From the IMG/VR virus record IMGVR_UViG_3300027754_000042: a DNA stretch of 64,000 nucleotides. One strand, written 5' to 3'. Position numbers and translations under genes: made by a program. This DNA comes from a virus. Shown here piece by piece: positions 1-64,000 of the stretch; within the stretch, counting starts at the first letter, position 1; the number at the start of each line of letters is the position of its first letter. The notes under the pieces were generated by a model. It worked only from the letters and a program-made list of their open reading frames with translations. It did not search any database and had not been told where the DNA came from.

Positions 1-64
1 ATTATGAGAAAGCCAAGACCTTGGTTGTTAATTATACCCAGTAGGAAACTTATATGATTGAGGA

Positions 65-295
65 TTGAGAGTCGTGCAAGATATAAATGATAGAATTTAC
101 ACTGATATGAAAACTATGATTGATCCAAAATATAATGATAAGCATTTTGTTCATAGAGTGATTAGGTTTCTTCGTGATTACCCTGAAAGAGCGCCAGACT
201 ATATAGATTTCGTTGGTGATGATTGGGAAACAAGGAATATAGATTACAGTGGAGATTGGATGGACATCTCTCAAATTAAAAAGCCAGGAAATTAG
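65..295 (+). CDS. Small hypothetical protein, paralog of 11244..11426 (start uncertain)
   Basis: Shares DPKYN-K--HR-I-FLRD-PERA-DY-D-V--W-TRNID with ORF 11244..11426. Confidence 0.65.
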   Translation: MRVVQDINDRIYTDMKTMIDPKYNDKHFVHRVIRFLRDYPERAPDYIDFVGDDWETRNIDYSGDWMDISQIKKPGN

Positions 296-330
296 ACCAT
301 TGGCAGAACGAAAATCAGCGGGATAGAAAA

Positions 331-870
331 ATGAACCGATTTATTCTCGACCAGAATCCAGTCAAGGCCGCGGAGTACCACTGTGACAAGCATGTGGTCA
401 AGATGATTCTCGAAGAAGCGCAGATGCTTTCTACGGTTCATCGTGTCATCGACGGCGACGAATATGTTGACGCATCGTCTGGGCGCAAGATCAAGCGGTG
501 GCGTTTGAACGATGACCGCGAGCTTTCACTATACAAGGCTACACATGTTGGTCATCCGTGTACGCAATGGGCTATGCAGTCTTCGGACAACTATGTGTGG
601 GCTGTCATGTTGTTTCGTGCGCTACTGAATGAGTATCGCCATCGGTACAACAAGGTACACAAATGCGAAATATTGTGGAAGACTTTGCACCACAAGCCGA
701 ACGGTATGAAAAATGGCCCTGTGTATGAATTTCCACAGGCTATGCCTGACGATTGTAAGCGGCCTGATCCTATTGAAGGCTATCGGAAGTACTACATAGA
801 ACACAAAGCGCGATTCGCAAAATGGACGAATCGGCCTACACCAGATTGGTTCACATGTTCATCAAAGTAA
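331..870 (+). CDS. Pyrimidine-dimer DNA glycosylase / endonuclease V-like protein
   Basis: N-terminal LDQNPVKAAEYHCDKHVVKMILEEAQML, YKATHVGHPCTQW and C-terminal FAKWTNRPTPDW are typical of this phage family. Confidence 0.75.
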   Translation: MNRFILDQNPVKAAEYHCDKHVVKMILEEAQMLSTVHRVIDGDEYVDASSGRKIKRWRLNDDRELSLYKATHVGHPCTQWAMQSSDNYVWAVMLFRALLNEYRHRYNKVHKCEILWKTLHHKPNGMKNGPVYEFPQAMPDDCKRPDPIEGYRKYYIEHKARFAKWTNRPTPDWFTCSSK

Positions 871-1067
871 CAAACACCGCGAATGAATTTCAAGGTGAAG
901 CCATCTTCATTAATGTCGATCATATCACTGCGGTATATGACCATGCTAAAATTAAAGATGGTAGCTTGACAACCTTCATTCATGCAAGAATTGGACCTCC
1001 GATCACATGGGAAGTTGAAGAGTCCGCCACACAAGTTATGAAACTAATCAAGGAAGCTACAGTATGA
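855..1067 (+). CDS. Small hypothetical protein
   Basis: ORF coupled between the glycosylase and thyX; ATG at 855 preferred over track start 822. Confidence 0.6.
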   Translation: MFIKVTNTANEFQGEAIFINVDHITAVYDHAKIKDGSLTTFIHARIGPPITWEVEESATQVMKLIKEATV

Positions 1068-1837
1068 ACACCGCTAAAATTATTGCTATGACAGAACCGA
1101 AGATTTGGACGGATGCACCTGGTGATCCTCAGAGGCTTTCGGTTGATGAGTTTATCGCATACGTGGCCCGCGTGAGTAATCCATCTAACCAGAATAACTC
1201 ACTGACAGCTTCAAAGCTTTTGAAGTACCTTGCGAAGCATAAACATTGGTCACCTTTTGAGATGGTTGATGTGGTGATGGAAATCAATACCACCCGTGAT
1301 ATTGGTAGACAGATCCTGCGTCACCGTTCATTCCGTTTTCAGGAGTTCAGTCAACGCTATGCCGATCCCACGAAAGACATGGGGTTCGTTACCCGTGAAG
1401 CCCGTCTACAAGACACAAAAAATCGACAGAACTCAGTTGAGATTTCAGATGATGTAACCTACGACTCGCCTATGTATGAACGTCATTATGATCCAGATGG
1501 CAATCTTACAAAAGAATCGGTTTTATATGAAAAAAGAAATCTTAAAGAAACTTGGTCCGCCTATCAAAAAAATACTACCGATGCTGCAACCGCCGCATAC
1601 AACTGGGCCATCGAAAATGGAATCGCAAAAGAGCAGGCTCGTTCTGTATTGCCTGAGGGACTTATTCTTAGTCGGATGTATATGGCTGGTAGCCTTCGCA
1701 GTTGGATCCATTATTGCCAAGTAAGAACAGACGCAAGCACTCAGAAGGAACACCGTGAGATTGCTATGCAGGCCTGGGATCAGATTACAGACGCATTCCC
1801 ATCGCTCAAAGAAGTACTGGCATCCCTTGACATATAA
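1064..1837 (+). CDS. thyX: Flavin-dependent thymidylate synthase ThyX
   Basis: HWSPFE, RQILRHRSFRFQEFSQRY (ThyX RHRx7SxR motif), EQARSVLP, TQKEHR. Confidence 0.95.
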   Translation: MNTAKIIAMTEPKIWTDAPGDPQRLSVDEFIAYVARVSNPSNQNNSLTASKLLKYLAKHKHWSPFEMVDVVMEINTTRDIGRQILRHRSFRFQEFSQRYADPTKDMGFVTREARLQDTKNRQNSVEISDDVTYDSPMYERHYDPDGNLTKESVLYEKRNLKETWSAYQKNTTDAATAAYNWAIENGIAKEQARSVLPEGLILSRMYMAGSLRSWIHYCQVRTDASTQKEHREIAMQAWDQITDAFPSLKEVLASLDI

Positions 1838-1840
1838 ATA
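1833..1840 (+). promoter_or_regulatory. T4-type late promoter TATAAATA, 5 nt upstream of the csgF ATG
   Basis: Exact T4 gp55 late consensus; gp33 is encoded in the window. Confidence 0.75.
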
Positions 1841-1845
1841 GGTGC

Positions 1846-2286
1846 ATGAGAAAGCTTTTAGTAGCTTTGTTATGTGTGGCAGCAATGCCGCTATATGCGA
1901 CCGAACTACAGTTCAATTTTAAAAGCCCCGCCTTCTCAGGTGTGGGCTTTTCTTCGCATGTCCTGACCATTGAGAATCTGGAACAGACCAGACGCCAAAA
2001 GATCATGGACGACAAGGTAGCAGCAGCTTCTAAGGCCGCATCGGATGCTAAGAATACGAACCTTGCGAAGTTTATCAATAACCTCGAGAGCCGCGTATAT
2101 GCTACACTCTCGCAGAAGATAGCCGAGCAACTGTTCTCCGACAACGGTGCCACATCTGGCACATTTAGCATAGCAACCAACAATGTCCAATGGTCATCTG
2201 ATGGTTCACAGATTACATTACGAATAACCGACGCAGCTGGTAGCGTCACAGAGGTTGTGGTTCCCTACGGGAGTTTAGCATGGTAA
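1846..2286 (+). CDS. csgF: Curli assembly protein CsgF-like
   Basis: Signal peptide followed by ELQFNFKSPAFSG (CsgF N-terminal F-x-F-x-x-P-x-F-x-G motif); immediately upstream of csgG. Confidence 0.85.
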   Translation: MRKLLVALLCVAAMPLYATELQFNFKSPAFSGVGFSSHVLTIENLEQTRRQKIMDDKVAAASKAASDAKNTNLAKFINNLESRVYATLSQKIAEQLFSDNGATSGTFSIATNNVQWSSDGSQITLRITDAAGSVTEVVVPYGSLAW

Positions 2287-3080
2287 AGATTGGTATGGTA
2301 TTGGTAGGCCTACTGTTGGCTGGTTGCTCGCCAACGCTTATGTCAAAGGATGTGATTGAAGAGGTAGCAGACGCGCCAGAAATCATTATGAACAAGCGGT
2401 TCAATGAGTTGGCTAGTTTGAGAGGTGTGGATGGATCCATCATTCCTATCGCGGTCTACCGCTTTCCAGATATGACGGGTCAACGCAAGCCCGCTACCAA
2501 CTTTGCCAGCTTGAGTTCCGCAGTGACGCAGGGTGCAGAGGTGTTCCTGATAAAGGCTCTCCAGGACGCCGGTAGGGGTCGGTGGTTTCAAGTGGTAGAG
2601 CGGGCGTCGCTTGAAAACCTCGTGAAGGAACGCCAGCTCATTCGTAGCCAACGTGAGCTATACGAGAAGGATCAAGCAAAGCCGCTTACACCATTGACCG
2701 TCGCAGGTATTATGATTGATGGTGGCATTGTTGGCTTTGATTCAAACATTGGCACTGGTGGTATTGGCGCACGATTCCTTGGCGTTGGGGCCAACCAAGA
2801 GTACCGTAAGGATGAAGTCACGGTGGTTCTGCGTTTGATATCCATAAACACAGGCGAAGTTCTGTTGTCCACTGGATCATCCAAGACTATTCTAAGCACC
2901 AGCGCAGGTGCGAATGTGTTTAAGTTTGTTGATGCGGGTACGAGGTCTGTCGAGTTTGAAGCTGGGACAACAGCGAATGAACCTACAACATATGCAGTTA
3001 GAATAGCAATAGAAGCCGCAGTGGTCGATATGATAAAAGAGGGAGCCAAAAAGAAGCTCTGGAGTATCAAGAAGAGGTAA
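2280..3080 (+). CDS. csgG: Curli secretion channel lipoprotein CsgG
   Basis: Lipobox LLAGC; AVYRFPDMTGQRKP, SSAVTQGA, WFQVVER, LENLVKERQLIR, EVLLS, NEP motifs of CsgG. Confidence 0.93.
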   Translation: MVKIGMVLVGLLLAGCSPTLMSKDVIEEVADAPEIIMNKRFNELASLRGVDGSIIPIAVYRFPDMTGQRKPATNFASLSSAVTQGAEVFLIKALQDAGRGRWFQVVERASLENLVKERQLIRSQRELYEKDQAKPLTPLTVAGIMIDGGIVGFDSNIGTGGIGARFLGVGANQEYRKDEVTVVLRLISINTGEVLLSTGSSKTILSTSAGANVFKFVDAGTRSVEFEAGTTANEPTTYAVRIAIEAAVVDMIKEGAKKKLWSIKKR

Positions 3081-3085
3081 ACAAA

Positions 3086-3763
3086 ATGAAACGTACAAGA
3101 CTGGCATTTTTGTCATTCTTGGTTATGCTTCAATATGCAAACGCCGCGAGCAATAGTGTGTATGTAGACCAAATCGGTAGTGGTTCTACAATTTCTATGA
3201 CTCAGACTGGCAACTCGAACGTGATTGGAAATACTGCCGACAAAGCAATATTCAACGGGCAGAATAACACTGTCACGATTGACCAGATTGGTAACACCAA
3301 CCTAATGAGCATCAATGTTCAAGGTGATGGCGTAACCGCGTCTTCACTTGTTACTGGTGATAATAACACCATCAACATGCAATGCGGTGTCAGTGGCACA
3401 TGCACTGGTTCAACATTAAACAACACCATCACAGGCGATAACAATACGATCACGCAGAAGGCCGAGGGGTTCACGATATCAAACGTGACGGTAAACACAG
3501 ACAACAACACCGTAAACATAGAGAATGATTCCAGCGCAGTCGCGGGTGCGAAGAGTACGGTTCTAATTGACGGTGGTGGTGGCAATAGTGTCAACATCAT
3601 TCAGACAGGCGTAGCATCTACGAATGGACATGAAGCCGATGTGAATATCTTAGGTGCAACAAACACTGTAGATATAAAGCAAGGTGGCGGTGTTGATTCT
3701 AAGGTCATTTCTACAATCACTGGTTCTGGCAATACTCTGCTTATTAAGTCCAACCACAACTAA
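3086..3763 (+). CDS. Secreted curlin-like repeat protein (CsgA/CsgB-like beta-solenoid)
   Basis: Signal peptide; repeated N-x-(V/I)-x-I-x-Q-x-G-x-x-N units (NSVYVDQIG, NTVTIDQIGNTN, NSVNIIQTG, NTVDIKQGG). Confidence 0.75.
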   Translation: MKRTRLAFLSFLVMLQYANAASNSVYVDQIGSGSTISMTQTGNSNVIGNTADKAIFNGQNNTVTIDQIGNTNLMSINVQGDGVTASSLVTGDNNTINMQCGVSGTCTGSTLNNTITGDNNTITQKAEGFTISNVTVNTDNNTVNIENDSSAVAGAKSTVLIDGGGGNSVNIIQTGVASTNGHEADVNILGATNTVDIKQGGGVDSKVISTITGSGNTLLIKSNHN

Positions 3764-4793
3764 GTCTGAAGTTGGTAAGGTCACAGAGCAAACAGGCCCA
3801 GCAGAAATAAAGCGTGATGCTAACTTGATTTCCAGCGCACTATCCAGTGGCGTTGAGATGAAAGATACCATAACGACTGCGAACGGGAAAACTGGTATCA
3901 CATTCCAAGATGATACCAAAGTCCAGATAACGGAGCACAGCCGCCTTGTCATTGACAATTTTGTTTACGACGGTGAAAAGAAAACTGGCAAGCTTGGCAT
4001 CAAAATGGCGCTCGGCACTATCAAATATGCATCCGGGCAAATTGCTAAATCAGATCCGCAACAAGTCATGGTGGAAACACCAACAGCAACAATCGGTGTC
4101 CGCGGAACTGATTTCTCAGGTACCGTCGATGAGATTGGTCGTTCTACTATTATTTTGCTTCCTTCTTGCCCTACTGGTTGGCGAAATATTGAACGCGACT
4201 GTGTGGTTGGTTCCATTTCAGTAACGACGGATATGGGCACTATCTGGTTGACTAAGCCATTTGAGACCGTCAATGTGCAGACCAGTATGAGTACACCAAA
4301 ATCCAGCATTTTGAATTTGAATCTGGATCAGATAAATAATATGCTTATCGTAGCACCAGCAAAACCTGTCGTGCGCGAGCAACCAGTTGAGCGTATCGCA
4401 AACGTATTAGACGCAGACTTACTTGGTATTGATTTTCTCAAATACAGCGAACTTGAAAAGAACTACCTAACAGAGTACAACAAACTAGATCGCAACTTTC
4501 TTGACAGTGATTTTCTACTAAACTTTCTAGACTTATCGAACTCGCAGATGCTAACGAATGAGCTTGCAGAGTTCAATGCATTACTACCTAAATATAACGC
4601 ATCGACAGGCCTAAAGTATTTTGTTGAGCAGGATAATGTGACACTCTACCGTGAAACATACAACTCATATATGGAATTGACTGTAGCAACTACGCATAAC
4701 ATGACATTGAATTTGACTCAGGATGGTGGTTCAGTGACGCAGATGGTAAACAGTTCTGGAACCACAACGATAACTATAAAGCAGGGCAACTGA
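3684..4793 (+). CDS. FecR-domain periplasmic protein with a curlin-like C-terminal strand
   Basis: N-terminal hydrophobic segment; DTITTANG, FQDDTKVQITEHS, VETPTATIGVRGTDF (FecR signature); ends TITIKQGN. Confidence 0.85.
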   Translation: MAVLILRSFLQSLVLAILCLLSPTTTKSEVGKVTEQTGPAEIKRDANLISSALSSGVEMKDTITTANGKTGITFQDDTKVQITEHSRLVIDNFVYDGEKKTGKLGIKMALGTIKYASGQIAKSDPQQVMVETPTATIGVRGTDFSGTVDEIGRSTIILLPSCPTGWRNIERDCVVGSISVTTDMGTIWLTKPFETVNVQTSMSTPKSSILNLNLDQINNMLIVAPAKPVVREQPVERIANVLDADLLGIDFLKYSELEKNYLTEYNKLDRNFLDSDFLLNFLDLSNSQMLTNELAEFNALLPKYNASTGLKYFVEQDNVTLYRETYNSYMELTVATTHNMTLNLTQDGGSVTQMVNSSGTTTITIKQGN

Positions 4794-5056
4794 TGAAAAC
4801 ATTAATCGCGCTCCTTCTAATGACAACGCCTGCGCTATCGCAGACAGTAAATAATGCAACCGTGAACATCATAGGATCCTTACAGAATGTTAGTATTACT
4901 CAGTCTGGTGCTAATCATAGTGCTACCCTTAATTTCACTGGCAATAATATCTCGGCTATTGTATCTCAATCTGGAAACACGCCTCAGTCTTTTAGTCTTA
5001 GTGTTACTTGTGGTCTCAATTGTCCCAATAGTCCTTATATCGTTAGCCAATACTGA
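4793..5056 (+). CDS. Small secreted curlin-like protein
   Basis: Signal peptide; NVSITQSGANH and IVSQSGNTP repeats; C-terminal Cys pair. Confidence 0.65.
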   Translation: MKTLIALLLMTTPALSQTVNNATVNIIGSLQNVSITQSGANHSATLNFTGNNISAIVSQSGNTPQSFSLSVTCGLNCPNSPYIVSQY

Positions 5057-7113
5057 TGGAAAAGCTAGTCAAGTTTCTTACAAGCACATGGATGGTTGCT
5101 ATCAGCGCCTGTCTCCTGTTGACATTGTATGCAATCAACCCAAGCGCGATTCAAACGCTTCAGCTAAAGACCTTTGATTATCTTATCACTTCTCTGGAGA
5201 AGAAACAATCAGAAGAGATTGTAATTGTTAACTTTGGTGAGAAGTCGGTTGAGAAGTTTGGTCAGTGGCCATTTGACAGACGAGATATCGCAAAGACAAT
5301 CAATAAACTAAAAGAGAACGGCGCTTCGGTAATCGTTGCGCCTATTCTATTCTCTGAAAAAGACAGAGCAGGTGGCGATGATGAACTGGCAAAAACTCTT
5401 GAAGGTGTTGTCCTCGCACAAACACCTACTACTCAAAACAGTAAGCCCGACTCGGTTCGTCGTGGGTTCGCTGCTATCGGTCCTGTTGATCCTGCTAGGG
5501 TTGTCTATCGTTGGCCTGGTGGATTACGCCCTCTTGACAAGTATGCCGAAGTTGCCTCAGGCGTTGGTGTGGTCGCAACAATCTCTGAATTGGACGGTGT
5601 GGTTCGCCGTATGCCTCTACTTGTCAATATTGCATCTGGTCTTTATCCTAGCATTCCTTTGGAGACCATTCGTGTCGCTGCTGGAGACCCTAGCTTTCAA
5701 GTTAAGACGAACGAAGGTGGAATAGAAGCTGTAAGAGTCCCAGCTTTTCCACCAATCTCAACCGACGAGCGCGGGCGCATCTGGTTATCTTGGAATACCA
5801 AATTTGATACGCTAGAAGCAACCGAGATAGACGCTCGCGTGAAGGACAAGATTGTTATTCTTGGTCTAACGATTGAAGGCGTTGGTGGTATCATAGCAAC
5901 ACCAATCGGTGAGAAGTGGGCCCATGAGATTCAAGCGCAGACACTCCAAACACTGGTAGACGGAACTTCTATTTCTCGCCCCAACGTAGGAAGGCTAATA
6001 GAAGGAGCACTACTAACCACCATGCTACTACTATTGCTCCATATAGTTCCAAGACTGACGGTAGTGATGACAGTTCCATTCTACGCTTTCATTGTGGTTG
6101 GATTATCAGCAGCGAGTTATTATTTATTCAAAACAGAGCTACAACTATGGGACGCAAGCTATATCGTATTGTCTATAACTGTTGTATATGGGCACTTGGT
6201 ATTCAACAATTTCGCTCGCGAGTTTAGACTAAAGCAACAAATTAAAAAGCAGTTCGGTACTTACCTTTCACCTGCACTGGTCGAGAAACTACAGAAGAAC
6301 CCAGAACTATTGTGCTTGGGAGGAGAGACCCGTGAGCTATCTATCATGTTTACTGACGTTAGGGGCTTTACGACTATCTCTGAACATTACGGTAATGACG
6401 TACAGGGCCTTACGAAAATAATGAATCGCTACATGACAGCGATGACGGCTAAGATAATTCAGAACGATGGCACACTAGATAAGTATATCGGTGACGCGCA
6501 GATGGCATTTTGGAATGCACCACTTGATGATGCGGACCATGCGAAACACGCAGTTAAAACAGCATTGGAGATGCTAGATGATTTGGAACGATTTAACAAA
6601 GAGATCGCCACTGAGGGTGTTCCACCCTTTGGTATGGGTCTTGGGATTAACACAGGCTCCGTTGTGGTTGGCAATATGGGTAGTAGTCAACGCTTTGATT
6701 ATACTTGCCTCGGTGATACTGTCAATCTAGCATCGCGCTTGGAAGGGCAGAGCAAGCCATATCATGTGAAGATGGTAATTGGTCCTAAGACTTATGAATA
6801 TGTGAAGGATGAATATCTATGCGTGGAACTTGATTGCCTTGCTGTGAAAGGTAAGAGCGAAGGTGTGAAGATATACACCATCGTTGAAAAGATTGGTATC
6901 AACAAAGCGTATGCTCGCACACACGCAGACTTCATCAAATACTATCGCGCACAGGAATGGCACCAATTGGAAAATTATTTCCATGTGCTTGAACCAGCAT
7001 TCAATGATGAACTAAGAGAATATTATGGAATGATGAAAGAGCGCGTGGAGGACTATAAAAAGAATCCCCTACCTAAGGATTGGGATGGCGTATTCCGTAC
7101 CAACAGCAAGTAA
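5056..7113 (+). CDS. CHASE2-domain membrane adenylate cyclase (class III)
   Basis: CHASE2 motifs GQWPFDR and DGVVRRMPL; three TM helices; catalytic FTDVRGFT, DKYIGDA, YTCLGDTVNLASRLE. Confidence 0.93.
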   Translation: MEKLVKFLTSTWMVAISACLLLTLYAINPSAIQTLQLKTFDYLITSLEKKQSEEIVIVNFGEKSVEKFGQWPFDRRDIAKTINKLKENGASVIVAPILFSEKDRAGGDDELAKTLEGVVLAQTPTTQNSKPDSVRRGFAAIGPVDPARVVYRWPGGLRPLDKYAEVASGVGVVATISELDGVVRRMPLLVNIASGLYPSIPLETIRVAAGDPSFQVKTNEGGIEAVRVPAFPPISTDERGRIWLSWNTKFDTLEATEIDARVKDKIVILGLTIEGVGGIIATPIGEKWAHEIQAQTLQTLVDGTSISRPNVGRLIEGALLTTMLLLLLHIVPRLTVVMTVPFYAFIVVGLSAASYYLFKTELQLWDASYIVLSITVVYGHLVFNNFAREFRLKQQIKKQFGTYLSPALVEKLQKNPELLCLGGETRELSIMFTDVRGFTTISEHYGNDVQGLTKIMNRYMTAMTAKIIQNDGTLDKYIGDAQMAFWNAPLDDADHAKHAVKTALEMLDDLERFNKEIATEGVPPFGMGLGINTGSVVVGNMGSSQRFDYTCLGDTVNLASRLEGQSKPYHVKMVIGPKTYEYVKDEYLCVELDCLAVKGKSEGVKIYTIVEKIGINKAYARTHADFIKYYRAQEWHQLENYFHVLEPAFNDELREYYGMMKERVEDYKKNPLPKDWDGVFRTNSK

Positions 7114-7117
7114 GATA

Positions 7118-7558
7118 TTATACTTTCTTATTTTTCTGGTTTGGCTCTTGCTTGGTATTTTGCTCTGGGTTCGTTATGGGCCCATCATCTATTTCGACAG
7201 CATTGTTATGATGCTTGGCTGCTAGTTCTTCAGCAGCTTTGACCTGCTTATCAGCCGCTTCTAGTTCGCGAGCTTGTGCTTTGGCTGCAGTCTCAACATC
7301 GTGCAAGTGACGTTCTGATTCAATCTCTTTGCCACGCAACTGAAGAACGATATTGATTTTCTGGTTCAAACGGATAAGGTCATTGTCGAGCATACGAATG
7401 CGGTCGATCAAAGCAATAAGAACGGTGCTTGCTTCACTTGTGACTGGTTTGATTTCTTTGGTTGCCCATGTCCATACATAGTAAATCATGTACCCCATGC
7501 CACCAGCAGCGACAATAGGAAAGCCATATTTGTTAATTAGATCAGCAATACCATCCAT
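7118..7558 (-). CDS. Small membrane protein with coiled coil (YvrJ/holin-like)
   Basis: N-terminal GFPIVAAGGMGYMIYYVW TM segment followed by an amphipathic helix; paralog of 9157..9438. Confidence 0.6.
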   Translation of the reverse strand: MDGIADLINKYGFPIVAAGGMGYMIYYVWTWATKEIKPVTSEASTVLIALIDRIRMLDNDLIRLNQKINIVLQLRGKEIESERHLHDVETAAKAQARELEAADKQVKAAEELAAKHHNNAVEIDDGPITNPEQNTKQEPNQKNKKV

Positions 7559-7563
7559 GTTTA

Positions 7564-9033
7564 TTACCTTTCGTAAACCTCATTGCCTATGACAAGCATA
7601 TCAATGGCATTTGTTTCATATTCATAAAGAGCATTTGCAGAAAATGCTGCAATTGGATTTCCAGCGTTATTCAAACTCGTATTTAGAAGAACTGGACAAT
7701 TAGTTAGCTCATAAAATTTTTCAAGCAATTGCCGAAATTGCCCAGTTGTTACGGTTTGAAATCTGCAAGTACCATCAACATGTGTTATTGATGATAGATT
7801 ATCTTTCTGTACTTTACCCACATATAGCATATAAGGATTTTCATAATCCACATCAAAATACTCTTTTGCAAATTCTGCTAATATGGAAGAACCAAATGGT
7901 CTAAAAGATTCTCGATTCTTTACCCGATTGATTTTGTCTTTGCCATTTACAATTCTAGGATCCATAAGTATGGATCTGTTACCCAATGCTCTAGGTCCAA
8001 TCTCTCCATTACCCTGATACCAAGCAACTATTTTACCATTGGCTAAAGCATTTACAACTCTATCTAATTGTAAGCATTCGGATGGAGGAGATTCGTCTGA
8101 TTGGCAAAAAGGAAAATTGCTCATACTTAACCTAGGTAGATTATGTTTTCTGCGTAGAAATTCCATGCCACCCAAAGATAAACCTTCATCGCCAGAATAC
8201 GGCATCACTACAAGATTTGGATATTTTTCTTTGAGTTTGGAATTCCATATCACATTCTGAGCGACACCACCACTATAACCTATTCGTTCATTTGGTTTAG
8301 CGTATTTTTCAAATAGCTCTAAAACCATTTCTCCATATCGTTCATGGACAGTTCTTAACCAATTTAATTTTTTGGTATATCCTTCAAAAGTGTACATCAC
8401 AGGATTTATATTATAGATATCGTATTTTCTTAATAGCTTCAATAGTTCATTATCAATGTTACCATAAGATTGTGCTCCCATTAACTTACCAGCCAAATCT
8501 ATATCGTCGCCTTTTATATTTAACTTATGACCTATGTGTGTTAAACTGAAACCTATAGACCCAGCTATATCTATATAACCACAATCAAGAAACTGTTCTC
8601 CACGATATACGGACCAACTCTTCAATGATCCTTTACCATCTATATTAATGCTGATATCAACGTCTTCTAAAAGAGAAACACTAAGAGCGTGTGCGTAATG
8701 ATGGTCTATAAATTTTGTTCCGTCGGTAGATTCACAATATATGTGCTTTATTAGATTTTTAAAATTTGATTGCGGCTCAACTGTATTAGAGTCAGCAGAA
8801 ACAAAAATTACATCATCAACATCGTCTCTACTAACACCCCATATTTTTTTTGTTATATCATCACAATCGTTAACAGATAATTTGTGGTGTTTTATCTGAA
8901 ACATTCTTTCGCTTTTAAAATAACGAATAGTTTTTCCATCAAAATAGCTGATATTCGAATCATGTGCAGCATAACGTCTAATAGTAGGTGGTGGTGTTTC
9001 GTACGGCCAAACATGATATGACAAAAATTTCAC
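7564..9033 (-). CDS. Carbamoyltransferase (NodU/CmcH/TobZ family)
   Basis: HDSN, DHHYAHA, IDGKG, AGKLMG, SGGVAQNV, GDEGLSLG, EIGPRALGNRSIL, KNRESFRPF, THVDGTCR, LLNTSLN; GTG start at 9033 behind GGAG (track start 9039). Confidence 0.92.
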   Translation of the reverse strand: MKFLSYHVWPYETPPPTIRRYAAHDSNISYFDGKTIRYFKSERMFQIKHHKLSVNDCDDITKKIWGVSRDDVDDVIFVSADSNTVEPQSNFKNLIKHIYCESTDGTKFIDHHYAHALSVSLLEDVDISINIDGKGSLKSWSVYRGEQFLDCGYIDIAGSIGFSLTHIGHKLNIKGDDIDLAGKLMGAQSYGNIDNELLKLLRKYDIYNINPVMYTFEGYTKKLNWLRTVHERYGEMVLELFEKYAKPNERIGYSGGVAQNVIWNSKLKEKYPNLVVMPYSGDEGLSLGGMEFLRRKHNLPRLSMSNFPFCQSDESPPSECLQLDRVVNALANGKIVAWYQGNGEIGPRALGNRSILMDPRIVNGKDKINRVKNRESFRPFGSSILAEFAKEYFDVDYENPYMLYVGKVQKDNLSSITHVDGTCRFQTVTTGQFRQLLEKFYELTNCPVLLNTSLNNAGNPIAAFSANALYEYETNAIDMLVIGNEVYER

Positions 9034-9035
9034 GA

Positions 9036-9176
9036 TCAACTCTCCCTAAAAATTTTTTGCGCCAAGCTTTTATTTTTGGTTATCAAAAATACCCAATCAT
9101 TTAGAAGTACGGTATAATATGATATACCGTTTCTGGTTCTTTCTATCACTTCAATCTTAATCCCTTCGTGCGTCAT
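9036..9176 (-). CDS. Small hypothetical protein (46 aa, MTHEGIKIEVIERTRNGISYY...)
   Basis: Hand-translated ORF filling the gap between 9157..9438 and the carbamoyltransferase; below the track cutoff. Confidence 0.45.
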   Translation of the reverse strand: MTHEGIKIEVIERTRNGISYYTVLLNDWVFLITKNKSLAQKIFRES

Positions 9177-9438
9177 TCTTACCATCCGCTCTTGCGATAC
9201 GATCCACATCTGGCTTCACACCAAGAGCATTCGAAACCAAAGTGTCAATACGAATAACATCGTGGTTCATTGTCTTTACTCGATTGTCCAGCGCGGTGAT
9301 GATGCCAGATAGACCCTTGACACTGGACATAACACCTGCTAGAATGAATTTCATTGTGAGGAATACGAAATAGCCACCCGCACACGCAGCCGCGATAGGA
9401 AAGCCAACTTCTGCAACTAATTTGAACCATTGATCCAT
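9157..9438 (-). CDS. Small membrane protein (YvrJ/holin-like)
   Basis: VGFPIAAACAGGYFVFL TM segment and ALDNRVKTMNHDVIRID; RBS AAGGAG; paralog of 7118..7558. Confidence 0.65.
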   Translation of the reverse strand: MDQWFKLVAEVGFPIAAACAGGYFVFLTMKFILAGVMSSVKGLSGIITALDNRVKTMNHDVIRIDTLVSNALGVKPDVDRIARADGKNDARRD

Positions 9439-9456
9439 GATTTTCTCCTTTACGCT

Positions 9457-9468
9457 TATTTATAAATA
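9457..9468. promoter_or_regulatory. Overlapping divergent late promoters (palindrome TATTTATAAATA)
   Basis: TATAAATA on + at 9461-9468 and on - at 9457-9464, between divergent genes. Confidence 0.75.
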
Positions 9469-9495
9469 GAATATAACCAAGAGAGAACCTTCACT

Positions 9496-9729
9496 ATGCC
9501 CATGTACAGTATTGAAAACACTCAAACCAATGAAATTACCAGCGAGTTCATGTCATACTCCGCACTGGAAAATCATCTCGCAGAAAATCCCCACCTTCGT
9601 CAAGCTCTATCTGCGCCACCAATCGTGTCAGGCGTAATCTCATCCCGCAATAAACCCGACTCGGGCTTCAATGATATCCTCAAGACTATCAAAAAGAAGC
9701 ATCCTAGAAGTACGGTAAATGTTTGGTAG
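9496..9729 (+). CDS. Conserved small T4-like phage protein (FmdB-like N-terminus without Cys)
   Basis: MPMY...TNE...MS...P pattern; position upstream of phoH. Confidence 0.6.
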   Translation: MPMYSIENTQTNEITSEFMSYSALENHLAENPHLRQALSAPPIVSGVISSRNKPDSGFNDILKTIKKKHPRSTVNVW

Positions 9730-9769
9730 CACGTTCGTTATGTTCCTGTAACATCCAACGGAGAATTAT

Positions 9770-10558
9770 ATGTCCCTAGTCGCTGAGGTGGTTAACGAGA
9801 AGTTCCTAGAGCAAGAGGCAGATAAGTACATTACAAGACGAGGTAGAAAAGAAAAAAAGCGAAAGACAAAAGCATACGGTCAACCGTCGTTTGTACCACC
9901 ACCACGATTGAAGTCAATTATACCAAAGACAGAAGCACAGCGTAAAGTGTTCGAGGCATATGATGCAGGCAAAAATATGATCCTGCACGGTGTCGCTGGT
10001 TCTGGTAAGACATTCCTTTCTCTATACCTCGCACTCTATTCGGTATTATCTGGTGAAGCTCCAAAACCTATCGTTATCATTCGCAGCGTAGTACCATCGC
10101 GTGACATTGGATTTCTTCCAGGTAGCGCGAAAGAAAAGGCCGCAGTCTATGAAGCACCTTACTCAGCAATATGTGCTGAGCTAGTTGACAAGCCAAATTC
10201 ATATGAGTGGTTCAAAACAAATCACTACATTGAATTTTGCACCACTTCATTCCTTCGCGGTATCACATACAAGAACAGCATCATCATCGTTGATGAATGT
10301 CAGAATATGAGTGATGCGGAATTGAATACCATTATGACTCGTGTTGGTGAAGGTTGTCGCATCATTCTATGTGGCGACTTCAATCAAAAGGACTACATGC
10401 GTGAAGGGTCTGGCATGCCAAATCTTTTGAAGATTGCAGACCATATGAAGTCCTTTGAAATTGTAAAGTTTGAGAAAGGTGATATTGTCCGCTCGGGCTT
10501 CGTGAAAGACTATATAATTACACGAATCAATCTGGAAGAGCGAGGCATCATAAATTGA
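9770..10558 (+). CDS. phoH: PhoH-family ATPase
   Basis: GVAGSGKT Walker A, IGFLPG, FLRGIT, IIVDECQN, TRVGEG, GDFNQ, DIVRSGFV. Confidence 0.95.
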   Translation: MSLVAEVVNEKFLEQEADKYITRRGRKEKKRKTKAYGQPSFVPPPRLKSIIPKTEAQRKVFEAYDAGKNMILHGVAGSGKTFLSLYLALYSVLSGEAPKPIVIIRSVVPSRDIGFLPGSAKEKAAVYEAPYSAICAELVDKPNSYEWFKTNHYIEFCTTSFLRGITYKNSIIIVDECQNMSDAELNTIMTRVGEGCRIILCGDFNQKDYMREGSGMPNLLKIADHMKSFEIVKFEKGDIVRSGFVKDYIITRINLEERGIIN

Positions 10559-11247
10559 AATTTGACTTTGATATGCACATAGATTTGCCAAAAGCAAAGC
10601 AAATCAACACAGACCTTGGGCGTCGGTATTCGACGCCTGAGGCTAACATCTACCCATCCATCACAACTGTCCTTTCTTCTCAGCCAGAAAAGAAAAAGTC
10701 CATTGCAGAATGGCGCGCTCGCGTGGGCGCGGACGAGGCTAATAAGATCAGCCAGGGAGCTGCTCGCCGCGGCACTGCGCTCCATTCTATCATGGAGAAA
10801 TATATCCTTGGTGATGATTTGAATCTGGCTAAAGAGATGCCAGCCACTGTTGAAAGATTCCGCAAGGTGCAGAAATGCGTTGACACTAATCTCCAGTTGG
10901 TGTATGCTACAGAATCGGCCATGTATTCAGACATTCTTCGCATTGCTGGCACAGCCGATCTTATCTGCGAATGGAATGGCAAGCCAACTGTGGTCGATTT
11001 CAAAACATCCATACGCCAGAAAACACGCGATCAAATCCACGATTATTTCTTACAGGCCACGGCTTACTCTATCATGTTCGAGGAGCATACTGGCATCCGT
11101 ACGCTGGACTTTGCCATTCTGATTGTATCCGATGAAGGCGATTTTGATGTGTTCGAAGGCGAACGAAACGATTATGTGGCTGATTTGATTCGTGTGCGCG
11201 ATGGCTACGAGTATCGAGTTCGTAGAGCTTTGGTGGAGATAACATGA
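10555..11247 (+). CDS. PD-(D/E)XK / Cas4-like exonuclease
   Basis: YPSITTVL, RGTALH, IAGTADLI, VVDFKTS, YFLQATAY. Confidence 0.88.
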   Translation: MKFDFDMHIDLPKAKQINTDLGRRYSTPEANIYPSITTVLSSQPEKKKSIAEWRARVGADEANKISQGAARRGTALHSIMEKYILGDDLNLAKEMPATVERFRKVQKCVDTNLQLVYATESAMYSDILRIAGTADLICEWNGKPTVVDFKTSIRQKTRDQIHDYFLQATAYSIMFEEHTGIRTLDFAILIVSDEGDFDVFEGERNDYVADLIRVRDGYEYRVRRALVEIT

Positions 11248-11426
11248 GCAAATGGGTTGAAAGATATGAAAGGGTTAATCGTGATTTCCTACTCATGGCT
11301 GATCCAAAATACAATACCAAGTATTATATTCATAGATTGATTCTGTTCCTTCGCGATCATCCCGAAAGAGCGATAGATTATGAAGATATTGTGCCTGATT
11401 GGCAGACTAGGAATATAGATGGGTGA
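11244..11426 (+). CDS. Small hypothetical protein, paralog of 65..295
   Basis: RBS GGAG; strong peptide similarity to 65..295. Confidence 0.65.
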   Translation: MSKWVERYERVNRDFLLMADPKYNTKYYIHRLILFLRDHPERAIDYEDIVPDWQTRNIDG

Positions 11427-11553
11427 GCATTATAGCTCGTGGGTTTTTATCTACTGGGATTGCCCACGATATATCTGCATCAACAATTGGTCAGAAGCAT
11501 CAGCCAGAAATTATCTGCTTGACAAACACCCTCTTTCCATGTATTATAAATAA
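11419..11553 (+). CDS. Possible 44-aa hypothetical protein (MGEHYSSWVFIYWDCPRY...)
   Basis: Hand-translated; AGGA upstream; overlaps the tmRNA promoter. Confidence 0.35.
   Translation: MGEHYSSWVFIYWDCPRYICINNWSEASARNYLLDKHPLSMYYK
11519..11552 (+). promoter_or_regulatory. Composite sigma70 (TTGACA-17-TATTAT) and late (TATAAATA) promoter for tmRNA
   Basis: TTGACA 11519-11524, TATTAT 11542-11547, TATAAATA 11545-11552. Confidence 0.8.
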
Positions 11554-11557
11554 TACG

Positions 11558-11878
11558 CTAAGGTTGTTGAGACGTTCGGAATAAACCATTTGGACTCGGG
11601 GGCAGTACCCGACGCCTCCACCATGGATACACTAATAAAGACGATCCTTTATAAGAGTTCTACCGCCAAACAAGTTCTAAAGCATGAAGAGATAAATGCT
11701 CCAGCTTGTTGTGTAGATTAGTGTATCTTTGATGGGGGCGATATAGGTTCGACAGATAGTAGTAAAGGTACGAGTAGACCGAGGCGCGTTTTAGATGCTA
11801 ACGATAATGCACCTATCTCTTATGCTCTAGCAGCCTAAGAATGCGTTCGGGGGGAACGTGGAAACAGAATCCCCCCAC
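11558..11878 (+). ncRNA. ssrA: Circularly permuted two-piece tmRNA (acceptor piece ~11558-11623, intervening 11624-11733, coding piece 11734-~11878); tag ANDNAPISYALAA
   Basis: T-arm and CGCCTCC-A-CCA end at 11623, upstream of the 5' GGGGGCG at 11734; these form a 7-bp acceptor stem with G3.U70; tag ORF 11797-11838; outer ends approximate. Confidence 0.93.
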
Positions 11879-11903
11879 TAACACTATTAGAGAGGTGAAA
11901 ATT

Positions 11904-12128
11904 ATGAACGACGATAAGATGCTCCGCTTCAATGTTCTTCAGATGGCACAGACTATGTGCGACCAAGAATATCTTCTAGGTCAGGAAATGAAGCGTGACG
12001 CCACAGCAAAATATCCCACAGTCAATGATGTTATCAAGAAGGCCGAAGTTCTTATGGGCTTCGTCAATGCACCTGGCACTATCGGTGAGCAGGTTCGCGG
12101 TTCGGCTGAGCTTCTAAACGAGGCTTGA
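11904..12128 (+). CDS. Small hypothetical phage protein
   Basis: RBS GAGGTG before ATG 11904; LR..VL.MA...YPT..DVI.KA..L..FV pattern common in T4-like phages. Confidence 0.7.
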   Translation: MNDDKMLRFNVLQMAQTMCDQEYLLGQEMKRDATAKYPTVNDVIKKAEVLMGFVNAPGTIGEQVRGSAELLNEA

Positions 12129-12135
12129 TTTTTAT

Positions 12136-12211
12136 TCGGGGTTAGTTCAATTGGTAGAACTACGGACTTTGAATCCGTGTGTTGGTGGTTCGAACCCATC
12201 ACCCCGAGCCA
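12136..12211 (+). tRNA. tRNA-Gln (anticodon TTG)
   Basis: Acceptor TCGGGGT/ACCCCGA-G-CCA, D arm GTTC-AATTGGTA-GAAC, anticodon arm ACGGA-CTTTGAA-TCCGT, T loop GTTCGAAC; U1-A72 pair. Confidence 0.95.
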
Positions 12212-12226
12212 ACTTTGGAGAATGGT

Positions 12227-12433
12227 ATGGAAGTGGAACGCAGCTATAAGCTTATGATTGGTCCAGCTGAATTGGCCACTCTGACAGAATGGATCAAAGA
12301 TATGGATCCTCAGCCACACAAGATTACTCTTATCGGTGGTAGCACCGGTATTGGTTTCTGTCTTCGCGCAGAAATTGAAACATCCGAAGGCGAAGGTCTT
12401 TGGAAAGATATCACAGACTATGAGAACTGGTGA
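12227..12433 (+). CDS. Small hypothetical protein
   Basis: GGAG RBS before ATG 12227 (track start lies inside the tRNA); ends KDITDYENW. Confidence 0.65.
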   Translation: MEVERSYKLMIGPAELATLTEWIKDMDPQPHKITLIGGSTGIGFCLRAEIETSEGEGLWKDITDYENW

Positions 12434-12436
12434 AAC

Positions 12437-13099
12437 ATGAAAGTCAAGATTGGACCATATCTAACCTGGTACGGACCGTATCAGATTGCCGACTATGTTT
12501 TCTTCTGGACAAAGCGTCGGTACGACGATGAGCTTGAGCGGTGGGATTATAAGCTTAAGGACCAGTTTGGCGACTGGCTCGCAGATACCTGGGTCGGCAC
12601 TTTCTGTAATTGGATTCAGGAAAAGCGTAAGCGCACCGAGATCGTAAGAATTGATCCTTATGACACATGGTCAATGGATCACACACTCTCCCTTATCATT
12701 CATCCTATGCTCGTACAGTTGAAGAACACCAAGCATGGTGCACCTTTCACTGATGACGAGGATGTGCCTGAGCATCTGCGTTCAACTAACGCACCACCTA
12801 AGAAAGAAGAGTGGGATACCGATGATTTGTTCTTTGATCGGTGGAACTGGATCCTTGATGAGATGATCTGGGCTTTCTATCAGGAAGCAAACGATGATCC
12901 CGATGCGCCGCCGTTTCCTGAACTTGGTAGAAGCATTGTCAAGAAGATGGATCAGGAAGGCTTTACCGACATGCTTGTTCCGCCAGATGACGAACAAGGT
13001 AATTGGGAAAAGTATCGTGCCGAAAATGATATCTTCGAAGAGCGTAAGCGAAACGCATTCAAGCTTTTCGGAAAATACTATCGCTCACTGTGGGACTAA
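12437..13099 (+). CDS. Conserved hypothetical T4-like phage protein
   Basis: IDPYDTWSMDHTL, WNWILDEMIWAF, LFGKYYRSLWD pattern. Confidence 0.75.
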   Translation: MKVKIGPYLTWYGPYQIADYVFFWTKRRYDDELERWDYKLKDQFGDWLADTWVGTFCNWIQEKRKRTEIVRIDPYDTWSMDHTLSLIIHPMLVQLKNTKHGAPFTDDEDVPEHLRSTNAPPKKEEWDTDDLFFDRWNWILDEMIWAFYQEANDDPDAPPFPELGRSIVKKMDQEGFTDMLVPPDDEQGNWEKYRAENDIFEERKRNAFKLFGKYYRSLWD

Positions 13100-13102
13100 A
13101 CC

Positions 13103-13273
13103 ATGAAAGCTAGATATAATTATTCGATAGACACTCTAAGAAAAGCAGCCTTCGTAGACGAATTGAATAATGTGCTAATCTCAATGAGCGAGAACGATCC
13201 ACAGAAGCGATGGGTCGTTCAGTATATGAAAGACAGAATAAAAGAGATCGACGCTAGATATAAGGATTTGTAA
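13103..13273 (+). CDS. Small hypothetical protein (56 aa)
   Basis: Hand-translated MKARYNYSIDTLRKAAFVDELNN...; TAATG coupling to kdsA. Confidence 0.5.
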   Translation: MKARYNYSIDTLRKAAFVDELNNVLISMSENDPQKRWVVQYMKDRIKEIDARYKDL

Positions 13274-14133
13274 TGGCATTCTACGATAAATGTGGCAACT
13301 CAAAACCACTTAGCATCATTGCTGGTCCTTGTGCTTTCGAGTCACAGAAACATGCCATCTTTATGGCAGAGTCGCTGCATGATATCGTAGAAAGCGTTGG
13401 CAAACGCTTCGGGCAAGAAATCAATTTCATTTATAAGACGTCCTTCGATAAGGCTAATCGAACATCCGCAACTGCTTATAGAGGTATGGGGTTTGATGAA
13501 GCTTATTATGGGATGGATGCCGTCCGTGGTAGGGGCATTGAAGTCCTCACGGACGTACACGAAAACTGGCATTGTGGTGCAGTGAATGCTGATGTTATTC
13601 AGATCCCCGCATTTCTTTGTCGGCAAACTGACCTTCTTGAATCGGCTGCACAAACGCATAAGCCAGTCAATGTGAAGAAGGGCCAGTTTATGGCGCCCGA
13701 AGAAATGGGTAGCGTAGTAAAGAAGCTTGAGCATTTTGGCTGTAAGAAAATCATATTGACTGAGCGTGGTACTACATTTGGCTATAAGAACCTTGTGGTC
13801 GATATGCGCTCGCTTGAGATTATGAAGTATTGGGGTTACCCAGTCTTCATGGATTGCACCCATGCTGTACAGCTACCAGGTGGTAATGGATCAAGCTCTG
13901 GTGGGCAGAGTGAGTTTGTACCACTCATCGCTCGCGCAGCCACGGCTGTAGGTATTGCTGGCTTGTTTATGGAAGTCCACGAGAATCCAAATAATGCACC
14001 GTGCGATGGTCCGAACATGATTTATCTTGACAAGTTCGACGCATTGTTGTATAGTTTACTTGAGATTGACGATGTAGTGAAAAGAAGTGAAAGGTTAGAC
14101 AATGGCAATTTGGAAGCTGGAAACTCGCTATAA
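13273..14133 (+). CDS. kdsA: 3-deoxy-D-manno-octulosonate 8-phosphate (KDO8P) synthase
   Basis: IAGPCAFES, FDKANRTS, QIPAFLCRQTDL, NVKKGQF, TERGTTFGY, DCTHAVQ, FMEVH, CDGP. Confidence 0.95.
   Translation: MAFYDKCGNSKPLSIIAGPCAFESQKHAIFMAESLHDIVESVGKRFGQEINFIYKTSFDKANRTSATAYRGMGFDEAYYGMDAVRGRGIEVLTDVHENWHCGAVNADVIQIPAFLCRQTDLLESAAQTHKPVNVKKGQFMAPEEMGSVVKKLEHFGCKKIILTERGTTFGYKNLVVDMRSLEIMKYWGYPVFMDCTHAVQLPGGNGSSSGGQSEFVPLIARAATAVGIAGLFMEVHENPNNAPCDGPNMIYLDKFDALLYSLLEIDDVVKRSERLDNGNLEAGNSL
14027..14055 (+). promoter_or_regulatory. Sigma70-type promoter (TTGACA-17-TATAGT) inside the 3' end of kdsA
   Basis: Near-consensus hexamers with a 17-nt spacer, ~45 nt before ORF 14102. Confidence 0.65.
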
Positions 14134-14539
14134 GAAGAACATTCAGGAAACTGAATACTTCAATAAAGATGGGCAAGTTATTGAATACGAGACTTGGTGG
14201 CGTTGGGGTTATGCCAAGTTCGATGTTCCTGACGATGTAGATTTCAAGGATTATCTCAAAGCCGTTGAGGATATTGACCTTGATGATGATAATGGTATTG
14301 ATATCTATTCGCTTGACTATGATTTGATGGATCATAGCTTTGATGATGGCGTCGCGTGTTCGTGGACTTTTCCTGATGACATGGACGAAGAAGAGCAAGA
14401 GCGTATCCAAGAGTTGTTTGATGAAGAGTGGCACGAAGGTCTTGAGAACGACGGTTGGGAAGCTACCGATAGAGAAGTCGTATTTCATGGCCCATTTGAT
14501 TTGACAAAGGAAGAAGAGGACGGCACTACTCATGGCTAA
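14102..14539 (+). CDS. Highly acidic hypothetical protein
   Basis: Asp/Glu-rich 145-aa ORF coupled to its neighbours. Confidence 0.7.
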   Translation: MAIWKLETRYKKNIQETEYFNKDGQVIEYETWWRWGYAKFDVPDDVDFKDYLKAVEDIDLDDDNGIDIYSLDYDLMDHSFDDGVACSWTFPDDMDEEEQERIQELFDEEWHEGLENDGWEATDREVVFHGPFDLTKEEEDGTTHG

Positions 14540-15290
14540 CGTGACAGGTAAGATTTGGGGTGACACCAGTGTTATTATTCAGAACGCATTGGTCGAGCTA
14601 CATAAGATCAACGTAAAGGCAGGTTTTCGCTGCTCGGAGCACCTACATGAACATAAATGGAATGGATTCTACGTTGAATCAGGAGTACTGGAAATTCATG
14701 TACGAAAGAATAACTACGAGCTTACCGATGTTACTGTTCTCCGAGCAGGTGACTTTACTAGCGTTCGGCCTGGTGAATATCACTTCTTTGTTTGCACTGA
14801 GGCTTGCAGCGCACTAGAGCTTTATTGGCCCGAACTTCTTAGCGAAGATATCAAGCGCAAGAACACTGGCGGTCCGATGGCTTCAAATATGCCACCCATC
14901 AAAAAGAATCCTGTCGCAGTACCAGTGCCGATTGATTTTGAATATGATACTGGTCGTGTGATTCCTAAGTATGATAAAGCAGGCTATGCGACATTACCGC
15001 AGGGGCAAACAATTCATCCTGTAGGTATTGGACCAGTGATGTCGTCTATTATTTCTCCATCAGCGCAATTTGATTCGATGATGTTTGGTTCTGTGACGAC
15101 AACCGTTGCTCCTAACTCTGGTCTAGTAGAATCATTGCGTAAACTAAATGCTAATGATTTACCTATTGTGCCTAAAGACCTTGGAACTTGTGTTTCAATT
15201 TGCAAACTTGGAGATGATGGAAGATGCACGGGATGTGGTCGTTCTTTGGAGGAGATAGAGATGGCAGGTCTGAAGCACAAGAAGGAATGA
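14532..15290 (+). CDS. Cupin-domain protein with a C-terminal DUF1289-like Cys motif
   Basis: CSEHLHEHKWNGFYVESG...PGEYHFF cupin motifs; CVSICKL...CTGCGRSLEEI tail. Confidence 0.7.
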   Translation: MANVTGKIWGDTSVIIQNALVELHKINVKAGFRCSEHLHEHKWNGFYVESGVLEIHVRKNNYELTDVTVLRAGDFTSVRPGEYHFFVCTEACSALELYWPELLSEDIKRKNTGGPMASNMPPIKKNPVAVPVPIDFEYDTGRVIPKYDKAGYATLPQGQTIHPVGIGPVMSSIISPSAQFDSMMFGSVTTTVAPNSGLVESLRKLNANDLPIVPKDLGTCVSICKLGDDGRCTGCGRSLEEIEMAGLKHKKE

Positions 15291-15535
15291 TTGCAAGCAT
15301 GAACGATACACCAGCGAGCATTATGACAAGCGAAACATTTGCTCGCATGGTGGAAGATCGTGTCTTCAATAAAGGTATGACATATATTGACGCTTGCTTG
15401 GACGTGTGTACCGCGTCCGGGCTTGAACCCGAGAGTGTGCCTCGTCTCATCGGACCAAAGATCAAGAAGCTTATTCAATCTGAGGCGCTAGGTTCTAATC
15501 TAATCAAACGCACTGGAGCAAAGCTTCCGATATGA
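15287..15535 (+). CDS. gp33: Late transcription co-activator gp33
   Basis: FARMVE...YIDAC...EPESVPRLI...IQSEA...KLPI; synteny with gp59-gp32; start could be 15299. Confidence 0.8.
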   Translation: MIASMNDTPASIMTSETFARMVEDRVFNKGMTYIDACLDVCTASGLEPESVPRLIGPKIKKLIQSEALGSNLIKRTGAKLPI

Positions 15536-16539
15536 TATCTACGGTAACCCCTATGCGCGATATCCAAATGTGGATACGCAATCTAAATCTTGACCACATT
15601 CACATCTATCAAGATTTTGGTCTTGATACTTTTACTATCAACTACTCGGTAACTAATAAATCAAAACAAGTCTCTCGCTATGAACTCGAAGATGCGAGAG
15701 ATCCTTATCAAATTATCTTAGAAGCTATAGGTCAAGTTATGGCAGTTCCGTATGATAAACTCCGTGAAATTCTCAACCAAAAGGCCAATCAATTGCCTAA
15801 TCCTTCAATATCACATTCTGATGGCATCTATGATTATGCAGCCGATGGTACAGTGATTACCACGACAACTTTACCCACGTTGGGTCAATGGATGGCAAAT
15901 CCAAATGGATCTGTCACAAGGCAAGGGTCCATTGATGATATACTTGGTATTGACTATAAGCACGAACAGATGGCGCGCAATGCATTGTTTACCGATGCAG
16001 AACAGGCCGAGATTCGTAATATGAAGTATGTTCTAAAGAATAACTATCTCAAGTTTGTGCCAGAAAAACTCATGCACAATGAAAAGGTAGTTGTTGCTGG
16101 TGGCTGTTTCGCGTCTTTCCTCAATAAAGAACTGCCGCATGATATTGATGTGTTCATTCTTGATGATGCTAAGACAAAACAGTACGTCAAAGAATATGTT
16201 GATGCAAGGATCTTAGATAAACCTGGTATGTTCAAGATCGGTAGTACCGACTATATGAACAATGACAAGATTGAATTTACTGCGTTTGATATGAATCATA
16301 AGAACCAGTTCGTTACTACATCATACACCACACGCGCGGAACTCATTGCTCATTTTGATATGGTGCATTGCTGCATATCATATACACCGTACAATGATAA
16401 ACTCTATATCACACGCGACGTATTTGATACGATTAAGAACACACAGATTCGGTCTAATCAGTGCGGCATTATGGAACTGGTTGCACCGTGGCGTATCAGT
16501 AAGATGGAAGAGCGTGGTTGGAAAATATGGAAGGCATGA
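15532..16539 (+). CDS. Hypothetical protein with a C-terminal nucleotidyltransferase-like domain
   Basis: VVAGGCFAS...HDIDVF and FDMVHC resemble the Pol-beta/CCA-adding head domain. Confidence 0.55.
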   Translation: MISTVTPMRDIQMWIRNLNLDHIHIYQDFGLDTFTINYSVTNKSKQVSRYELEDARDPYQIILEAIGQVMAVPYDKLREILNQKANQLPNPSISHSDGIYDYAADGTVITTTTLPTLGQWMANPNGSVTRQGSIDDILGIDYKHEQMARNALFTDAEQAEIRNMKYVLKNNYLKFVPEKLMHNEKVVVAGGCFASFLNKELPHDIDVFILDDAKTKQYVKEYVDARILDKPGMFKIGSTDYMNNDKIEFTAFDMNHKNQFVTTSYTTRAELIAHFDMVHCCISYTPYNDKLYITRDVFDTIKNTQIRSNQCGIMELVAPWRISKMEERGWKIWKA

Positions 16540-17120
16540 CAGCATACCAACGCTATCAGGCCCTCAAGCTTCACTTCACATCCGACTATGACTTCATCAA
16601 ATACTCTGGCAAAATCAAAAAAATATCCGAAGCGTCATTTCTAAAACGCAAGGATCAATATCTCTTTCGCAAGATAGAGCGCAAATATAGCGACGATGAA
16701 CTAACCAATTTCTTTGTCGCTAACTTTGTCTCGTCTGCCGGTGTGCGATGGGTCGGTGATATGTCAGGACCCGAGTCAGAGAAAGTTTATGTTGCTTGGT
16801 TGAAGCGCATGGAAACTTTCTCGTACCAGCTCAAAGAAGAACTAAATAAAATCGTTGATGATGTGGACGATCCGAAGTCTCTATTGAAGACGACTGGTGA
16901 ACATCCACAATTAATCAAACTTTATATGGGCAATAAGGTCTCTGCGGAAACCGTGATTGCTTTTGATATTGCCTTTAATGTGCTTGATGCATGGAACAAG
17001 GTAATTGGCGATACCATCATATGGCCTGAGGTGTATCGTCAGTTAAAGAAGTACAGGCCATTTGTGAGAGTTGATCCTGATAACATCAAAAAGATTATGC
17101 GTCAGGTGTTTTTGTCTTGA
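16518..17120 (+). CDS. gp59: Helicase loader gp59
   Basis: YQALKLHFTSDYDFIKYSGK, FLKRKD, FVANF, KYRPF; directly upstream of gp32. Confidence 0.9.
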   Translation: MENMEGMTAYQRYQALKLHFTSDYDFIKYSGKIKKISEASFLKRKDQYLFRKIERKYSDDELTNFFVANFVSSAGVRWVGDMSGPESEKVYVAWLKRMETFSYQLKEELNKIVDDVDDPKSLLKTTGEHPQLIKLYMGNKVSAETVIAFDIAFNVLDAWNKVIGDTIIWPEVYRQLKKYRPFVRVDPDNIKKIMRQVFLS

Positions 17121-17147
17121 CATTTGCACTAGAATAGTGTATAAATA
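17117..17147 (+). promoter_or_regulatory. Composite sigma70/late promoter of gp32
   Basis: TTGACA 17117-17122, 17-nt spacer, TATAAATA 17140-17147. Confidence 0.8.
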
Positions 17148-17208
17148 ACATGTTATTATGATTGAGTGAATAAAAAATCCATACAACACATACAACGGAG
17201 ATATACAA

Positions 17209-18150
17209 ATGAATGAAGCATTTATGAACCTCAAGCGCAATCGCGAATCCTCACTTGAGCGTCTTACCAAAGAAATCAATAAGCTATCAACTAAGGAAAC
17301 TGGTTCGTCTAAGGACGAGCGTTTCTGGCAGCCCGAAGTAGATAAGATGGGTAATGGCTTTGCTGTTATTCGCTTTCTTCCTGCTCCTGCTGGTGAAGAA
17401 GTTCCGTGGGTTCGTGTTTGGAATCACGGCTTTCAAGGCCCAGGTGGTTGGTATATTGAGAACTCTTTGACAACCATCGGTCAGCAAGATCCTGTATCTG
17501 AGATGAACTCCAAGCTTTGGAATTCTGGCAACGAAAAGGACAAGGAAATTGTCCGTCAGCGTAAGCGTCGTCTCAACTACATCTCAAATATCGTCGTACT
17601 CAAGGATCCTGCACATCCTGAGAATGAAGGTAAAGTCTTTCTTTTCAAGTTCGGTAAGAAGATTTGGGATAAGCTGGATGAAGTCATGCATCCTCCTTTC
17701 GATGAACAGGGTCGCAGCCCAGAAAATCCTAAGTACGATCCAGTAAACGCATTCAATCCTTTTGAATTGTGGGATGGTGCTAATTTCAAGCTAAAGATTC
17801 GTAAGGTCGAAGGCTATCGCAATTACGATAAATCTGAGTTTGATGCACCAGCTGCTCTTGCTAGTGATGAGGATATGGCTGCAATGTGGCAGGGTGCTCA
17901 TTCGCTTCAGGCTTTTCTTGCGCCGTCTAACTTCAAGTCTTACGATGAGTTGAAGACAAAGCTGGAGAAGGTTCTTGCTGAGCCAGCTGGCGCATCTTAT
18001 CGCAATGAGGATGATATCCCTTTTGACCGTCCGACTGCCCGTTCAATGGCTGCACCAGCAGTAGGGAAGTCGGCACCAGCTCCTAAGGCTAAGGCTGTAG
18101 ATGATGACGATTTGTCGTTCTTTGAAAAGCTTGCTGAGGATGACGAGTAA
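17209..18150 (+). CDS. gp32: Single-stranded DNA-binding protein gp32
   Basis: DERFW, GNGFAVIRFLP, HGFQGPGGWYIENSLTT, GANFKLKI, NYDKSEF, acidic C-terminal tail. Confidence 0.96.
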   Translation: MNEAFMNLKRNRESSLERLTKEINKLSTKETGSSKDERFWQPEVDKMGNGFAVIRFLPAPAGEEVPWVRVWNHGFQGPGGWYIENSLTTIGQQDPVSEMNSKLWNSGNEKDKEIVRQRKRRLNYISNIVVLKDPAHPENEGKVFLFKFGKKIWDKLDEVMHPPFDEQGRSPENPKYDPVNAFNPFELWDGANFKLKIRKVEGYRNYDKSEFDAPAALASDEDMAAMWQGAHSLQAFLAPSNFKSYDELKTKLEKVLAEPAGASYRNEDDIPFDRPTARSMAAPAVGKSAPAPKAKAVDDDDLSFFEKLAEDDE

Positions 18151-18157
18151 GACACTT

Positions 18158-18184
18158 GGGGGAACTTCGGTTCCCCCTTTTTTT
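18158..18184 (+). terminator. Intrinsic terminator with a cUUCGg tetraloop
   Basis: GGGGGAAC-TTCG-GTTCCCCC followed by a T7 run, between convergent genes. Confidence 0.92.
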
Positions 18185-20258
18185 ATTGATGATTTTCCAT
18201 CTTCTGTTTACCAAAAAATCTATTCAAGAATGGATTAGTTGCTGAGAGAGGTATGTTTGGTGTGACGTTAGTATCACCACCTGCGCTCTTATTCATCACA
18301 TTATAATCATTCATATTTGTCTGTAAGATTTGACCTAACTTACCTTTATAACCAGCCGACTCGTCTCCCTCTGGTTCAATCTTAGTTGGTGCTGTTGCAG
18401 CAGGTTTTGCTGATGGTGCGCCAGCCCCTGGTACAGCTGGTGGGTTCTCAGCATTAGCTTCAGGTCCACCACTAATAGCAGCACCAAATGCTTTTGGGCC
18501 TGCTCGCATACCAGCCGCCGCTGGTGTTGCACCAGCAGCCACTTTAGCGTTCTGTTCAGCGCGTTGTTCCTCTTTTGGTTTATATCTTACATCATTAGCT
18601 CTATCTTTATCATCTATACCTTGCATGTTTAACATCGCATCACGCGCAGCATTAGAATCTACGGTGGCTGTTATACCTTTTGCATGTGTTGCACCCATAG
18701 CATCTTCATCTTCTTTTTTATATTTTGCTTCCATGATGTTGGATGCATTTTGCATATTAGCCGAGCGAACATCTCTATCACTAAGACCAGTATCACCGCC
18801 AGGTAATCCGTCTGTTGGTAATGTATGACTACCACCACCTCGCCCTAACATGCGAGGATCAGTATGGTCGCCACCACCACGACCAATAGCGCCGGTTGTT
18901 TCACCTGTAGTGTGCCCACCACCACGTCCGAACGTAGCCGGATTTGTCGCGTCTTGAATAGATTTAGCAGCGGCTTTCTTTGCTTCTACTGGTGCACCAG
19001 GTGCAGCCGCAATAGCTTTTAAACCAGCAAGTTCTTTTTGTCTCTGTTGATCCGCAGCAAAGAACATCGCAGTAGCACCAGAATCTCCGTTTCTTTCCAT
19101 GTCCTGTTGTTGTTGAAACATAGCTTTAGATTTAGCGTGTGGATCAGGCGGTGCCATTATAGGTGCACCTGTAGTTGCAGCAGGCGCAGTTTCCGCAGGT
19201 CTTCTCATTGGTTGTGGTGCAGCCGCCGATTGTCTAGCAGCACCAAATGCATCGGTCTCACCACCTATTGACATATCTGTTGGTGCAGCTGGCGCTGCTG
19301 GAGTTGACGCAGCTGGCGCTGCTGGAGTTGACGCAGCTGCCTTTGATGGATCGTTAGCATCGCTACCTGGTGTCTTATATAAATCTTCCGCACTAGCTTC
19401 GCGTGTACTAGACCCTGTCGTTCCAGCAGCACTAGTAGAAGCAGCGGCAGGACCTGCACCACCTTCAGGTGCACCAGATCCACTTTTTGCTTTCGAACCA
19501 GCAGCCTCAGCAAATGCACCAGTTTCACCAGACATTGACATATCGGTTAATTGTGCTCCCTGTGGTGCACCTATTGGTGGTTGAGCTTTATTATATGATG
19601 CCATTGCGCCATCAATTTCAGATTGATCTGGGTTTTCATTTTTAAATTGCTTCCATAATTTATACAATTCAATAGCATCACCGATTGATAATGCAAGACC
19701 AATCGCAACGCCAATCCACCCAATACCCGTAGCAGCAAGAATTGCCATTGTTGCTAACTTTTTACCGATTTTACCGAGTAATAGTGGCGCAGCAATTTTT
19801 AAAAATGAAATGAATGCGTCCCACGTGGAATCGCCACTCGAAGGAATAGCGTCCGCTGCCGCAGCTGGTGCCGCAGCACCTAATGCAGCACCACTGATAG
19901 TAGCACCAGCACCACCGGTAAGCGATGGTGTTATAGCAGCTAGACTTCTGGTAAACTCTGTACGAGACGCAGCCAGTTCTTTATTCAATGTTCTAAAACG
20001 GTCTGTCATATCTCTGTCAACCTTAGCAACAGTCTTTAGAACGCTTGCGATGCTTTTCATAATCTCGTTGGATACTTTTTGCAACTGCGTTAGTTGAATA
20101 TTCAAACGCGACATAGAGTCCGCAAGGTCTGCCATTGAACTCTTGTTAGTCAATAGCGACGATGATGCTTTCTGCATATTACTATCAGCAGACTTGGTAC
20201 TAAATGTTATTGCTGGTCGTTCAAATGGTGTACCAGTTACGAGTTTTGAAATAGCCAT
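18183..20258 (-). CDS. Tape-measure/baseplate-hub-like virion protein (gp29-like position), low complexity
   Basis: N-terminal coiled coil, hydrophobic segments, Ala/Pro/Gly-rich repeats; downstream of gp26/gp51. Confidence 0.5.
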   Translation of the reverse strand: MAISKLVTGTPFERPAITFSTKSADSNMQKASSSLLTNKSSMADLADSMSRLNIQLTQLQKVSNEIMKSIASVLKTVAKVDRDMTDRFRTLNKELAASRTEFTRSLAAITPSLTGGAGATISGAALGAAAPAAAADAIPSSGDSTWDAFISFLKIAAPLLLGKIGKKLATMAILAATGIGWIGVAIGLALSIGDAIELYKLWKQFKNENPDQSEIDGAMASYNKAQPPIGAPQGAQLTDMSMSGETGAFAEAAGSKAKSGSGAPEGGAGPAAASTSAAGTTGSSTREASAEDLYKTPGSDANDPSKAAASTPAAPAASTPAAPAAPTDMSIGGETDAFGAARQSAAAPQPMRRPAETAPAATTGAPIMAPPDPHAKSKAMFQQQQDMERNGDSGATAMFFAADQQRQKELAGLKAIAAAPGAPVEAKKAAAKSIQDATNPATFGRGGGHTTGETTGAIGRGGGDHTDPRMLGRGGGSHTLPTDGLPGGDTGLSDRDVRSANMQNASNIMEAKYKKEDEDAMGATHAKGITATVDSNAARDAMLNMQGIDDKDRANDVRYKPKEEQRAEQNAKVAAGATPAAAGMRAGPKAFGAAISGGPEANAENPPAVPGAGAPSAKPAATAPTKIEPEGDESAGYKGKLGQILQTNMNDYNVMNKSAGGDTNVTPNIPLSATNPFLNRFFGKQKMENHQ
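19285..19339. repeat. 24-bp tandem repeat (~2.3 copies) encoding ASTPAAPA
   Basis: GCAGCTGGCGCTGCTGGAGTTGAC twice plus GCAGCTG. Confidence 0.9.
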
Positions 20259-22618
20259 TAAAATAACCTTCTAAGAGCAGAACCAATTTGTGCACCAATC
20301 ATAAATGGTGATATCATTGCTTCGGGACGATATGTTGGTCCTGCCATCTGTTGAAATATATTGGTTCTAATATCATTCGTGACGGTTCTATTGATAATGT
20401 TTGTATCAACTGGTGGACACGCACACGCACGATTCACAGCATAATCTTGTGAAGCGCCGGCCATTCTACTACCTCCACCACCACCAGGTGCACCTGCATT
20501 ATAATCTGGTGCAGGTGCACCAGGAACCGATGTCGAAGGTGCTTGATAATTACTACCACCTGCCAATTGAATATGCACCGGATCACTACCACCAAATGGA
20601 AACGACACACCATACTTAGCAAGAATACCTTGAAACGCTGATCCTAATCCAGGATTAATATCCAAAGCTTGGCCTTTTCCGTGCGAAGAACCTCTACCAC
20701 TTCCTGGAACTGTATACGATTGCCCACCAACCGTAACAACTTGAGTGTTTTGAGGTCTTGCGGGTGTATAGATACCTGGTTCACGAAGAATATTACCGCG
20801 AACCCAAAGCTGTGCTTGATATGCGTCATCGCGATAAGCAGAATTGATTCTAACAGGACCACCATATTCTCTAGCCGCTTGATAAAATCTTTTCATTAGT
20901 TCGGGATCTACTTTGGATACATCGACATTTCCTGTTACGTTGTTAGGCTTAGATGTATTACCCAAACTCGCAAGCGAAGTCTGCACTTGTTGCTGCGATG
21001 GTGCACCTGTCGTATCTAGTGGGCGCACAGTACCAGCTTGCTGCATAGGCGCAAGACTAAATTTCTGATTGAATGCTGCTACTTTTCCTTCTAGTTCTTT
21101 TTTCTTTGCTTCATTAGCTTCACCGAGTCTAGCACCAGGACCTTTTTTCGCTGCAAGATCGTTTATATTTTTTAGCATCGTTACGTTGGCTTGATGCGTT
21201 GCAGCTTCTTCTGGTGTCGCAGAAGGTCTACGTTGGGGTGCACCTGTAGTTGCGGCTGGAGTTGTTGGTGCAGTGGTTGGCCCACCAGATGGTGCTGCAG
21301 GTGCAGCTGGTGTTGTTTGTTGAGCAGCAGCAGTTTGAACATTACCGCCCATTTGCTGGTATGTTTTCATCCATGACGCTTGATATGCTTGTGGTGTTAA
21401 ACCTTTATTGACACCCAGTGCTTTCGCAGACATGCGACCTTGAGCATTACCAGTATACCAAACAAGTGGAATTTTTGATACGTCATTATTATTTTGACGA
21501 AGAACTTCAGAAATATAAACATCTGCTACTTTATCTTGTACATCTGGTGGAGCCATAAATGCTCGTGGATATTTTTGTATATCTACGCCAGCTGCCTGTG
21601 CGCGTGAACGCCATGTGCCATCAATAAACTGATAAGCACCAGATGCACTAGATGATTTTGAACGGATGTTATAGTTACCATCAGATTCGCGTTTTTTTAT
21701 CGTTTCAAGGATTTGTTTATTGCTACCAGATGCTGGCGTATTGGGCCACATTCCACCTGGTGGCGCTTCACCACTAGGACCACCGCCGGGACCACCGCCG
21801 CCTGGACTAGTTGCAATCAAAGCAGCGCCGCCAGCAATTGCTGCGCCTGCTACCGCAAGACCTATACCTACTCTCGTATTTTTAGCAGATCGAGATTGCT
21901 GCATTCTCTGCGCCCGCGCAAGAACTGCGGTGCTTCGCGAAGCTTTGAGTGATTTGCGCCCAGCGCCTTTACGCCCAGGCTTTGGTGCTACAGAACCACC
22001 AGCTTGTGTTGGTGCTTTAGTGCCAGTCAACGTCTCAATAACTTTATCTTGAAATTCTTGGTTATTTTGAATCATGGTACGGATGACAGTTTCATTTTGC
22101 TCTGTCATCTTTTGAACAACGCCAGCCATCTGTTCAAACAGTTTTGGATATGATTCCATTATCTTCTGGTTTGTGGTAATCAGATTGGTAGCGATAGATA
22201 CGTTTCGATTGAATTGCTTGATAACCTTGCTAGGTACACCTGTTGCTTTAGTTGCGGCCTTTATGCCTGGTGCTTTTGGCATTGCAGCAGCAATTGCTTC
22301 ACGTTTTTCTTGCGGTGGAAAATATGCAGCAATCTTATCTGGTGCTGGTTTGCCTTGATCGTCAAGGATAGAACCATCTGGTGCATAGTAGTATTTGGTG
22401 TTCTTCAATACGCCAGCAATTTGAGCGTTATTCTTTTTCTTTCTCTTAGGTGCTGCTATCACAACAGCAGCTTCTTCAACGGGAGGTGGTGCAGCAAACA
22501 TCGCGGAAATTCGCGCAGACGCGGGAATGCCGTTCTCATCCACAACCGTACCATCACTCTTGTAATAGTAATCGGTGTTTCCTAAACTGCCTGCTACTGG
22601 TCCTGGCTTTTTAGCCAT
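20258..22618 (-). CDS. Tail-associated protein with a lysozyme-like (transglycosylase) domain and an M15-type peptidase domain
   Basis: RESDGNY...ASGAYQFIDGTW...QD (lysozyme-like); INSAYR...Q...SSHGKGQALDI...DPVHIQL (M15 Zn ligands H, D, H). Confidence 0.75.
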   Translation of the reverse strand: MAKKPGPVAGSLGNTDYYYKSDGTVVDENGIPASARISAMFAAPPPVEEAAVVIAAPKRKKKNNAQIAGVLKNTKYYYAPDGSILDDQGKPAPDKIAAYFPPQEKREAIAAAMPKAPGIKAATKATGVPSKVIKQFNRNVSIATNLITTNQKIMESYPKLFEQMAGVVQKMTEQNETVIRTMIQNNQEFQDKVIETLTGTKAPTQAGGSVAPKPGRKGAGRKSLKASRSTAVLARAQRMQQSRSAKNTRVGIGLAVAGAAIAGGAALIATSPGGGGPGGGPSGEAPPGGMWPNTPASGSNKQILETIKKRESDGNYNIRSKSSSASGAYQFIDGTWRSRAQAAGVDIQKYPRAFMAPPDVQDKVADVYISEVLRQNNNDVSKIPLVWYTGNAQGRMSAKALGVNKGLTPQAYQASWMKTYQQMGGNVQTAAAQQTTPAAPAAPSGGPTTAPTTPAATTGAPQRRPSATPEEAATHQANVTMLKNINDLAAKKGPGARLGEANEAKKKELEGKVAAFNQKFSLAPMQQAGTVRPLDTTGAPSQQQVQTSLASLGNTSKPNNVTGNVDVSKVDPELMKRFYQAAREYGGPVRINSAYRDDAYQAQLWVRGNILREPGIYTPARPQNTQVVTVGGQSYTVPGSGRGSSHGKGQALDINPGLGSAFQGILAKYGVSFPFGGSDPVHIQLAGGSNYQAPSTSVPGAPAPDYNAGAPGGGGGSRMAGASQDYAVNRACACPPVDTNIINRTVTNDIRTNIFQQMAGPTYRPEAMISPFMIGAQIGSALRRLF

Positions 22619-22621
22619 TTG

Positions 22622-22798
22622 TTATCCTCGTTCGCGTTCTTCTTTTAGTTTCTCAAGGTATTCAAGGAGCATCTTAACGTAAATATCCCTCTCCCAGGGT
22701 ATCATTCCTTCAATGTCACTCAGAGAATATTTGTGGTGTTGCATAAGCGAAAAGTTGGTTTGATAGTAGTTTGCTAGTGTGTTATGAGAGAGGACCAT
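22622..22798 (-). CDS. gp51: Baseplate hub assembly protein gp51-like (58 aa)
   Basis: Hand-translated MVLSHNTLANYYQTNFSLMQHHKYSLSDIEGMIPWERDIYVKMLLEYLEK...; TAATG overlap with gp26. Confidence 0.85.
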   Translation of the reverse strand: MVLSHNTLANYYQTNFSLMQHHKYSLSDIEGMIPWERDIYVKMLLEYLEKLKEERERG

Positions 22799-23505
22799 TA
22801 AAAAAAATCAGACAGGCCCTCCAACGTAACGGTATCTTCTTGCCCACAACCACGACACTTATAACTAAACGAATGCTTTAGCTTTGGAATCGTTTGAATG
22901 AACTGCATTACCTTAGCAAACTGGACGCTATTGAGGCCTTCAATAAACTGAATTGAATCAGCCAAATTATCCGGTTCGTAAACTTCTTCTGCGTCATATA
23001 CTGACATAATACATTTAGCCAACATCTCAATTTCATCGTCACCCTGAGTAATCTGTTTGATATCACTGATGGTAGGATATCGCATTTCCATACCAAGAAT
23101 GCCATCAAGATCAATTCTACTTGAGTGACTATCACTTTTTTGGACCTTCACTTCTTCAAGATTGATATCAACTGGTGTAACAGCTTCACATGCGATGCCA
23201 GCGTAATTTACACTGCCGGTGTGGCGATATTCCATCTTGACGATTTCACCAATTGACTTCGCTCTAATGTTGAGGAAGATATATTCAAGGTCAAAATATG
23301 GTAGCTTATCCACATTAATATCACTAACGACACATGCGGCGATAACATCTTTCACAGCATCAATCATGGAATTTTGGTCTTCAGCAGATGCAGCCATAAG
23401 CAACATCTTTTCCTCTTTCACAACAAACGGCCTAAAATTAATTCTCTCTCCGTTTGATGGTAGTTCTAATCCAAACTTTGGTGTAGCCAATTTTGGTAGT
23501 GCCAT
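22798..23505 (-). CDS. gp26: Baseplate hub subunit / chaperone gp26
   Basis: MALPKL..P...LPS...FRPFVVKEEK, FDLEYIFLNIRAKSIGE, MRYPT, CxxC, LEGLSDFF. Confidence 0.9.
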   Translation of the reverse strand: MALPKLATPKFGLELPSNGERINFRPFVVKEEKMLLMAASAEDQNSMIDAVKDVIAACVVSDINVDKLPYFDLEYIFLNIRAKSIGEIVKMEYRHTGSVNYAGIACEAVTPVDINLEEVKVQKSDSHSSRIDLDGILGMEMRYPTISDIKQITQGDDEIEMLAKCIMSVYDAEEVYEPDNLADSIQFIEGLNSVQFAKVMQFIQTIPKLKHSFSYKCRGCGQEDTVTLEGLSDFF

Positions 23506-23527
23506 AATTTACCCCACTTGTTTAATA

Positions 23528-24268
23528 TTAAACCCCAAACATTCCAGGGTCATTTCCAATCCAATCAATAACAAAATCTGAACTGTTTTTGAATGATCTA
23601 TTAGCTTCAATAGATGTGCGATATCTCATTTCAACTTGAAGCTTTGCATATCCTTCATCACCCCATGACATAGCAATATCATTTACAGTGCTTGGGTAAG
23701 CTTCTAGAAATTTGATTTGATTTTGAATGATATGGTCCGGTTGATCTTGCATTGTAAGTCCAGGATTACCTAACCCAGTTCCGGGTGTTTGATTGAATGC
23801 TGGACTACCTGCTACTCTAGGGCTCTGTGTTGGAAATTGTTGAGGTGTTGGTTGTGAATATTGCCAAATTTCAAATTCTCCAATGCCATCATCATAATAT
23901 TTTGAGTCGAACATTCCTGGTACAATGGCTGTATTATAATTAGTACGATGATGCCCAACAAAATAATCTTGCCATTTCATAAATGCTTCGCGCTCGCGCA
24001 TGTCACGCGAGAGAATAACTGTGAAAGTAACTGGTTGGTGTGTAAAACGATATGGCATTGCGCGAACTGGCCCATGATATTGTTGGTCCAATGTTGTCAA
24101 GGTGCGCCCAGGTAGATTAACTGCTTCGATACGAAAGCGCATACCTACCTCTAAACCAGGTAGTGTTCTACCACCTGGACCTCGTGTTATAACAGCTTCA
24201 AAGTGTGAAGGTGCTGCGATACCTGTTCTAGATATTTGTGAGTTAAAAACTGCTACATTAAATGGCAT
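23528..24268 (-). CDS. Tail tube initiator gp54-like (tube-fold protein)
   Basis: VNLPGRTL, TF...FMKWQD, EAYPSTV pattern; synteny between gp2 and gp26. Confidence 0.65.
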   Translation of the reverse strand: MPFNVAVFNSQISRTGIAAPSHFEAVITRGPGGRTLPGLEVGMRFRIEAVNLPGRTLTTLDQQYHGPVRAMPYRFTHQPVTFTVILSRDMREREAFMKWQDYFVGHHRTNYNTAIVPGMFDSKYYDDGIGEFEIWQYSQPTPQQFPTQSPRVAGSPAFNQTPGTGLGNPGLTMQDQPDHIIQNQIKFLEAYPSTVNDIAMSWGDEGYAKLQVEMRYRTSIEANRSFKNSSDFVIDWIGNDPGMFGV

Positions 24269-24270
24269 GG

Positions 24271-24873
24271 TTAAATCCTATTGCGACTGTCTTTGTAGAC
24301 AACATTTTTACTTGCTCCAACAAATCTATCAAGCGGAAGAAACAAAGCCATGTCCCACTCAGTGGGTTCAATATAGAAAAATTTAGATTGCACATGCGAG
24401 ATCAGATAACGCTTGACGCATGGCTTGAAGAAACGGTAGCGCGATGCTTGACTAAGGATGTCATAGGATATCTTTAGCTTTGTCTTTTCGTCAAACGTCT
24501 TTGACGACGCTACGTTGTATAATGCATCCATCAGCTTTGCTCGCAGCACTGGTGGCAAATAGTGAAGATTCAAACCAAGAAACGAACCACCAGACGATGC
24601 GGTACCACCAGTCTTGCCACCAGAGCCAATAGGAATTACAAGTGGATATCTATCGTAATATGGTAGTTTGTTTTTAGTTTTTGGATCGTAGCGGAACAGA
24701 TACATGCGACCGATCAGAGGTATGTTTGTTAATCTGTTGGCTTGACTACGAAGCATCAATGCTGGATTGGCATTGACAGCCTGCGCTTGCTTACGGAACC
24801 ATGCGCGAGAGTCGCGCTTGATGCCAGCACTCTCAGCTTTACTAACTAAGCTATCGAAGATGTATGCGACCAT
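24271..24873 (-). CDS. gp2: DNA end protector gp2
   Basis: YDPKTKNKLPYYDRYPL, GLNLHYLPP, KPCVKRYL. Confidence 0.92.
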   Translation of the reverse strand: MVAYIFDSLVSKAESAGIKRDSRAWFRKQAQAVNANPALMLRSQANRLTNIPLIGRMYLFRYDPKTKNKLPYYDRYPLVIPIGSGGKTGGTASSGGSFLGLNLHYLPPVLRAKLMDALYNVASSKTFDEKTKLKISYDILSQASRYRFFKPCVKRYLISHVQSKFFYIEPTEWDMALFLPLDRFVGASKNVVYKDSRNRI

Positions 24874-25319
24874 TAAAGACCGAGTTCCTTTTCCGTAAGC
24901 ACTACGAATTGCCAGTTGCGATCAGCACAATATTCTTTTGCAGCTTCCCACTTTGAGCTATTTATGCCCCAAGTCATCACTTCTTTCAAGTATTTCTTAC
25001 TTGGCTTTGATGCGCTTTTCTTGATAGTAGGCGGCACAGATTGAGCTTTTGGTTTTACCTCTAGCATCTTCACGCTAACTTTTCCATCTCTATCGCGCAT
25101 CTTAACCACGAAGTCTGGAAAGTATCGGTGCCATTTGCCATCTATTGGAGACTTGTATGGAATCGCAAGCTCTTCTGATGCCCACTGAATAATATTAGGA
25201 TTACTATCAAGATAACCCATGACGCGCAGTTCCCACGATGATCGGTAAACAATCTTCGTGGGATCACCTTTATATTTCTGAGGGTTCTTTGGCGTAAAAC
25301 GCCCACTGTAAGCTTTCAT
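24873..25319 (-). CDS. gp4: Head completion nuclease gp4
   Basis: PKNPQKYKGD, YRSSWE, WASEE, HRYFPDF, EVKP, KWEAA, LTEKEL. Confidence 0.93.
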   Translation of the reverse strand: MKAYSGRFTPKNPQKYKGDPTKIVYRSSWELRVMGYLDSNPNIIQWASEELAIPYKSPIDGKWHRYFPDFVVKMRDRDGKVSVKMLEVKPKAQSVPPTIKKSASKPSKKYLKEVMTWGINSSKWEAAKEYCADRNWQFVVLTEKELGL

Positions 25320-25336
25320 GCACTCTATGTATTGCG

Positions 25337-25344
25337 TATAAATA
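25337..25344 (+). promoter_or_regulatory. Late promoter TATAAATA for the baseplate operon
   Basis: Exact consensus upstream of AGGAG RBS and ATG 25369. Confidence 0.8.
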
Positions 25345-25368
25345 GACTCAGTTAGGAGATAACAAAAT

Positions 25369-26526
25369 ATGCCACCAGACGATAACGCATCAGGAGTTGC
25401 TATAGCAAGAGCGCAAGCAGGTGCACCACCGGTTCAAGCAACCGCCCGCGCACCTGGGCTTACTTCTATAAATCAATCAATGCTTGGTAGCACTGGTGGT
25501 GATCCTTTTAAAGGGGACATCAACACGTTTCCTAGAGACCTAACCATGAATAATAATTGGGTCGAGTTTGTTGCTAAGCCTACAAAAGGTGCAGCCGAAG
25601 ATTTTATCGGTGGTTTTCTTGGCGGCATATCATCTGTCGTTGGAACTGGTGGAACAATTCGTCTTCCATTACCAGCTAATCTTTCTACCGATTACAATCC
25701 ATCATATACTACACCAGATTTAAGTTTAGGAGTTGGATCCGCTCTAAAAGCTTTTGACCGTGGAATTTATAACAACCAAGATATCCCAGGGCAAGCAGCA
25801 ACTGGTGCATCATTAGCTGGAGCAGGAATATCAGCTGGTGCAGCACTAGCTGCAAAAACTGGTGCAGGAGCTGGATTAACTGCTGCTGGTGCAGCATTAG
25901 GTGTAGGCGGGAATGAACTAGCCGCTGCACTCAAAGTTTTTGGTGGCGTCGCACAAAATCCACACAAGATCGTACTATTTACTGGCGTTGATTTTCGTGA
26001 CCATACGTTTAGTTGGAAACTATCTCCACGCAATCGAGAAGAGTCGGATAGTATTCGCCGAATAATTGAAATGTTTGTTTACTACTCGCACCCTGAATTT
26101 GTTGCTGGTGGTTTATTCTTCAAGTATCCAGAATTTTTTGAAATTAAATTTGCCAGAGACTCGTACCTGTTTAGATTGAGACCATCCGTATGCACAGACA
26201 TTAAGGTTGATTACCATTCGCAAGGCTATGCTGCGTATATCCGCAATGCTGATGGTAGTGGTGAACCTGCACCAGCTGAAGTTTCGTTATCATTGACATT
26301 TAAAGAGACTGAAGTTATTTCTAAGCAATACTTAAATCCGTCACCAGTGGCTCCAGCGGCTGTAAGAGAACCGCCATATGTAAATCCGCAGTCAAGAGGC
26401 ACAATGGCTCGGCCGGATGCTGCCGGTAATGCTGCTGACCGCGCACAACCACCAGTGCCTTTAGATCAACGACCTCGTATACCAGTTCCAACTACAGGCA
26501 GTAATCCAGTTTTGCCAAACTATTAA
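25369..26526 (+). CDS. gp48: Baseplate tail tube cap gp48
   Basis: IRLPLP, NPHKIVLFTGVDFRDHTFSWKLSPRN..ES, YPEFFEI, LSLTFKETE. Confidence 0.8.
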   Translation: MPPDDNASGVAIARAQAGAPPVQATARAPGLTSINQSMLGSTGGDPFKGDINTFPRDLTMNNNWVEFVAKPTKGAAEDFIGGFLGGISSVVGTGGTIRLPLPANLSTDYNPSYTTPDLSLGVGSALKAFDRGIYNNQDIPGQAATGASLAGAGISAGAALAAKTGAGAGLTAAGAALGVGGNELAAALKVFGGVAQNPHKIVLFTGVDFRDHTFSWKLSPRNREESDSIRRIIEMFVYYSHPEFVAGGLFFKYPEFFEIKFARDSYLFRLRPSVCTDIKVDYHSQGYAAYIRNADGSGEPAPAEVSLSLTFKETEVISKQYLNPSPVAPAAVREPPYVNPQSRGTMARPDAAGNAADRAQPPVPLDQRPRIPVPTTGSNPVLPNY

Positions 26527-26541
26527 TAATAGAAAGTAGCA

Positions 26542-27129
26542 ATGTTTTATTTCACACCATTTCCTACTGTTCAATATAAGATACCAAATAGCACGAAGTC
26601 GATCCTTGTTACTGATTTGACTCGCCGTTTTGCTTTGTCAAATTTCTTGAAAAATTCAAATGTTGCTTTTGATACCTATCATGTGAAAGATGGTGAGCGC
26701 CCGGATTCTGTTGCATATGATTATTATGGCGATGTAACTATGGATTGGCTTGTGTTATTGACAAACGAAATTCACGATCCGTATTTTCAGTGGGTACTAT
26801 CATATGAAGAAATGAACGCATATTTGATTGACAAATACGGCTCAGTTGAATATACACAGATAACAGATCATCACTACGAAAAAATTATTCAGCAAGCATA
26901 CCTTCAAAATGATTATGGTACACAAAGAATTGTTCCAGAAAAAACCGTTGTTGTTGATAAGACAACATATCTAACTCTAGTTGCAACCGAACGCAAAGTA
27001 AAAACAATCTACGACCACGAGTCGGAATTAAATGAAGAACGTAGAAAAATTTATCTAATGGATTTGAATTACCTTCTCATCATTAAAGATCAACACCCAA
27101 ATATTTTTGATGGAGTCACTGTACGATGA
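26542..27129 (+). CDS. gp53: Baseplate wedge gp53
   Basis: YF..FP.V.Y, DGERPDSVAYDYYG..W.VLLTN.I.DP..QW, E..LNE. Confidence 0.9.
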   Translation: MFYFTPFPTVQYKIPNSTKSILVTDLTRRFALSNFLKNSNVAFDTYHVKDGERPDSVAYDYYGDVTMDWLVLLTNEIHDPYFQWVLSYEEMNAYLIDKYGSVEYTQITDHHYEKIIQQAYLQNDYGTQRIVPEKTVVVDKTTYLTLVATERKVKTIYDHESELNEERRKIYLMDLNYLLIIKDQHPNIFDGVTVR

Positions 27130-28388
27130 CAGATCAATCTACGGGTGCTGGTTTACTTTCAACATGCACAATCAATGGCACTGATGTTCGCGCTATTGTA
27201 AATCAGGTTGATTATTTTGAAAGTATCTATACCACAAGCACATCTTGCAATATCGTCGTCAACGATGCCAGCGGGTTTAGCCAAAACGCAAGCTTGAAAA
27301 ATGGCGAAGACGTTGAGATTGCGTTTGGTGGACGTTCGGGATCACAAATCAAAATGAAGTTTGAGGTGTCGATTGTTGGTGATCGTATGCGCGTGAAAGA
27401 TAACCAGGACATGTACACACTCACGGCTGTATCGTCTGAGATGGCTTCGGATAATACAAAATCAATTGACAAGCCATACAAAGATATGAAGCTATCGGAT
27501 ATGGTAAAACAAGTCCATGAAATATACACCAAAGATTCTAAGACAATTAAGAAAGACCTGATTACCAACGAGGAAAGCGAAGGCAAACAAAATTACGTCG
27601 GCACTGGACGCAATCCAACAACCGTATTCCGTTGGGCTGGCAAAGAAGCTAAATCGTCTAAAGCTAAAGCGTCAAATTATGTTTACTACCAAGACAGAGA
27701 CGGGTATCATTTCAAAACGATAGCATCAATGCTCGAAGGTTCTGAAGCTATGACATTCTCATACGCTATGCAGAATACTGGTTCTGGTGGTGATGCAGCA
27801 AAGCGCATTATTTCATTCGAACAGAAACAAGATTTTAATGGGCTAGACGCAAGTGATAGTGGTGCAGAATCTCATCATCAATACATCTACGACCCATTGA
27901 CAGGGAAAATAGATTCGGTTGCTAATGGTCAGAGAGATGGACAAGATTCAAAAACACTCAATGGAAAACCTATTATCGCAAAAGATGAGACAAAAGGAGC
28001 AACACCTGGTTATAGAGGCAAAAGAGTTGATGTTGCTATTGCTCACGGTGGTGTAGGTAAAGGTGAAGGAACTGCCAGTAAATTTATTCAAGCTCGTTCC
28101 CCAAAAGACGTAGAAAACAAAAGAACTATAGGCGAGCATGGAGCACAAGCTACAATTGCTAATCAACTCGAAAATCTTGTGATGAATGTCCTTGTTCCTG
28201 GTAATACCTCTATCAAACCCGGAATAAAAATTAAATTGCAGATACCAGCAAGCCAAGAAGGTAACGAATTAGATAACCGCTCTGGTGTGTTTCTCGTAAC
28301 AAGTGTCCGCCACATCATATATAAAGATGACAAGGATATCAAATACAATTGTGTTTTGGAATGCAAATCCGATTCGCATAGTAAATAA
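27126..28388 (+). CDS. Baseplate hub protein (gp27/VgrG-N-like)
   Basis: FESIY, YYQDRDGYHFKTI, VPGN..I.PG, SGVFLVTSVRH; lies between gp53 and gp5. Confidence 0.7.
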   Translation: MTDQSTGAGLLSTCTINGTDVRAIVNQVDYFESIYTTSTSCNIVVNDASGFSQNASLKNGEDVEIAFGGRSGSQIKMKFEVSIVGDRMRVKDNQDMYTLTAVSSEMASDNTKSIDKPYKDMKLSDMVKQVHEIYTKDSKTIKKDLITNEESEGKQNYVGTGRNPTTVFRWAGKEAKSSKAKASNYVYYQDRDGYHFKTIASMLEGSEAMTFSYAMQNTGSGGDAAKRIISFEQKQDFNGLDASDSGAESHHQYIYDPLTGKIDSVANGQRDGQDSKTLNGKPIIAKDETKGATPGYRGKRVDVAIAHGGVGKGEGTASKFIQARSPKDVENKRTIGEHGAQATIANQLENLVMNVLVPGNTSIKPGIKIKLQIPASQEGNELDNRSGVFLVTSVRHIIYKDDKDIKYNCVLECKSDSHSK

Positions 28389-28400
28389 GGAAGCTTAGTC

Positions 28401-28784
28401 GTGGCAGAACCCGGTAGTACATTTGGTAAAAATTTAACATGGTGGGTAGGCACCGTTGAAGATCGTGGTACTGGGCAGTTCTCTGGTAAAAAAGATGAAC
28501 TAAAGCTTGGGCGTTTGAAAGTTAGAATCCATGGGCATCACACGGAAGACAAAGGAACTTTACCTACAAAGGATTTGCCATGGTGTGACGTTGCAACACC
28601 GATGACATCAGCATCTATCAGTGGCGTTGGGCGTTCGCCGACTGGTATCACTGAAGGCTCAAAGGTATATGGATTTTTTTATGATGGTGAAGGAGCACAG
28701 TTTCCAGTAGCAGTTGGTTCATTCCCGCATATTCAACAAAAAGGCGGTTCAGGTAAAAAGTCACCAGGTTCAGGTAAGTCATAA
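28401..28784 (+). CDS. gp5 N-terminal OB-fold domain as a stand-alone ORF
   Basis: WWVGTVEDR...LGRLKVRIHGHH...LPW...P..SAS..G.G, EGSKVYGFFYDG...PV. Confidence 0.85.
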   Translation: MAEPGSTFGKNLTWWVGTVEDRGTGQFSGKKDELKLGRLKVRIHGHHTEDKGTLPTKDLPWCDVATPMTSASISGVGRSPTGITEGSKVYGFFYDGEGAQFPVAVGSFPHIQQKGGSGKKSPGSGKS

Positions 28785-29755
28785 TGGCAATATCACAATC
28801 ACCATATGCAGATTACTTTATCAAAGTAAATTCTCTATCAACGACAAATCCAACACCGATCCTTACTGGTACGGTAAAATTTGACCGTATACAAAATCAA
28901 ACGATAGAGATAACTGTCAACTATATTACATACAAGTTATTTCAAGGTAATCTTGGAATTGATGAGACTGTTACACCTAACGTATGGAAGCTTCACTTCT
29001 CTGCACCTTTATATCCAGGGAATTATGACGTAGAAGCTAGAGTGATTGACGTTACCAATAATATCATCGTTGTTTCTGATAACGTATACGGCGAACTAAC
29101 CATTACACGCCCACAACCAGCATCACTTCAAGCTAGGTCTCAAAATCTAACGATTCCACAAAAAGTTGCTCTCGTAGCTGGTCTATTAGATGCTGTATCA
29201 AAATTACCAGGTTCTGGTGGTAATTCTGGTGTTGGTGGTAATCCATCAGTTCATCCTACAGTTGATGATGACTGTACAACATCATTTCCTGGGCGTGCTG
29301 ACCAAGAGCGCGAGGAAGATCCTCGCGTCAAAGATAAAGACACAAGACAAAAACCAAATAAGATTCCTAAGCCACCTAAATCACATCCATTTCCTGTTGT
29401 TGGTTCTGGTGGTGGTCCATTAGGTGCGCTTGGTGGTTTATTAGGTGCAGCATTAGGCGGTAAAGCTGGTGGGCTACTAGGTGCTGTTGGTGGTGCATTA
29501 GCAGGAAGCGCATTGGGTGGTGTTATTTCTGGTTTAGGTGGAAGTATACCAAGCTCATTAGGCGACCTTGCTAAGATGGCTACTGGTGGAACTGTTTTAC
29601 CTAGTATGGAATCTGCCGCTGGTGATTTAGAAAAAGTTGCTGGTGAACAAGCTTCGGCGGCTGCCAGAGAAATTCCATTGCCACCAATCAAACCCGCTGA
29701 TATAGCAGGCAGACAAACAGAAGCTGGCACAGTAATGTCATCATCGGTAGGATAA
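28784..29755 (+). CDS. Hypothetical protein (Ig-like N-terminus, Gly-zipper-like C-terminus) between the gp5 fragments
   Basis: TTNPTPILTG...W...L.PG.YDV.A Big-like pattern; GLLG repeats. Confidence 0.55.
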   Translation: MAISQSPYADYFIKVNSLSTTNPTPILTGTVKFDRIQNQTIEITVNYITYKLFQGNLGIDETVTPNVWKLHFSAPLYPGNYDVEARVIDVTNNIIVVSDNVYGELTITRPQPASLQARSQNLTIPQKVALVAGLLDAVSKLPGSGGNSGVGGNPSVHPTVDDDCTTSFPGRADQEREEDPRVKDKDTRQKPNKIPKPPKSHPFPVVGSGGGPLGALGGLLGAALGGKAGGLLGAVGGALAGSALGGVISGLGGSIPSSLGDLAKMATGGTVLPSMESAAGDLEKVAGEQASAAAREIPLPPIKPADIAGRQTEAGTVMSSSVG

Positions 29756-29767
29756 GGGGAGTATATT

Positions 29768-30883
29768 ATGGCATTTCAAGATCCAAATGCAGCAGCATTA
29801 GCAGCAGGGGCACAACCTGGACAAACTGCTACTGTGACAGATGGCGGTGTTGCTGGTACACCATTTGAAGTAAAAGCACCAGAATCATCGCCTACAAGTT
29901 CACCTGCACCTGCGGGTGGTGGATCAACGGCTGACGAAGCACCGCCTGGTGGTAAGAGCGCAAAGTATCTAGGTAATCACGTTACTACTACAGAATCCGG
30001 TCATAAGATTGAAATTGATAATTCCCCTGGAGATCGCCGCTTACACATTTATCATGCATCGGGTACGTTCATCGAAATCAAAGATGATGGTATGCGTATC
30101 AGCAAAATTGTCGCAAAGGATCAAGAGTATGTGACTGGTGATAAAGATCAAGTTATTCATGGGAACTTTTTTGTTCATGTTGATGGCGACTATACGATGA
30201 AGGTTGAAAAGAAGTTCAAGCTTGAAGTTGGTGATTTTGAACTTATCAGTCATAAAGATATGAATTTTAAATCAGATGGCAATACGTTACAAGAGCATGG
30301 TGGCGATCAGCGCGTACAAGTTAATGGATTTGCTTCTCATCGTGCATCAAAAGATAGGGACTCTATTACAGGTGGCAATAGCTCAACCCACACATTAGGA
30401 AACCATTTCTCAACAACCGTTGGTGATTTTACGAACACCGTTAATGGCGACAAATATGAAACGGTTGGCGGTATATTTTATCTTCATGGTAATAAAGATG
30501 CGTCGATTAGTTCAGGAAAAGATTTAGCATTGGGTGCTGTAGGTTCTGTTGGTATCAATGCCGAAACAGGTCAGTTTACAGCAAAATCTATAACAGGGTG
30601 CCAGATAGATGACCAAAACTTCATTCAGCTTTTCTCATATGGAGCTGGACCAGCATATCTAGGAAACTTTGGTGCTGGCTCAGCGGGTGTACGAGCCAAC
30701 GGTGGGGGTAATGCTGGTGTCGTTTCATCAAGTGCCAAAGCTATTCTATCAGGTGGAACCAACAATATCGTTAAGTCCGGAACGAGTACCATAATTGAAA
30801 GCGGTACCGCGGATACCGTTCCAACAAATACAGGAACATGGATTGGCGTAGGCGTAGTCAGTTCTATTACAACAGGATCTTAA
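29768..30883 (+). CDS. gp5 C-terminal spike (beta-helix) domain as a stand-alone ORF
   Basis: NHVTTTESGHKIEIDNSPGDRRLHIYHASGTFIEI followed by V-x-G-D/N repeats. Confidence 0.85.
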   Translation: MAFQDPNAAALAAGAQPGQTATVTDGGVAGTPFEVKAPESSPTSSPAPAGGGSTADEAPPGGKSAKYLGNHVTTTESGHKIEIDNSPGDRRLHIYHASGTFIEIKDDGMRISKIVAKDQEYVTGDKDQVIHGNFFVHVDGDYTMKVEKKFKLEVGDFELISHKDMNFKSDGNTLQEHGGDQRVQVNGFASHRASKDRDSITGGNSSTHTLGNHFSTTVGDFTNTVNGDKYETVGGIFYLHGNKDASISSGKDLALGAVGSVGINAETGQFTAKSITGCQIDDQNFIQLFSYGAGPAYLGNFGAGSAGVRANGGGNAGVVSSSAKAILSGGTNNIVKSGTSTIIESGTADTVPTNTGTWIGVGVVSSITTGS

Positions 30884-30889
30884 ACTAAA

Positions 30890-32755
30890 ATGGCAGATCA
30901 ACTCCAATTAGACTACCAGCTAAGAGCCGTTTTAGGGCAGACGATAAATCTTGTTGCCGGCACTGAATATGTGATATATGGCACACCGCACAAGTATATG
31001 GGTACTGATCTAATTCATCAACAAGCTACAAGATTGATGAACGACCATCCAGATTTATTCAATGCGTCTGTTGCGCTTGGTATGATGCGCGATCCTCTTG
31101 GGTATAGACCTCCACCATTTCAATTATCACCTAATGTTGTCGCTGGTCTAGCGGCTGCGTCAGCCGTTGGTAAGCTTGCGGATCTAGCAGGAATGGGAAA
31201 AGCAATAAGCGATCTTGCTCCTGGTCTTAGTTCTGCGATGGAAGGTTTGACAGGGCAAATGGGGTCCTTGATGAAGTCTTTACCGTTCACTAAACTTGGT
31301 GCAATTGGTTTGACATTGCCTGGGAACATTCTCGCAACTAAAGCTATATTGACAGCCGCAATTGGAGGACCATTTTCAGCGATAGCAATGGCCATGAAAG
31401 GTAGTCTACTAGCCGATGTTGTCAAAGCTGCCGAATCTGCTGCTGGTGCGCTTGGTGCCGCTGTAAACCTTGCAAGTCAAGTCGGTGGTTTGGCTAAAGC
31501 TATGAGTTCTGGAAATCCTGTTGCTATGGCAGGTGTGGCTGCTGGGATTGCATCTCAATTCCCTATGATTAATCCAAATGCAATTGCTGGGCAAATGATT
31601 TCTGGTGCTTTGTCTGGCGCTGGTTTTGATATCGCATCAAAGATCCCAAACATGAGCATGGTAGGCGGAATTATGAACATGCTTCATATACCAGGCAAGC
31701 TCCCTACAAAGGATGCACCTAAGCCCATCAAAACTGCTGCACCACCAAAGCCATTAAAACCAGTTGAGCTGAAAAACTTATTTGCTGAAGGCGCAGCCGC
31801 TGGTAGTATTTCAGATTTGACTAAACCATTATCACAACTCATGGGTATTGCTGCTACGGTTGCGGGTGCTGTTGGTGTCGCAAGCATGGTCGCGCATAGC
31901 GCGTCGGCCACATCATCTGGTCGTCAAAAACTAACAGGGAATGCAAATACTGTAAACTGGGGATCTAACGGGTACACACGCGATCCATACGTGGATGCTA
32001 TTACTGCTCGTCGTATGGCACTATCATCATCAATTGAAAGACACACCAAAGAACTAAACGTGATGACAGCTGACCCATATAATATTCTTTATTCATTGCC
32101 TTATTCAGAATTGGTGCGCCGTTATCCTCAAATTAGACCAAATACTCCTGTTGCTCAAGCCTTGCAGTTTATCAAGACAGCGCAAACGGTTGCATTGTTG
32201 GCTGGTATTACCGTTGACATCGTTTCGAGTATCGGATCTTACAATTTTGAGTCTGGAGGTGTTATAGATAGTGGTGCGGCTAAATCTAGCACCAGCACGA
32301 CACCAGCATTACTTGATGATGCGTATGGATCTTTGAGAGAACCAACGCTACAAGATCGTACAAATCCAGCCACATTCCGTGGTGCACAAGTACCTAACCC
32401 ACAAGCACCATACGATTCTAGCGTAGGTGAAGCTGGGATCTATGGGCGTGGCGGAGGCCATTTAACAGGTGAGTCATTTGAACTTACAAAATCTCAAAGA
32501 GAACAGCAATTTGGTTTACCTGAACCTGTAACTGGGGCAGTATCTGAATTTGATGTTGGCGCACTTCGTTACGATGATCCACAAGCTTGGGTTGAGACTG
32601 TGGAGAATAAGATTACAGAAGAAGTTGTATCTGGCAAGTCGTTCTCTGCTTCTGATGGCTATGATAGCTACACTGGTTCTGAGGGTAATTATGATTATAG
32701 CGACCAACAAGGTGATAATAGTGTAGGTGAACCTTATCCTGATTATAGCGAATGA
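30890..32755 (+). CDS. Hypothetical Ala/Gly/Met-rich structural protein with an acidic tail
   Basis: 621-aa ORF in the late baseplate operon between gp5-C and gp25. Confidence 0.6.
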   Translation: MADQLQLDYQLRAVLGQTINLVAGTEYVIYGTPHKYMGTDLIHQQATRLMNDHPDLFNASVALGMMRDPLGYRPPPFQLSPNVVAGLAAASAVGKLADLAGMGKAISDLAPGLSSAMEGLTGQMGSLMKSLPFTKLGAIGLTLPGNILATKAILTAAIGGPFSAIAMAMKGSLLADVVKAAESAAGALGAAVNLASQVGGLAKAMSSGNPVAMAGVAAGIASQFPMINPNAIAGQMISGALSGAGFDIASKIPNMSMVGGIMNMLHIPGKLPTKDAPKPIKTAAPPKPLKPVELKNLFAEGAAAGSISDLTKPLSQLMGIAATVAGAVGVASMVAHSASATSSGRQKLTGNANTVNWGSNGYTRDPYVDAITARRMALSSSIERHTKELNVMTADPYNILYSLPYSELVRRYPQIRPNTPVAQALQFIKTAQTVALLAGITVDIVSSIGSYNFESGGVIDSGAAKSSTSTTPALLDDAYGSLREPTLQDRTNPATFRGAQVPNPQAPYDSSVGEAGIYGRGGGHLTGESFELTKSQREQQFGLPEPVTGAVSEFDVGALRYDDPQAWVETVENKITEEVVSGKSFSASDGYDSYTGSEGNYDYSDQQGDNSVGEPYPDYSE

Positions 32756-32782
32756 TAGTATCTGACCGGTTACAACATCCTT

Positions 32783-32811
32783 ATTATACCTTAAAAATAA
32801 CTAAATGTCAA
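32783..32811 (-). promoter_or_regulatory. Perfect sigma70 promoter on the minus strand (TTGACA-17-TATAAT), antisense to the baseplate genes
   Basis: + strand reads ATTATA 32783-32788 and TGTCAA 32806-32811, with a 17-nt spacer. Confidence 0.8.
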
Positions 32812-32852
32812 GAGTTTTTTCGTAATAAATAACAGATAAAGGAAAAAACTTA

Positions 32853-33281
32853 ATGGTCAAAAAGTTACCACCATCGCTTACCAAAACGTCTTATAGGGAC
32901 TTTGATCTGTCCTTTAAGAAGCACCCTGTCACGGGAAAATTGCTGGTAAAGAAAGACGATGATGCTGTTAAGCAGGCCGTTAAGAATTTGGTTCTAACAA
33001 ACAAATACGAGAGACCGTTTAGCCCAGAATTTGGGGGCGACGTTAGATCGAAACTTTTTGAGAACTTTTCGCCATTTATTCAATCCGATATGGAAACGCG
33101 AATCAACACCACGCTCAAAAATTATGAGCCTCGTGTTAAAATTATGAACGATCTTGGTATTGATACCGTAACCGTAATTCCTTACCCTGACTATAATGGT
33201 TTAAATGTTACCGTTAGATTCAAAGTAATTGCTTCATTGAGCGACGTTTCGCTAGACATTAATCTTAACAGGGTCCACTAA
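32853..33281 (+). CDS. gp25: Baseplate wedge gp25
   Basis: YRDFDLSFKKHPVT, AVKQAVKNLVLTN..ERPF.PEFG, YEPRV; AATAAATA late-like promoter at 32824. Confidence 0.93.
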   Translation: MVKKLPPSLTKTSYRDFDLSFKKHPVTGKLLVKKDDDAVKQAVKNLVLTNKYERPFSPEFGGDVRSKLFENFSPFIQSDMETRINTTLKNYEPRVKIMNDLGIDTVTVIPYPDYNGLNVTVRFKVIASLSDVSLDINLNRVH

Positions 33282-35182
33282 TGGCTGCTAATACCGATCT
33301 CATCGTAACAGGGTTAGATTTTACCGCTATTCGCGCAAATCTACGCAATTTTCTTGCAGCTAAGCCAGAATTTACCGATTATGACTTCCAAGACTCAGCA
33401 ATGGGCACACTATTGGATTTGCTTGCATATAATACCTACTATCAAGCTTTTTATGCTAACATGGCTACCGCTGAGGGTTTTCTTGATAGCGCGCAGATTT
33501 ACGATAGTGTTGTTTCTCGTGCCAAAGCAATTGGATATCTGCCATCATCCGCACGTGGCGCGACTGCAAATCTTCAGATCATATTTACGGCTAGTGTGGC
33601 TACACCTACATTTCGTTCGATTACTGTACCAAAAAATACTCGATTTACCACAACAATCAACGGCACAGCATATATTTTTGTAACACCACAAACATATACG
33701 GTCACTGCAAATTCAACAAGTGGGTTTGCCAGTTATATAAACATTACAGAAGGCGAACCGCTCACCCATAGATATCTATTCAATCGAGCATCAAACACAT
33801 CATTCGTATTACCGAATGAAAATGTAGATACATCAAGCATTACCGTATCGGTAACGACAGCTGGGAATACGCAAACATACGTTCGCGCAGATGATATTCT
33901 GACTGTTAATTCTAGCTCAAAAGTTTATTTTGTTGAAGCTGACAAAGGATACAAATACAAAGTTTCATTTGGAGATGGTGTGTTTGGTACATACCCAATA
34001 AACTCAAGCGTCGTTAATATTTCGTATCGCGTATGCAATGGCGAAATGACTAATGGCGCCAACGATTTTAGATTGGTTGGATCTACAATTGACGGACAAG
34101 CCAGTGTTTACATAGCCTCAGTTGGACGTGCTTCCGGGGGCGCTGAAGTTGAAGGTATTGAGTCGGTTCGACGCAATGCTCCTCTCTCATACGAAACACA
34201 AAATCGAGCTGTAATTAATAACGATTACGAGCGTATTATTTTACGCGACAATCCAGATATTCAAGCGATTAGTACCTGGGGTGGTGAGGATAATTATCCG
34301 CCTATCTACGGTAAAGTTTTTGTGTGTGCTAAACCAAAAATAGGCAATATCTTTTCATCAAGTCGTAAAAATACCATCAAGATCAATCTAAAAAAATATA
34401 ACGTACAGTCTATCGACGTTGAAATGGTTGACCCTACTTATTTGTATATCATACCTAGCGTCATTGTTCGTGCTGATTTCCGAAACACAACATTAACACC
34501 AGGTGAAATTGCATCGCGTGTTGCAAATAAAATTATATCTTACGAGACAACTGGTTTGAATCTATTTGGTAAACGCTTTCGTTTTTCTAAATTTCTTGAA
34601 ACTATAGACTCGGCTGATGATTCGATAATGACATCGGATGCTAACATCCAAACAAAAAAAATGTTCATCCCGTCTTTGACTACGCCAAGCACATATACGC
34701 TGCGTTTCAATCATTCAATTCAAGGGCTAGGTGGGTATATTTCTAACATACCAGATAATATCAGTTTGGGTACAGTTACTTCATCTAAATTTACATATCA
34801 GGGGTATGAAAATTGCTACTTTGATGACAATGGGTATGGTACACTTCAAATCTATTATCCAAATCGCACTGATAATAGCGCAGAAATTCTTTCTCGTAAT
34901 TATCTATCAGTTAACGCCGGAACAGTCGATTATGAAAATGGCATAGTAACGATTACATCCTTCTTACCACAAGCATATGATGGGTCCACTATGTCTATAG
35001 TGTGTTCTCCAACAACAACAAATATTGTGCCAATTCGGAATCAAATCTTACTCATGGCACAATCAAAAATTCAAGTTATTGACGATCTGTCTGGTATTGT
35101 GGTATCATCCGTTGCAAGCGTGGAAACTATTGGGCAAACTCAAATATCTATAATTCCAGGCGGAAGGTTAAATAACTTCTAA
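33281..35182 (+). CDS. gp6: Baseplate wedge gp6
   Basis: LDF..IR.NL, FTDYDF, LLDLLAYNTYY, FLDSA, FGDG.FG, QNRAV...DY, WGGE...PP.YGKV. Confidence 0.95.
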   Translation: MAANTDLIVTGLDFTAIRANLRNFLAAKPEFTDYDFQDSAMGTLLDLLAYNTYYQAFYANMATAEGFLDSAQIYDSVVSRAKAIGYLPSSARGATANLQIIFTASVATPTFRSITVPKNTRFTTTINGTAYIFVTPQTYTVTANSTSGFASYINITEGEPLTHRYLFNRASNTSFVLPNENVDTSSITVSVTTAGNTQTYVRADDILTVNSSSKVYFVEADKGYKYKVSFGDGVFGTYPINSSVVNISYRVCNGEMTNGANDFRLVGSTIDGQASVYIASVGRASGGAEVEGIESVRRNAPLSYETQNRAVINNDYERIILRDNPDIQAISTWGGEDNYPPIYGKVFVCAKPKIGNIFSSSRKNTIKINLKKYNVQSIDVEMVDPTYLYIIPSVIVRADFRNTTLTPGEIASRVANKIISYETTGLNLFGKRFRFSKFLETIDSADDSIMTSDANIQTKKMFIPSLTTPSTYTLRFNHSIQGLGGYISNIPDNISLGTVTSSKFTYQGYENCYFDDNGYGTLQIYYPNRTDNSAEILSRNYLSVNAGTVDYENGIVTITSFLPQAYDGSTMSIVCSPTTTNIVPIRNQILLMAQSKIQVIDDLSGIVVSSVASVETIGQTQISIIPGGRLNNF

Positions 35183-38100
35183 TGGCAACATTTGCAGTAG
35201 GTATTGTAGAATTTACCGCAGTTACCGCAGACCCGGTTCTTCAATGGGGTGCTGGCGCTGCGATCACAGCGAATGTGGCCGTTTCAGAAATTGTTGGTGG
35301 CCCTGTCTGGTCGCTTTCAATTTCAGAATCTGCTCGCGCAAACAATACCACATTTATGCGATATACTGGTGCCGCGGCTATGGCCGAAAGTGTATCTATT
35401 ACCGATACCCCTGCTTCTATATCAAATATTGTTGAAACTATAACCGCGGCTGCAACTCAAAGAGCAAATGTAGTATTTTCGGCTATTATTACTTCACCAG
35501 TATCTGCAACCGATACGTTTATTCGCGTTACACCAGTTTCTATCGTAGAATCCGTAACACTTAGAGATGAACCATTTTACGAAAAACATGTTGTATCTGG
35601 TGCCGAGGAAATTTATCGTAAGATATCACCAAAAATTGAAATGCAATTCCCAGGATTCATTCGTGAAGAAGGACCTCAGTTTGTCGCATTTCTCAAAGGA
35701 TATCATCAGTTTGCTGAACAGACTGGTATGCCTATTGATGCCATTCGTGGGTTACCAGATAATCAAGACATTGATCGTTCATTAGATATGTTTGTTGAAT
35801 ATTTTAGACGCGAATTTATGCCAAACATACCAAAATATGTTGCGGCCGATCAGCGTTTGATGACAAAGTATATTAGAGAATTTTACAGAAGTCGTGGTTC
35901 GGACGATTCTTTCCGTGCTATCTTCCGTGCTATGTTCAACAAAGAAATTGACCTGTACTACCCTGGTCAAGATGTTCTTCGTGCGTCTGATGGGCGTTGG
36001 GTAAAAGAAACCATCATTCGTGTTGGTACACCATATAACACTATACCAACAAGCATGGCTGGTAACATCATTACCGGACTAACATCTGGCGCAACCGCGC
36101 GTGTAGAAAATACACAGACACTAGAAGCATCAGGCATCTTGGTATATGATTTAACAATTCAAGGCGTTGTTGGAACATTTTCTGACGGTGAAATCGTACA
36201 AGATGAATATGGTAATCGTGCTACAATCAATAACCAGCTAGGTGCTTTGACTGGTATTGATGTTTTACAAGGTGGTGCATTTCACTCGTCTGGTGGGTCG
36301 TATCACGAAAAAGGTGACGTGGTTGAAATAACCGGCGCTTCTTCTTCCGAACCAGCGTACGGAATCGTGACCGAAGTTAGCAATAAAAGCGCAGTGCAAG
36401 TTACGTTACTTAATGGTGGGGCTGGGTACACAAAAGATCACACCGTCATAACAACATCTGGCGGATCTGGTGTTGGACTCGCTATAAGAATCAATTCATG
36501 GACACAGACGGCTGTAAGTACAGCAATCAATAGTGATGCTATTGCGCCTATGGCTTTGGTTATGATTGGTACTCCAAATTATTTCGTATCTACTGGAGCC
36601 AATACGGCGACAGTATCGTCAAAATTATCTGGTAAACTAATTTTTAGCACCACGTCAAATACAATTTCTGGTATCGGCACCACATTTCAATCGCAGCTTT
36701 CAAATGATTTGTTGGTTCGAGTTGCTGGGCAAGCTAATACATTGCGCGTTCATTCTGTATTGAGCGACACATCATTTGTATCGGCATTTAGACCTTTAAA
36801 TAATCAAACATCACCAGGGGCCGATGCATATATTCGCTTGGCTGCCGCTAACGTAAATTCTACATTGGCTTCGGCATTTGCGTTCTCGACAACAGGGACA
36901 TATTCGATCAATTCGATTGCTATCATTAGCACTGGATATGATTATAAAACACTACCTACGATTACGATTACTGACGATACTACATCCGTATTGAATATCG
37001 AAGATGGTAATGGTGGATTCCTTGGACGTAATGCTGTTATTGGTATTGATAATGCACCAGGTGCTATCGTAAGCATCGACATTACCGCTGGTGGTGCCAA
37101 CTTCAATAGAAACGAACTTGCTACGATTCAAAACGTAACGCAAGGTAATAGTGTCATCATCGAATCTACGCCAGGCAATCTTGGCACCACGTGGCGCAAA
37201 ACAAAGACAACATTCAATGCTTCCGGTACACCTCAAGTTTCTGGCATCACAAAACTTCCTGGACGATACACAGATACTAAAGGTTTCCTAAGTTGGAACA
37301 ATAGACTTCAGGATAACTATTATTACCAGGAATTCTCTTATGTTGTTCGTGTTACTGAGCTTGTCGATAAGTATCGTGATATTATCAAAAATCTTGTGCA
37401 CCCTGCTGGAACAAAGATGTTTGGTACATACAATATGCGCTCAGCAGCCACAATGCCATTCACTCTTGTTGAGTCAAACTCAAATATCCAAAACGTAAGA
37501 GATAATGAGCCAGTTACGGCATTGGATAGCTTCACTGGTACGATGGTTAGCAATGGCAGCATAACATCTTCTTCAATAACACCAGCAGAAATTACCGCTG
37601 CGTATGTGTCGAAAGAAGTTGGTATATCGAATGTCGCAAATGCTAATGGCGTACCTGTTGCGATTGCTACATACCCAGGTGCAGGCACTGCTAACGTCAC
37701 AGCGACAACCACAGAAACTGCTATTGGTACATACCCAGCTGCTGGTACAGCTAACACAGCCGTTACAGATACTCCAGTTGCTATCGGTACATACCCAGCC
37801 GCGCGCACTGAAGCAGCTACCGCAAATAATACTCAGGTTGCGATTGCTACATATCCAGGCGCAGGTACTGCAAATATCGCTCTTAATACAACACAAGCGG
37901 CTGAGAAATTCCTTCTCGTATCAGGAAGATATGTCACTGTTCAATACGCCAACAGTATCGTTTCTCTATACGAATCAGTGCCAACAAGCGTATACGACGC
38001 GATTACGATTTCGATGTTCGACGACAAACCAAGATTGGTTCGTATTGCGAAAGGCACACCGTGGTTTGCAAACAACGCTCTCCGTGCAAACACTGGCACA

Positions 38101-38265
38101 ATTCAAGTCAGTGGAAACGGAACAAGCGTTATCGTTGCTACTGTTGGCAGCGGAAGCACTACGGTTTATCAAGTCAATGCGATCTTCTCGAATACGTTCT
38201 TGTCGCTTCGCACAAACTACCTACCAATCAGTTCAAACGCAACATTTGCTTATAGCGTAGGGTAA
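35182..38265 (+). CDS. Baseplate wedge gp7-like protein with N- and C-terminal repeat extensions
   Basis: QFPGFIREE..FVAFLK.Y, FYRSRG, LRASDGRW, LQDNYYYQEFSYV, VHPAG.KMFG. Confidence 0.8.
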   Translation: MATFAVGIVEFTAVTADPVLQWGAGAAITANVAVSEIVGGPVWSLSISESARANNTTFMRYTGAAAMAESVSITDTPASISNIVETITAAATQRANVVFSAIITSPVSATDTFIRVTPVSIVESVTLRDEPFYEKHVVSGAEEIYRKISPKIEMQFPGFIREEGPQFVAFLKGYHQFAEQTGMPIDAIRGLPDNQDIDRSLDMFVEYFRREFMPNIPKYVAADQRLMTKYIREFYRSRGSDDSFRAIFRAMFNKEIDLYYPGQDVLRASDGRWVKETIIRVGTPYNTIPTSMAGNIITGLTSGATARVENTQTLEASGILVYDLTIQGVVGTFSDGEIVQDEYGNRATINNQLGALTGIDVLQGGAFHSSGGSYHEKGDVVEITGASSSEPAYGIVTEVSNKSAVQVTLLNGGAGYTKDHTVITTSGGSGVGLAIRINSWTQTAVSTAINSDAIAPMALVMIGTPNYFVSTGANTATVSSKLSGKLIFSTTSNTISGIGTTFQSQLSNDLLVRVAGQANTLRVHSVLSDTSFVSAFRPLNNQTSPGADAYIRLAAANVNSTLASAFAFSTTGTYSINSIAIISTGYDYKTLPTITITDDTTSVLNIEDGNGGFLGRNAVIGIDNAPGAIVSIDITAGGANFNRNELATIQNVTQGNSVIIESTPGNLGTTWRKTKTTFNASGTPQVSGITKLPGRYTDTKGFLSWNNRLQDNYYYQEFSYVVRVTELVDKYRDIIKNLVHPAGTKMFGTYNMRSAATMPFTLVESNSNIQNVRDNEPVTALDSFTGTMVSNGSITSSSITPAEITAAYVSKEVGISNVANANGVPVAIATYPGAGTANVTATTTETAIGTYPAAGTANTAVTDTPVAIGTYPAARTEAATANNTQVAIATYPGAGTANIALNTTQAAEKFLLVSGRYVTVQYANSIVSLYESVPTSVYDAITISMFDDKPRLVRIAKGTPWFANNALRANTGTIQVSGNGTSVIVATVGSGSTTVYQVNAIFSNTFLSLRTNYLPISSNATFAYSVG
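37657..37890 (+). repeat. ~20-aa (60-bp) coding repeats, AI(A/G)TYP(G/A)A(G/R)T, four copies
   Basis: Visible in both protein and DNA (GCGATTGCTACATA(C/T)CCAGG). Confidence 0.8.
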
Positions 38266-38268
38266 TCT

Positions 38269-38276
38269 TATAAATA
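38269..38276 (+). promoter_or_regulatory. Late promoter TATAAATA
   Basis: Exact consensus; second CTAAATA nearby; GAGGAG RBS downstream. Confidence 0.8.
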
Positions 38277-38332
38277 GCAAGCTAAATAGTCGTAGTTAGA
38301 TTATTTAAAATCAATCCATAGAGGAGAGAAAA

Positions 38333-38902
38333 ATGGAAAATAAAGTTGAACCAAATACTATGGCTGACGCTTCGGTTATCCGTGGTGCTGGTGTAGGTGA
38401 AGGACTAACAGTTTCTGGTTATTACACAGTGTCCTGCGTTGATGAAAATGGTGTTGTAAAGTGGGCCGATGAGTTCTCAAATCTTGTAACCACTGTTGGT
38501 AAGAATGACCTTCTAGACAAGTATCTAGCCGGTTCTGCTTATACCGCTGCTTGGTATATGGGTCTCATTAGCTCCACATCTTACACAGCCGTAGCTGCTG
38601 GTGACACAATGTCATCTCACACAGGTTGGTTGGAAGCTGGCGCTACCTATAACCCAACATATTCACAGGCTACTCGCCCAACTCCAGCTTGGTCTGCCGC
38701 ATCTGCCGGGGCTAAGGCTACATCCGCTGCGGTTTCGTTCTCAATCACTTCTTCTGGTACTGTCAAGGGCGCATTCTTGAATTCAGTATCAACCAAGGAT
38801 GGCACAACTGGCGTTCTTTACTCTGCTGGTTTATTCACTGGTGGCGATAAGGTCGTATCAAGCGGCGACACTGTAAACGTAACCTACACAGCGAGCGCGT
38901 AA
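38333..38902 (+). CDS. Virion structural protein (beta-rich)
   Basis: Own late promoter and strong RBS; KW.D...NLVTT.G.N.LL...WY.GL pattern. Confidence 0.65.
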
Positions 38903-38908
38903 GCTAAT

Positions 38909-40501
38909 ATGGCTGGTGGATTAATCACTTCTCATTTTCGTATTCACAATGCGATGCAGTTTGCTGAATCGTTTAGCGAAACTACGCCTTCGCGATATTA
39001 TTTCTTTATCGCGAAGAGCTATGAATGGGTTAATGAGGTTGATCCACCGGAACCAGTAGATACATATCAAGAAACTTACTACAATCAGTGGCGTGATATG
39101 ATGTCGGTTAAACGCATATATGCATCACAGGTTTCTCATGTAGTACCTCGTTATGATTGGACATCTGGTACGGTTTATGATGAGTGGGATGATAAGGAAA
39201 ATTTGCAAACTTATGTAAATCATTCTATTCAAGAGCATAACTATTACGCACTTACAAATGAAAATAACGTGTACAAGGTCATCGACAATAATGGATATGC
39301 TGCCTCTACGGTTAAACCAACAGGGACAGGGACATCCATTATTTCAACATCAGATGGTTATCGTTGGAAATACATGTACACCATTTCTGCTGGTGAAGCA
39401 CTGAACTTTCTTACACATGATTATATGCCAGTAAAAACATTATTGTCTAACGATAATAGTTCCCAGTGGACAGTACAGGATAATGCCGTTGAAGGATCTA
39501 TCAATAATATTATTGTTAGTAACACAGGAAGTGGTTACCTTGTAACGTCAAACACATTTGCATCTGTTACCAATTCAACTGTTATGACATTAAAAAGTAA
39601 TGCTCTTGCTGTGGACGCCGCATATACAGATTCAGCTATTTTTATTAAAGCAGGAACTGGTTCTGGGCAAATTAGATCCATCACTGATTATATGGGTGCA
39701 ACTAGAAAACTAACAGTGAATAATGCGTTTACAACTCTACCCGACACCACAAGTGAATATTATATCTCTCCTCGCGTAATTATTCGTGGTGATAGTGGTT
39801 CTTCGGTATCCACACGCGCATCCGCGTATGTGTCGAATGCTTTAGGTGGCATCGTTCGAAGCGTTACTGTAATTGCGCCAGGGTCAGGTTATACACAAGC
39901 TAATGTTGTATTCAAACGTAATCCATCATATGGTTCTGGCGCAAATGCTTATGTTATCATACCGCCAGTAGGTGGGCATGGGTCCGATCCAGTTGATGAG
40001 CTTCGTGGTTACAATATTATGATTAACGTAAATCTTGTAGGTTCGGAAGCTAACACATTTACATCGAACAACGATTTCCGAATTATTGGACTTCTTCGTG
40101 ACCCGCTTTTGGCTGGTGGTTTAGTAGCAAATGCGTCAGTTATCGACCAGTGTACCAGAATTAACGTAACAAATGTTAGCGGTGATTTTCGAGCTGACGA
40201 AGTAATTACTGGACTAACAACAGGCGCAACCGCAAGAAATGTGTATTTCGCAAATTCAAATTCAACAAGAACATCTGGCATTGTCCGTGTTATTCGTGAA
40301 ACAACAAACGGTACTGGGCAATCATTTTTGACCGGCGAAACTATTGTTGGGGCCACAACAGGCGTGACAGCTTTGGTATCATCTCGTATTGATCCGGCTA
40401 TGAAACGCAACACCGGTTTCATACTATATACTGAGTATAGAGAAAAGGTCGAACGCGCCGGCGATCAAACAGAAAATATTAAGATAGTACTCAAATTTTA
40501 A
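38909..40501 (+). CDS. gp8: Baseplate wedge gp8
   Basis: FRIHNA.QF, VPRYDWTSGTVY, VYKVIDN, DGYRWKYMYTI, GGHGSDPVDEL, NDFRIIGLL, ENIKIVLKF. Confidence 0.88.
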   Translation: MAGGLITSHFRIHNAMQFAESFSETTPSRYYFFIAKSYEWVNEVDPPEPVDTYQETYYNQWRDMMSVKRIYASQVSHVVPRYDWTSGTVYDEWDDKENLQTYVNHSIQEHNYYALTNENNVYKVIDNNGYAASTVKPTGTGTSIISTSDGYRWKYMYTISAGEALNFLTHDYMPVKTLLSNDNSSQWTVQDNAVEGSINNIIVSNTGSGYLVTSNTFASVTNSTVMTLKSNALAVDAAYTDSAIFIKAGTGSGQIRSITDYMGATRKLTVNNAFTTLPDTTSEYYISPRVIIRGDSGSSVSTRASAYVSNALGGIVRSVTVIAPGSGYTQANVVFKRNPSYGSGANAYVIIPPVGGHGSDPVDELRGYNIMINVNLVGSEANTFTSNNDFRIIGLLRDPLLAGGLVANASVIDQCTRINVTNVSGDFRADEVITGLTTGATARNVYFANSNSTRTSGIVRVIRETTNGTGQSFLTGETIVGATTGVTALVSSRIDPAMKRNTGFILYTEYREKVERAGDQTENIKIVLKF

Positions 40502-40513
40502 TCGGAAGGTATC

Positions 40514-43500
40514 ATGGCTGGAGAAGCAAATTCCGTCACGCTCTCAACAAACTTTAACGTAGATCCATTCTACGATGATTTTGATGAGGCAAAGAACTAT
40601 CATAGAATCCTTTTTCGTCCAGGACTAGCAGTTCAGGCCCGTGAACTGACTCAAATGCAAACGATCCTGCAAAACCAGATTGATCGTTTTGCTGAACATA
40701 TTTTTAGAGAAGGTTCAACCGTTAACGGTTTTGAAATGAATTATGATGTAATGTATAATTATGTTCGTGTTCGCGACCGTTCGAGTACAGGTTCTGCTAT
40801 TTCTCCAGTTGATTTCGTAGGTAAAACAATTCAAGGCCAAACATCTGGCGTTACCGCTCTTGTTGTCAATACAAATGACGGTTCAGAAGCTAACACACCA
40901 CACACGAAAACTCTATTCATTAAGTATCAATCAGCAAGCGGTGGAACACGTTATTTTGGTAATAACGAAATTCTAATCGCTACAGACGGTAGCGGTCTTA
41001 CTGCTAATACGATTGTGGGAACAGCAACATACCCAGCCGAAGGGTATGGGTTAGCAGCAACATTCAATTCTGGCATCGTGTATGCGCGAGACCATTTCAT
41101 CCGTGTTCCAGCTCAAACTTTGATTCTCGATAAGTATGGTCGCCGCCCAAGTGTTCGTGTTGGTTTTGATATCACAGAATCAATCGTTACAGAAGTTGAT
41201 GATAGTACCCTCCTTGATCCTGCCTCTGGATCATATAACTATGCTGCCCCAGGTGCTGCTCGTCTCAAGCTTGAAGTTTCATTGAAGAAACTTGATCTCG
41301 ACGCTGCGATATCAAATACATTTGTTGAATTAATGCAGGTAAAAGATGGTATCGTTCAGTCAATTTCAAACCGTACACAGTACTCACAAATTCGTGATTA
41401 TATGGCCCAGAGAACGTCAGACGAGTCTGGAGACTATATCGTTTCTGGGCACAGTTTGTCTGTCAAAGAACATCTAAAATCGGGCAATAATCAAGGTATA
41501 TATACCGCCGCTGAAGGTGGACTTTCAACTAAGTTGTGTGTTATCGTTGCTCCAGGAAAATCATATGTAAAAGGATACGATAATCAAACAATTGTATCCT
41601 CTCGTGTCAATTTGAAAAAAGCAACTGATACTGCTTCTGTCTCTGATGCAAAAGCTCTGGTTGATTATGGTAACTATCTTCTTGTAGACAATGTTGTTGG
41701 TAAGTGGAATCTGGACGCACAGTCTCTGGTCAATCTAAAAAACGATCAGTCAAATGCTGTAAGCACACTTGCATATTCGACAACATGGCCAACTGGTGGT
41801 GCTAAGGGTACAACAATTGGTACTGCTCGCGTTAAGGGTCTTGAGTATTATACCGGTACACCTGGTGCGCCAGATGCTGTCTATAAACTGTATATAACAG
41901 ACGTAAAAATGACTGCGCCATATACGTTTCCGCAAGTTAAAGGTGTTGCGTATTCTGCAAATACACCTGGCAAAGCAGACGTTCGTTATGCGTCAGCTAA
42001 TACGCAAGATGCAGCGACAGATATTTCTGTTTTCCGTTTGCCTACAATCGCAACAAAGACACTACGCAATACTTCTGGCGTAATCAATAACGATTTCACA
42101 TTCTATAAGACATATTCACAAACAACAGACACATCTGGTGTGGCTGCAATTAATACAGGCGACGATAATCAGACGTTTGATGGCGGTGGTTCAGTATTAA
42201 GTCAATCTGGACGACGCACTGATTTCCATGCTGTAGTAACAAGTGCTGCTAATACCGTTGCCGCTGGTTCCGTGTCTATCACTTCTGGTGGTAATACTGT
42301 AACTGGTACTGCTGGTTCAGCATTCACAACTAAAATCAATAAGGGCGATGTGCTTCATATTGGTCTTGCTGGTGATCTAATTGTTAGTGCGGTCAATAGT
42401 GATACCTCGTTGAATGTTCTTGGGACTGCTGGCGCAACTGTAGTCAGTGGTAAGTACTACAAGAAATTCATATCTGGGCAGGTTGTTGATCTTGGTGGTT
42501 ATGGTGGAGACGGCGCTCGTACAGTTACCATTTCGTCGTCACCATCTCGAATTGCAACGATTGATTTGAACGAAACTTTTAATACGACAGGTGCGCCTCT
42601 AAGCATCATCGCGAAAGTTAATCAGATTGATGGACAAGAAGCTGCAAAATCAGTTATTCGTAGTCGTTTGGTTCAGATCAATGTTGGTATGGGTGGAGGC
42701 ACTTCATATGTTGCAAACACAACTGGTCCTTGGTCACTAGGTTTGTCTGATGGATTTAAGCTTGTATCCGTGCGTAAGGTTACAGGTGGAGCTCCAGCGT
42801 CATTTACAACCACAACATCTGGCACCAATGTAACAAATGATTTCGTACTCGATACTGGTATGCGTGATAACTATTATGACCATGCTCGTTTGGTAAAGAA
42901 GTCAACAAGCAGTTTATCTTTATTAAATAATGATCGTTTGCTTGTTACATTGGATCATTTCACACATAGCCATTCATCTGGTGTAGGATTCTTCTCAATC
43001 AATTCATACCCAGTGGATGATTCTCTTGCTGGTTCCGATACATCTAAGATTTACACATATGAGATCCCAATCTTTACGTCACCAACATCTGGTGTTTCTT
43101 TTGATCTTCGCGATTCGTTGGATATTCGTCCGCGCATTGCAGATACAGCCAATAGCGTTACCGCGCTCACAGGAATTTCAAAGAATCCTCTTACATCAAC
43201 AACATTCTATAACCCAACCGGTTGCTTGAAATATTCTCCAACAGGCGAAGATTTTACAACGGACGCTGATTATTATCTAAAGCGTACCGATACTGTTGCA
43301 ATCTCAAAGACAGGTCAAATTGATATTATTCATGGTGCTCCTGCTGCTAGACCATCTGCGCCTGCAGTGCCAGAAGATATGATGGCTATTGCGACAATTC
43401 AGCTTGCGCCATATCCATCTCTCCCTAATGAAATTGGACGTCGTATCAATCGTGCAGATTTAACAAATGTGATTCGTAAGATTCGCAATGAGCGTTATAC

Positions 43501-46500
43501 CATGCGCGATATCGGGACAATGCGTGATCGTATCGACCGCCTTGAGTACTACACATCTCTAAACTTGTTGGAAAAAAATTCTAAGGATCTATTAATTCCA
43601 GACGTAAATGGAAACGATAGATTTAAGAATGGTATTTTGGTTGATCCATTCAAAGGATATGCAATCGCAAATCCTTATGATAATGATTCAAAATGGACAG
43701 TTGATACCGAGAAGGGCGAGATGCGCCCATTATCATCGGTTCAGGAAGTTGTTCCGGTATATTCTGCAAATTCAGTAAATGTGGTACGCACTAACGTAAC
43801 ACCGGCTGGTGTGTCGCGTGACCAAACGATTACGATATCCGATTATGATGCGCGAGTAGCAACTATTGGGTCAACAGTAACATCTGGTGCAATTACAGGC
43901 GTCATTAGAAATGCTGTAGGTAATTTTGCAACAGATTCAACTAAAATATATCTAGAACAATGTACAGGCAACTTTACATCTGGTGGCACATGCTCACTTT
44001 ACATACCTACGCTAACACCTAATTTTAATATTACCGCGGTAGCTACCACAACTCCAGGTGATCTGGTAACACTACCATACACACATAAAATTTTGGTTGA
44101 GCAACCATGGGCTACCACAACTCGTAACTGCACTGGTACTGCATATAACTGGATGGGCACTCTTACGCTAACACCAGATAGCGATTACTGGTGCGATACG
44201 ACAACAAGACCAGACGTTAATATCAGTTTAGATATGAACACTGATAACTGGTTGTATATTGCTGGTGCATGGCCAACATCATACGATGCTTGGAAAACAA
44301 CATTTATTGGACAACCAGTATTATCAAGCCAGAGAGAAATTGATAACGGAACTATAAATGTTCCGCAGGCCGATGGTTCAACGAACATTGTCCAAAATTT
44401 CACTACAGAAAGCATCTTTACATCACCAACAATTGAAACACGTTCATATAATAAACTAAAAGCTTCTATTATTGAGAGTAAAGAAGTTGTAGGTAATTAT
44501 GTCAAAGATGTAAATGTGCAGCCATTCATGCGCTCGCGTATGATTCTTTTCAAAATTGATGGTATGAAGGCCAGCAGTCGTATATATGGATTCTTTGATG
44601 GTATTGATGTCAATGCATACATTACACCATTGACAGCAGCAGAATATGCGCGTGGTGGTAATGGTAAAGTGGGCGTTGGTATAGCATTATATACTCCACT
44701 AACATACGCTGAAGGTGCAGCACTAGTTACAAATAGCGACAGCATAGCATATGGTATTTTCCGTCTACCTAGTGATACTCGTTTGCGATTCCACACAGGC
44801 ACAAAGCGTATGCGTTTTGTTGACAATCCAACAAATAGCACAACATTTGGGCAATTTACAACATCGGCTGAAGCAGATTATTCTGCTGAAGGTTTGATGG
44901 CAGGTATTTCTGATCTAACCCTATCAACTAAGAAAGCTATTATTGCTCAGCAATTCTTGACGGAATCAAAAAATGCGGAGTTCAATTCTTCATCATTGGT
45001 TGGCGGGCAACGTGTCGTTGGTGTTATTTCAGCTCCAGCAGTTGATTCTGGAGACGCTGGAGACGGTGGTCCGGTGTGGACTTTAAATCCAGGTGATGGC
45101 GCTCCAGCGCCGCAGCAAGACGGCAATTGCGGATCAGCAAACGATCCTATCGCGCAGACAATGCTTATTTCAGCCTTGTTGACGAATCGCATACATTCTA
45201 GTGGAATGTATTTGACAAAAATTGACCTGTTCTTTGCAACCAAAGACGCAACTCTACCATTTACTTTTGAATTGCGTGAAGTTGACCCAGGAACTGGTTA
45301 CATCACATCTCGCGTTGTACCATTCTCTCGTGTTGTAATTCCTTCAGCCGATGTGAATATCAGCAGCGACGGTTCAGCTGCAACACCTATATATTTCCCA
45401 TCACCAGTTTATGTTGGTGAAGATAAAGAATATGCTATCGTCATCATTCCTGCTGCTGCAAACCCAAATTACAATGCGTTTACAGCGGTTCTTGGGCAAC
45501 CAGATTTGCGTTATGGAGTAAAAATTACTCAACAGCCAGCAGCTGGATTCTTGTTTACTTCTGCAAATCAAAGCACATGGGTACCGGTTGAAAATGAAGA
45601 TTTAAAGTTTGTTGCGTATCATGCAGTATTTGACACAACTGTATATGGAGACATCATTCTTAAAAATGAGTCACGTGATTATCTAACCGTTGCTAATACA
45701 ACAGGTGCATTCAATAGAATCGGTGAACCTGTGTTTGGTGAAGTCCATCTTGATGGTAAATTTACCAACACAGCTACCATCACTGTTGGTAATACGTCAT
45801 ACACAGGCACACACTTCGCGCATGGTCTAACTTCAAATGCTTACGGTACTATCACATACTGGAGCACAACAGGAATTCGTGTTCGTGGTGTTCCTACTGG
45901 CAGAATGTTTAAGGGTGGCGAAACGATTAAGATTCGCACAACTTCACCGACAACTGGAACTATCATTGGTGCAAATACAAGCGGTAGATTTAAGTCTGCA
46001 ACATATCCATCTGGGCGCGTAACTTATTACGATATCGTAAACTATGCAAATACCAAGCTGCATATTGCAAACACATCATATGCAAACAGTGGACCAGCTA
46101 ACAATCAAAATCGTATGTTTACAAGAAACATGACAATTGTTGGTCAAACAAATGGCTATAGTGCGCGTATTGTTTCAGTTGATAATTTGACTGCTGATAA
46201 AGTCAATTTGATTACCAATTTGATTCAGCCTTCAAATACGTCGGTATATGGTTATACTAAGTTTGCCACAAGCACAAGTGCGAGAGATACTGCATATGTT
46301 CGTGCGTTGCTGAATGATGATACGGCCTTTGATGCTCCTAGATATGTTTTGAGTCGTAGCAATGAATCAAACACTTCGTCATCATCTGCGTCTATGGCAG
46401 TCAATAAATCTGCTGAGATCATTTATAGATTAAATTCTAGAAATACTGTGGCTTCTCCAGCAATCGACTTGAGCCGTATCGCGGTTGTTACTACAAACAA

Positions 46501-47038
46501 TCTGATTAGTTCAAATGCTGAAATCGGATCATCTGAAGATTGGGTAAAATCTGGTGGTAATTCAAAGTCTCGCTATATCACTCGTCGCGTGTCACTAGCT
46601 GACGGACAAGATGCGGAAGACCTTCGTGTATATCTTTCTGGATATCAACCATCAGGCGCCCAGATTTTTGTCTATGCTAAGATTTTGAGTGGTGATGATA
46701 GTGATTTGTTCTCAGATACACGTTGGGTTCCAATGGAACGTGACGACTCGCAAGGATTTACTTTGACAACTGCATATTCAAGCAGTGTCAATAGAGATGA
46801 CTTTATTGAGTTTGTATATAATATTCCAGATTTCCCAACAACTGCAATTGCTGATACCAGTGGACGTGCAATAAATCAATACGGAGCAAATACGTCAACG
46901 GGCATCGTTGAATATCGCAATTCTGGAAAAGTTCGTTTCCAACGATTCAAGTATTTTGCGATTAAGGTGGTATTGGTTGGATCTAGTTCAAATCCACCAC
47001 GTGTTCGCGAACTTCGTGCGATTGCGCTACAGAGGTAA
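40514..47038 (+). CDS. Giant virion structural protein (VrlC/DUF4815-like)
   Basis: NFNVDPFYDDFD..KNYHRILFRPG.AVQARELTQ.Q, APGA.RLK, RYTMRDIG..RI..LEYYTSL, RFKNG..VD.F, DPIAQT, PRVRELRAIAL. Confidence 0.85.
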   Translation: MAGEANSVTLSTNFNVDPFYDDFDEAKNYHRILFRPGLAVQARELTQMQTILQNQIDRFAEHIFREGSTVNGFEMNYDVMYNYVRVRDRSSTGSAISPVDFVGKTIQGQTSGVTALVVNTNDGSEANTPHTKTLFIKYQSASGGTRYFGNNEILIATDGSGLTANTIVGTATYPAEGYGLAATFNSGIVYARDHFIRVPAQTLILDKYGRRPSVRVGFDITESIVTEVDDSTLLDPASGSYNYAAPGAARLKLEVSLKKLDLDAAISNTFVELMQVKDGIVQSISNRTQYSQIRDYMAQRTSDESGDYIVSGHSLSVKEHLKSGNNQGIYTAAEGGLSTKLCVIVAPGKSYVKGYDNQTIVSSRVNLKKATDTASVSDAKALVDYGNYLLVDNVVGKWNLDAQSLVNLKNDQSNAVSTLAYSTTWPTGGAKGTTIGTARVKGLEYYTGTPGAPDAVYKLYITDVKMTAPYTFPQVKGVAYSANTPGKADVRYASANTQDAATDISVFRLPTIATKTLRNTSGVINNDFTFYKTYSQTTDTSGVAAINTGDDNQTFDGGGSVLSQSGRRTDFHAVVTSAANTVAAGSVSITSGGNTVTGTAGSAFTTKINKGDVLHIGLAGDLIVSAVNSDTSLNVLGTAGATVVSGKYYKKFISGQVVDLGGYGGDGARTVTISSSPSRIATIDLNETFNTTGAPLSIIAKVNQIDGQEAAKSVIRSRLVQINVGMGGGTSYVANTTGPWSLGLSDGFKLVSVRKVTGGAPASFTTTTSGTNVTNDFVLDTGMRDNYYDHARLVKKSTSSLSLLNNDRLLVTLDHFTHSHSSGVGFFSINSYPVDDSLAGSDTSKIYTYEIPIFTSPTSGVSFDLRDSLDIRPRIADTANSVTALTGISKNPLTSTTFYNPTGCLKYSPTGEDFTTDADYYLKRTDTVAISKTGQIDIIHGAPAARPSAPAVPEDMMAIATIQLAPYPSLPNEIGRRINRADLTNVIRKIRNERYTMRDIGTMRDRIDRLEYYTSLNLLEKNSKDLLIPDVNGNDRFKNGILVDPFKGYAIANPYDNDSKWTVDTEKGEMRPLSSVQEVVPVYSANSVNVVRTNVTPAGVSRDQTITISDYDARVATIGSTVTSGAITGVIRNAVGNFATDSTKIYLEQCTGNFTSGGTCSLYIPTLTPNFNITAVATTTPGDLVTLPYTHKILVEQPWATTTRNCTGTAYNWMGTLTLTPDSDYWCDTTTRPDVNISLDMNTDNWLYIAGAWPTSYDAWKTTFIGQPVLSSQREIDNGTINVPQADGSTNIVQNFTTESIFTSPTIETRSYNKLKASIIESKEVVGNYVKDVNVQPFMRSRMILFKIDGMKASSRIYGFFDGIDVNAYITPLTAAEYARGGNGKVGVGIALYTPLTYAEGAALVTNSDSIAYGIFRLPSDTRLRFHTGTKRMRFVDNPTNSTTFGQFTTSAEADYSAEGLMAGISDLTLSTKKAIIAQQFLTESKNAEFNSSSLVGGQRVVGVISAPAVDSGDAGDGGPVWTLNPGDGAPAPQQDGNCGSANDPIAQTMLISALLTNRIHSSGMYLTKIDLFFATKDATLPFTFELREVDPGTGYITSRVVPFSRVVIPSADVNISSDGSAATPIYFPSPVYVGEDKEYAIVIIPAAANPNYNAFTAVLGQPDLRYGVKITQQPAAGFLFTSANQSTWVPVENEDLKFVAYHAVFDTTVYGDIILKNESRDYLTVANTTGAFNRIGEPVFGEVHLDGKFTNTATITVGNTSYTGTHFAHGLTSNAYGTITYWSTTGIRVRGVPTGRMFKGGETIKIRTTSPTTGTIIGANTSGRFKSATYPSGRVTYYDIVNYANTKLHIANTSYANSGPANNQNRMFTRNMTIVGQTNGYSARIVSVDNLTADKVNLITNLIQPSNTSVYGYTKFATSTSARDTAYVRALLNDDTAFDAPRYVLSRSNESNTSSSSASMAVNKSAEIIYRLNSRNTVASPAIDLSRIAVVTTNNLISSNAEIGSSEDWVKSGGNSKSRYITRRVSLADGQDAEDLRVYLSGYQPSGAQIFVYAKILSGDDSDLFSDTRWVPMERDDSQGFTLTTAYSSSVNRDDFIEFVYNIPDFPTTAIADTSGRAINQYGANTSTGIVEYRNSGKVRFQRFKYFAIKVVLVGSSSNPPRVRELRAIALQR

Positions 47039-47040
47039 AA

Positions 47041-47256
47041 ATGATAATAGCGAAGGTTAAAGATGCGCCTGGTTTGGTACGAGATATGTCAAACCAGGCG
47101 GTACTCAACACAGACATTTCTGCCCTGGAAGCTTATAAGCGCAAGAGAAATAAGCAACAGGAGATAGACGAGGTCATCTCGGATATAAATAATATGAAGT
47201 CTGATATAGATCAAATAAAATCGCTGATGCAGCGACTTTTAGACAAGATAGGATAA
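47041..47256 (+). CDS. Small coiled-coil virion protein
   Basis: LVRD...AVLNTD...Y...IKSLM; typical partner downstream of the VrlC-like gene; contains TATAAATA at 47184. Confidence 0.7.
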   Translation: MIIAKVKDAPGLVRDMSNQAVLNTDISALEAYKRKRNKQQEIDEVISDINNMKSDIDQIKSLMQRLLDKIG

Positions 47257-47259
47257 TAG

Positions 47260-48369
47260 ATGGCTAAGATAGCTAACGTCGCCCTTACGGATACATTTAA
47301 CACGTGGAGAACACGAACCAACACTGTTTTGGATCGTGTAAGCCAGTTTGCTATCAATAACTCATCTCTGTATGCTAACACGCTGACATCCAACGTAGCG
47401 TTTACATCTAAAGGGCTTGCAACCTTCAACGGGCGAGCTACTGTAGGCACCAATCTTACCGTCTCTGGTAATACTACAATAACCGGTTTGACTACAATGA
47501 GTGGGCGTGCTACGGTAGGTACCAATCTAACGGTATCTGGCAACACGACTCTTGGCGGCGCAAGCAAAACTATAACAATGGGTGGTGCTGCATCTACCCT
47601 AACAATCGGTGGTGCTGGGCACACAACTAATACGTCTGGTTGGTTCGGTGTTGCGGGTCGTGCGACAGTTTCAACTAATCTGTTTGTTGGTGGTAATACT
47701 ATCATTGGTAGTGCAATTGGTGGTGGAACCAGCTCCAAGTTTTCTGTTGTTTCTGGTTCAACTTTCTTTGGTGTGGCACCATCAACATATGCTACCACAA
47801 TTTTAGGTCCTAGACCAGCAAACGATGGTTATGGAACGATAAATTATAATTGGAACGGGATTGCTTCTACCAGTTTCTGGTACTCGGATTGGGGATCAAG
47901 CACATGGACATTAAATCATTATAAGGCAGGTGTTGGTGTATCAGGAATTGAAGTTGCAAACAATGGCGCATTTACAGCAACAAAATCTGCTACAATTACC
48001 AAGAACCTCGTAGTTTCTGGTAATACTACACTAAACGGTACAATAAACGTAGCCAGCGCAAACATTCTTCAACAAACACTTGCTGATGGTGCTACAGTTA
48101 ACTGGAACGTAGCACTTGGGCAAATTGCAACTGTTACTCTTGGTGGTAACCGCACAATGGCTGCACCAACAAATCTAAAAGTAGGTACATATATTCTTCA
48201 TGTGTATCAAGACGGTACGGGTTCACGCACAATAACATGGAATGCCGTATTCAAGTGGACTGCTGCTACTGCTCCTCCATTGACTTCAGCAATCAATTCA
48301 CATGATGTTTTTTCGTTCGTTTCTGATGGTACAAATCTCTATGGTTCATTCATGCCGGATGTAAGATAA
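47260..48369 (+). CDS. Tail fibre protein
   Basis: N-terminal TDTFNTWRTRTN anchor; repeated GRATVGTNLTVSGNTT shaft units; C-terminal beta domain QDGTGSRTITW. Confidence 0.75.
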   Translation: MAKIANVALTDTFNTWRTRTNTVLDRVSQFAINNSSLYANTLTSNVAFTSKGLATFNGRATVGTNLTVSGNTTITGLTTMSGRATVGTNLTVSGNTTLGGASKTITMGGAASTLTIGGAGHTTNTSGWFGVAGRATVSTNLFVGGNTIIGSAIGGGTSSKFSVVSGSTFFGVAPSTYATTILGPRPANDGYGTINYNWNGIASTSFWYSDWGSSTWTLNHYKAGVGVSGIEVANNGAFTATKSATITKNLVVSGNTTLNGTINVASANILQQTLADGATVNWNVALGQIATVTLGGNRTMAAPTNLKVGTYILHVYQDGTGSRTITWNAVFKWTAATAPPLTSAINSHDVFSFVSDGTNLYGSFMPDVR

Positions 48370-48371
48370 AC

Positions 48372-49646
48372 ATGTTCACATTTCTAATGGCAAGACCAAC
48401 TAAGGTTGTTAATTTCAATAGCTCTACGAACAACGTGGATCTATATAATTCATCGAGTGCGCCTGCGTACCCGCTGAACTTGCTATGCTTTATCAATAGT
48501 AACATTGGGTCAACTTCTCCTTCAACTCCTGCATTCAAAACAGGAACAGGTTGGAAAGCTGGTACATTCCTTTATGTTAAAAATGCTGCTATTGTCACAG
48601 GTGGTACAGGAACTGCGGGCACACCGGGAAATACAGGTACTTCAGGCAACATAGGAACACCAGGCAACACGGGCGCAACGGGAGCGCCGGGCGCAGCAGG
48701 TAACGCAGGTGCAGCAGGAAATGTTGGATCAAACGGCGTTGGCGGTAACGGCGGGCAGGGCGCACCTTATAGCGGTATTAACTCAGGCGTGTCTGGTGGT
48801 GGTGGGTCTCCTGCACCTGCCGGTAACGCAGCTGGTGTACCTAATAATGGCGCAGCGGGCGGCACAGGTGTTACTGGTAATGCGGGCGGAACAGGTAATG
48901 CTGGTGGTCCTGGTGGTGCCGGCAATAACGGCGGCACAGGCGGTATTGCATTTCAAATTGATTCGGTCGCAGGACTAATAAGTGTTATCGAAAATACAAC
49001 CACATTTACTGGTGGCACCGGCGGAACATTGGGACCAGGGGGACCGGGAGGTCCAGGCGGACCCGGTGGTGTTGGTGGACCTGGTGGAGTTGGTGGACCA
49101 GGAGGTGCGGGGGGACCAGCAGCAACTGGTGGTGCAGGTGGAACTGGCGGCGGTGGCGGTGGTGGTGGTAGTCGTGCCGCACCAGGAGGAAAAGCAGACG
49201 CACCCACCGCAGGCGGTGGTGGTGGTGGCGGTGCAGGGTCTATCGGTGGAACTGGTGGTCCTACCGGCTCTTATCCTGGTTATAATTCAGGAGGTGCCGG
49301 TGGCACGGGAACTGCAAACGCTGGTGGCGCGGGCGGGGCATGGGGCGGCGCGGGTGGAGGATTGGGTTTAAGCGGTGGGGCGGGGGTCGGCGGCGGGACC
49401 TTCGCATCATCAAATAATGGATCGGGTGGCGCTGGAGGTAGTGCGGGTGCAGCAGGAACTAGTCGCCCAGCAGGCAATAACGGCGCTACCGGACCAACCG
49501 GGGCGGCGGGCGCAACGGGACCCACGGGCGCAACGGGACCGGCAGGTGCAGCGGGGTCAGCGGGCGCGCAGGGAAGCGCGGTACTTGGTAATGCGTATGT
49601 GACAAGTTGGATTAACACAGGAACAAGAAACGGACCAGTAGGATGA
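48372..49646 (+). CDS. Glycine-rich receptor-binding adhesin (gp38-like polyglycine-II / G-X-Y repeats)
   Basis: Long GXY and GGX tracts; C-terminal AVLGNAYVTSWINTGTRNG resembles T-even gp38 ends; follows the fibre gene. Confidence 0.65.
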   Translation: MFTFLMARPTKVVNFNSSTNNVDLYNSSSAPAYPLNLLCFINSNIGSTSPSTPAFKTGTGWKAGTFLYVKNAAIVTGGTGTAGTPGNTGTSGNIGTPGNTGATGAPGAAGNAGAAGNVGSNGVGGNGGQGAPYSGINSGVSGGGGSPAPAGNAAGVPNNGAAGGTGVTGNAGGTGNAGGPGGAGNNGGTGGIAFQIDSVAGLISVIENTTTFTGGTGGTLGPGGPGGPGGPGGVGGPGGVGGPGGAGGPAATGGAGGTGGGGGGGGSRAAPGGKADAPTAGGGGGGGAGSIGGTGGPTGSYPGYNSGGAGGTGTANAGGAGGAWGGAGGGLGLSGGAGVGGGTFASSNNGSGGAGGSAGAAGTSRPAGNNGATGPTGAAGATGPTGATGPAGAAGSAGAQGSAVLGNAYVTSWINTGTRNGPVG

Positions 49647-50080
49647 ACATTCATTACAAAATCATTGAAGTATGGCCTAATGACCATTTGTTCGTCGTTA
49701 GGTATTACACTGACAATCTGAACGAAGAAATGTTGATTTCAGCGAACGATTACAATCGTCGTGAAGATGGTTCGCCTATGCGCTGCCGTACAGACGTTGC
49801 GATTGATATGCCTATTCCTGCATTAGAAGGTAAAGAGCTAGAGAGTTTAATTCTATATAATTCTCCTATCTCATTTCTTCGTAAGATGGAAGATGTATTG
49901 AATCCTGATATTGATACATCAATGAGCGGTATTATTGATATGATTAATAAGCCAGTAACTAAAAGTACTACAGAACTTCTTGCTAAGAAGGCTGACGTAC
50001 TATCGGATGATGATATCAAGAACCTTATCGAGTCTCTATCGAAGGACAACTTTACCAACAAATCATCTAACTCAAAGTAA
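49643..50080 (+). CDS. Hypothetical protein, possible fibre assembly factor
   Basis: ATGA-coupled to the adhesin gene. Confidence 0.55.
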   Translation: MNIHYKIIEVWPNDHLFVVRYYTDNLNEEMLISANDYNRREDGSPMRCRTDVAIDMPIPALEGKELESLILYNSPISFLRKMEDVLNPDIDTSMSGIIDMINKPVTKSTTELLAKKADVLSDDDIKNLIESLSKDNFTNKSSNSK

Positions 50081-50095
50081 AGGTGTGTACGTCTG

Positions 50096-51154
50096 ATGAT
50101 GTTTTATTATGACGATAAAAAGAACGTCTATCGTACACAGACTGACGCAATCAAGTCAGCCAAATTTTGTCATTTCTATTACCACGACGATGTTTTCAGT
50201 AAGGTCGATTGGAAAACAGAACCTACTGAAACGCTTGAACAGATATATCGCGAACGCGCACAACAAATTCGTGACCAATATGAGTATGTGATCCTTTGCT
50301 ATTCTGGTGGGTACGATTCGACAAACATTTTGGAATCGTTCTACTACAACAATATCCACATAGATGAGATATTGCTTGTTGGAGCATTCTCACAAGATTC
50401 TAGGTATGGCACCGATGAAAATCATAACGGTGATATATACCACAATGCTTTTCCAACTCTCAGAAGCATGAATTTGCCTAATACCAAAATCACTATAGCA
50501 GATTACACTGACCATTTTAATGATCCAAATAATTTCACACTTATCAAAAAGTATGGTAACGAGTGGACAAATCATATCGGTGGATTTAAAAGCGTTCACA
50601 ATCTATTTTGGTACGACCTCAAAAAATTTGTTGGTAAAAACAATAACAAGAACACATGCTATATCATGGGTTCTGATAAACCAGGTTATGAATTTGAAGA
50701 AAAAGCTATACGCTTTAACGATCTGTCGGTAAATGATTATGGTGCAAATTACCAAGACGAAAATTTCACACGAATCAATTTCTACAATGGTACCGATGAT
50801 GTGGTTATCAAGCTTATGGTAAAACAAGGGCATGTTGTTATGAAATTGGACGACATTTTTTACAAGATGTACGAAGAGCAAGAAAAGAATGCCCATCCAT
50901 TACTCAATCGAGAGCTTGCTTATTGGAATAAAACAAAACGCATAAATGAGATTATATACAATCTCAGAGCACCGATGAAATTTGAATCAACCAAGTCGAT
51001 GTATAATACACTCAGTGCCAGAGATATGTTCATGCTAAAGAGCCAAAATAGCGAGATGTATCGGATGTTCTTAGAAGGCATGAAAAACCTATCATCGTTT
51101 AGTCATATTTACAAAAAGTATTGCTTCTGGTCACAACCATACTATCTAACATGA
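50096..51154 (+). CDS. PP-loop (adenine nucleotide alpha-hydrolase) protein
   Basis: RAQQIRDQYEYVILCYSGGYDS; paralog of 53289..54491. Confidence 0.75.
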   Translation: MMFYYDDKKNVYRTQTDAIKSAKFCHFYYHDDVFSKVDWKTEPTETLEQIYRERAQQIRDQYEYVILCYSGGYDSTNILESFYYNNIHIDEILLVGAFSQDSRYGTDENHNGDIYHNAFPTLRSMNLPNTKITIADYTDHFNDPNNFTLIKKYGNEWTNHIGGFKSVHNLFWYDLKKFVGKNNNKNTCYIMGSDKPGYEFEEKAIRFNDLSVNDYGANYQDENFTRINFYNGTDDVVIKLMVKQGHVVMKLDDIFYKMYEEQEKNAHPLLNRELAYWNKTKRINEIIYNLRAPMKFESTKSMYNTLSARDMFMLKSQNSEMYRMFLEGMKNLSSFSHIYKKYCFWSQPYYLT

Positions 51155-51618
51155 GCTACGTTCTTGTCTTTCTTCTGTGGACTTTCGTTGTCTATTGGGC
51201 GCATCGTGCGGCCCATGTGATTCCTGTTGTGCGTAAATTCCATATGGATCATCACGCGCAGGTAACCGACCAGACAATTCAAGGGTTAAACTGGAAGAAT
51301 GCGTTTCTCTTTTTTGATACCTGGGATAGCACCATAGATCAGTGGTTGACAGAAGTGATCCCAACGATTATAATATCTTTAATCACTGGGCATTGGTGGT
51401 TGCTCATTGCGTACTACATCTGGGCTGGTTTTATTCAGGAGGCCGTCGAACATAATAAACGCATCAATCTCTATCCATTCTTGACCAGTGGCAAATGGCA
51501 TCTAATTCATCACGAATACGCGACAAAGAATTATGGCGTATTCGTGCCTATTTGGGACTTAGTTTTTGGTACATGGAAAGGACTAGATGGCAACGGAAAA
51601 CAATTGGCTCCGAAGTAA
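51151..51618 (+). CDS. Sterol desaturase / fatty acid hydroxylase family membrane enzyme
   Basis: His boxes HRAAH, HMDHH, EH, HLIHH; NYG...IWD..FGT. Confidence 0.88.
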   Translation: MSYVLVFLLWTFVVYWAHRAAHVIPVVRKFHMDHHAQVTDQTIQGLNWKNAFLFFDTWDSTIDQWLTEVIPTIIISLITGHWWLLIAYYIWAGFIQEAVEHNKRINLYPFLTSGKWHLIHHEYATKNYGVFVPIWDLVFGTWKGLDGNGKQLAPK

Positions 51619-52387
51619 TCTATCAGAAAGATTGCTCAATAACTCAACCGATTTTGTGGTACACCTAGAGACTAAACCATATAAGGTAATGAGTTTTGAC
51701 GATGCAGCCAATTATACGGCTGACATAATAGCCACTAAATCATCGAAGGTGTTTATCGGATTCAGCGGTGGTATGGATTCCGAGTTCGTGTTCAGACGTA
51801 TGATTGACCGTGGACATAATGTAATACCTGTCATAGTTAGTACGCCAATAAACAAATACGAATCTGCTTATGCTTTTCGTGTATGCAAACAATATGGTAT
51901 TGAACCTATTGTAATTGACAAAACGCCTACCGAATTGCTTACGATATTCGTTGATGATATTTTTAAAAAACTAAGTGGGTATGGACACAACTCTGCACCA
52001 GCGCTTATTGTGGGGCGATACGCAGAAGACCACGGCGGCATTATGATTATGAGCGAACATATCATTGACGACAATGATGGTAAAATGTATGTTGGTGCTA
52101 ATGAATGGGACTTCTATAATGACGTTTTAATTCATAACGATAACACGCACTATTTCTTCACATATACGCCAGAGCTATGTTGCGCTATGGTAAAAGAAAT
52201 TGCAGATGAGACAGTTCAAGATTTCAAATCGCGCATCTATAATATACCATGGAGACCAAAATTTTCATATGATTATGGGTCGGCGTATGATCTAGCATTT
52301 GTCCGTATTAGACAGCATAGACTACACACGCCAGACCCTAATCACAATTTTGGCACCAAAGAGCAGTTTTTATCATTGTTTGATTGA
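51587..52387 (+). CDS. PP-loop (adenine nucleotide alpha-hydrolase) protein
   Basis: VFIGFSGGMDSE; FFTYTPEL. Confidence 0.7.
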   Translation: MATENNWLRSNLSERLLNNSTDFVVHLETKPYKVMSFDDAANYTADIIATKSSKVFIGFSGGMDSEFVFRRMIDRGHNVIPVIVSTPINKYESAYAFRVCKQYGIEPIVIDKTPTELLTIFVDDIFKKLSGYGHNSAPALIVGRYAEDHGGIMIMSEHIIDDNDGKMYVGANEWDFYNDVLIHNDNTHYFFTYTPELCCAMVKEIADETVQDFKSRIYNIPWRPKFSYDYGSAYDLAFVRIRQHRLHTPDPNHNFGTKEQFLSLFD

Positions 52388-53299
52388 ATCTTCGTATTTC
52401 TTGACCAATTGTTTTTGTCTTGCAATTTCGGTTCGAAGAAACTGTTCGTTGTTATTACACTCAAATACCAATTTTAATTTGGCAATAACATCGCGAACGG
52501 CATCTGACGCGCAAGCTTCATGTACTGATTTTTTAATCTCGTCAATAAATTTAACATTGGCTTTGGGTGCGTATAGAAGCAATGAAGACGCATAGTTAAA
52601 ATCTTTGATGCCTAATTCAAGCCCAGTTGGCACGTTTGGGTATTGAGAATTCCTATTGGGCAATGAGATAGCCAACAATTTTAGACCAGGCGTGTCGATA
52701 GGATTTTGAACCGAGTAGTCTGCTTCACCCATAAGAATGCTCTTGGTTATTTCTCCAGGTGTTTTGTACTGAATCATTTTGACGTTGTTAATATCGTACT
52801 GTTTACGAAAGATTGCGTCGAGAAGCTTTGGTGAAACAGCTTGAACCGTGGCACCATTAAACACTTCCTTCTTTCCCTTCATATACTTAACGAATTGGTC
52901 TAATGAATCTACCTTCAAATCAGGAGAAACCATTATAGCGTTTGGTACCAAAGCAATAAGTTCAATCGGAACAAAATCAGCCTCACGATCAATTGTAGAA
53001 TTGTATATGATTGGATTGAGTGTGAAATTGGAAATTGTACCGGCTACAATAGTGTTTGCGCCTAATTTAGCTTCGGCTAATGCTTTACCATCAGCCGCTT
53101 CGCCACCAGAACCTGGAATAGTACCTAATCTAAAATCATATTTTTCATCAAGCTTTTTGTTCAACTCGGTAATGAGTGTCGCTGTAACAAAAGCTGTTGG
53201 GTCGTTAGCAGGAAATCTTGTGTATACGTTTATGCGCTCTTCGCCACATGCGCCAAATGCTGCGAGAGAAAAGCAAATCAATAGTAGTTTACGAAGCAT
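52373..53299 (-). CDS. TctC/Bug-like periplasmic substrate-binding protein (divergent)
   Basis: Signal peptide; IPGSGGE, DFVPI, LKLLAIS...R...PNVPT..ELG. Confidence 0.75.
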   Translation of the reverse strand: MLRKLLLICFSLAAFGACGEERINVYTRFPANDPTAFVTATLITELNKKLDEKYDFRLGTIPGSGGEAADGKALAEAKLGANTIVAGTISNFTLNPIIYNSTIDREADFVPIELIALVPNAIMVSPDLKVDSLDQFVKYMKGKKEVFNGATVQAVSPKLLDAIFRKQYDINNVKMIQYKTPGEITKSILMGEADYSVQNPIDTPGLKLLAISLPNRNSQYPNVPTGLELGIKDFNYASSLLLYAPKANVKFIDEIKKSVHEACASDAVRDVIAKLKLVFECNNNEQFLRTEIARQKQLVKKYEDSIKQ

Positions 53300-54491
53300 G
53301 ATTTAACTCCAATTTTCCGATAAGGTAAGGTTGTGATCTTAACATTGAGTAGAATTGATATTTTTTATTTATCTTTTCAAATCGTTTTTCTTTTGATTCT
53401 CTATATTCTTTCAAAAATCCTTCAGTCGTATGAGTTCCAACTACAGTCTCATACAATTTAAATTCTGGGTTTTTTGTTGTTGGTTTAGGTCCAGCATACG
53501 TCTGCGGATTCCAATCTGGATATATCATCGAACTAAAACTTCTTTCCAGCATAATAGCTGAGGAATGAATAGGTTTTACCGAGTTATGATTTTTAAGCTC
53601 TTCTCTACTTTGAGTAAAAAATTCGTAGTATTTTCTATCAGATTCTAGTCGCCTTTTAATGATATGAGATTGCTTGATTGGAATCAAAGGCATATCTCTT
53701 GACCAAAAAAAATCTTCTGTAGTATAAGTTGCTGAAAATTCGCGTAGATTGAGCGATGCTGTTGTGACCATTGTTTGGTCAGTAAAATGAAAAAATAACG
53801 AGTTGTTTTTGATATGCAAAGCAGGTTTTTCCATACCGCGCACGATGCACATAGAGTTTTTGTCTTTTGATCTTTCATAGTTGGTTGTATAAAATAATTG
53901 CCACCATTGATTGTTTGGTCCCATAGATGATGAGATTCGTGGGTATTGATGTTTGATTCTACCATTATTTCCAATGATTGTATATTTGCCTGTTGAAAGC
54001 TGATCGTGCAGAAGATCGGATGCATCAACGATAGTGATTTTTGTTTTTGGACTTAATTCCAACACTTTCTTGAGCATTGGTAAAGCAGCAAGTTCGTACT
54101 CAAGCAAAATTTGAAATTCGTTGTCTCTCAACATATCTGCTCGGTCAAGATTTTTTGTCATTTTATGAAGATTTGCAACTTGGATTTCGTCAATGAATAT
54201 ATTGTTTTTTAGAAATGACCATAGAACTTGTGTTGAATCGCTACCACCAGAGAAAGCAAGAACCACATACTTGTACTTGTCTCGTATCTGTTGGGCTCTG
54301 ATTTTGTATAGTAGACCAATATCGAAATCTGGTTCTGCCATCCAATCGCATTTTTCAAACACATCATTATTGTAATAGTATTTAAGTTTTACATCATAAT
54401 CTTGACGAATTAGCGCATAATCAAATGCGTCTTCGCGAGTAAAAAATCGTTTGTCGTCGTATACATAAAACCCACAATGCAGATGATTCAT
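53289..54491 (-). CDS. PP-loop (adenine nucleotide alpha-hydrolase) protein
   Basis: RAQQIRDKYKYVVLAFSGGSDS, IFIDEI, GMEKP, KQSHII. Confidence 0.75.
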   Translation of the reverse strand: MNHLHCGFYVYDDKRFFTREDAFDYALIRQDYDVKLKYYYNNDVFEKCDWMAEPDFDIGLLYKIRAQQIRDKYKYVVLAFSGGSDSTQVLWSFLKNNIFIDEIQVANLHKMTKNLDRADMLRDNEFQILLEYELAALPMLKKVLELSPKTKITIVDASDLLHDQLSTGKYTIIGNNGRIKHQYPRISSSMGPNNQWWQLFYTTNYERSKDKNSMCIVRGMEKPALHIKNNSLFFHFTDQTMVTTASLNLREFSATYTTEDFFWSRDMPLIPIKQSHIIKRRLESDRKYYEFFTQSREELKNHNSVKPIHSSAIMLERSFSSMIYPDWNPQTYAGPKPTTKNPEFKLYETVVGTHTTEGFLKEYRESKEKRFEKINKKYQFYSMLRSQPYLIGKLELNHAS

Positions 54492-54569
54492 GTTATATGA
54501 TTTCCTTATCTTGCAATTTCATAGTCTTATATATGATAAATAGAATAAAGTCGAATAGGGAGAATTTTC

Positions 54570-55016
54570 ATGACCGACGCACCGGTAAAACTTGTATGGA
54601 TAATCACTGGCTTGGTTGATTATCATTGGAACGACATATATTTTCCGATAGATTCGCCAAATGCGCATGGTGTTGAATATGATGCTAGGGATGAGCTGCA
54701 ACGCATCGACCGTCGGGAAGGCTATTCAAAGGTCAATTTCGATCATGCGTTAATTCGTCAAGATAGAGAAACTATTGCACCAGAATTATTTGAAGGTTTT
54801 GAAGGTTGGACTAGAAGATATGCAGACGACAATACCAATTTAACCGTTGAAATTTATTTTCAAAATGCAAACTTAGCGATGGCTTACAACCAAAAAGTAA
54901 TTGAAGTCCGCGATAAACTGGAAGCAATTGAATTGAAGCCTAAGATTAATAAATACCAATTTTATTGGGCAATCCTTAACAGAAAAACAGGACAATTGTA
55001 TCTACAAAACGAGTGA
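54570..55016 (+). CDS. Hypothetical protein
   Basis: GGGAG RBS and GATAAATA late-like box at 54535. Confidence 0.6.
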   Translation: MTDAPVKLVWIITGLVDYHWNDIYFPIDSPNAHGVEYDARDELQRIDRREGYSKVNFDHALIRQDRETIAPELFEGFEGWTRRYADDNTNLTVEIYFQNANLAMAYNQKVIEVRDKLEAIELKPKINKYQFYWAILNRKTGQLYLQNE

Positions 55017-55023
55017 AACGATA

Positions 55024-55644
55024 TCATTGGAACTTTGGACCAAGCACCCATACGACAATAGATAAGCGTCTACCAGATGTTACCGGCGCAACTCGATGGA
55101 TCATAAAGGAAGGGAATAGAACGGCCCTTCCTTTTACCTTTGGTACTGTGATAGGATCACTCTCGTTATTATTGTTAATTTGAAACTCACCACCCTCAAA
55201 GTCGTCATTCAGCATCAAAGTGAGTGATAGCTTACGAGGTTGAATATCTAAATTATCTGTACATTCACCCATTGCGATATCCATATGCCAATCATATCGC
55301 CCTTCTCTATCTGAATCGTATGTCGTATATTGAAATGTTGCGTAACCATTTAAATCAAACCCATAATACATCTCATTGATTGACTGAATTATGAAATTCA
55401 ACCTATCAAATATCCACGCAGTTTCTGGTGTTCTATTATGAAATGCAGTCTTGGATATCCTATGCTTTTCGACCTCAATCGGGTCAGTCGTTGACATAAT
55501 CCGACTTTGCTCAACACCTTGCGCATCACAATATTCGATGATAGTTTGGAGTTCTTCGTCGGTAAATGCGCCGTCCCAATAAGCCCAAGGTTCTGTCACT
55601 TTGGTTCGTTTATGCGGATCATTATAAATCGTTGTGTGCTTCAT
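55024..55644 (-). CDS. 2OG-Fe(II) oxygenase (prolyl-4-hydroxylase/PKHD-like)
   Basis: YDWHMD (HxD), RKLSLT, FEGGEF, FPSFMIHRVAPVTSGRRLSIVVW. Confidence 0.92.
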   Translation of the reverse strand: MKHTTIYNDPHKRTKVTEPWAYWDGAFTDEELQTIIEYCDAQGVEQSRIMSTTDPIEVEKHRISKTAFHNRTPETAWIFDRLNFIIQSINEMYYGFDLNGYATFQYTTYDSDREGRYDWHMDIAMGECTDNLDIQPRKLSLTLMLNDDFEGGEFQINNNNESDPITVPKVKGRAVLFPSFMIHRVAPVTSGRRLSIVVWVLGPKFQ

Positions 55645-56324
55645 TAAAAGGTTCTCCAGTTACTTACGGGTTGCACACCCAATGGTTTTGCTGCTTTCTC
55701 TTTATATGTCATCAGAATATCGGCAGCAAGACATATTCGCATCTGATCTAAATCATTTGGCGTAAAACACCCAGTTTCCATCTGCTCTGATTGCCCTACT
55801 GTGTCGTGTGGTAAGTTTGAAGGGAAAACAAATAGCTGCCCTTCTTTAGGTTCTAATTGCCATGTGTATGCGTTGAATGCGTCCCAGTGTGTTGGGTTAT
55901 TAAATTTGATGCACCCAGGAAATGGTTCATATCTATGCTCATAATTATAGAAGCGTATTGGCTTTGAGAAATCTTTTGGTATGTTGATGTAATATGTGAA
56001 CGACATATGCGCGTCTCCATGACTATGCATAGGCGTTTGTCTGTTCTTGGTAATGTTCATCCAAGTTTTGACTAGATTAAATTCAAATACGTTTGGATCA
56101 ATGTATAATCTTGAGACGTATTGTCTAACCGAGTCTATAGCAAATTTGAATAGTGGTTCAAATGCAGGTTCGTGGTGAAGATTGACATGCCCAGTGTATT
56201 CATTCGAGAATCCATCTGATGACATATAATCGAAAATCTTGTCGTAGAAAACTTGCTTGAAATTGTCTTTGTCTGGATATTCAAATTCAGCTAGAAGTGT
56301 TGGAAATAAAACATGTTCTTTCAT
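55644..56324 (-). CDS. Putative 2OG-Fe(II) oxygenase (TIGR02466-like)
   Basis: LFPT, WMN, HSH, S..YY, P.EG.L.VFPS.L.H...RI. Confidence 0.85.
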   Translation of the reverse strand: MKEHVLFPTLLAEFEYPDKDNFKQVFYDKIFDYMSSDGFSNEYTGHVNLHHEPAFEPLFKFAIDSVRQYVSRLYIDPNVFEFNLVKTWMNITKNRQTPMHSHGDAHMSFTYYINIPKDFSKPIRFYNYEHRYEPFPGCIKFNNPTHWDAFNAYTWQLEPKEGQLFVFPSNLPHDTVGQSEQMETGCFTPNDLDQMRICLAADILMTYKEKAAKPLGVQPVSNWRTF

Positions 56325-56325
56325 A

Positions 56326-57288
56326 TCACTTCACCTTATAAATCTGTTTGAGACTATTGAGCGTTTCTATACCTACTGGAGTTTTTATCATGGTTTCCAT
56401 ATCTGCGCCGCTGATTGCATTGATATCTATGTTTGCACGGCGAGCGTCTTCCACATATTCAGCATCCACCATTGTTTTTGAGAACGCATTGCGTAGTTCA
56501 TCTATGCGTGATTTTGGTACACCAGGTGGTGCTACGAATGGGCGCAACATTATGAATTGGGATTCAAAAGCATGAAGGAGCTTTCTGTCTTTATCATCTG
56601 TTACATATTCAGCCAGTGCTGGAACTTCCTTATATTCTGGTAGACGGGCCGCACCGTTACCAAACTGGAGCGTTGGATAGATGCCACTGCCTGACTGTAA
56701 CCAGTTGGGCTTTTGCGTTTTGATACCAATTAAGCTATAGATAACCGCATCCACTTCCTTGCGCTCAAGCGCGAGACGGTTAGCACCGGTCGTTGGATAA
56801 CCACCGACAATCTTGAAATTGGTGCCAAGCATTCTGTTGACAAACAAAGCCATGTTGCCTGATGTGGCACCCTCAGCACCTACAACGAAGTCTGACCGAA
56901 ACTTCGGTTCATTGGCCCATAGAATGACAGCATCCTTGCGGCCGTCTGCTACTGATCCAATCCAGTTGAAATGATTTGGATCAAACTGGACACCTTCACC
57001 ACCTAATAGCCCTACAAACGGAATCTCTTTATAGACGATGCCGATAACGCTACCATCTCTCGGCGCAATATTGTATATGTAATTGGCTGCAACTAAGCTC
57101 GCAGCGCCTGGCATTGATTGAATTGTTATGGTAGGATTGTCTGGCAGATATTTGCCGAGGTGCCTGGATAGAATCCGAGCGTTGATATTATAGCTATCGT
57201 CATTGGAAGGAGTAATTATTTTGAGTTCACTCGCCGCAGCCGCAAGCGAGATGAAGCCAACAAAGAACATTACGATCAAACGAATCAT
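56326..57288 (-). CDS. TctC/Bug-family periplasmic substrate-binding protein
   Basis: Signal peptide; ARILSRHLG, MPGAASLVAANY, APRDGS, GYP...LALERKEVD, APPGVP.R...LR.AF. Confidence 0.88.
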   Translation of the reverse strand: MIRLIVMFFVGFISLAAAASELKIITPSNDDSYNINARILSRHLGKYLPDNPTITIQSMPGAASLVAANYIYNIAPRDGSVIGIVYKEIPFVGLLGGEGVQFDPNHFNWIGSVADGRKDAVILWANEPKFRSDFVVGAEGATSGNMALFVNRMLGTNFKIVGGYPTTGANRLALERKEVDAVIYSLIGIKTQKPNWLQSGSGIYPTLQFGNGAARLPEYKEVPALAEYVTDDKDRKLLHAFESQFIMLRPFVAPPGVPKSRIDELRNAFSKTMVDAEYVEDARRANIDINAISGADMETMIKTPVGIETLNSLKQIYKVK

Positions 57289-57347
57289 AGCACTATATAG
57301 ACTAAATAGTCAAGAACATAAATAGCAGAACTAACTCGGAGTGATAA

Positions 57348-58091
57348 ATGGCTATTCCAGCATCAAGACAGGAATTCAAAGACTATATCCTGCGCCGCCT
57401 CGGAGCGCCAGTTATTGATATCAATGTGGATGACGAGCAGGTAGAGGATCGCATTGATGATGCCATCGCAAAGTATCGCGATTATCATTATGACGGTACC
57501 GAGCATGTCCTGTATAAGCACATAGTTACGTCTACCGACATTACCAATCGCTATCTTACACTCCCAGAAAGCATCGTTGGCGTAACCCGCATCTTTGATC
57601 TGGGTGATAGTTATAGCACTTCTAGCATGTTCAACGTCCGTTATCAGCTTCATCTAAACGAACTATTCAACATTACCAGTGTATCGGTTGCACCATATGT
57701 TATGGCTATGCGTCATATCGAGACACTAGAAGAAATCTTTGTTGGCAAGAAACCTATTCGTTTCAACCGTCACACCAATACGCTTCATATCGACATGGCA
57801 TGGGCTACAGACGTGCAGCTAGGATATACGATTATCGTGGATGGATATGCAAGTTTGGACCCAAACACATATACCGACGTGTGGAATGATTCGTGGCTAA
57901 AGCAGTACGCGACCGCGCTTGTGAAGCGTCAGTGGGGTGAGAATCTAAAGCTGTATGAAGGCATGCAGCTTCCTGGTGGCATCACATTCAATGGGCAGAA
58001 GATTTGGGAAGAAGCAAACGACATGATAACAACGATGGAAACATCACTCATTAACGATTATAGCTTGCCCGTTACGGATATGATCGGCTAA
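57348..58091 (+). CDS. gp13: Neck protein gp13
   Basis: YILRRLGAPVIDINVDDEQ.EDRID.A...YHYDG, WLKQYATALVKRQWG.NL, LPGG.T.NG; TAAATA boxes at 57303 and 57319. Confidence 0.95.
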   Translation: MAIPASRQEFKDYILRRLGAPVIDINVDDEQVEDRIDDAIAKYRDYHYDGTEHVLYKHIVTSTDITNRYLTLPESIVGVTRIFDLGDSYSTSSMFNVRYQLHLNELFNITSVSVAPYVMAMRHIETLEEIFVGKKPIRFNRHTNTLHIDMAWATDVQLGYTIIVDGYASLDPNTYTDVWNDSWLKQYATALVKRQWGENLKLYEGMQLPGGITFNGQKIWEEANDMITTMETSLINDYSLPVTDMIG

Positions 58092-58093
58092 GG

Positions 58094-58927
58094 ATGACAA
58101 CAAACAAATACTTCCGACCATTCACATACGGGCGTCAGCAGGATCTTGCTGAGGATCTTATCGTGCAAGCGATTAAGATTTATGGACTGGATATAAAGTA
58201 TTTGCCTCGCACTCTTCGCAACGTCGACCCTCTTCTAGGTGAAGACCCAACATCGACGTTTGACGACGCGGTGGATATTGAGGTCTATGTCAAGAATGTC
58301 CAGGGGTTTGAAGGTGAGGGAGATTTTCTATCCAAGTTTAATCTTCAGATCAACGACTCCATCACATTTACGATGGCTCGTAAGCGTTGGAATCAAATCA
58401 CAACCGAGAAGCTCATAACGGAAGTTGGCTATAATTATCAGGTAGAATCCGCTGATACTAACTCTTGGGGCAATACACAGTGTATTATGCTTGAAGCAGG
58501 TAATGGTAATAATTATAGCATTACGACACCACGCCCATTTGAAGGTGACTGGATCTATTTTCCACTGAATAAGAAGCTATACGAAATCAAGTTTGTTGAA
58601 CACGAAGCCATTTTCTATCAGCACGGTAAACTTTACACATATGATTTGAATTGCGAACTCGTGGATCGTATTGGTCCAGATGCTATCGCTACAGGTAACA
58701 CTGACATCGACGCTATTGGTACTCGCTATGACCAGAATATCCTTCTTTACCAGACTATGTTGGAAAACGGTACATATCTGCTAAACGAAGATGGTGGATT
58801 CATGTTAAATGAATACCGTGTAGAGGTTCAGACAATTACAGCCAATAACGAATATTTCACACAAAAATCATTAGATTATATTGATTTTAGCGAGCGCAAC
58901 CCATTCTCTGAGATTGACAGGTACTAA
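58094..58927 (+). CDS. gp14: Neck protein gp14
   Basis: IYG.D..YLPR, GFEGEGDFLSKF, RPFEGD.IYFP, EIKFVEHE..FYQ.GK, DFSERNPF. Confidence 0.95.
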   Translation: MTTNKYFRPFTYGRQQDLAEDLIVQAIKIYGLDIKYLPRTLRNVDPLLGEDPTSTFDDAVDIEVYVKNVQGFEGEGDFLSKFNLQINDSITFTMARKRWNQITTEKLITEVGYNYQVESADTNSWGNTQCIMLEAGNGNNYSITTPRPFEGDWIYFPLNKKLYEIKFVEHEAIFYQHGKLYTYDLNCELVDRIGPDAIATGNTDIDAIGTRYDQNILLYQTMLENGTYLLNEDGGFMLNEYRVEVQTITANNEYFTQKSLDYIDFSERNPFSEIDRY

Positions 58928-59799
58928 TGTTCGGATCACAGTTTTACCACCAATCACTCCGTAAATATGTTATCATGTTTGGTAACATGTTCAACGATAT
59001 CGTGGTCAAGCAGTACAACCGCGATGGAACAACCGCATCAGCGGTTATGGTGCCTATTGCGTATGGTCCAAAAGAGAAATTTTTAGTTCGTACACAGCAA
59101 GATCCTAACCTGGATCAGCAGATTTCAATTCAGTTACCTCGTCTTGCGTTTGAAATGACGACCCTCAATTATGATGGTAGTCGTCGTTTTAACAGTAAGG
59201 GTAAAAATATCGTTGTTACGACAGATAACAACAAAGCTGATTACCAGCATATGCCAGTACCGTATGATTTGACATTTAATCTCTATGCGTATGTGCGTAA
59301 TGCCGATGACGGCGCACAAATCCTTGAGCAAATTGTGCCATATTTTGGACCCGAGTGGACAAACACCGTCAAAGTTATTCCTGGTATGAATTTGTCAATT
59401 GACATTCCTACTGTATTAAACACCGTGTCGATTGAAGATACATATGATGGTAGCTTTGAGAATCGTCGTGCTATCATCTACACGCTTGATTTTACTGTCA
59501 AAGGATACTTCTACGGACCAGTTCGTCGCCAGGGCGTTATCAAACGCGCACAAGTCGATTTTGGTGTGGTTGCAAATACTGCTGGTCCTATTACGTTGGA
59601 CGATGTTGCTCGTACCCCCCGCAGTTCTCGTGTTGTTGTGACGCCAGGACTTCTTGCAAATGGATCGCCGACAACAAACAGCGCATTGTCGATACCATAC
59701 TCACAGATTTCTGCAAATTCAGCTTATGGGTTTGCATCAAATAATTTCTTCTACATTGATGGATTGAAATATAACCCAAGAACAGGTAATGATGAGTGA
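58927..59799 (+). CDS. gp15: Tail sheath stabilizer/terminator gp15
   Basis: FYH.S.RK....FG..FN, VPIAYGPKEKF, LPR..FE, PVPY, QILEQIVPYF.P. Confidence 0.95.
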   Translation: MFGSQFYHQSLRKYVIMFGNMFNDIVVKQYNRDGTTASAVMVPIAYGPKEKFLVRTQQDPNLDQQISIQLPRLAFEMTTLNYDGSRRFNSKGKNIVVTTDNNKADYQHMPVPYDLTFNLYAYVRNADDGAQILEQIVPYFGPEWTNTVKVIPGMNLSIDIPTVLNTVSIEDTYDGSFENRRAIIYTLDFTVKGYFYGPVRRQGVIKRAQVDFGVVANTAGPITLDDVARTPRSSRVVVTPGLLANGSPTTNSALSIPYSQISANSAYGFASNNFFYIDGLKYNPRTGNDE

Positions 59800-60196
59800 C
59801 AAAACTATATTCGAACAGAGCATTGAATCTGCGCTAAATTTACCGATCGACTCGCCTTCTATGGTGCAGCCATTGAAACCAATTGAGGTCGATTCTGATC
59901 TTGATAGCGATTTTGCAACCGCTCGAAATAATCTCCATCAAATTATCAATCAGGGTAGCGATGCTCTGGAAGAGGCTCTTATTGTAGCCAAAACATCTGA
60001 GCACCCTCGTGCGTTTGAGGTTGTTGGTCAGTTAATCAAAACCCTTGTTGATGCTAATAAGGATCTTTTAGACATTCAGAAAAAACTAAAAGACTTGAAA
60101 AAGGTTGACGAAAAAGATGCGCCACAAACAATTAATAATTCGATTTTTGTTGGTAGCACATCTGAGCTGCAGCAACTAATCAACGGGAGAAAGTGA
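59789..60196 (+). CDS. gp16: Terminase small subunit gp16
   Basis: DF..AR.NL, SEHPRAFEV, NNSIFVGSTSELQ. Confidence 0.93.
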   Translation: MMSDKTIFEQSIESALNLPIDSPSMVQPLKPIEVDSDLDSDFATARNNLHQIINQGSDALEEALIVAKTSEHPRAFEVVGQLIKTLVDANKDLLDIQKKLKDLKKVDEKDAPQTINNSIFVGSTSELQQLINGRK

Positions 60197-60342
60197 TGCT
60201 AAAGAAAATCTTACAGGATACCCTATCAAATTCTAATCTTGTTCTTCCTCCACCAGTTCAAACTGGCACTAAAAAACAACCAACAATTGAAGAGCTAAAG
60301 GCTAGAGAAGCTGCCGCACCTAAGAAGAACAAGGTAAGATGA
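60196..60342 (+). CDS. Small basic hypothetical protein (48 aa) between gp16 and gp17
   Basis: Hand-translated MLKKILQDTLSNSNLVLPPPVQ...; TGATG and ATGA coupling on both sides. Confidence 0.5.
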   Translation: MLKKILQDTLSNSNLVLPPPVQTGTKKQPTIEELKAREAAAPKKNKVR

Positions 60343-61958
60343 GCAAGACATATCTTGGTAACCCAAATCTTAAACGATATGGGGTGCCTATTCAGTATAC
60401 CAAAGAGCAGGTTGAAGAGTATATAAAATGTGCAAAAGACGTTGAATATTTTGCTCGGACTTATGTTAAAATCGTCAACGTGGATCACGGCCTTATACCG
60501 TTCAATATGTGGGACTTCCAAGCGAAGATGCTCCACACGTTTGCTGACAACCGCTTTTCTATATGTAAACTGCCTCGTCAGGTTGGTAAGTCTACCACAT
60601 CTATTGCGTACATCCTTTGGCTTGTACTTTTTACGGATCAACAAAATGTTGCAATTCTAGCTAACAAAGGGTCTCTCGCTCGCGATTTATTAGCGAAGCT
60701 TCAGCTCGCATATGAATATCTTCCGATCTGGCTTCAGCAGGGAGTTGTCGTCTGGAACAAGGGCAACATCGAACTAGAGAATGGGTCGAAGGTTCTTGCT
60801 GCGGCCACGTCATCCAGTGCTATCCGCGGAGGCTCATTTAACCTTATCTTCCTTGACGAGTTCGCGCACGTCCAGCGCAATCTAGCTGATGCATTCTTTG
60901 CATCTACATACCCTACCATTTCATCTGGTAAGACGACTAAGATTATAATCGTATCTACGCCACTTGGTATGAATCATTTCTATCGCATGTGGTCAGACGC
61001 CATCGAAGGTAATAGCGAATATGCGCCAGTTGAAATTAACTGGTCGGAGGTCCCAGGGCGTGATGAAGAATGGAAAAAACAGACCATCGCTAATACTAGC
61101 GAAGAACAGTTTCGTCAGGAATTTGAGTGCGAGTTTATCGGTTCGTCTAGCACCCTCATCAACCCTATGAAGCTTCGCGAACTAACACACGTTCGCCCAC
61201 AAAAAGATAAATTTAATCTTGATTACTATGAAGCACCAGATCCAAAGAAATCTTACATTATGGTATTCGACGTGTCCGAAGGTGTAGGTGGCGACTATTC
61301 TGCGCTATCTGTCTTTGATGTGTCGCAAGTCCCATATCGGCAGGTAGCTAAATATAGGGACAAAAATGTCTCGCCACTTTTGTTCCCAGACGTAATTTAC
61401 CGATTTGCTCGCTGGTACAATAACGCATATGTTTTAGGTGAAACAAATAACATTGGGCAGCAGGTTGTCAATTCGTTGTTTATGGATCTGGAATATGAAA
61501 ATGTTATTGCTACGTTTAGTAAGAACAAAGCAATCAAGATTGGTGGTGGGTTTGCCACTAAATCGGCTTTCGGTGTGCGTACCACAAAACAGGTCAAAAA
61601 GATCGGGTGTTCGAATCTGAAGACGATTATCGAAAGCAATAAGCTATTGATAACCGACTTTGACACCATTGAAGAACTTACCACTTTTGTTGAAGACAAA
61701 GACACCTACAAAGCTGAAGAGGGCTGCCACGACGATTTGGCTATGACGTTGGTTCTTTTTGGGTGGCTCATAACGCAGACATATTTCAAAGACCTGATGA
61801 ACAGTGATATTAGGCAAAATTTAGCCCGCGAAACAATGAAAGATGTGCATGACGACTTACTTCCGGTAGGGTTTATAGACGATGGTAGACAGGAAATAGA
61901 AGCCATTGATGACCCAATTCCGACTGGAATGGGCTTCAGCGATTTCAGATTTGGGTAA
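60339..61958 (+). CDS. gp17: Terminase large subunit gp17
   Basis: YLGNPNLK, PRQVGKST, IFLDEFAH, VSTPLG, QEFECEF, DVSEGVGGDYS, HDDLAM. Confidence 0.97.
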   Translation: MSKTYLGNPNLKRYGVPIQYTKEQVEEYIKCAKDVEYFARTYVKIVNVDHGLIPFNMWDFQAKMLHTFADNRFSICKLPRQVGKSTTSIAYILWLVLFTDQQNVAILANKGSLARDLLAKLQLAYEYLPIWLQQGVVVWNKGNIELENGSKVLAAATSSSAIRGGSFNLIFLDEFAHVQRNLADAFFASTYPTISSGKTTKIIIVSTPLGMNHFYRMWSDAIEGNSEYAPVEINWSEVPGRDEEWKKQTIANTSEEQFRQEFECEFIGSSSTLINPMKLRELTHVRPQKDKFNLDYYEAPDPKKSYIMVFDVSEGVGGDYSALSVFDVSQVPYRQVAKYRDKNVSPLLFPDVIYRFARWYNNAYVLGETNNIGQQVVNSLFMDLEYENVIATFSKNKAIKIGGGFATKSAFGVRTTKQVKKIGCSNLKTIIESNKLLITDFDTIEELTTFVEDKDTYKAEEGCHDDLAMTLVLFGWLITQTYFKDLMNSDIRQNLARETMKDVHDDLLPVGFIDDGRQEIEAIDDPIPTGMGFSDFRFG

Positions 61959-61973
61959 CAAAAGTCTCGTTTT

Positions 61974-61981
61974 TATAAATA
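61974..61981 (+). promoter_or_regulatory. Late promoter TATAAATA for the sheath gene
   Basis: Exact consensus upstream of GAGGAG RBS. Confidence 0.8.
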
Positions 61982-62033
61982 AAAGAACAAGAATGAATCG
62001 AAGAATACCTTCGTCTATAGAGGAGATAAGTCT

Positions 62034-63986
62034 ATGCCATTTCAAATCTCTCCCGGAGTTAACGTAAGTGAGATTGATCTTACTACGATTATTCCGGCAG
62101 TCAGCACAACAACAGGAGCTTTTGCGGGACATTACTCTTGGGGTCCTGTAGGCGTTCGCGTTCTTACTGACTCAGAAGATACGCTTGTAAATAATTTCCG
62201 CGTGCCAAACACAAACACTGCTATTGACTTCTTTACCGCTGCAAATTTTTTGTCTTACGGTAATGCGTTATATGTAGCTCGCGTGGTTCGCGATGCAAAC
62301 GCAGCAAATCGTTCAACTGATGTCACAATTGCTCGTAATTCTGTAAGTAACAACTCTCTAGCTACAAACATAATTATCAAAAACATAGATGATTATAATC
62401 AAAATTATTCAAGTGGCATTGTTTCTGCCGGATTGTGGGTGGCTAAGTACCCAGGTAACATCGGCAACACCCTTCGCGTATCTGTTTGCCTTTCATCAAA
62501 TGCTTACGAGTCTACGCTTACTGGAACCGTAGCTTTTGCTAACGGATCAACATCTGCGACAGCATCAGCAAATCAGGCTTCTCGATTGTCAGTCGGTGAT
62601 GTTTTGCTTGCTGGTCCAGATAAAACTGAAGTAATTGTTGCTGGTATTTCAGGCACTGGTACTGTAATTACTTTAAAAAATGCTTATGTTGGCAACAACA
62701 TTACACAATCTTCCGTAGTTCGTCGTTGGGAATTTCATAAGAATGTGAATGGACCACCTGGAACATCTCAAGATGCTGCTCGTCATGGTGGTAGCAATGA
62801 TGAAATGCATATTATTGTTGCCGACGAAGATGGTGTCATCACAGGTTATGCCAATACGGTTCTTGAAGTACACCAAAATATTTCAAAGGCTATTGATACG
62901 CAAAGCGAAAATGGTACAAATATTTACTTTAAGGATTATATCAATCAAAATTCTCGTTGGATTTGGTGGACTTCTAACCCAACAGGATTCCGTGCAGGCC
63001 TCGCTATTAAATCATCGGTCAACTTTAATGCCGCAACTGGAAGTACCAACAAACCAGTAAACTCTTCACTAGGTAAAGGGCGTGATGGATCACTTCCACG
63101 TGAAGCAGATTATATTAATGCATATAATCTATTCAGAAGTGCGGAAGATATTGATATTTCACTTGTTCTTGGTGGTGCATCGACACAAACACGCGCAATT
63201 CACATCATTAATAACATTGTTGAATATCGCAAGGATTGTGTAGCCGTATTATCACCACCATCGGCTTCTGTAGTAAACAACAACGCATATTCTGGTAAAG
63301 AGCAAACTGATATCATTACATTCCGCAATTTGCTACCATCAACATCTTATGCTATCATGGACTCTGGATGGAAGTATCAATATGACAAGTACAATGACGT
63401 TTATCGTTATATACCTTGTAACGGCGACGTTGCTGGTCTCATGGTTCGTACAGACAATGATCGTGATCCTTGGTGGTCTCCTGCTGGCTACAATCGCGGT
63501 GGCATTAAGAATGCTATCAAGATGGCTTATAACCCAGGTAAGGCTGATCGTGACCAGCTATACAAGAACGGTATCAATCCAATTGTGACGTTCCCAGGTC
63601 AGGGTACAATTTTATTTGGTGATAAGACAATGCTTTCAAAGCCATCAGCTTTCGACCGCATCAATGTTCGTCGTCTATTCATTGTGCTTGAAAAAGCCAT
63701 TGCAACTGCTGCTAAGTTCACATTGTTTGAATTCAACGATGCATTCACACGCGCACAGTTCAAGGCTCTAGTAGAACCATTCCTTCGTGACGTTCAGGGG
63801 CGTCGTGGTATCACGGACTTCCGTGTGGTTTGCGACGAAACAAACAACACAGGCGAAGTTATCGACCGCAATGAGTTTATTGGTGATATCTACATCAAGC
63901 CAGCTCGTTCAATTAACTTCATTCAGCTTAACTTCGTGGCAGTACGTTCAGGCGTAGATTTCACCGAAGTGGTAGGAAAGTTCTAA
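62034..63986 (+). CDS. gp18: Tail sheath protein gp18
   Basis: SPGV.V.E.DLT, WGP, FL.YG, YDKYND, PWWSPAG.NRG, LY..GINP, FDRINVRRLF, FEFND, IKPARSINFI. Confidence 0.97.
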   Translation: MPFQISPGVNVSEIDLTTIIPAVSTTTGAFAGHYSWGPVGVRVLTDSEDTLVNNFRVPNTNTAIDFFTAANFLSYGNALYVARVVRDANAANRSTDVTIARNSVSNNSLATNIIIKNIDDYNQNYSSGIVSAGLWVAKYPGNIGNTLRVSVCLSSNAYESTLTGTVAFANGSTSATASANQASRLSVGDVLLAGPDKTEVIVAGISGTGTVITLKNAYVGNNITQSSVVRRWEFHKNVNGPPGTSQDAARHGGSNDEMHIIVADEDGVITGYANTVLEVHQNISKAIDTQSENGTNIYFKDYINQNSRWIWWTSNPTGFRAGLAIKSSVNFNAATGSTNKPVNSSLGKGRDGSLPREADYINAYNLFRSAEDIDISLVLGGASTQTRAIHIINNIVEYRKDCVAVLSPPSASVVNNNAYSGKEQTDIITFRNLLPSTSYAIMDSGWKYQYDKYNDVYRYIPCNGDVAGLMVRTDNDRDPWWSPAGYNRGGIKNAIKMAYNPGKADRDQLYKNGINPIVTFPGQGTILFGDKTMLSKPSAFDRINVRRLFIVLEKAIATAAKFTLFEFNDAFTRAQFKALVEPFLRDVQGRRGITDFRVVCDETNNTGEVIDRNEFIGDIYIKPARSINFIQLNFVAVRSGVDFTEVVGKF

Positions 63987-64000
63987 TTTAGGCGAATAAA

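Follow-up and report, generated by a model that had tools for sequence, protein, structure and literature searches.

A curli-type pore, a FecR-like protein and a CHASE2 adenylate cyclase linked to two small membrane proteins in a T4-like phage: a candidate envelope-spanning sensor

The window analyzed here, a stretch of 64,000 nucleotides from the IMG/VR virus record IMGVR_UViG_3300027754_000042, comes from a T4-like phage, as judged by its T4-like neighbour genes. A first-pass annotation had placed in it six coupled plus-strand open reading frames for CsgF, CsgG, two curlins, a FecR-like protein and a CHASE2 cyclase, and both their positions and their Pfam domains agreed with our analysis. 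The span that it gave to the cassette was correct for these six genes but not at its end, where two minus-strand genes for small membrane proteins (A and B) had been overlooked (Table 1). A late promoter before csgF was found as annotated, and its motif is enriched at this place in relatives (TATAAAT ahead of csgF in 22 of 66 related loci, compared to 1.6% in the background). Late-promoter sites with the sequence TATAAATA occur 9 times in the window compared to 4 expected, and a scan for sigma-70 promoters stayed at chance level.

Table 1. Position and assignment of the genes and promoters of the locus.
Feature	Position	Strand	Basis or remark
Late promoter, T4-type, TATAAATA	1833-1840	+	Serves csgF-cyclase operon; motif enriched before csgF in relatives
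CsgF, 146 aa	1846-2286	+	Pfam PF10614, 8e-19; alignment of homologs
CsgG, 266 aa, outer-membrane pore lipoprotein	2280-3080	+	PF03783, 2e-53; lipobox Cys16
Curlin 1, 225 aa	3086-3763	+	Curlin_rpt above cut-off
FecR-like protein, 369 aa, exported	3684-4793	+	FecR Pfam, 1.5e-10; GTG start
Curlin 2 (mini-curlin), 87 aa	4793-5056	+	Curlin_rpt above cut-off
CHASE2-TM-class III adenylate cyclase, 685 aa	5056-7113	+	CHASE2, 3e-40; Guanylate_cyc, 1e-22
Small membrane/coiled-coil protein B, 146 aa, phrog_18771	7118-7558	-	GFPI motif; paralog of A
Small membrane/coiled-coil protein A, 93 aa, phrog_18771	9157-9438	-	GFPI motif; weakly YvrJ-like
Second late promoter, TATAAATA	9457-9464	-	Upstream of small-membrane-protein operon, convergent with cyclase

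CsgF carries a signal peptide, the conserved N-terminal pore-binding motif and an extended helical/beta C-terminus. CsgG matched the E. coli CsgG structures over its full length (5e-69), and the lipobox recognized at first reading was sound, its Cys16 being invariant among the aligned homologs. The remark that no csgE is visible was also borne out, as CsgE (PF10627) gave no match in four near-complete relatives by the same search that was positive in the E. coli control; for CsgC and CsgD, there was no Pfam match among ten proteins scanned.

Curlin 1 was modelled as a beta-solenoid of degenerate repeats that contains a single internal pair of Cys (pLDDT 87), and its sequence contains six curlin motif matches, with low Gln (4.4%) in the repeats. 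Its best fold match by VIA was CsgA R15.5 (8c50; Z 20, 191 residues, rmsd 8.4), whereas Foldseek returned no significant match for the model. The second mini-curlin was confirmed; with 87 residues it is the smallest version of a curlin module with a disulfide cap, which ranges from 87 to 637 aa in relatives. The conserved cap forms the end of this module, and its passengers vary, some relatives bearing an F5/8 type C (sugar-binding) domain. Curlin 1 accompanies FecR in all loci whose flank was long enough, and wherever both curlin genes occur, the FecR gene stands between them.

The FecR gene overlaps the curlin 1 gene by 80 nt, and its homologs share the start point. The encoded protein consists of a signal peptide, a periplasmic FecR-type beta domain, an acidic linker of ~77 aa modelled with low confidence and a C-terminal domain. 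Its hydrophobic segment comprises residues 1–23 with the beta domain directly behind, and no cytoplasmic anti-sigma domain precedes this membrane segment; the FecR-like domain here is not an anti-sigma factor. Genes for TonB-dependent transducers or ECF sigma factors were found neither in the cassette nor among its annotated recurring neighbours. The model was superposed on PupR (6ovm; Z 15.0, rmsd 2.7, 134 residues) and on the periplasmic plug of MpIBP (5IX9; Z 7.0, rmsd 2.1, 73 of 76 residues), the latter Z lying below the distinctive level of the tool; for 5IX9, Foldseek gave a probability of 1.0 but an E value of 0.02. The C-terminal domain is a beta-meander in the model and ends in a T-x-I-T-I-x-Q strand. 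Thus, the curlin-like ending ascribed to this protein at first reading holds for a single terminal strand motif but not for a domain, which has no profile likeness to curlin 2 and no match in the ESM Atlas. Among the alphaproteobacterial FecR matches, 40 of 57 lie within open frames of >500 aa, and those large-frame matches that were retrieved are mostly near the N-terminus, several with RTX repeats or an adjoining TolC-family gene; many cellular FecR-domain relatives appear to head type-I-secreted adhesins.

In the cyclase, the metal Asps and the Lys/Thr and Asn/Arg residues that had been annotated as intact are near-invariant (D434, D480, K476, R561 and K598 kept in 47 of 47 aligned sequences, T550 and N557 in 46 of 47). 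A predicted complex of CHASE2 with both curlins and the FecR protein scored 0.65, and the control in which CHASE2 had been swapped scored 0.77, so that the prediction was counted neither for nor against the relay.

Genes A and B are paralogs for TM/coiled-coil proteins and are co-inherited with the cassette; the pair was linked to the module in all 47 anchored loci, in at least five arrangements, and no other gene of the module is as well conserved as that of protein A. By this linkage, the pair belongs to the module, making it an eight-gene unit. One or two short 'HK' genes have been described before csgF in the viral module (PMC9599517), but neither A nor B matched HisKA or HATPase. In HTVC008M and Melnitz, two genes precede csgF, and their homologs in the window lie relocated downstream on the opposite strand with a carbamoyltransferase between; by position and size the published 'histidine kinases' are probably these kinase-less membrane proteins. 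The pair is weakly YvrJ/holin-like (best E value 0.056 for Pfam YvrJ; 1.6e-4 over 21 residues for a PHROG holin), and a search for relatives of solved structure found none. A protein B-CsgF fusion was considered and rejected, the longer B forms being only sporadic read-throughs, of which one was joined to a CsgF that keeps its own signal peptide.

The first-pass annotation had made its reading depend on co-occurrence of the cyclase and FecR genes with csgF and csgG, and this was observed in all related viral loci whose flanks were long enough (csgG, curlin and FecR in 36 of 36 cyclase-anchored loci, FecR and cyclase in 30 of 30 csgG-anchored loci), though the loci counted are closely related and thus no independent cases. 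Among 50,697 GenBank phages, the same 6 had CsgG, the full cyclase and protein A, and the pelagimyophage Mosig, present in the collection, matched none of the three. Outside viruses, four Caulobacterales MAGs contained a chromosomal csgF-csgG-curlin-fecR-CHASE2 cyclase set with metabolic flanks and without the small pair, and one of these copies had an SpdA/CpdA-like (cAMP-phosphodiesterase-like) gene directly upstream. Other Hyphomonadaceae curli loci had neither FecR nor cyclase (n = 25). Of the 'bacterial' FecR matches in MAGs of unrelated taxa, most carry the small pair and were taken as mis-binned phage contigs. In trees, CsgG and the cyclase of the window grouped with viral sequences, and the bacterial copies nested among phage sequences; since phage monophyly was not rejected (p-AU 0.11), we do not claim a phage-to-bacterium transfer. 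Unrelated bacteria repeatedly have FecR next to a CHASE2 sensor, in line both with earlier reports of the pairing (PMC9239204; PMC5192318) and with the statement of the first-pass annotation that the two often adjoin.

The cassette is not new. Earlier work on phage csgF and csgG had been understated at first reading, as the whole set including FecR and the cyclase was already described in 2022 (PMC9599517). The viral T8SS/curli module of pelagiphages and of the methylophage Melnitz (PMC9599517; PMC7029224; PMC9004378) has the same csgF-csgG-curlin-fecR-curlin-cyclase order, and the proteins of HTVC008M (KC465899) and Melnitz (MZ577097), which also have no CsgE, are ~44–55% (CsgG) and ~43% (cyclase) identical to those of the window. 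The differences lie in curlin 2, of 87 aa here versus 338 and 441 aa in the HTVC008M and Melnitz isolates, and in the small pair, which in these two phages is upstream of csgF. CHASE2 is unmentioned in these three descriptions. Added here are the eight-gene unit, the probable relabelling of the 'histidine kinases', the recognition of the CHASE2 sensor, the adhesin-like traits of the FecR domain, the capped curlin module, the four chromosomal copies and a proposal for tethering at the pore.

The closest precedent for signalling is in Sinorhizobium meliloti, where a relay from an outer-membrane receptor to a CHASE2 cyclase has been shown experimentally (PMC7529298), the activator being a protein in crude cell extracts that acts via the receptor (PMC7529298; PMC13001267). 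Like this NsrA-CyaK/CyaD1/D2-Clr-SpdA system (PMC7529298; PMC13001267; PMC5498481), the module brings together a CHASE2 class III cyclase of the inner membrane and a component of the outer membrane, and the phosphodiesterase gene adjoining one bacterial copy recalls SpdA/PDE systems. On the other hand, the outer part here would be a CsgG/CsgF/curlin assembly and not a single beta-barrel receptor; the cassette of the window has no barrel gene, CsgG and CsgF taking that place, and a search of four near-complete related phages found neither a cNMP-binding domain (PF00027) nor a CRP-type receptor. A FecR-domain protein beside the cyclase is likewise a feature of the CHASE2 cyclase-FecR-TPR-PDE cluster of Campylobacterota (PMC9239204). 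The MpIBP region I/LapA retention module (5IX9, PMC5550230) appears to share the N-terminal beta fold, behind which come a long linker and then a distal domain, but the FecR protein here is Sec-exported, only 369 aa long, free of RTX and coupled to a cyclase, with CsgG instead of TolC. With enterobacterial curli (CsgABCDEFG), the module has CsgG, CsgF and curlin-repeat solenoids in common, whereas no CsgE was found, the repeats are degenerate, the second curlin is capped, and FecR, the cyclase and the membrane pair are added.

Taken together, the cassette probably enables infected cells to pass a signal from outside to their interior. On balance, we lean towards an eight-gene sensor that spans the envelope and drives the production of cAMP late in infection; its signal, the contacts between its parts and any effect on lysis are what we infer. 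From family knowledge and the conserved motifs, CsgG and CsgF would form an outer-membrane pore exporting curlins 1 and 2, which may stack as a short capped surface stub with curlin 2 as its variable tip. The FecR protein might be retained at this pore in the manner of such adhesins: its folded N-domain would plug the pore from the periplasm, the acidic linker would lie within or close to the channel, and the C-terminal sheet would dock onto the curlin stub. We put this step forward tentatively. The Sec signal, unlike in type-I-secreted adhesins, the modest Z of the plug match and the absence of profile likeness between the C-terminal domain and curlin count against it, and the protein may instead be a fully periplasmic adaptor. 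The recurrent bacterial pairing suggests that the FecR domain controls the inner-membrane CHASE2, so that an outside change (ligand, contact, neighbours' lysate or incoming virion) would alter cAMP. The least certain step, which we regard as doubtful, is that cAMP would act via a host receptor and that the phage-only, holin-like pair would tie the relay to lysis timing.

Lysis inhibition in T4 involves the T holin, RI and RIII. By analogy, a common logic may be a late periplasmic signal tuning lysis time via a membrane protein; no homology to any of these parts was found, and a second messenger enzyme is involved here. The T holin search (PF11031) gave no match, but neither did its control set. 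That all parts hold jointly, i.e. that a CsgG-threaded FecR plug gates the CHASE2 cyclase, that a curlin stub with exchangeable ligand-binding tips senses, and that the phage-specific pair converts cAMP to lysis timing, is unlikely; if true, it would amount to a 'sense-through-the-pore' system of type VIII with second-messenger control of lysis in abundant aquatic phages, which would sense the host exterior through a secretion pore and act via cAMP.

The presence of CsgG, CsgF and a curli-type solenoid also fits the published model, in which a working curli system forms a surface amyloid (for sibling capture, aggregation or a superinfection shield, curli fibres having been proposed as a superinfection defence in PMC9599517) and FecR and the cyclase are merely a co-transcribed, separate regulator. 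Curlin 1, a bona fide curli-type solenoid in the model, could polymerise, which would count against the sensor. Alphaproteobacterial curli operons are likewise without CsgE, CsgC and CsgD, and podophage versions of the module often do without the cyclase (PMC9599517), whose loss the pore and curlins can therefore survive; the sugar-binding passengers on curlin 2 would fit adhesion. We nevertheless consider this model improbable, in view of the degenerate, Gln-poor repeats, the capped second curlin, the absence of clumping in Melnitz infections (PMC9004378) and the FecR gene standing between the two curlin genes. In addition, a phage late promoter drives the operon, and therefore cAMP is not obviously required for switching it on.

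Still less probable is a lysis machinery with the small pair as holin, CsgG as the protein that opens the outer membrane and the cyclase as an internal timer without outside sensing. Roles in lysis timing and, for CsgG, in lysis have been proposed (PMC9004378), and the membrane pair, expressed from a late promoter, weakly holin/YvrJ-like and always linked, is absent from the four bacterial copies. However, bacteria, to which lysis would be harmful, keep an intact pore, curlins, FecR and cyclase in their chromosomes; lysis is possible without the module, since Mosig lacks matches to CsgG, the cyclase and protein A; and there would be no need for an extracellular sensory domain or for variable curlin tips. 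A nutrient pore, in which iron complexes or cofactors enter by way of an ungated CsgG while FecR-CHASE2 informs the host CRP and metabolism is retuned, has also been proposed (PMC9599517; PMC7029224). The absence of CsgE and the oligotrophic hosts of cultured relatives would suit it, but it fits poorly with late expression, with a FecR protein devoid of an anti-sigma domain and with a conserved viral module in whose cassette and annotated recurring neighbours no TonB-dependent receptor or ECF sigma gene was found, and leaves the curlins and membrane pair unexplained, so that we consider it very improbable. The late promoter would suit virion parts, and tail appendages often bear beta-solenoids, but it is hardly credible that the curlins or FecR are such parts linked by late co-expression only, because all carry Sec or lipoprotein signals and the set also occurs in bacterial chromosomes. 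Viromes from the ocean and from freshwater are rich in the module, with >500 confirmed matches per scan.

The window covers part of the genome of a T4-like myophage, with genes for a helicase loader, an ssDNA-binding protein, baseplate, tail sheath and terminase alongside thyX and phoH; the terminase shared ~55% identity with its counterparts in HTVC008M and cyanomyophages. Three large ORFs (18183-22618, −; 30890-32755, +; 53289-54491, −) had absent or weak PHROG matches, and one of them contained a short transglycosylase-like stretch, probably a tape-measure region; in the closest near-complete relative, a ribosomal protein bS21 gene (G307:C1:47043-47198) could help host assignment. The six coupled ORFs described in the first-pass annotation lie at 1846-7113, with overlaps of 7, 80, 1 and 1 nt and a single 5-nt gap. 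Pfam matches identified them as CsgF, CsgG, two proteins with curlin repeats, FecR, and a class III cyclase with CHASE2. Its late promoter ahead of csgF was also borne out: TATAAATA was one of 9 such sites in the window versus 4 expected, and the motif preceded csgF in 22/66 relatives versus a 1.6% background. In line with the cyclase having been read as catalytically intact, the two metal aspartates, the adenine-specifying Lys/Thr, the Asn/Arg pair and the phosphate lysine were each retained in 46–47 of 47 aligned sequences, and CsgE, noted as missing, was not found in four near-complete relatives. CsgG often bore long extensions, in open frames of up to ~450–525 aa, as in three related loci and the Hyphomonadaceae loci L233-L256.

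Co-occurrence of FecR and cyclase with csgF/G was recovered across related phages: csgG, curlin and FecR were present in 36/36 cyclase-anchored IMG/VR loci with full upstream flank, and FecR and cyclase in 30/30 csgG-anchored ones, these loci being closest relatives and thus non-independent; a published survey found the cyclase often absent in podophages (PMC9599517). The cultured phages HTVC008M and Melnitz are annotated with the same gene order. The earlier statement that csgF/csgG occur in SAR11 myophages without assigned function held as to the genes, reported in 2020 with a proposal of sibling capture (PMC7029224), but further functions have been proposed, namely lysis timing, in a study where clumping was not seen (PMC9004378), and aggregation, superinfection defence or import, in a description of the entire cassette including FecR, second curlin, cyclase and an upstream 'HK' (PMC9599517). 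None of these three papers mentions the CHASE2 domain. The module is real, well conserved and already published as a gene set, and its candidate mechanism is now more testable.

The FecR-like protein carries a signal peptide and lacks any domain in the cytoplasm, which rules out an anti-sigma factor. In its model, a beta domain of high confidence is followed by an acidic linker (median 77 aa) modelled at low confidence and by a C-terminal sheet of six strands; since the monomer model leaves the linker unfolded, it may order only within a complex. In many phages, linker residues ~225–300 show a ~five-residue Leu-x-x-Asp/Asn-hydrophobic periodicity. The N-domain best matched PupR (Z 15) and next 5IX9 (Z 7.0, rmsd 2.1, 73/76 residues), the periplasmic plug by which the adhesin MpIBP stays anchored in its pore in the outer membrane (PMC5550230). 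In 400 alphaproteobacterial genomes, 40/57 FecR-domain matches lay in open frames >500 aa; in most of those fetched, the domain sat close to the start of a large protein; several of these proteins had RTX repeats or an adjoining TolC-family gene, and some lay beside CHASE2 cyclases. The claimed bacterial FecR-CHASE2 neighbourhood recurs there and in Sulfurovum, Coxiellaceae, rhizobia and Burkholderia. From the plug match, the FecR-headed large proteins and these recurrent neighbours, we infer an arrangement in which a FecR-like domain holds an exported protein at a pore and can be read by a CHASE2 sensor. One alphaproteobacterial genome of 1.6 Mb encodes a 921-aa protein headed by FecR within an operon for type I secretion (TolC, ABC, HlyD), with a GAF-PAS cyclase on one flank and a CHASE2 cyclase among the flanking genes as well; this may be a cellular counterpart with TolC in place of CsgG. 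Other pairings were short FecR, OmpA-family protein and CHASE2 cyclase (L351), and CHASE2-SpoIIE phosphatase beside a FecR-headed 913-aa protein (L338).

We put at slightly better than even the chance that the CsgG/CsgF pore and a curlin stub form an outside part, which the FecR-like protein would link to the CHASE2 cyclase inside, giving cAMP late in infection. The analysis shows the genes, motifs, folds and linkage; all contacts, the signal and the output of this relay we infer. The experimental precedent is S. meliloti NsrA-CyaK, for which the stimulus is free ribosomal protein uL2 from crude cell extracts (PMC7529298, PMC13001267), so that lysed neighbours would by analogy be a plausible input. 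As a search of four near-complete related phages turned up no cNMP-binding domain, the cAMP receiver may be a host protein. The curlin 1 model is a solenoid of curli type with degenerate repeats (CsgA R15.5 as top match, Z 20). Curlin 2, whose gene is missing from some phages, has a conserved C-terminal cap held by a disulfide bond; this was seen in 38 distinct sequences of 87–637 aa, one long form bearing an F5/8 type C domain. A capped stub whose tip can be exchanged fits this better than a subunit of a fibre, although fibres may still form. Among the rivals, fibre production with a separate regulator is unlikely. A lysis machinery timed internally is less probable still, a nutrient pore even less so, and virion parts the most improbable of all.

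For the sensory relay, the best candidate link to lysis is a pair of small membrane proteins, A and B, which are paralogous (HHalign 98%) and share a GFPI motif, a single membrane segment and a coiled coil. Both genes were present in every wide-flank locus (23/23 for each of the cyclase and csgG anchors), and with protein A as anchor the cassette was found in 47/47 loci having ≥6 kb downstream. At least five arrangements were seen, among them upstream, convergent downstream and between fecR and an inverted cyclase. In GenBank, CsgG, full cyclase and protein A were found in the same six phages. Protein A is the module's most conserved gene, often at 80–98% identity where CsgF has 33–80%. The homologs in HTVC008M and Melnitz occupy the published 'HK' positions and contain no kinase domain. 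Family hints are confined to a weak YvrJ likeness (12/25 members, best E 0.056; ESM Atlas 0.89) plus a match to a PHROG holin over a short stretch, making holin function a lead from sequence, not a result. In L053, a 97%-identical relative, genes A and B are adjacent and the carbamoyltransferase absent, indicating an insertion site.

Coordinates of features in the window and in related loci
Feature	Coordinates	Strand	Remark
T4-type late promoter	1833	+	ahead of csgF
Protein B	7118-7558	−	small membrane/coiled-coil gene
NodU/Nol-like carbamoyltransferase	7564-9039	−	splits genes A and B in window
Protein A	9157-9438	−	small membrane/coiled-coil gene
Late promoter of small pair	9457-9464	−	own promoter ahead of pair
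Long CsgG extensions	L041:3413-4771; L057:3150-4337; L126:1585-2766		related loci
Type I secretion operon	L341:3448-19001		alphaproteobacterial
FecR–OmpA–CHASE2 pairing	L351:8633-12535
CHASE2-SpoIIE–FecR pairing	L338:4206-10332
633-aa secreted protein	L061:2653-4554	−	13 related sequences
Metallophosphoesterase	L287:15471-16220		passenger
DUF4337 membrane protein	L326:10463-11047		passenger
Fatty-acid desaturase	L049:10941-11648		passenger
Gamma-glutamyl cyclotransferase-like protein	L058:10994-11383		passenger

Two Henriciella and two Caulobacteraceae MAGs carried csgF-csgG-curlin(s)-fecR-cyclase amid metabolic genes, at GC slightly below that of the flanks and with the small pair absent. This shows that the module core can persist where there is no lysis, and marks the pair as the phage-specific addition. 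A SpdA/CpdA-like phosphodiesterase lies upstream of one copy. Such copies are rare: Henriciella has them in 2 of 72 genomes, and neither FecR nor cyclase occurred in 25 further curli loci of Hyphomonadaceae. The copies formed a single clade among phage sequences, in a tree that does not reject phage monophyly. Within the module of related phages, a secreted protein of 633 aa, barrel-like at its C-terminus with Phe as the last residue and with no Pfam or PDB match, recurs between membrane pair and cyclase, a possible additional outer-membrane receptor, and the four proteins listed as passengers recur there as well.
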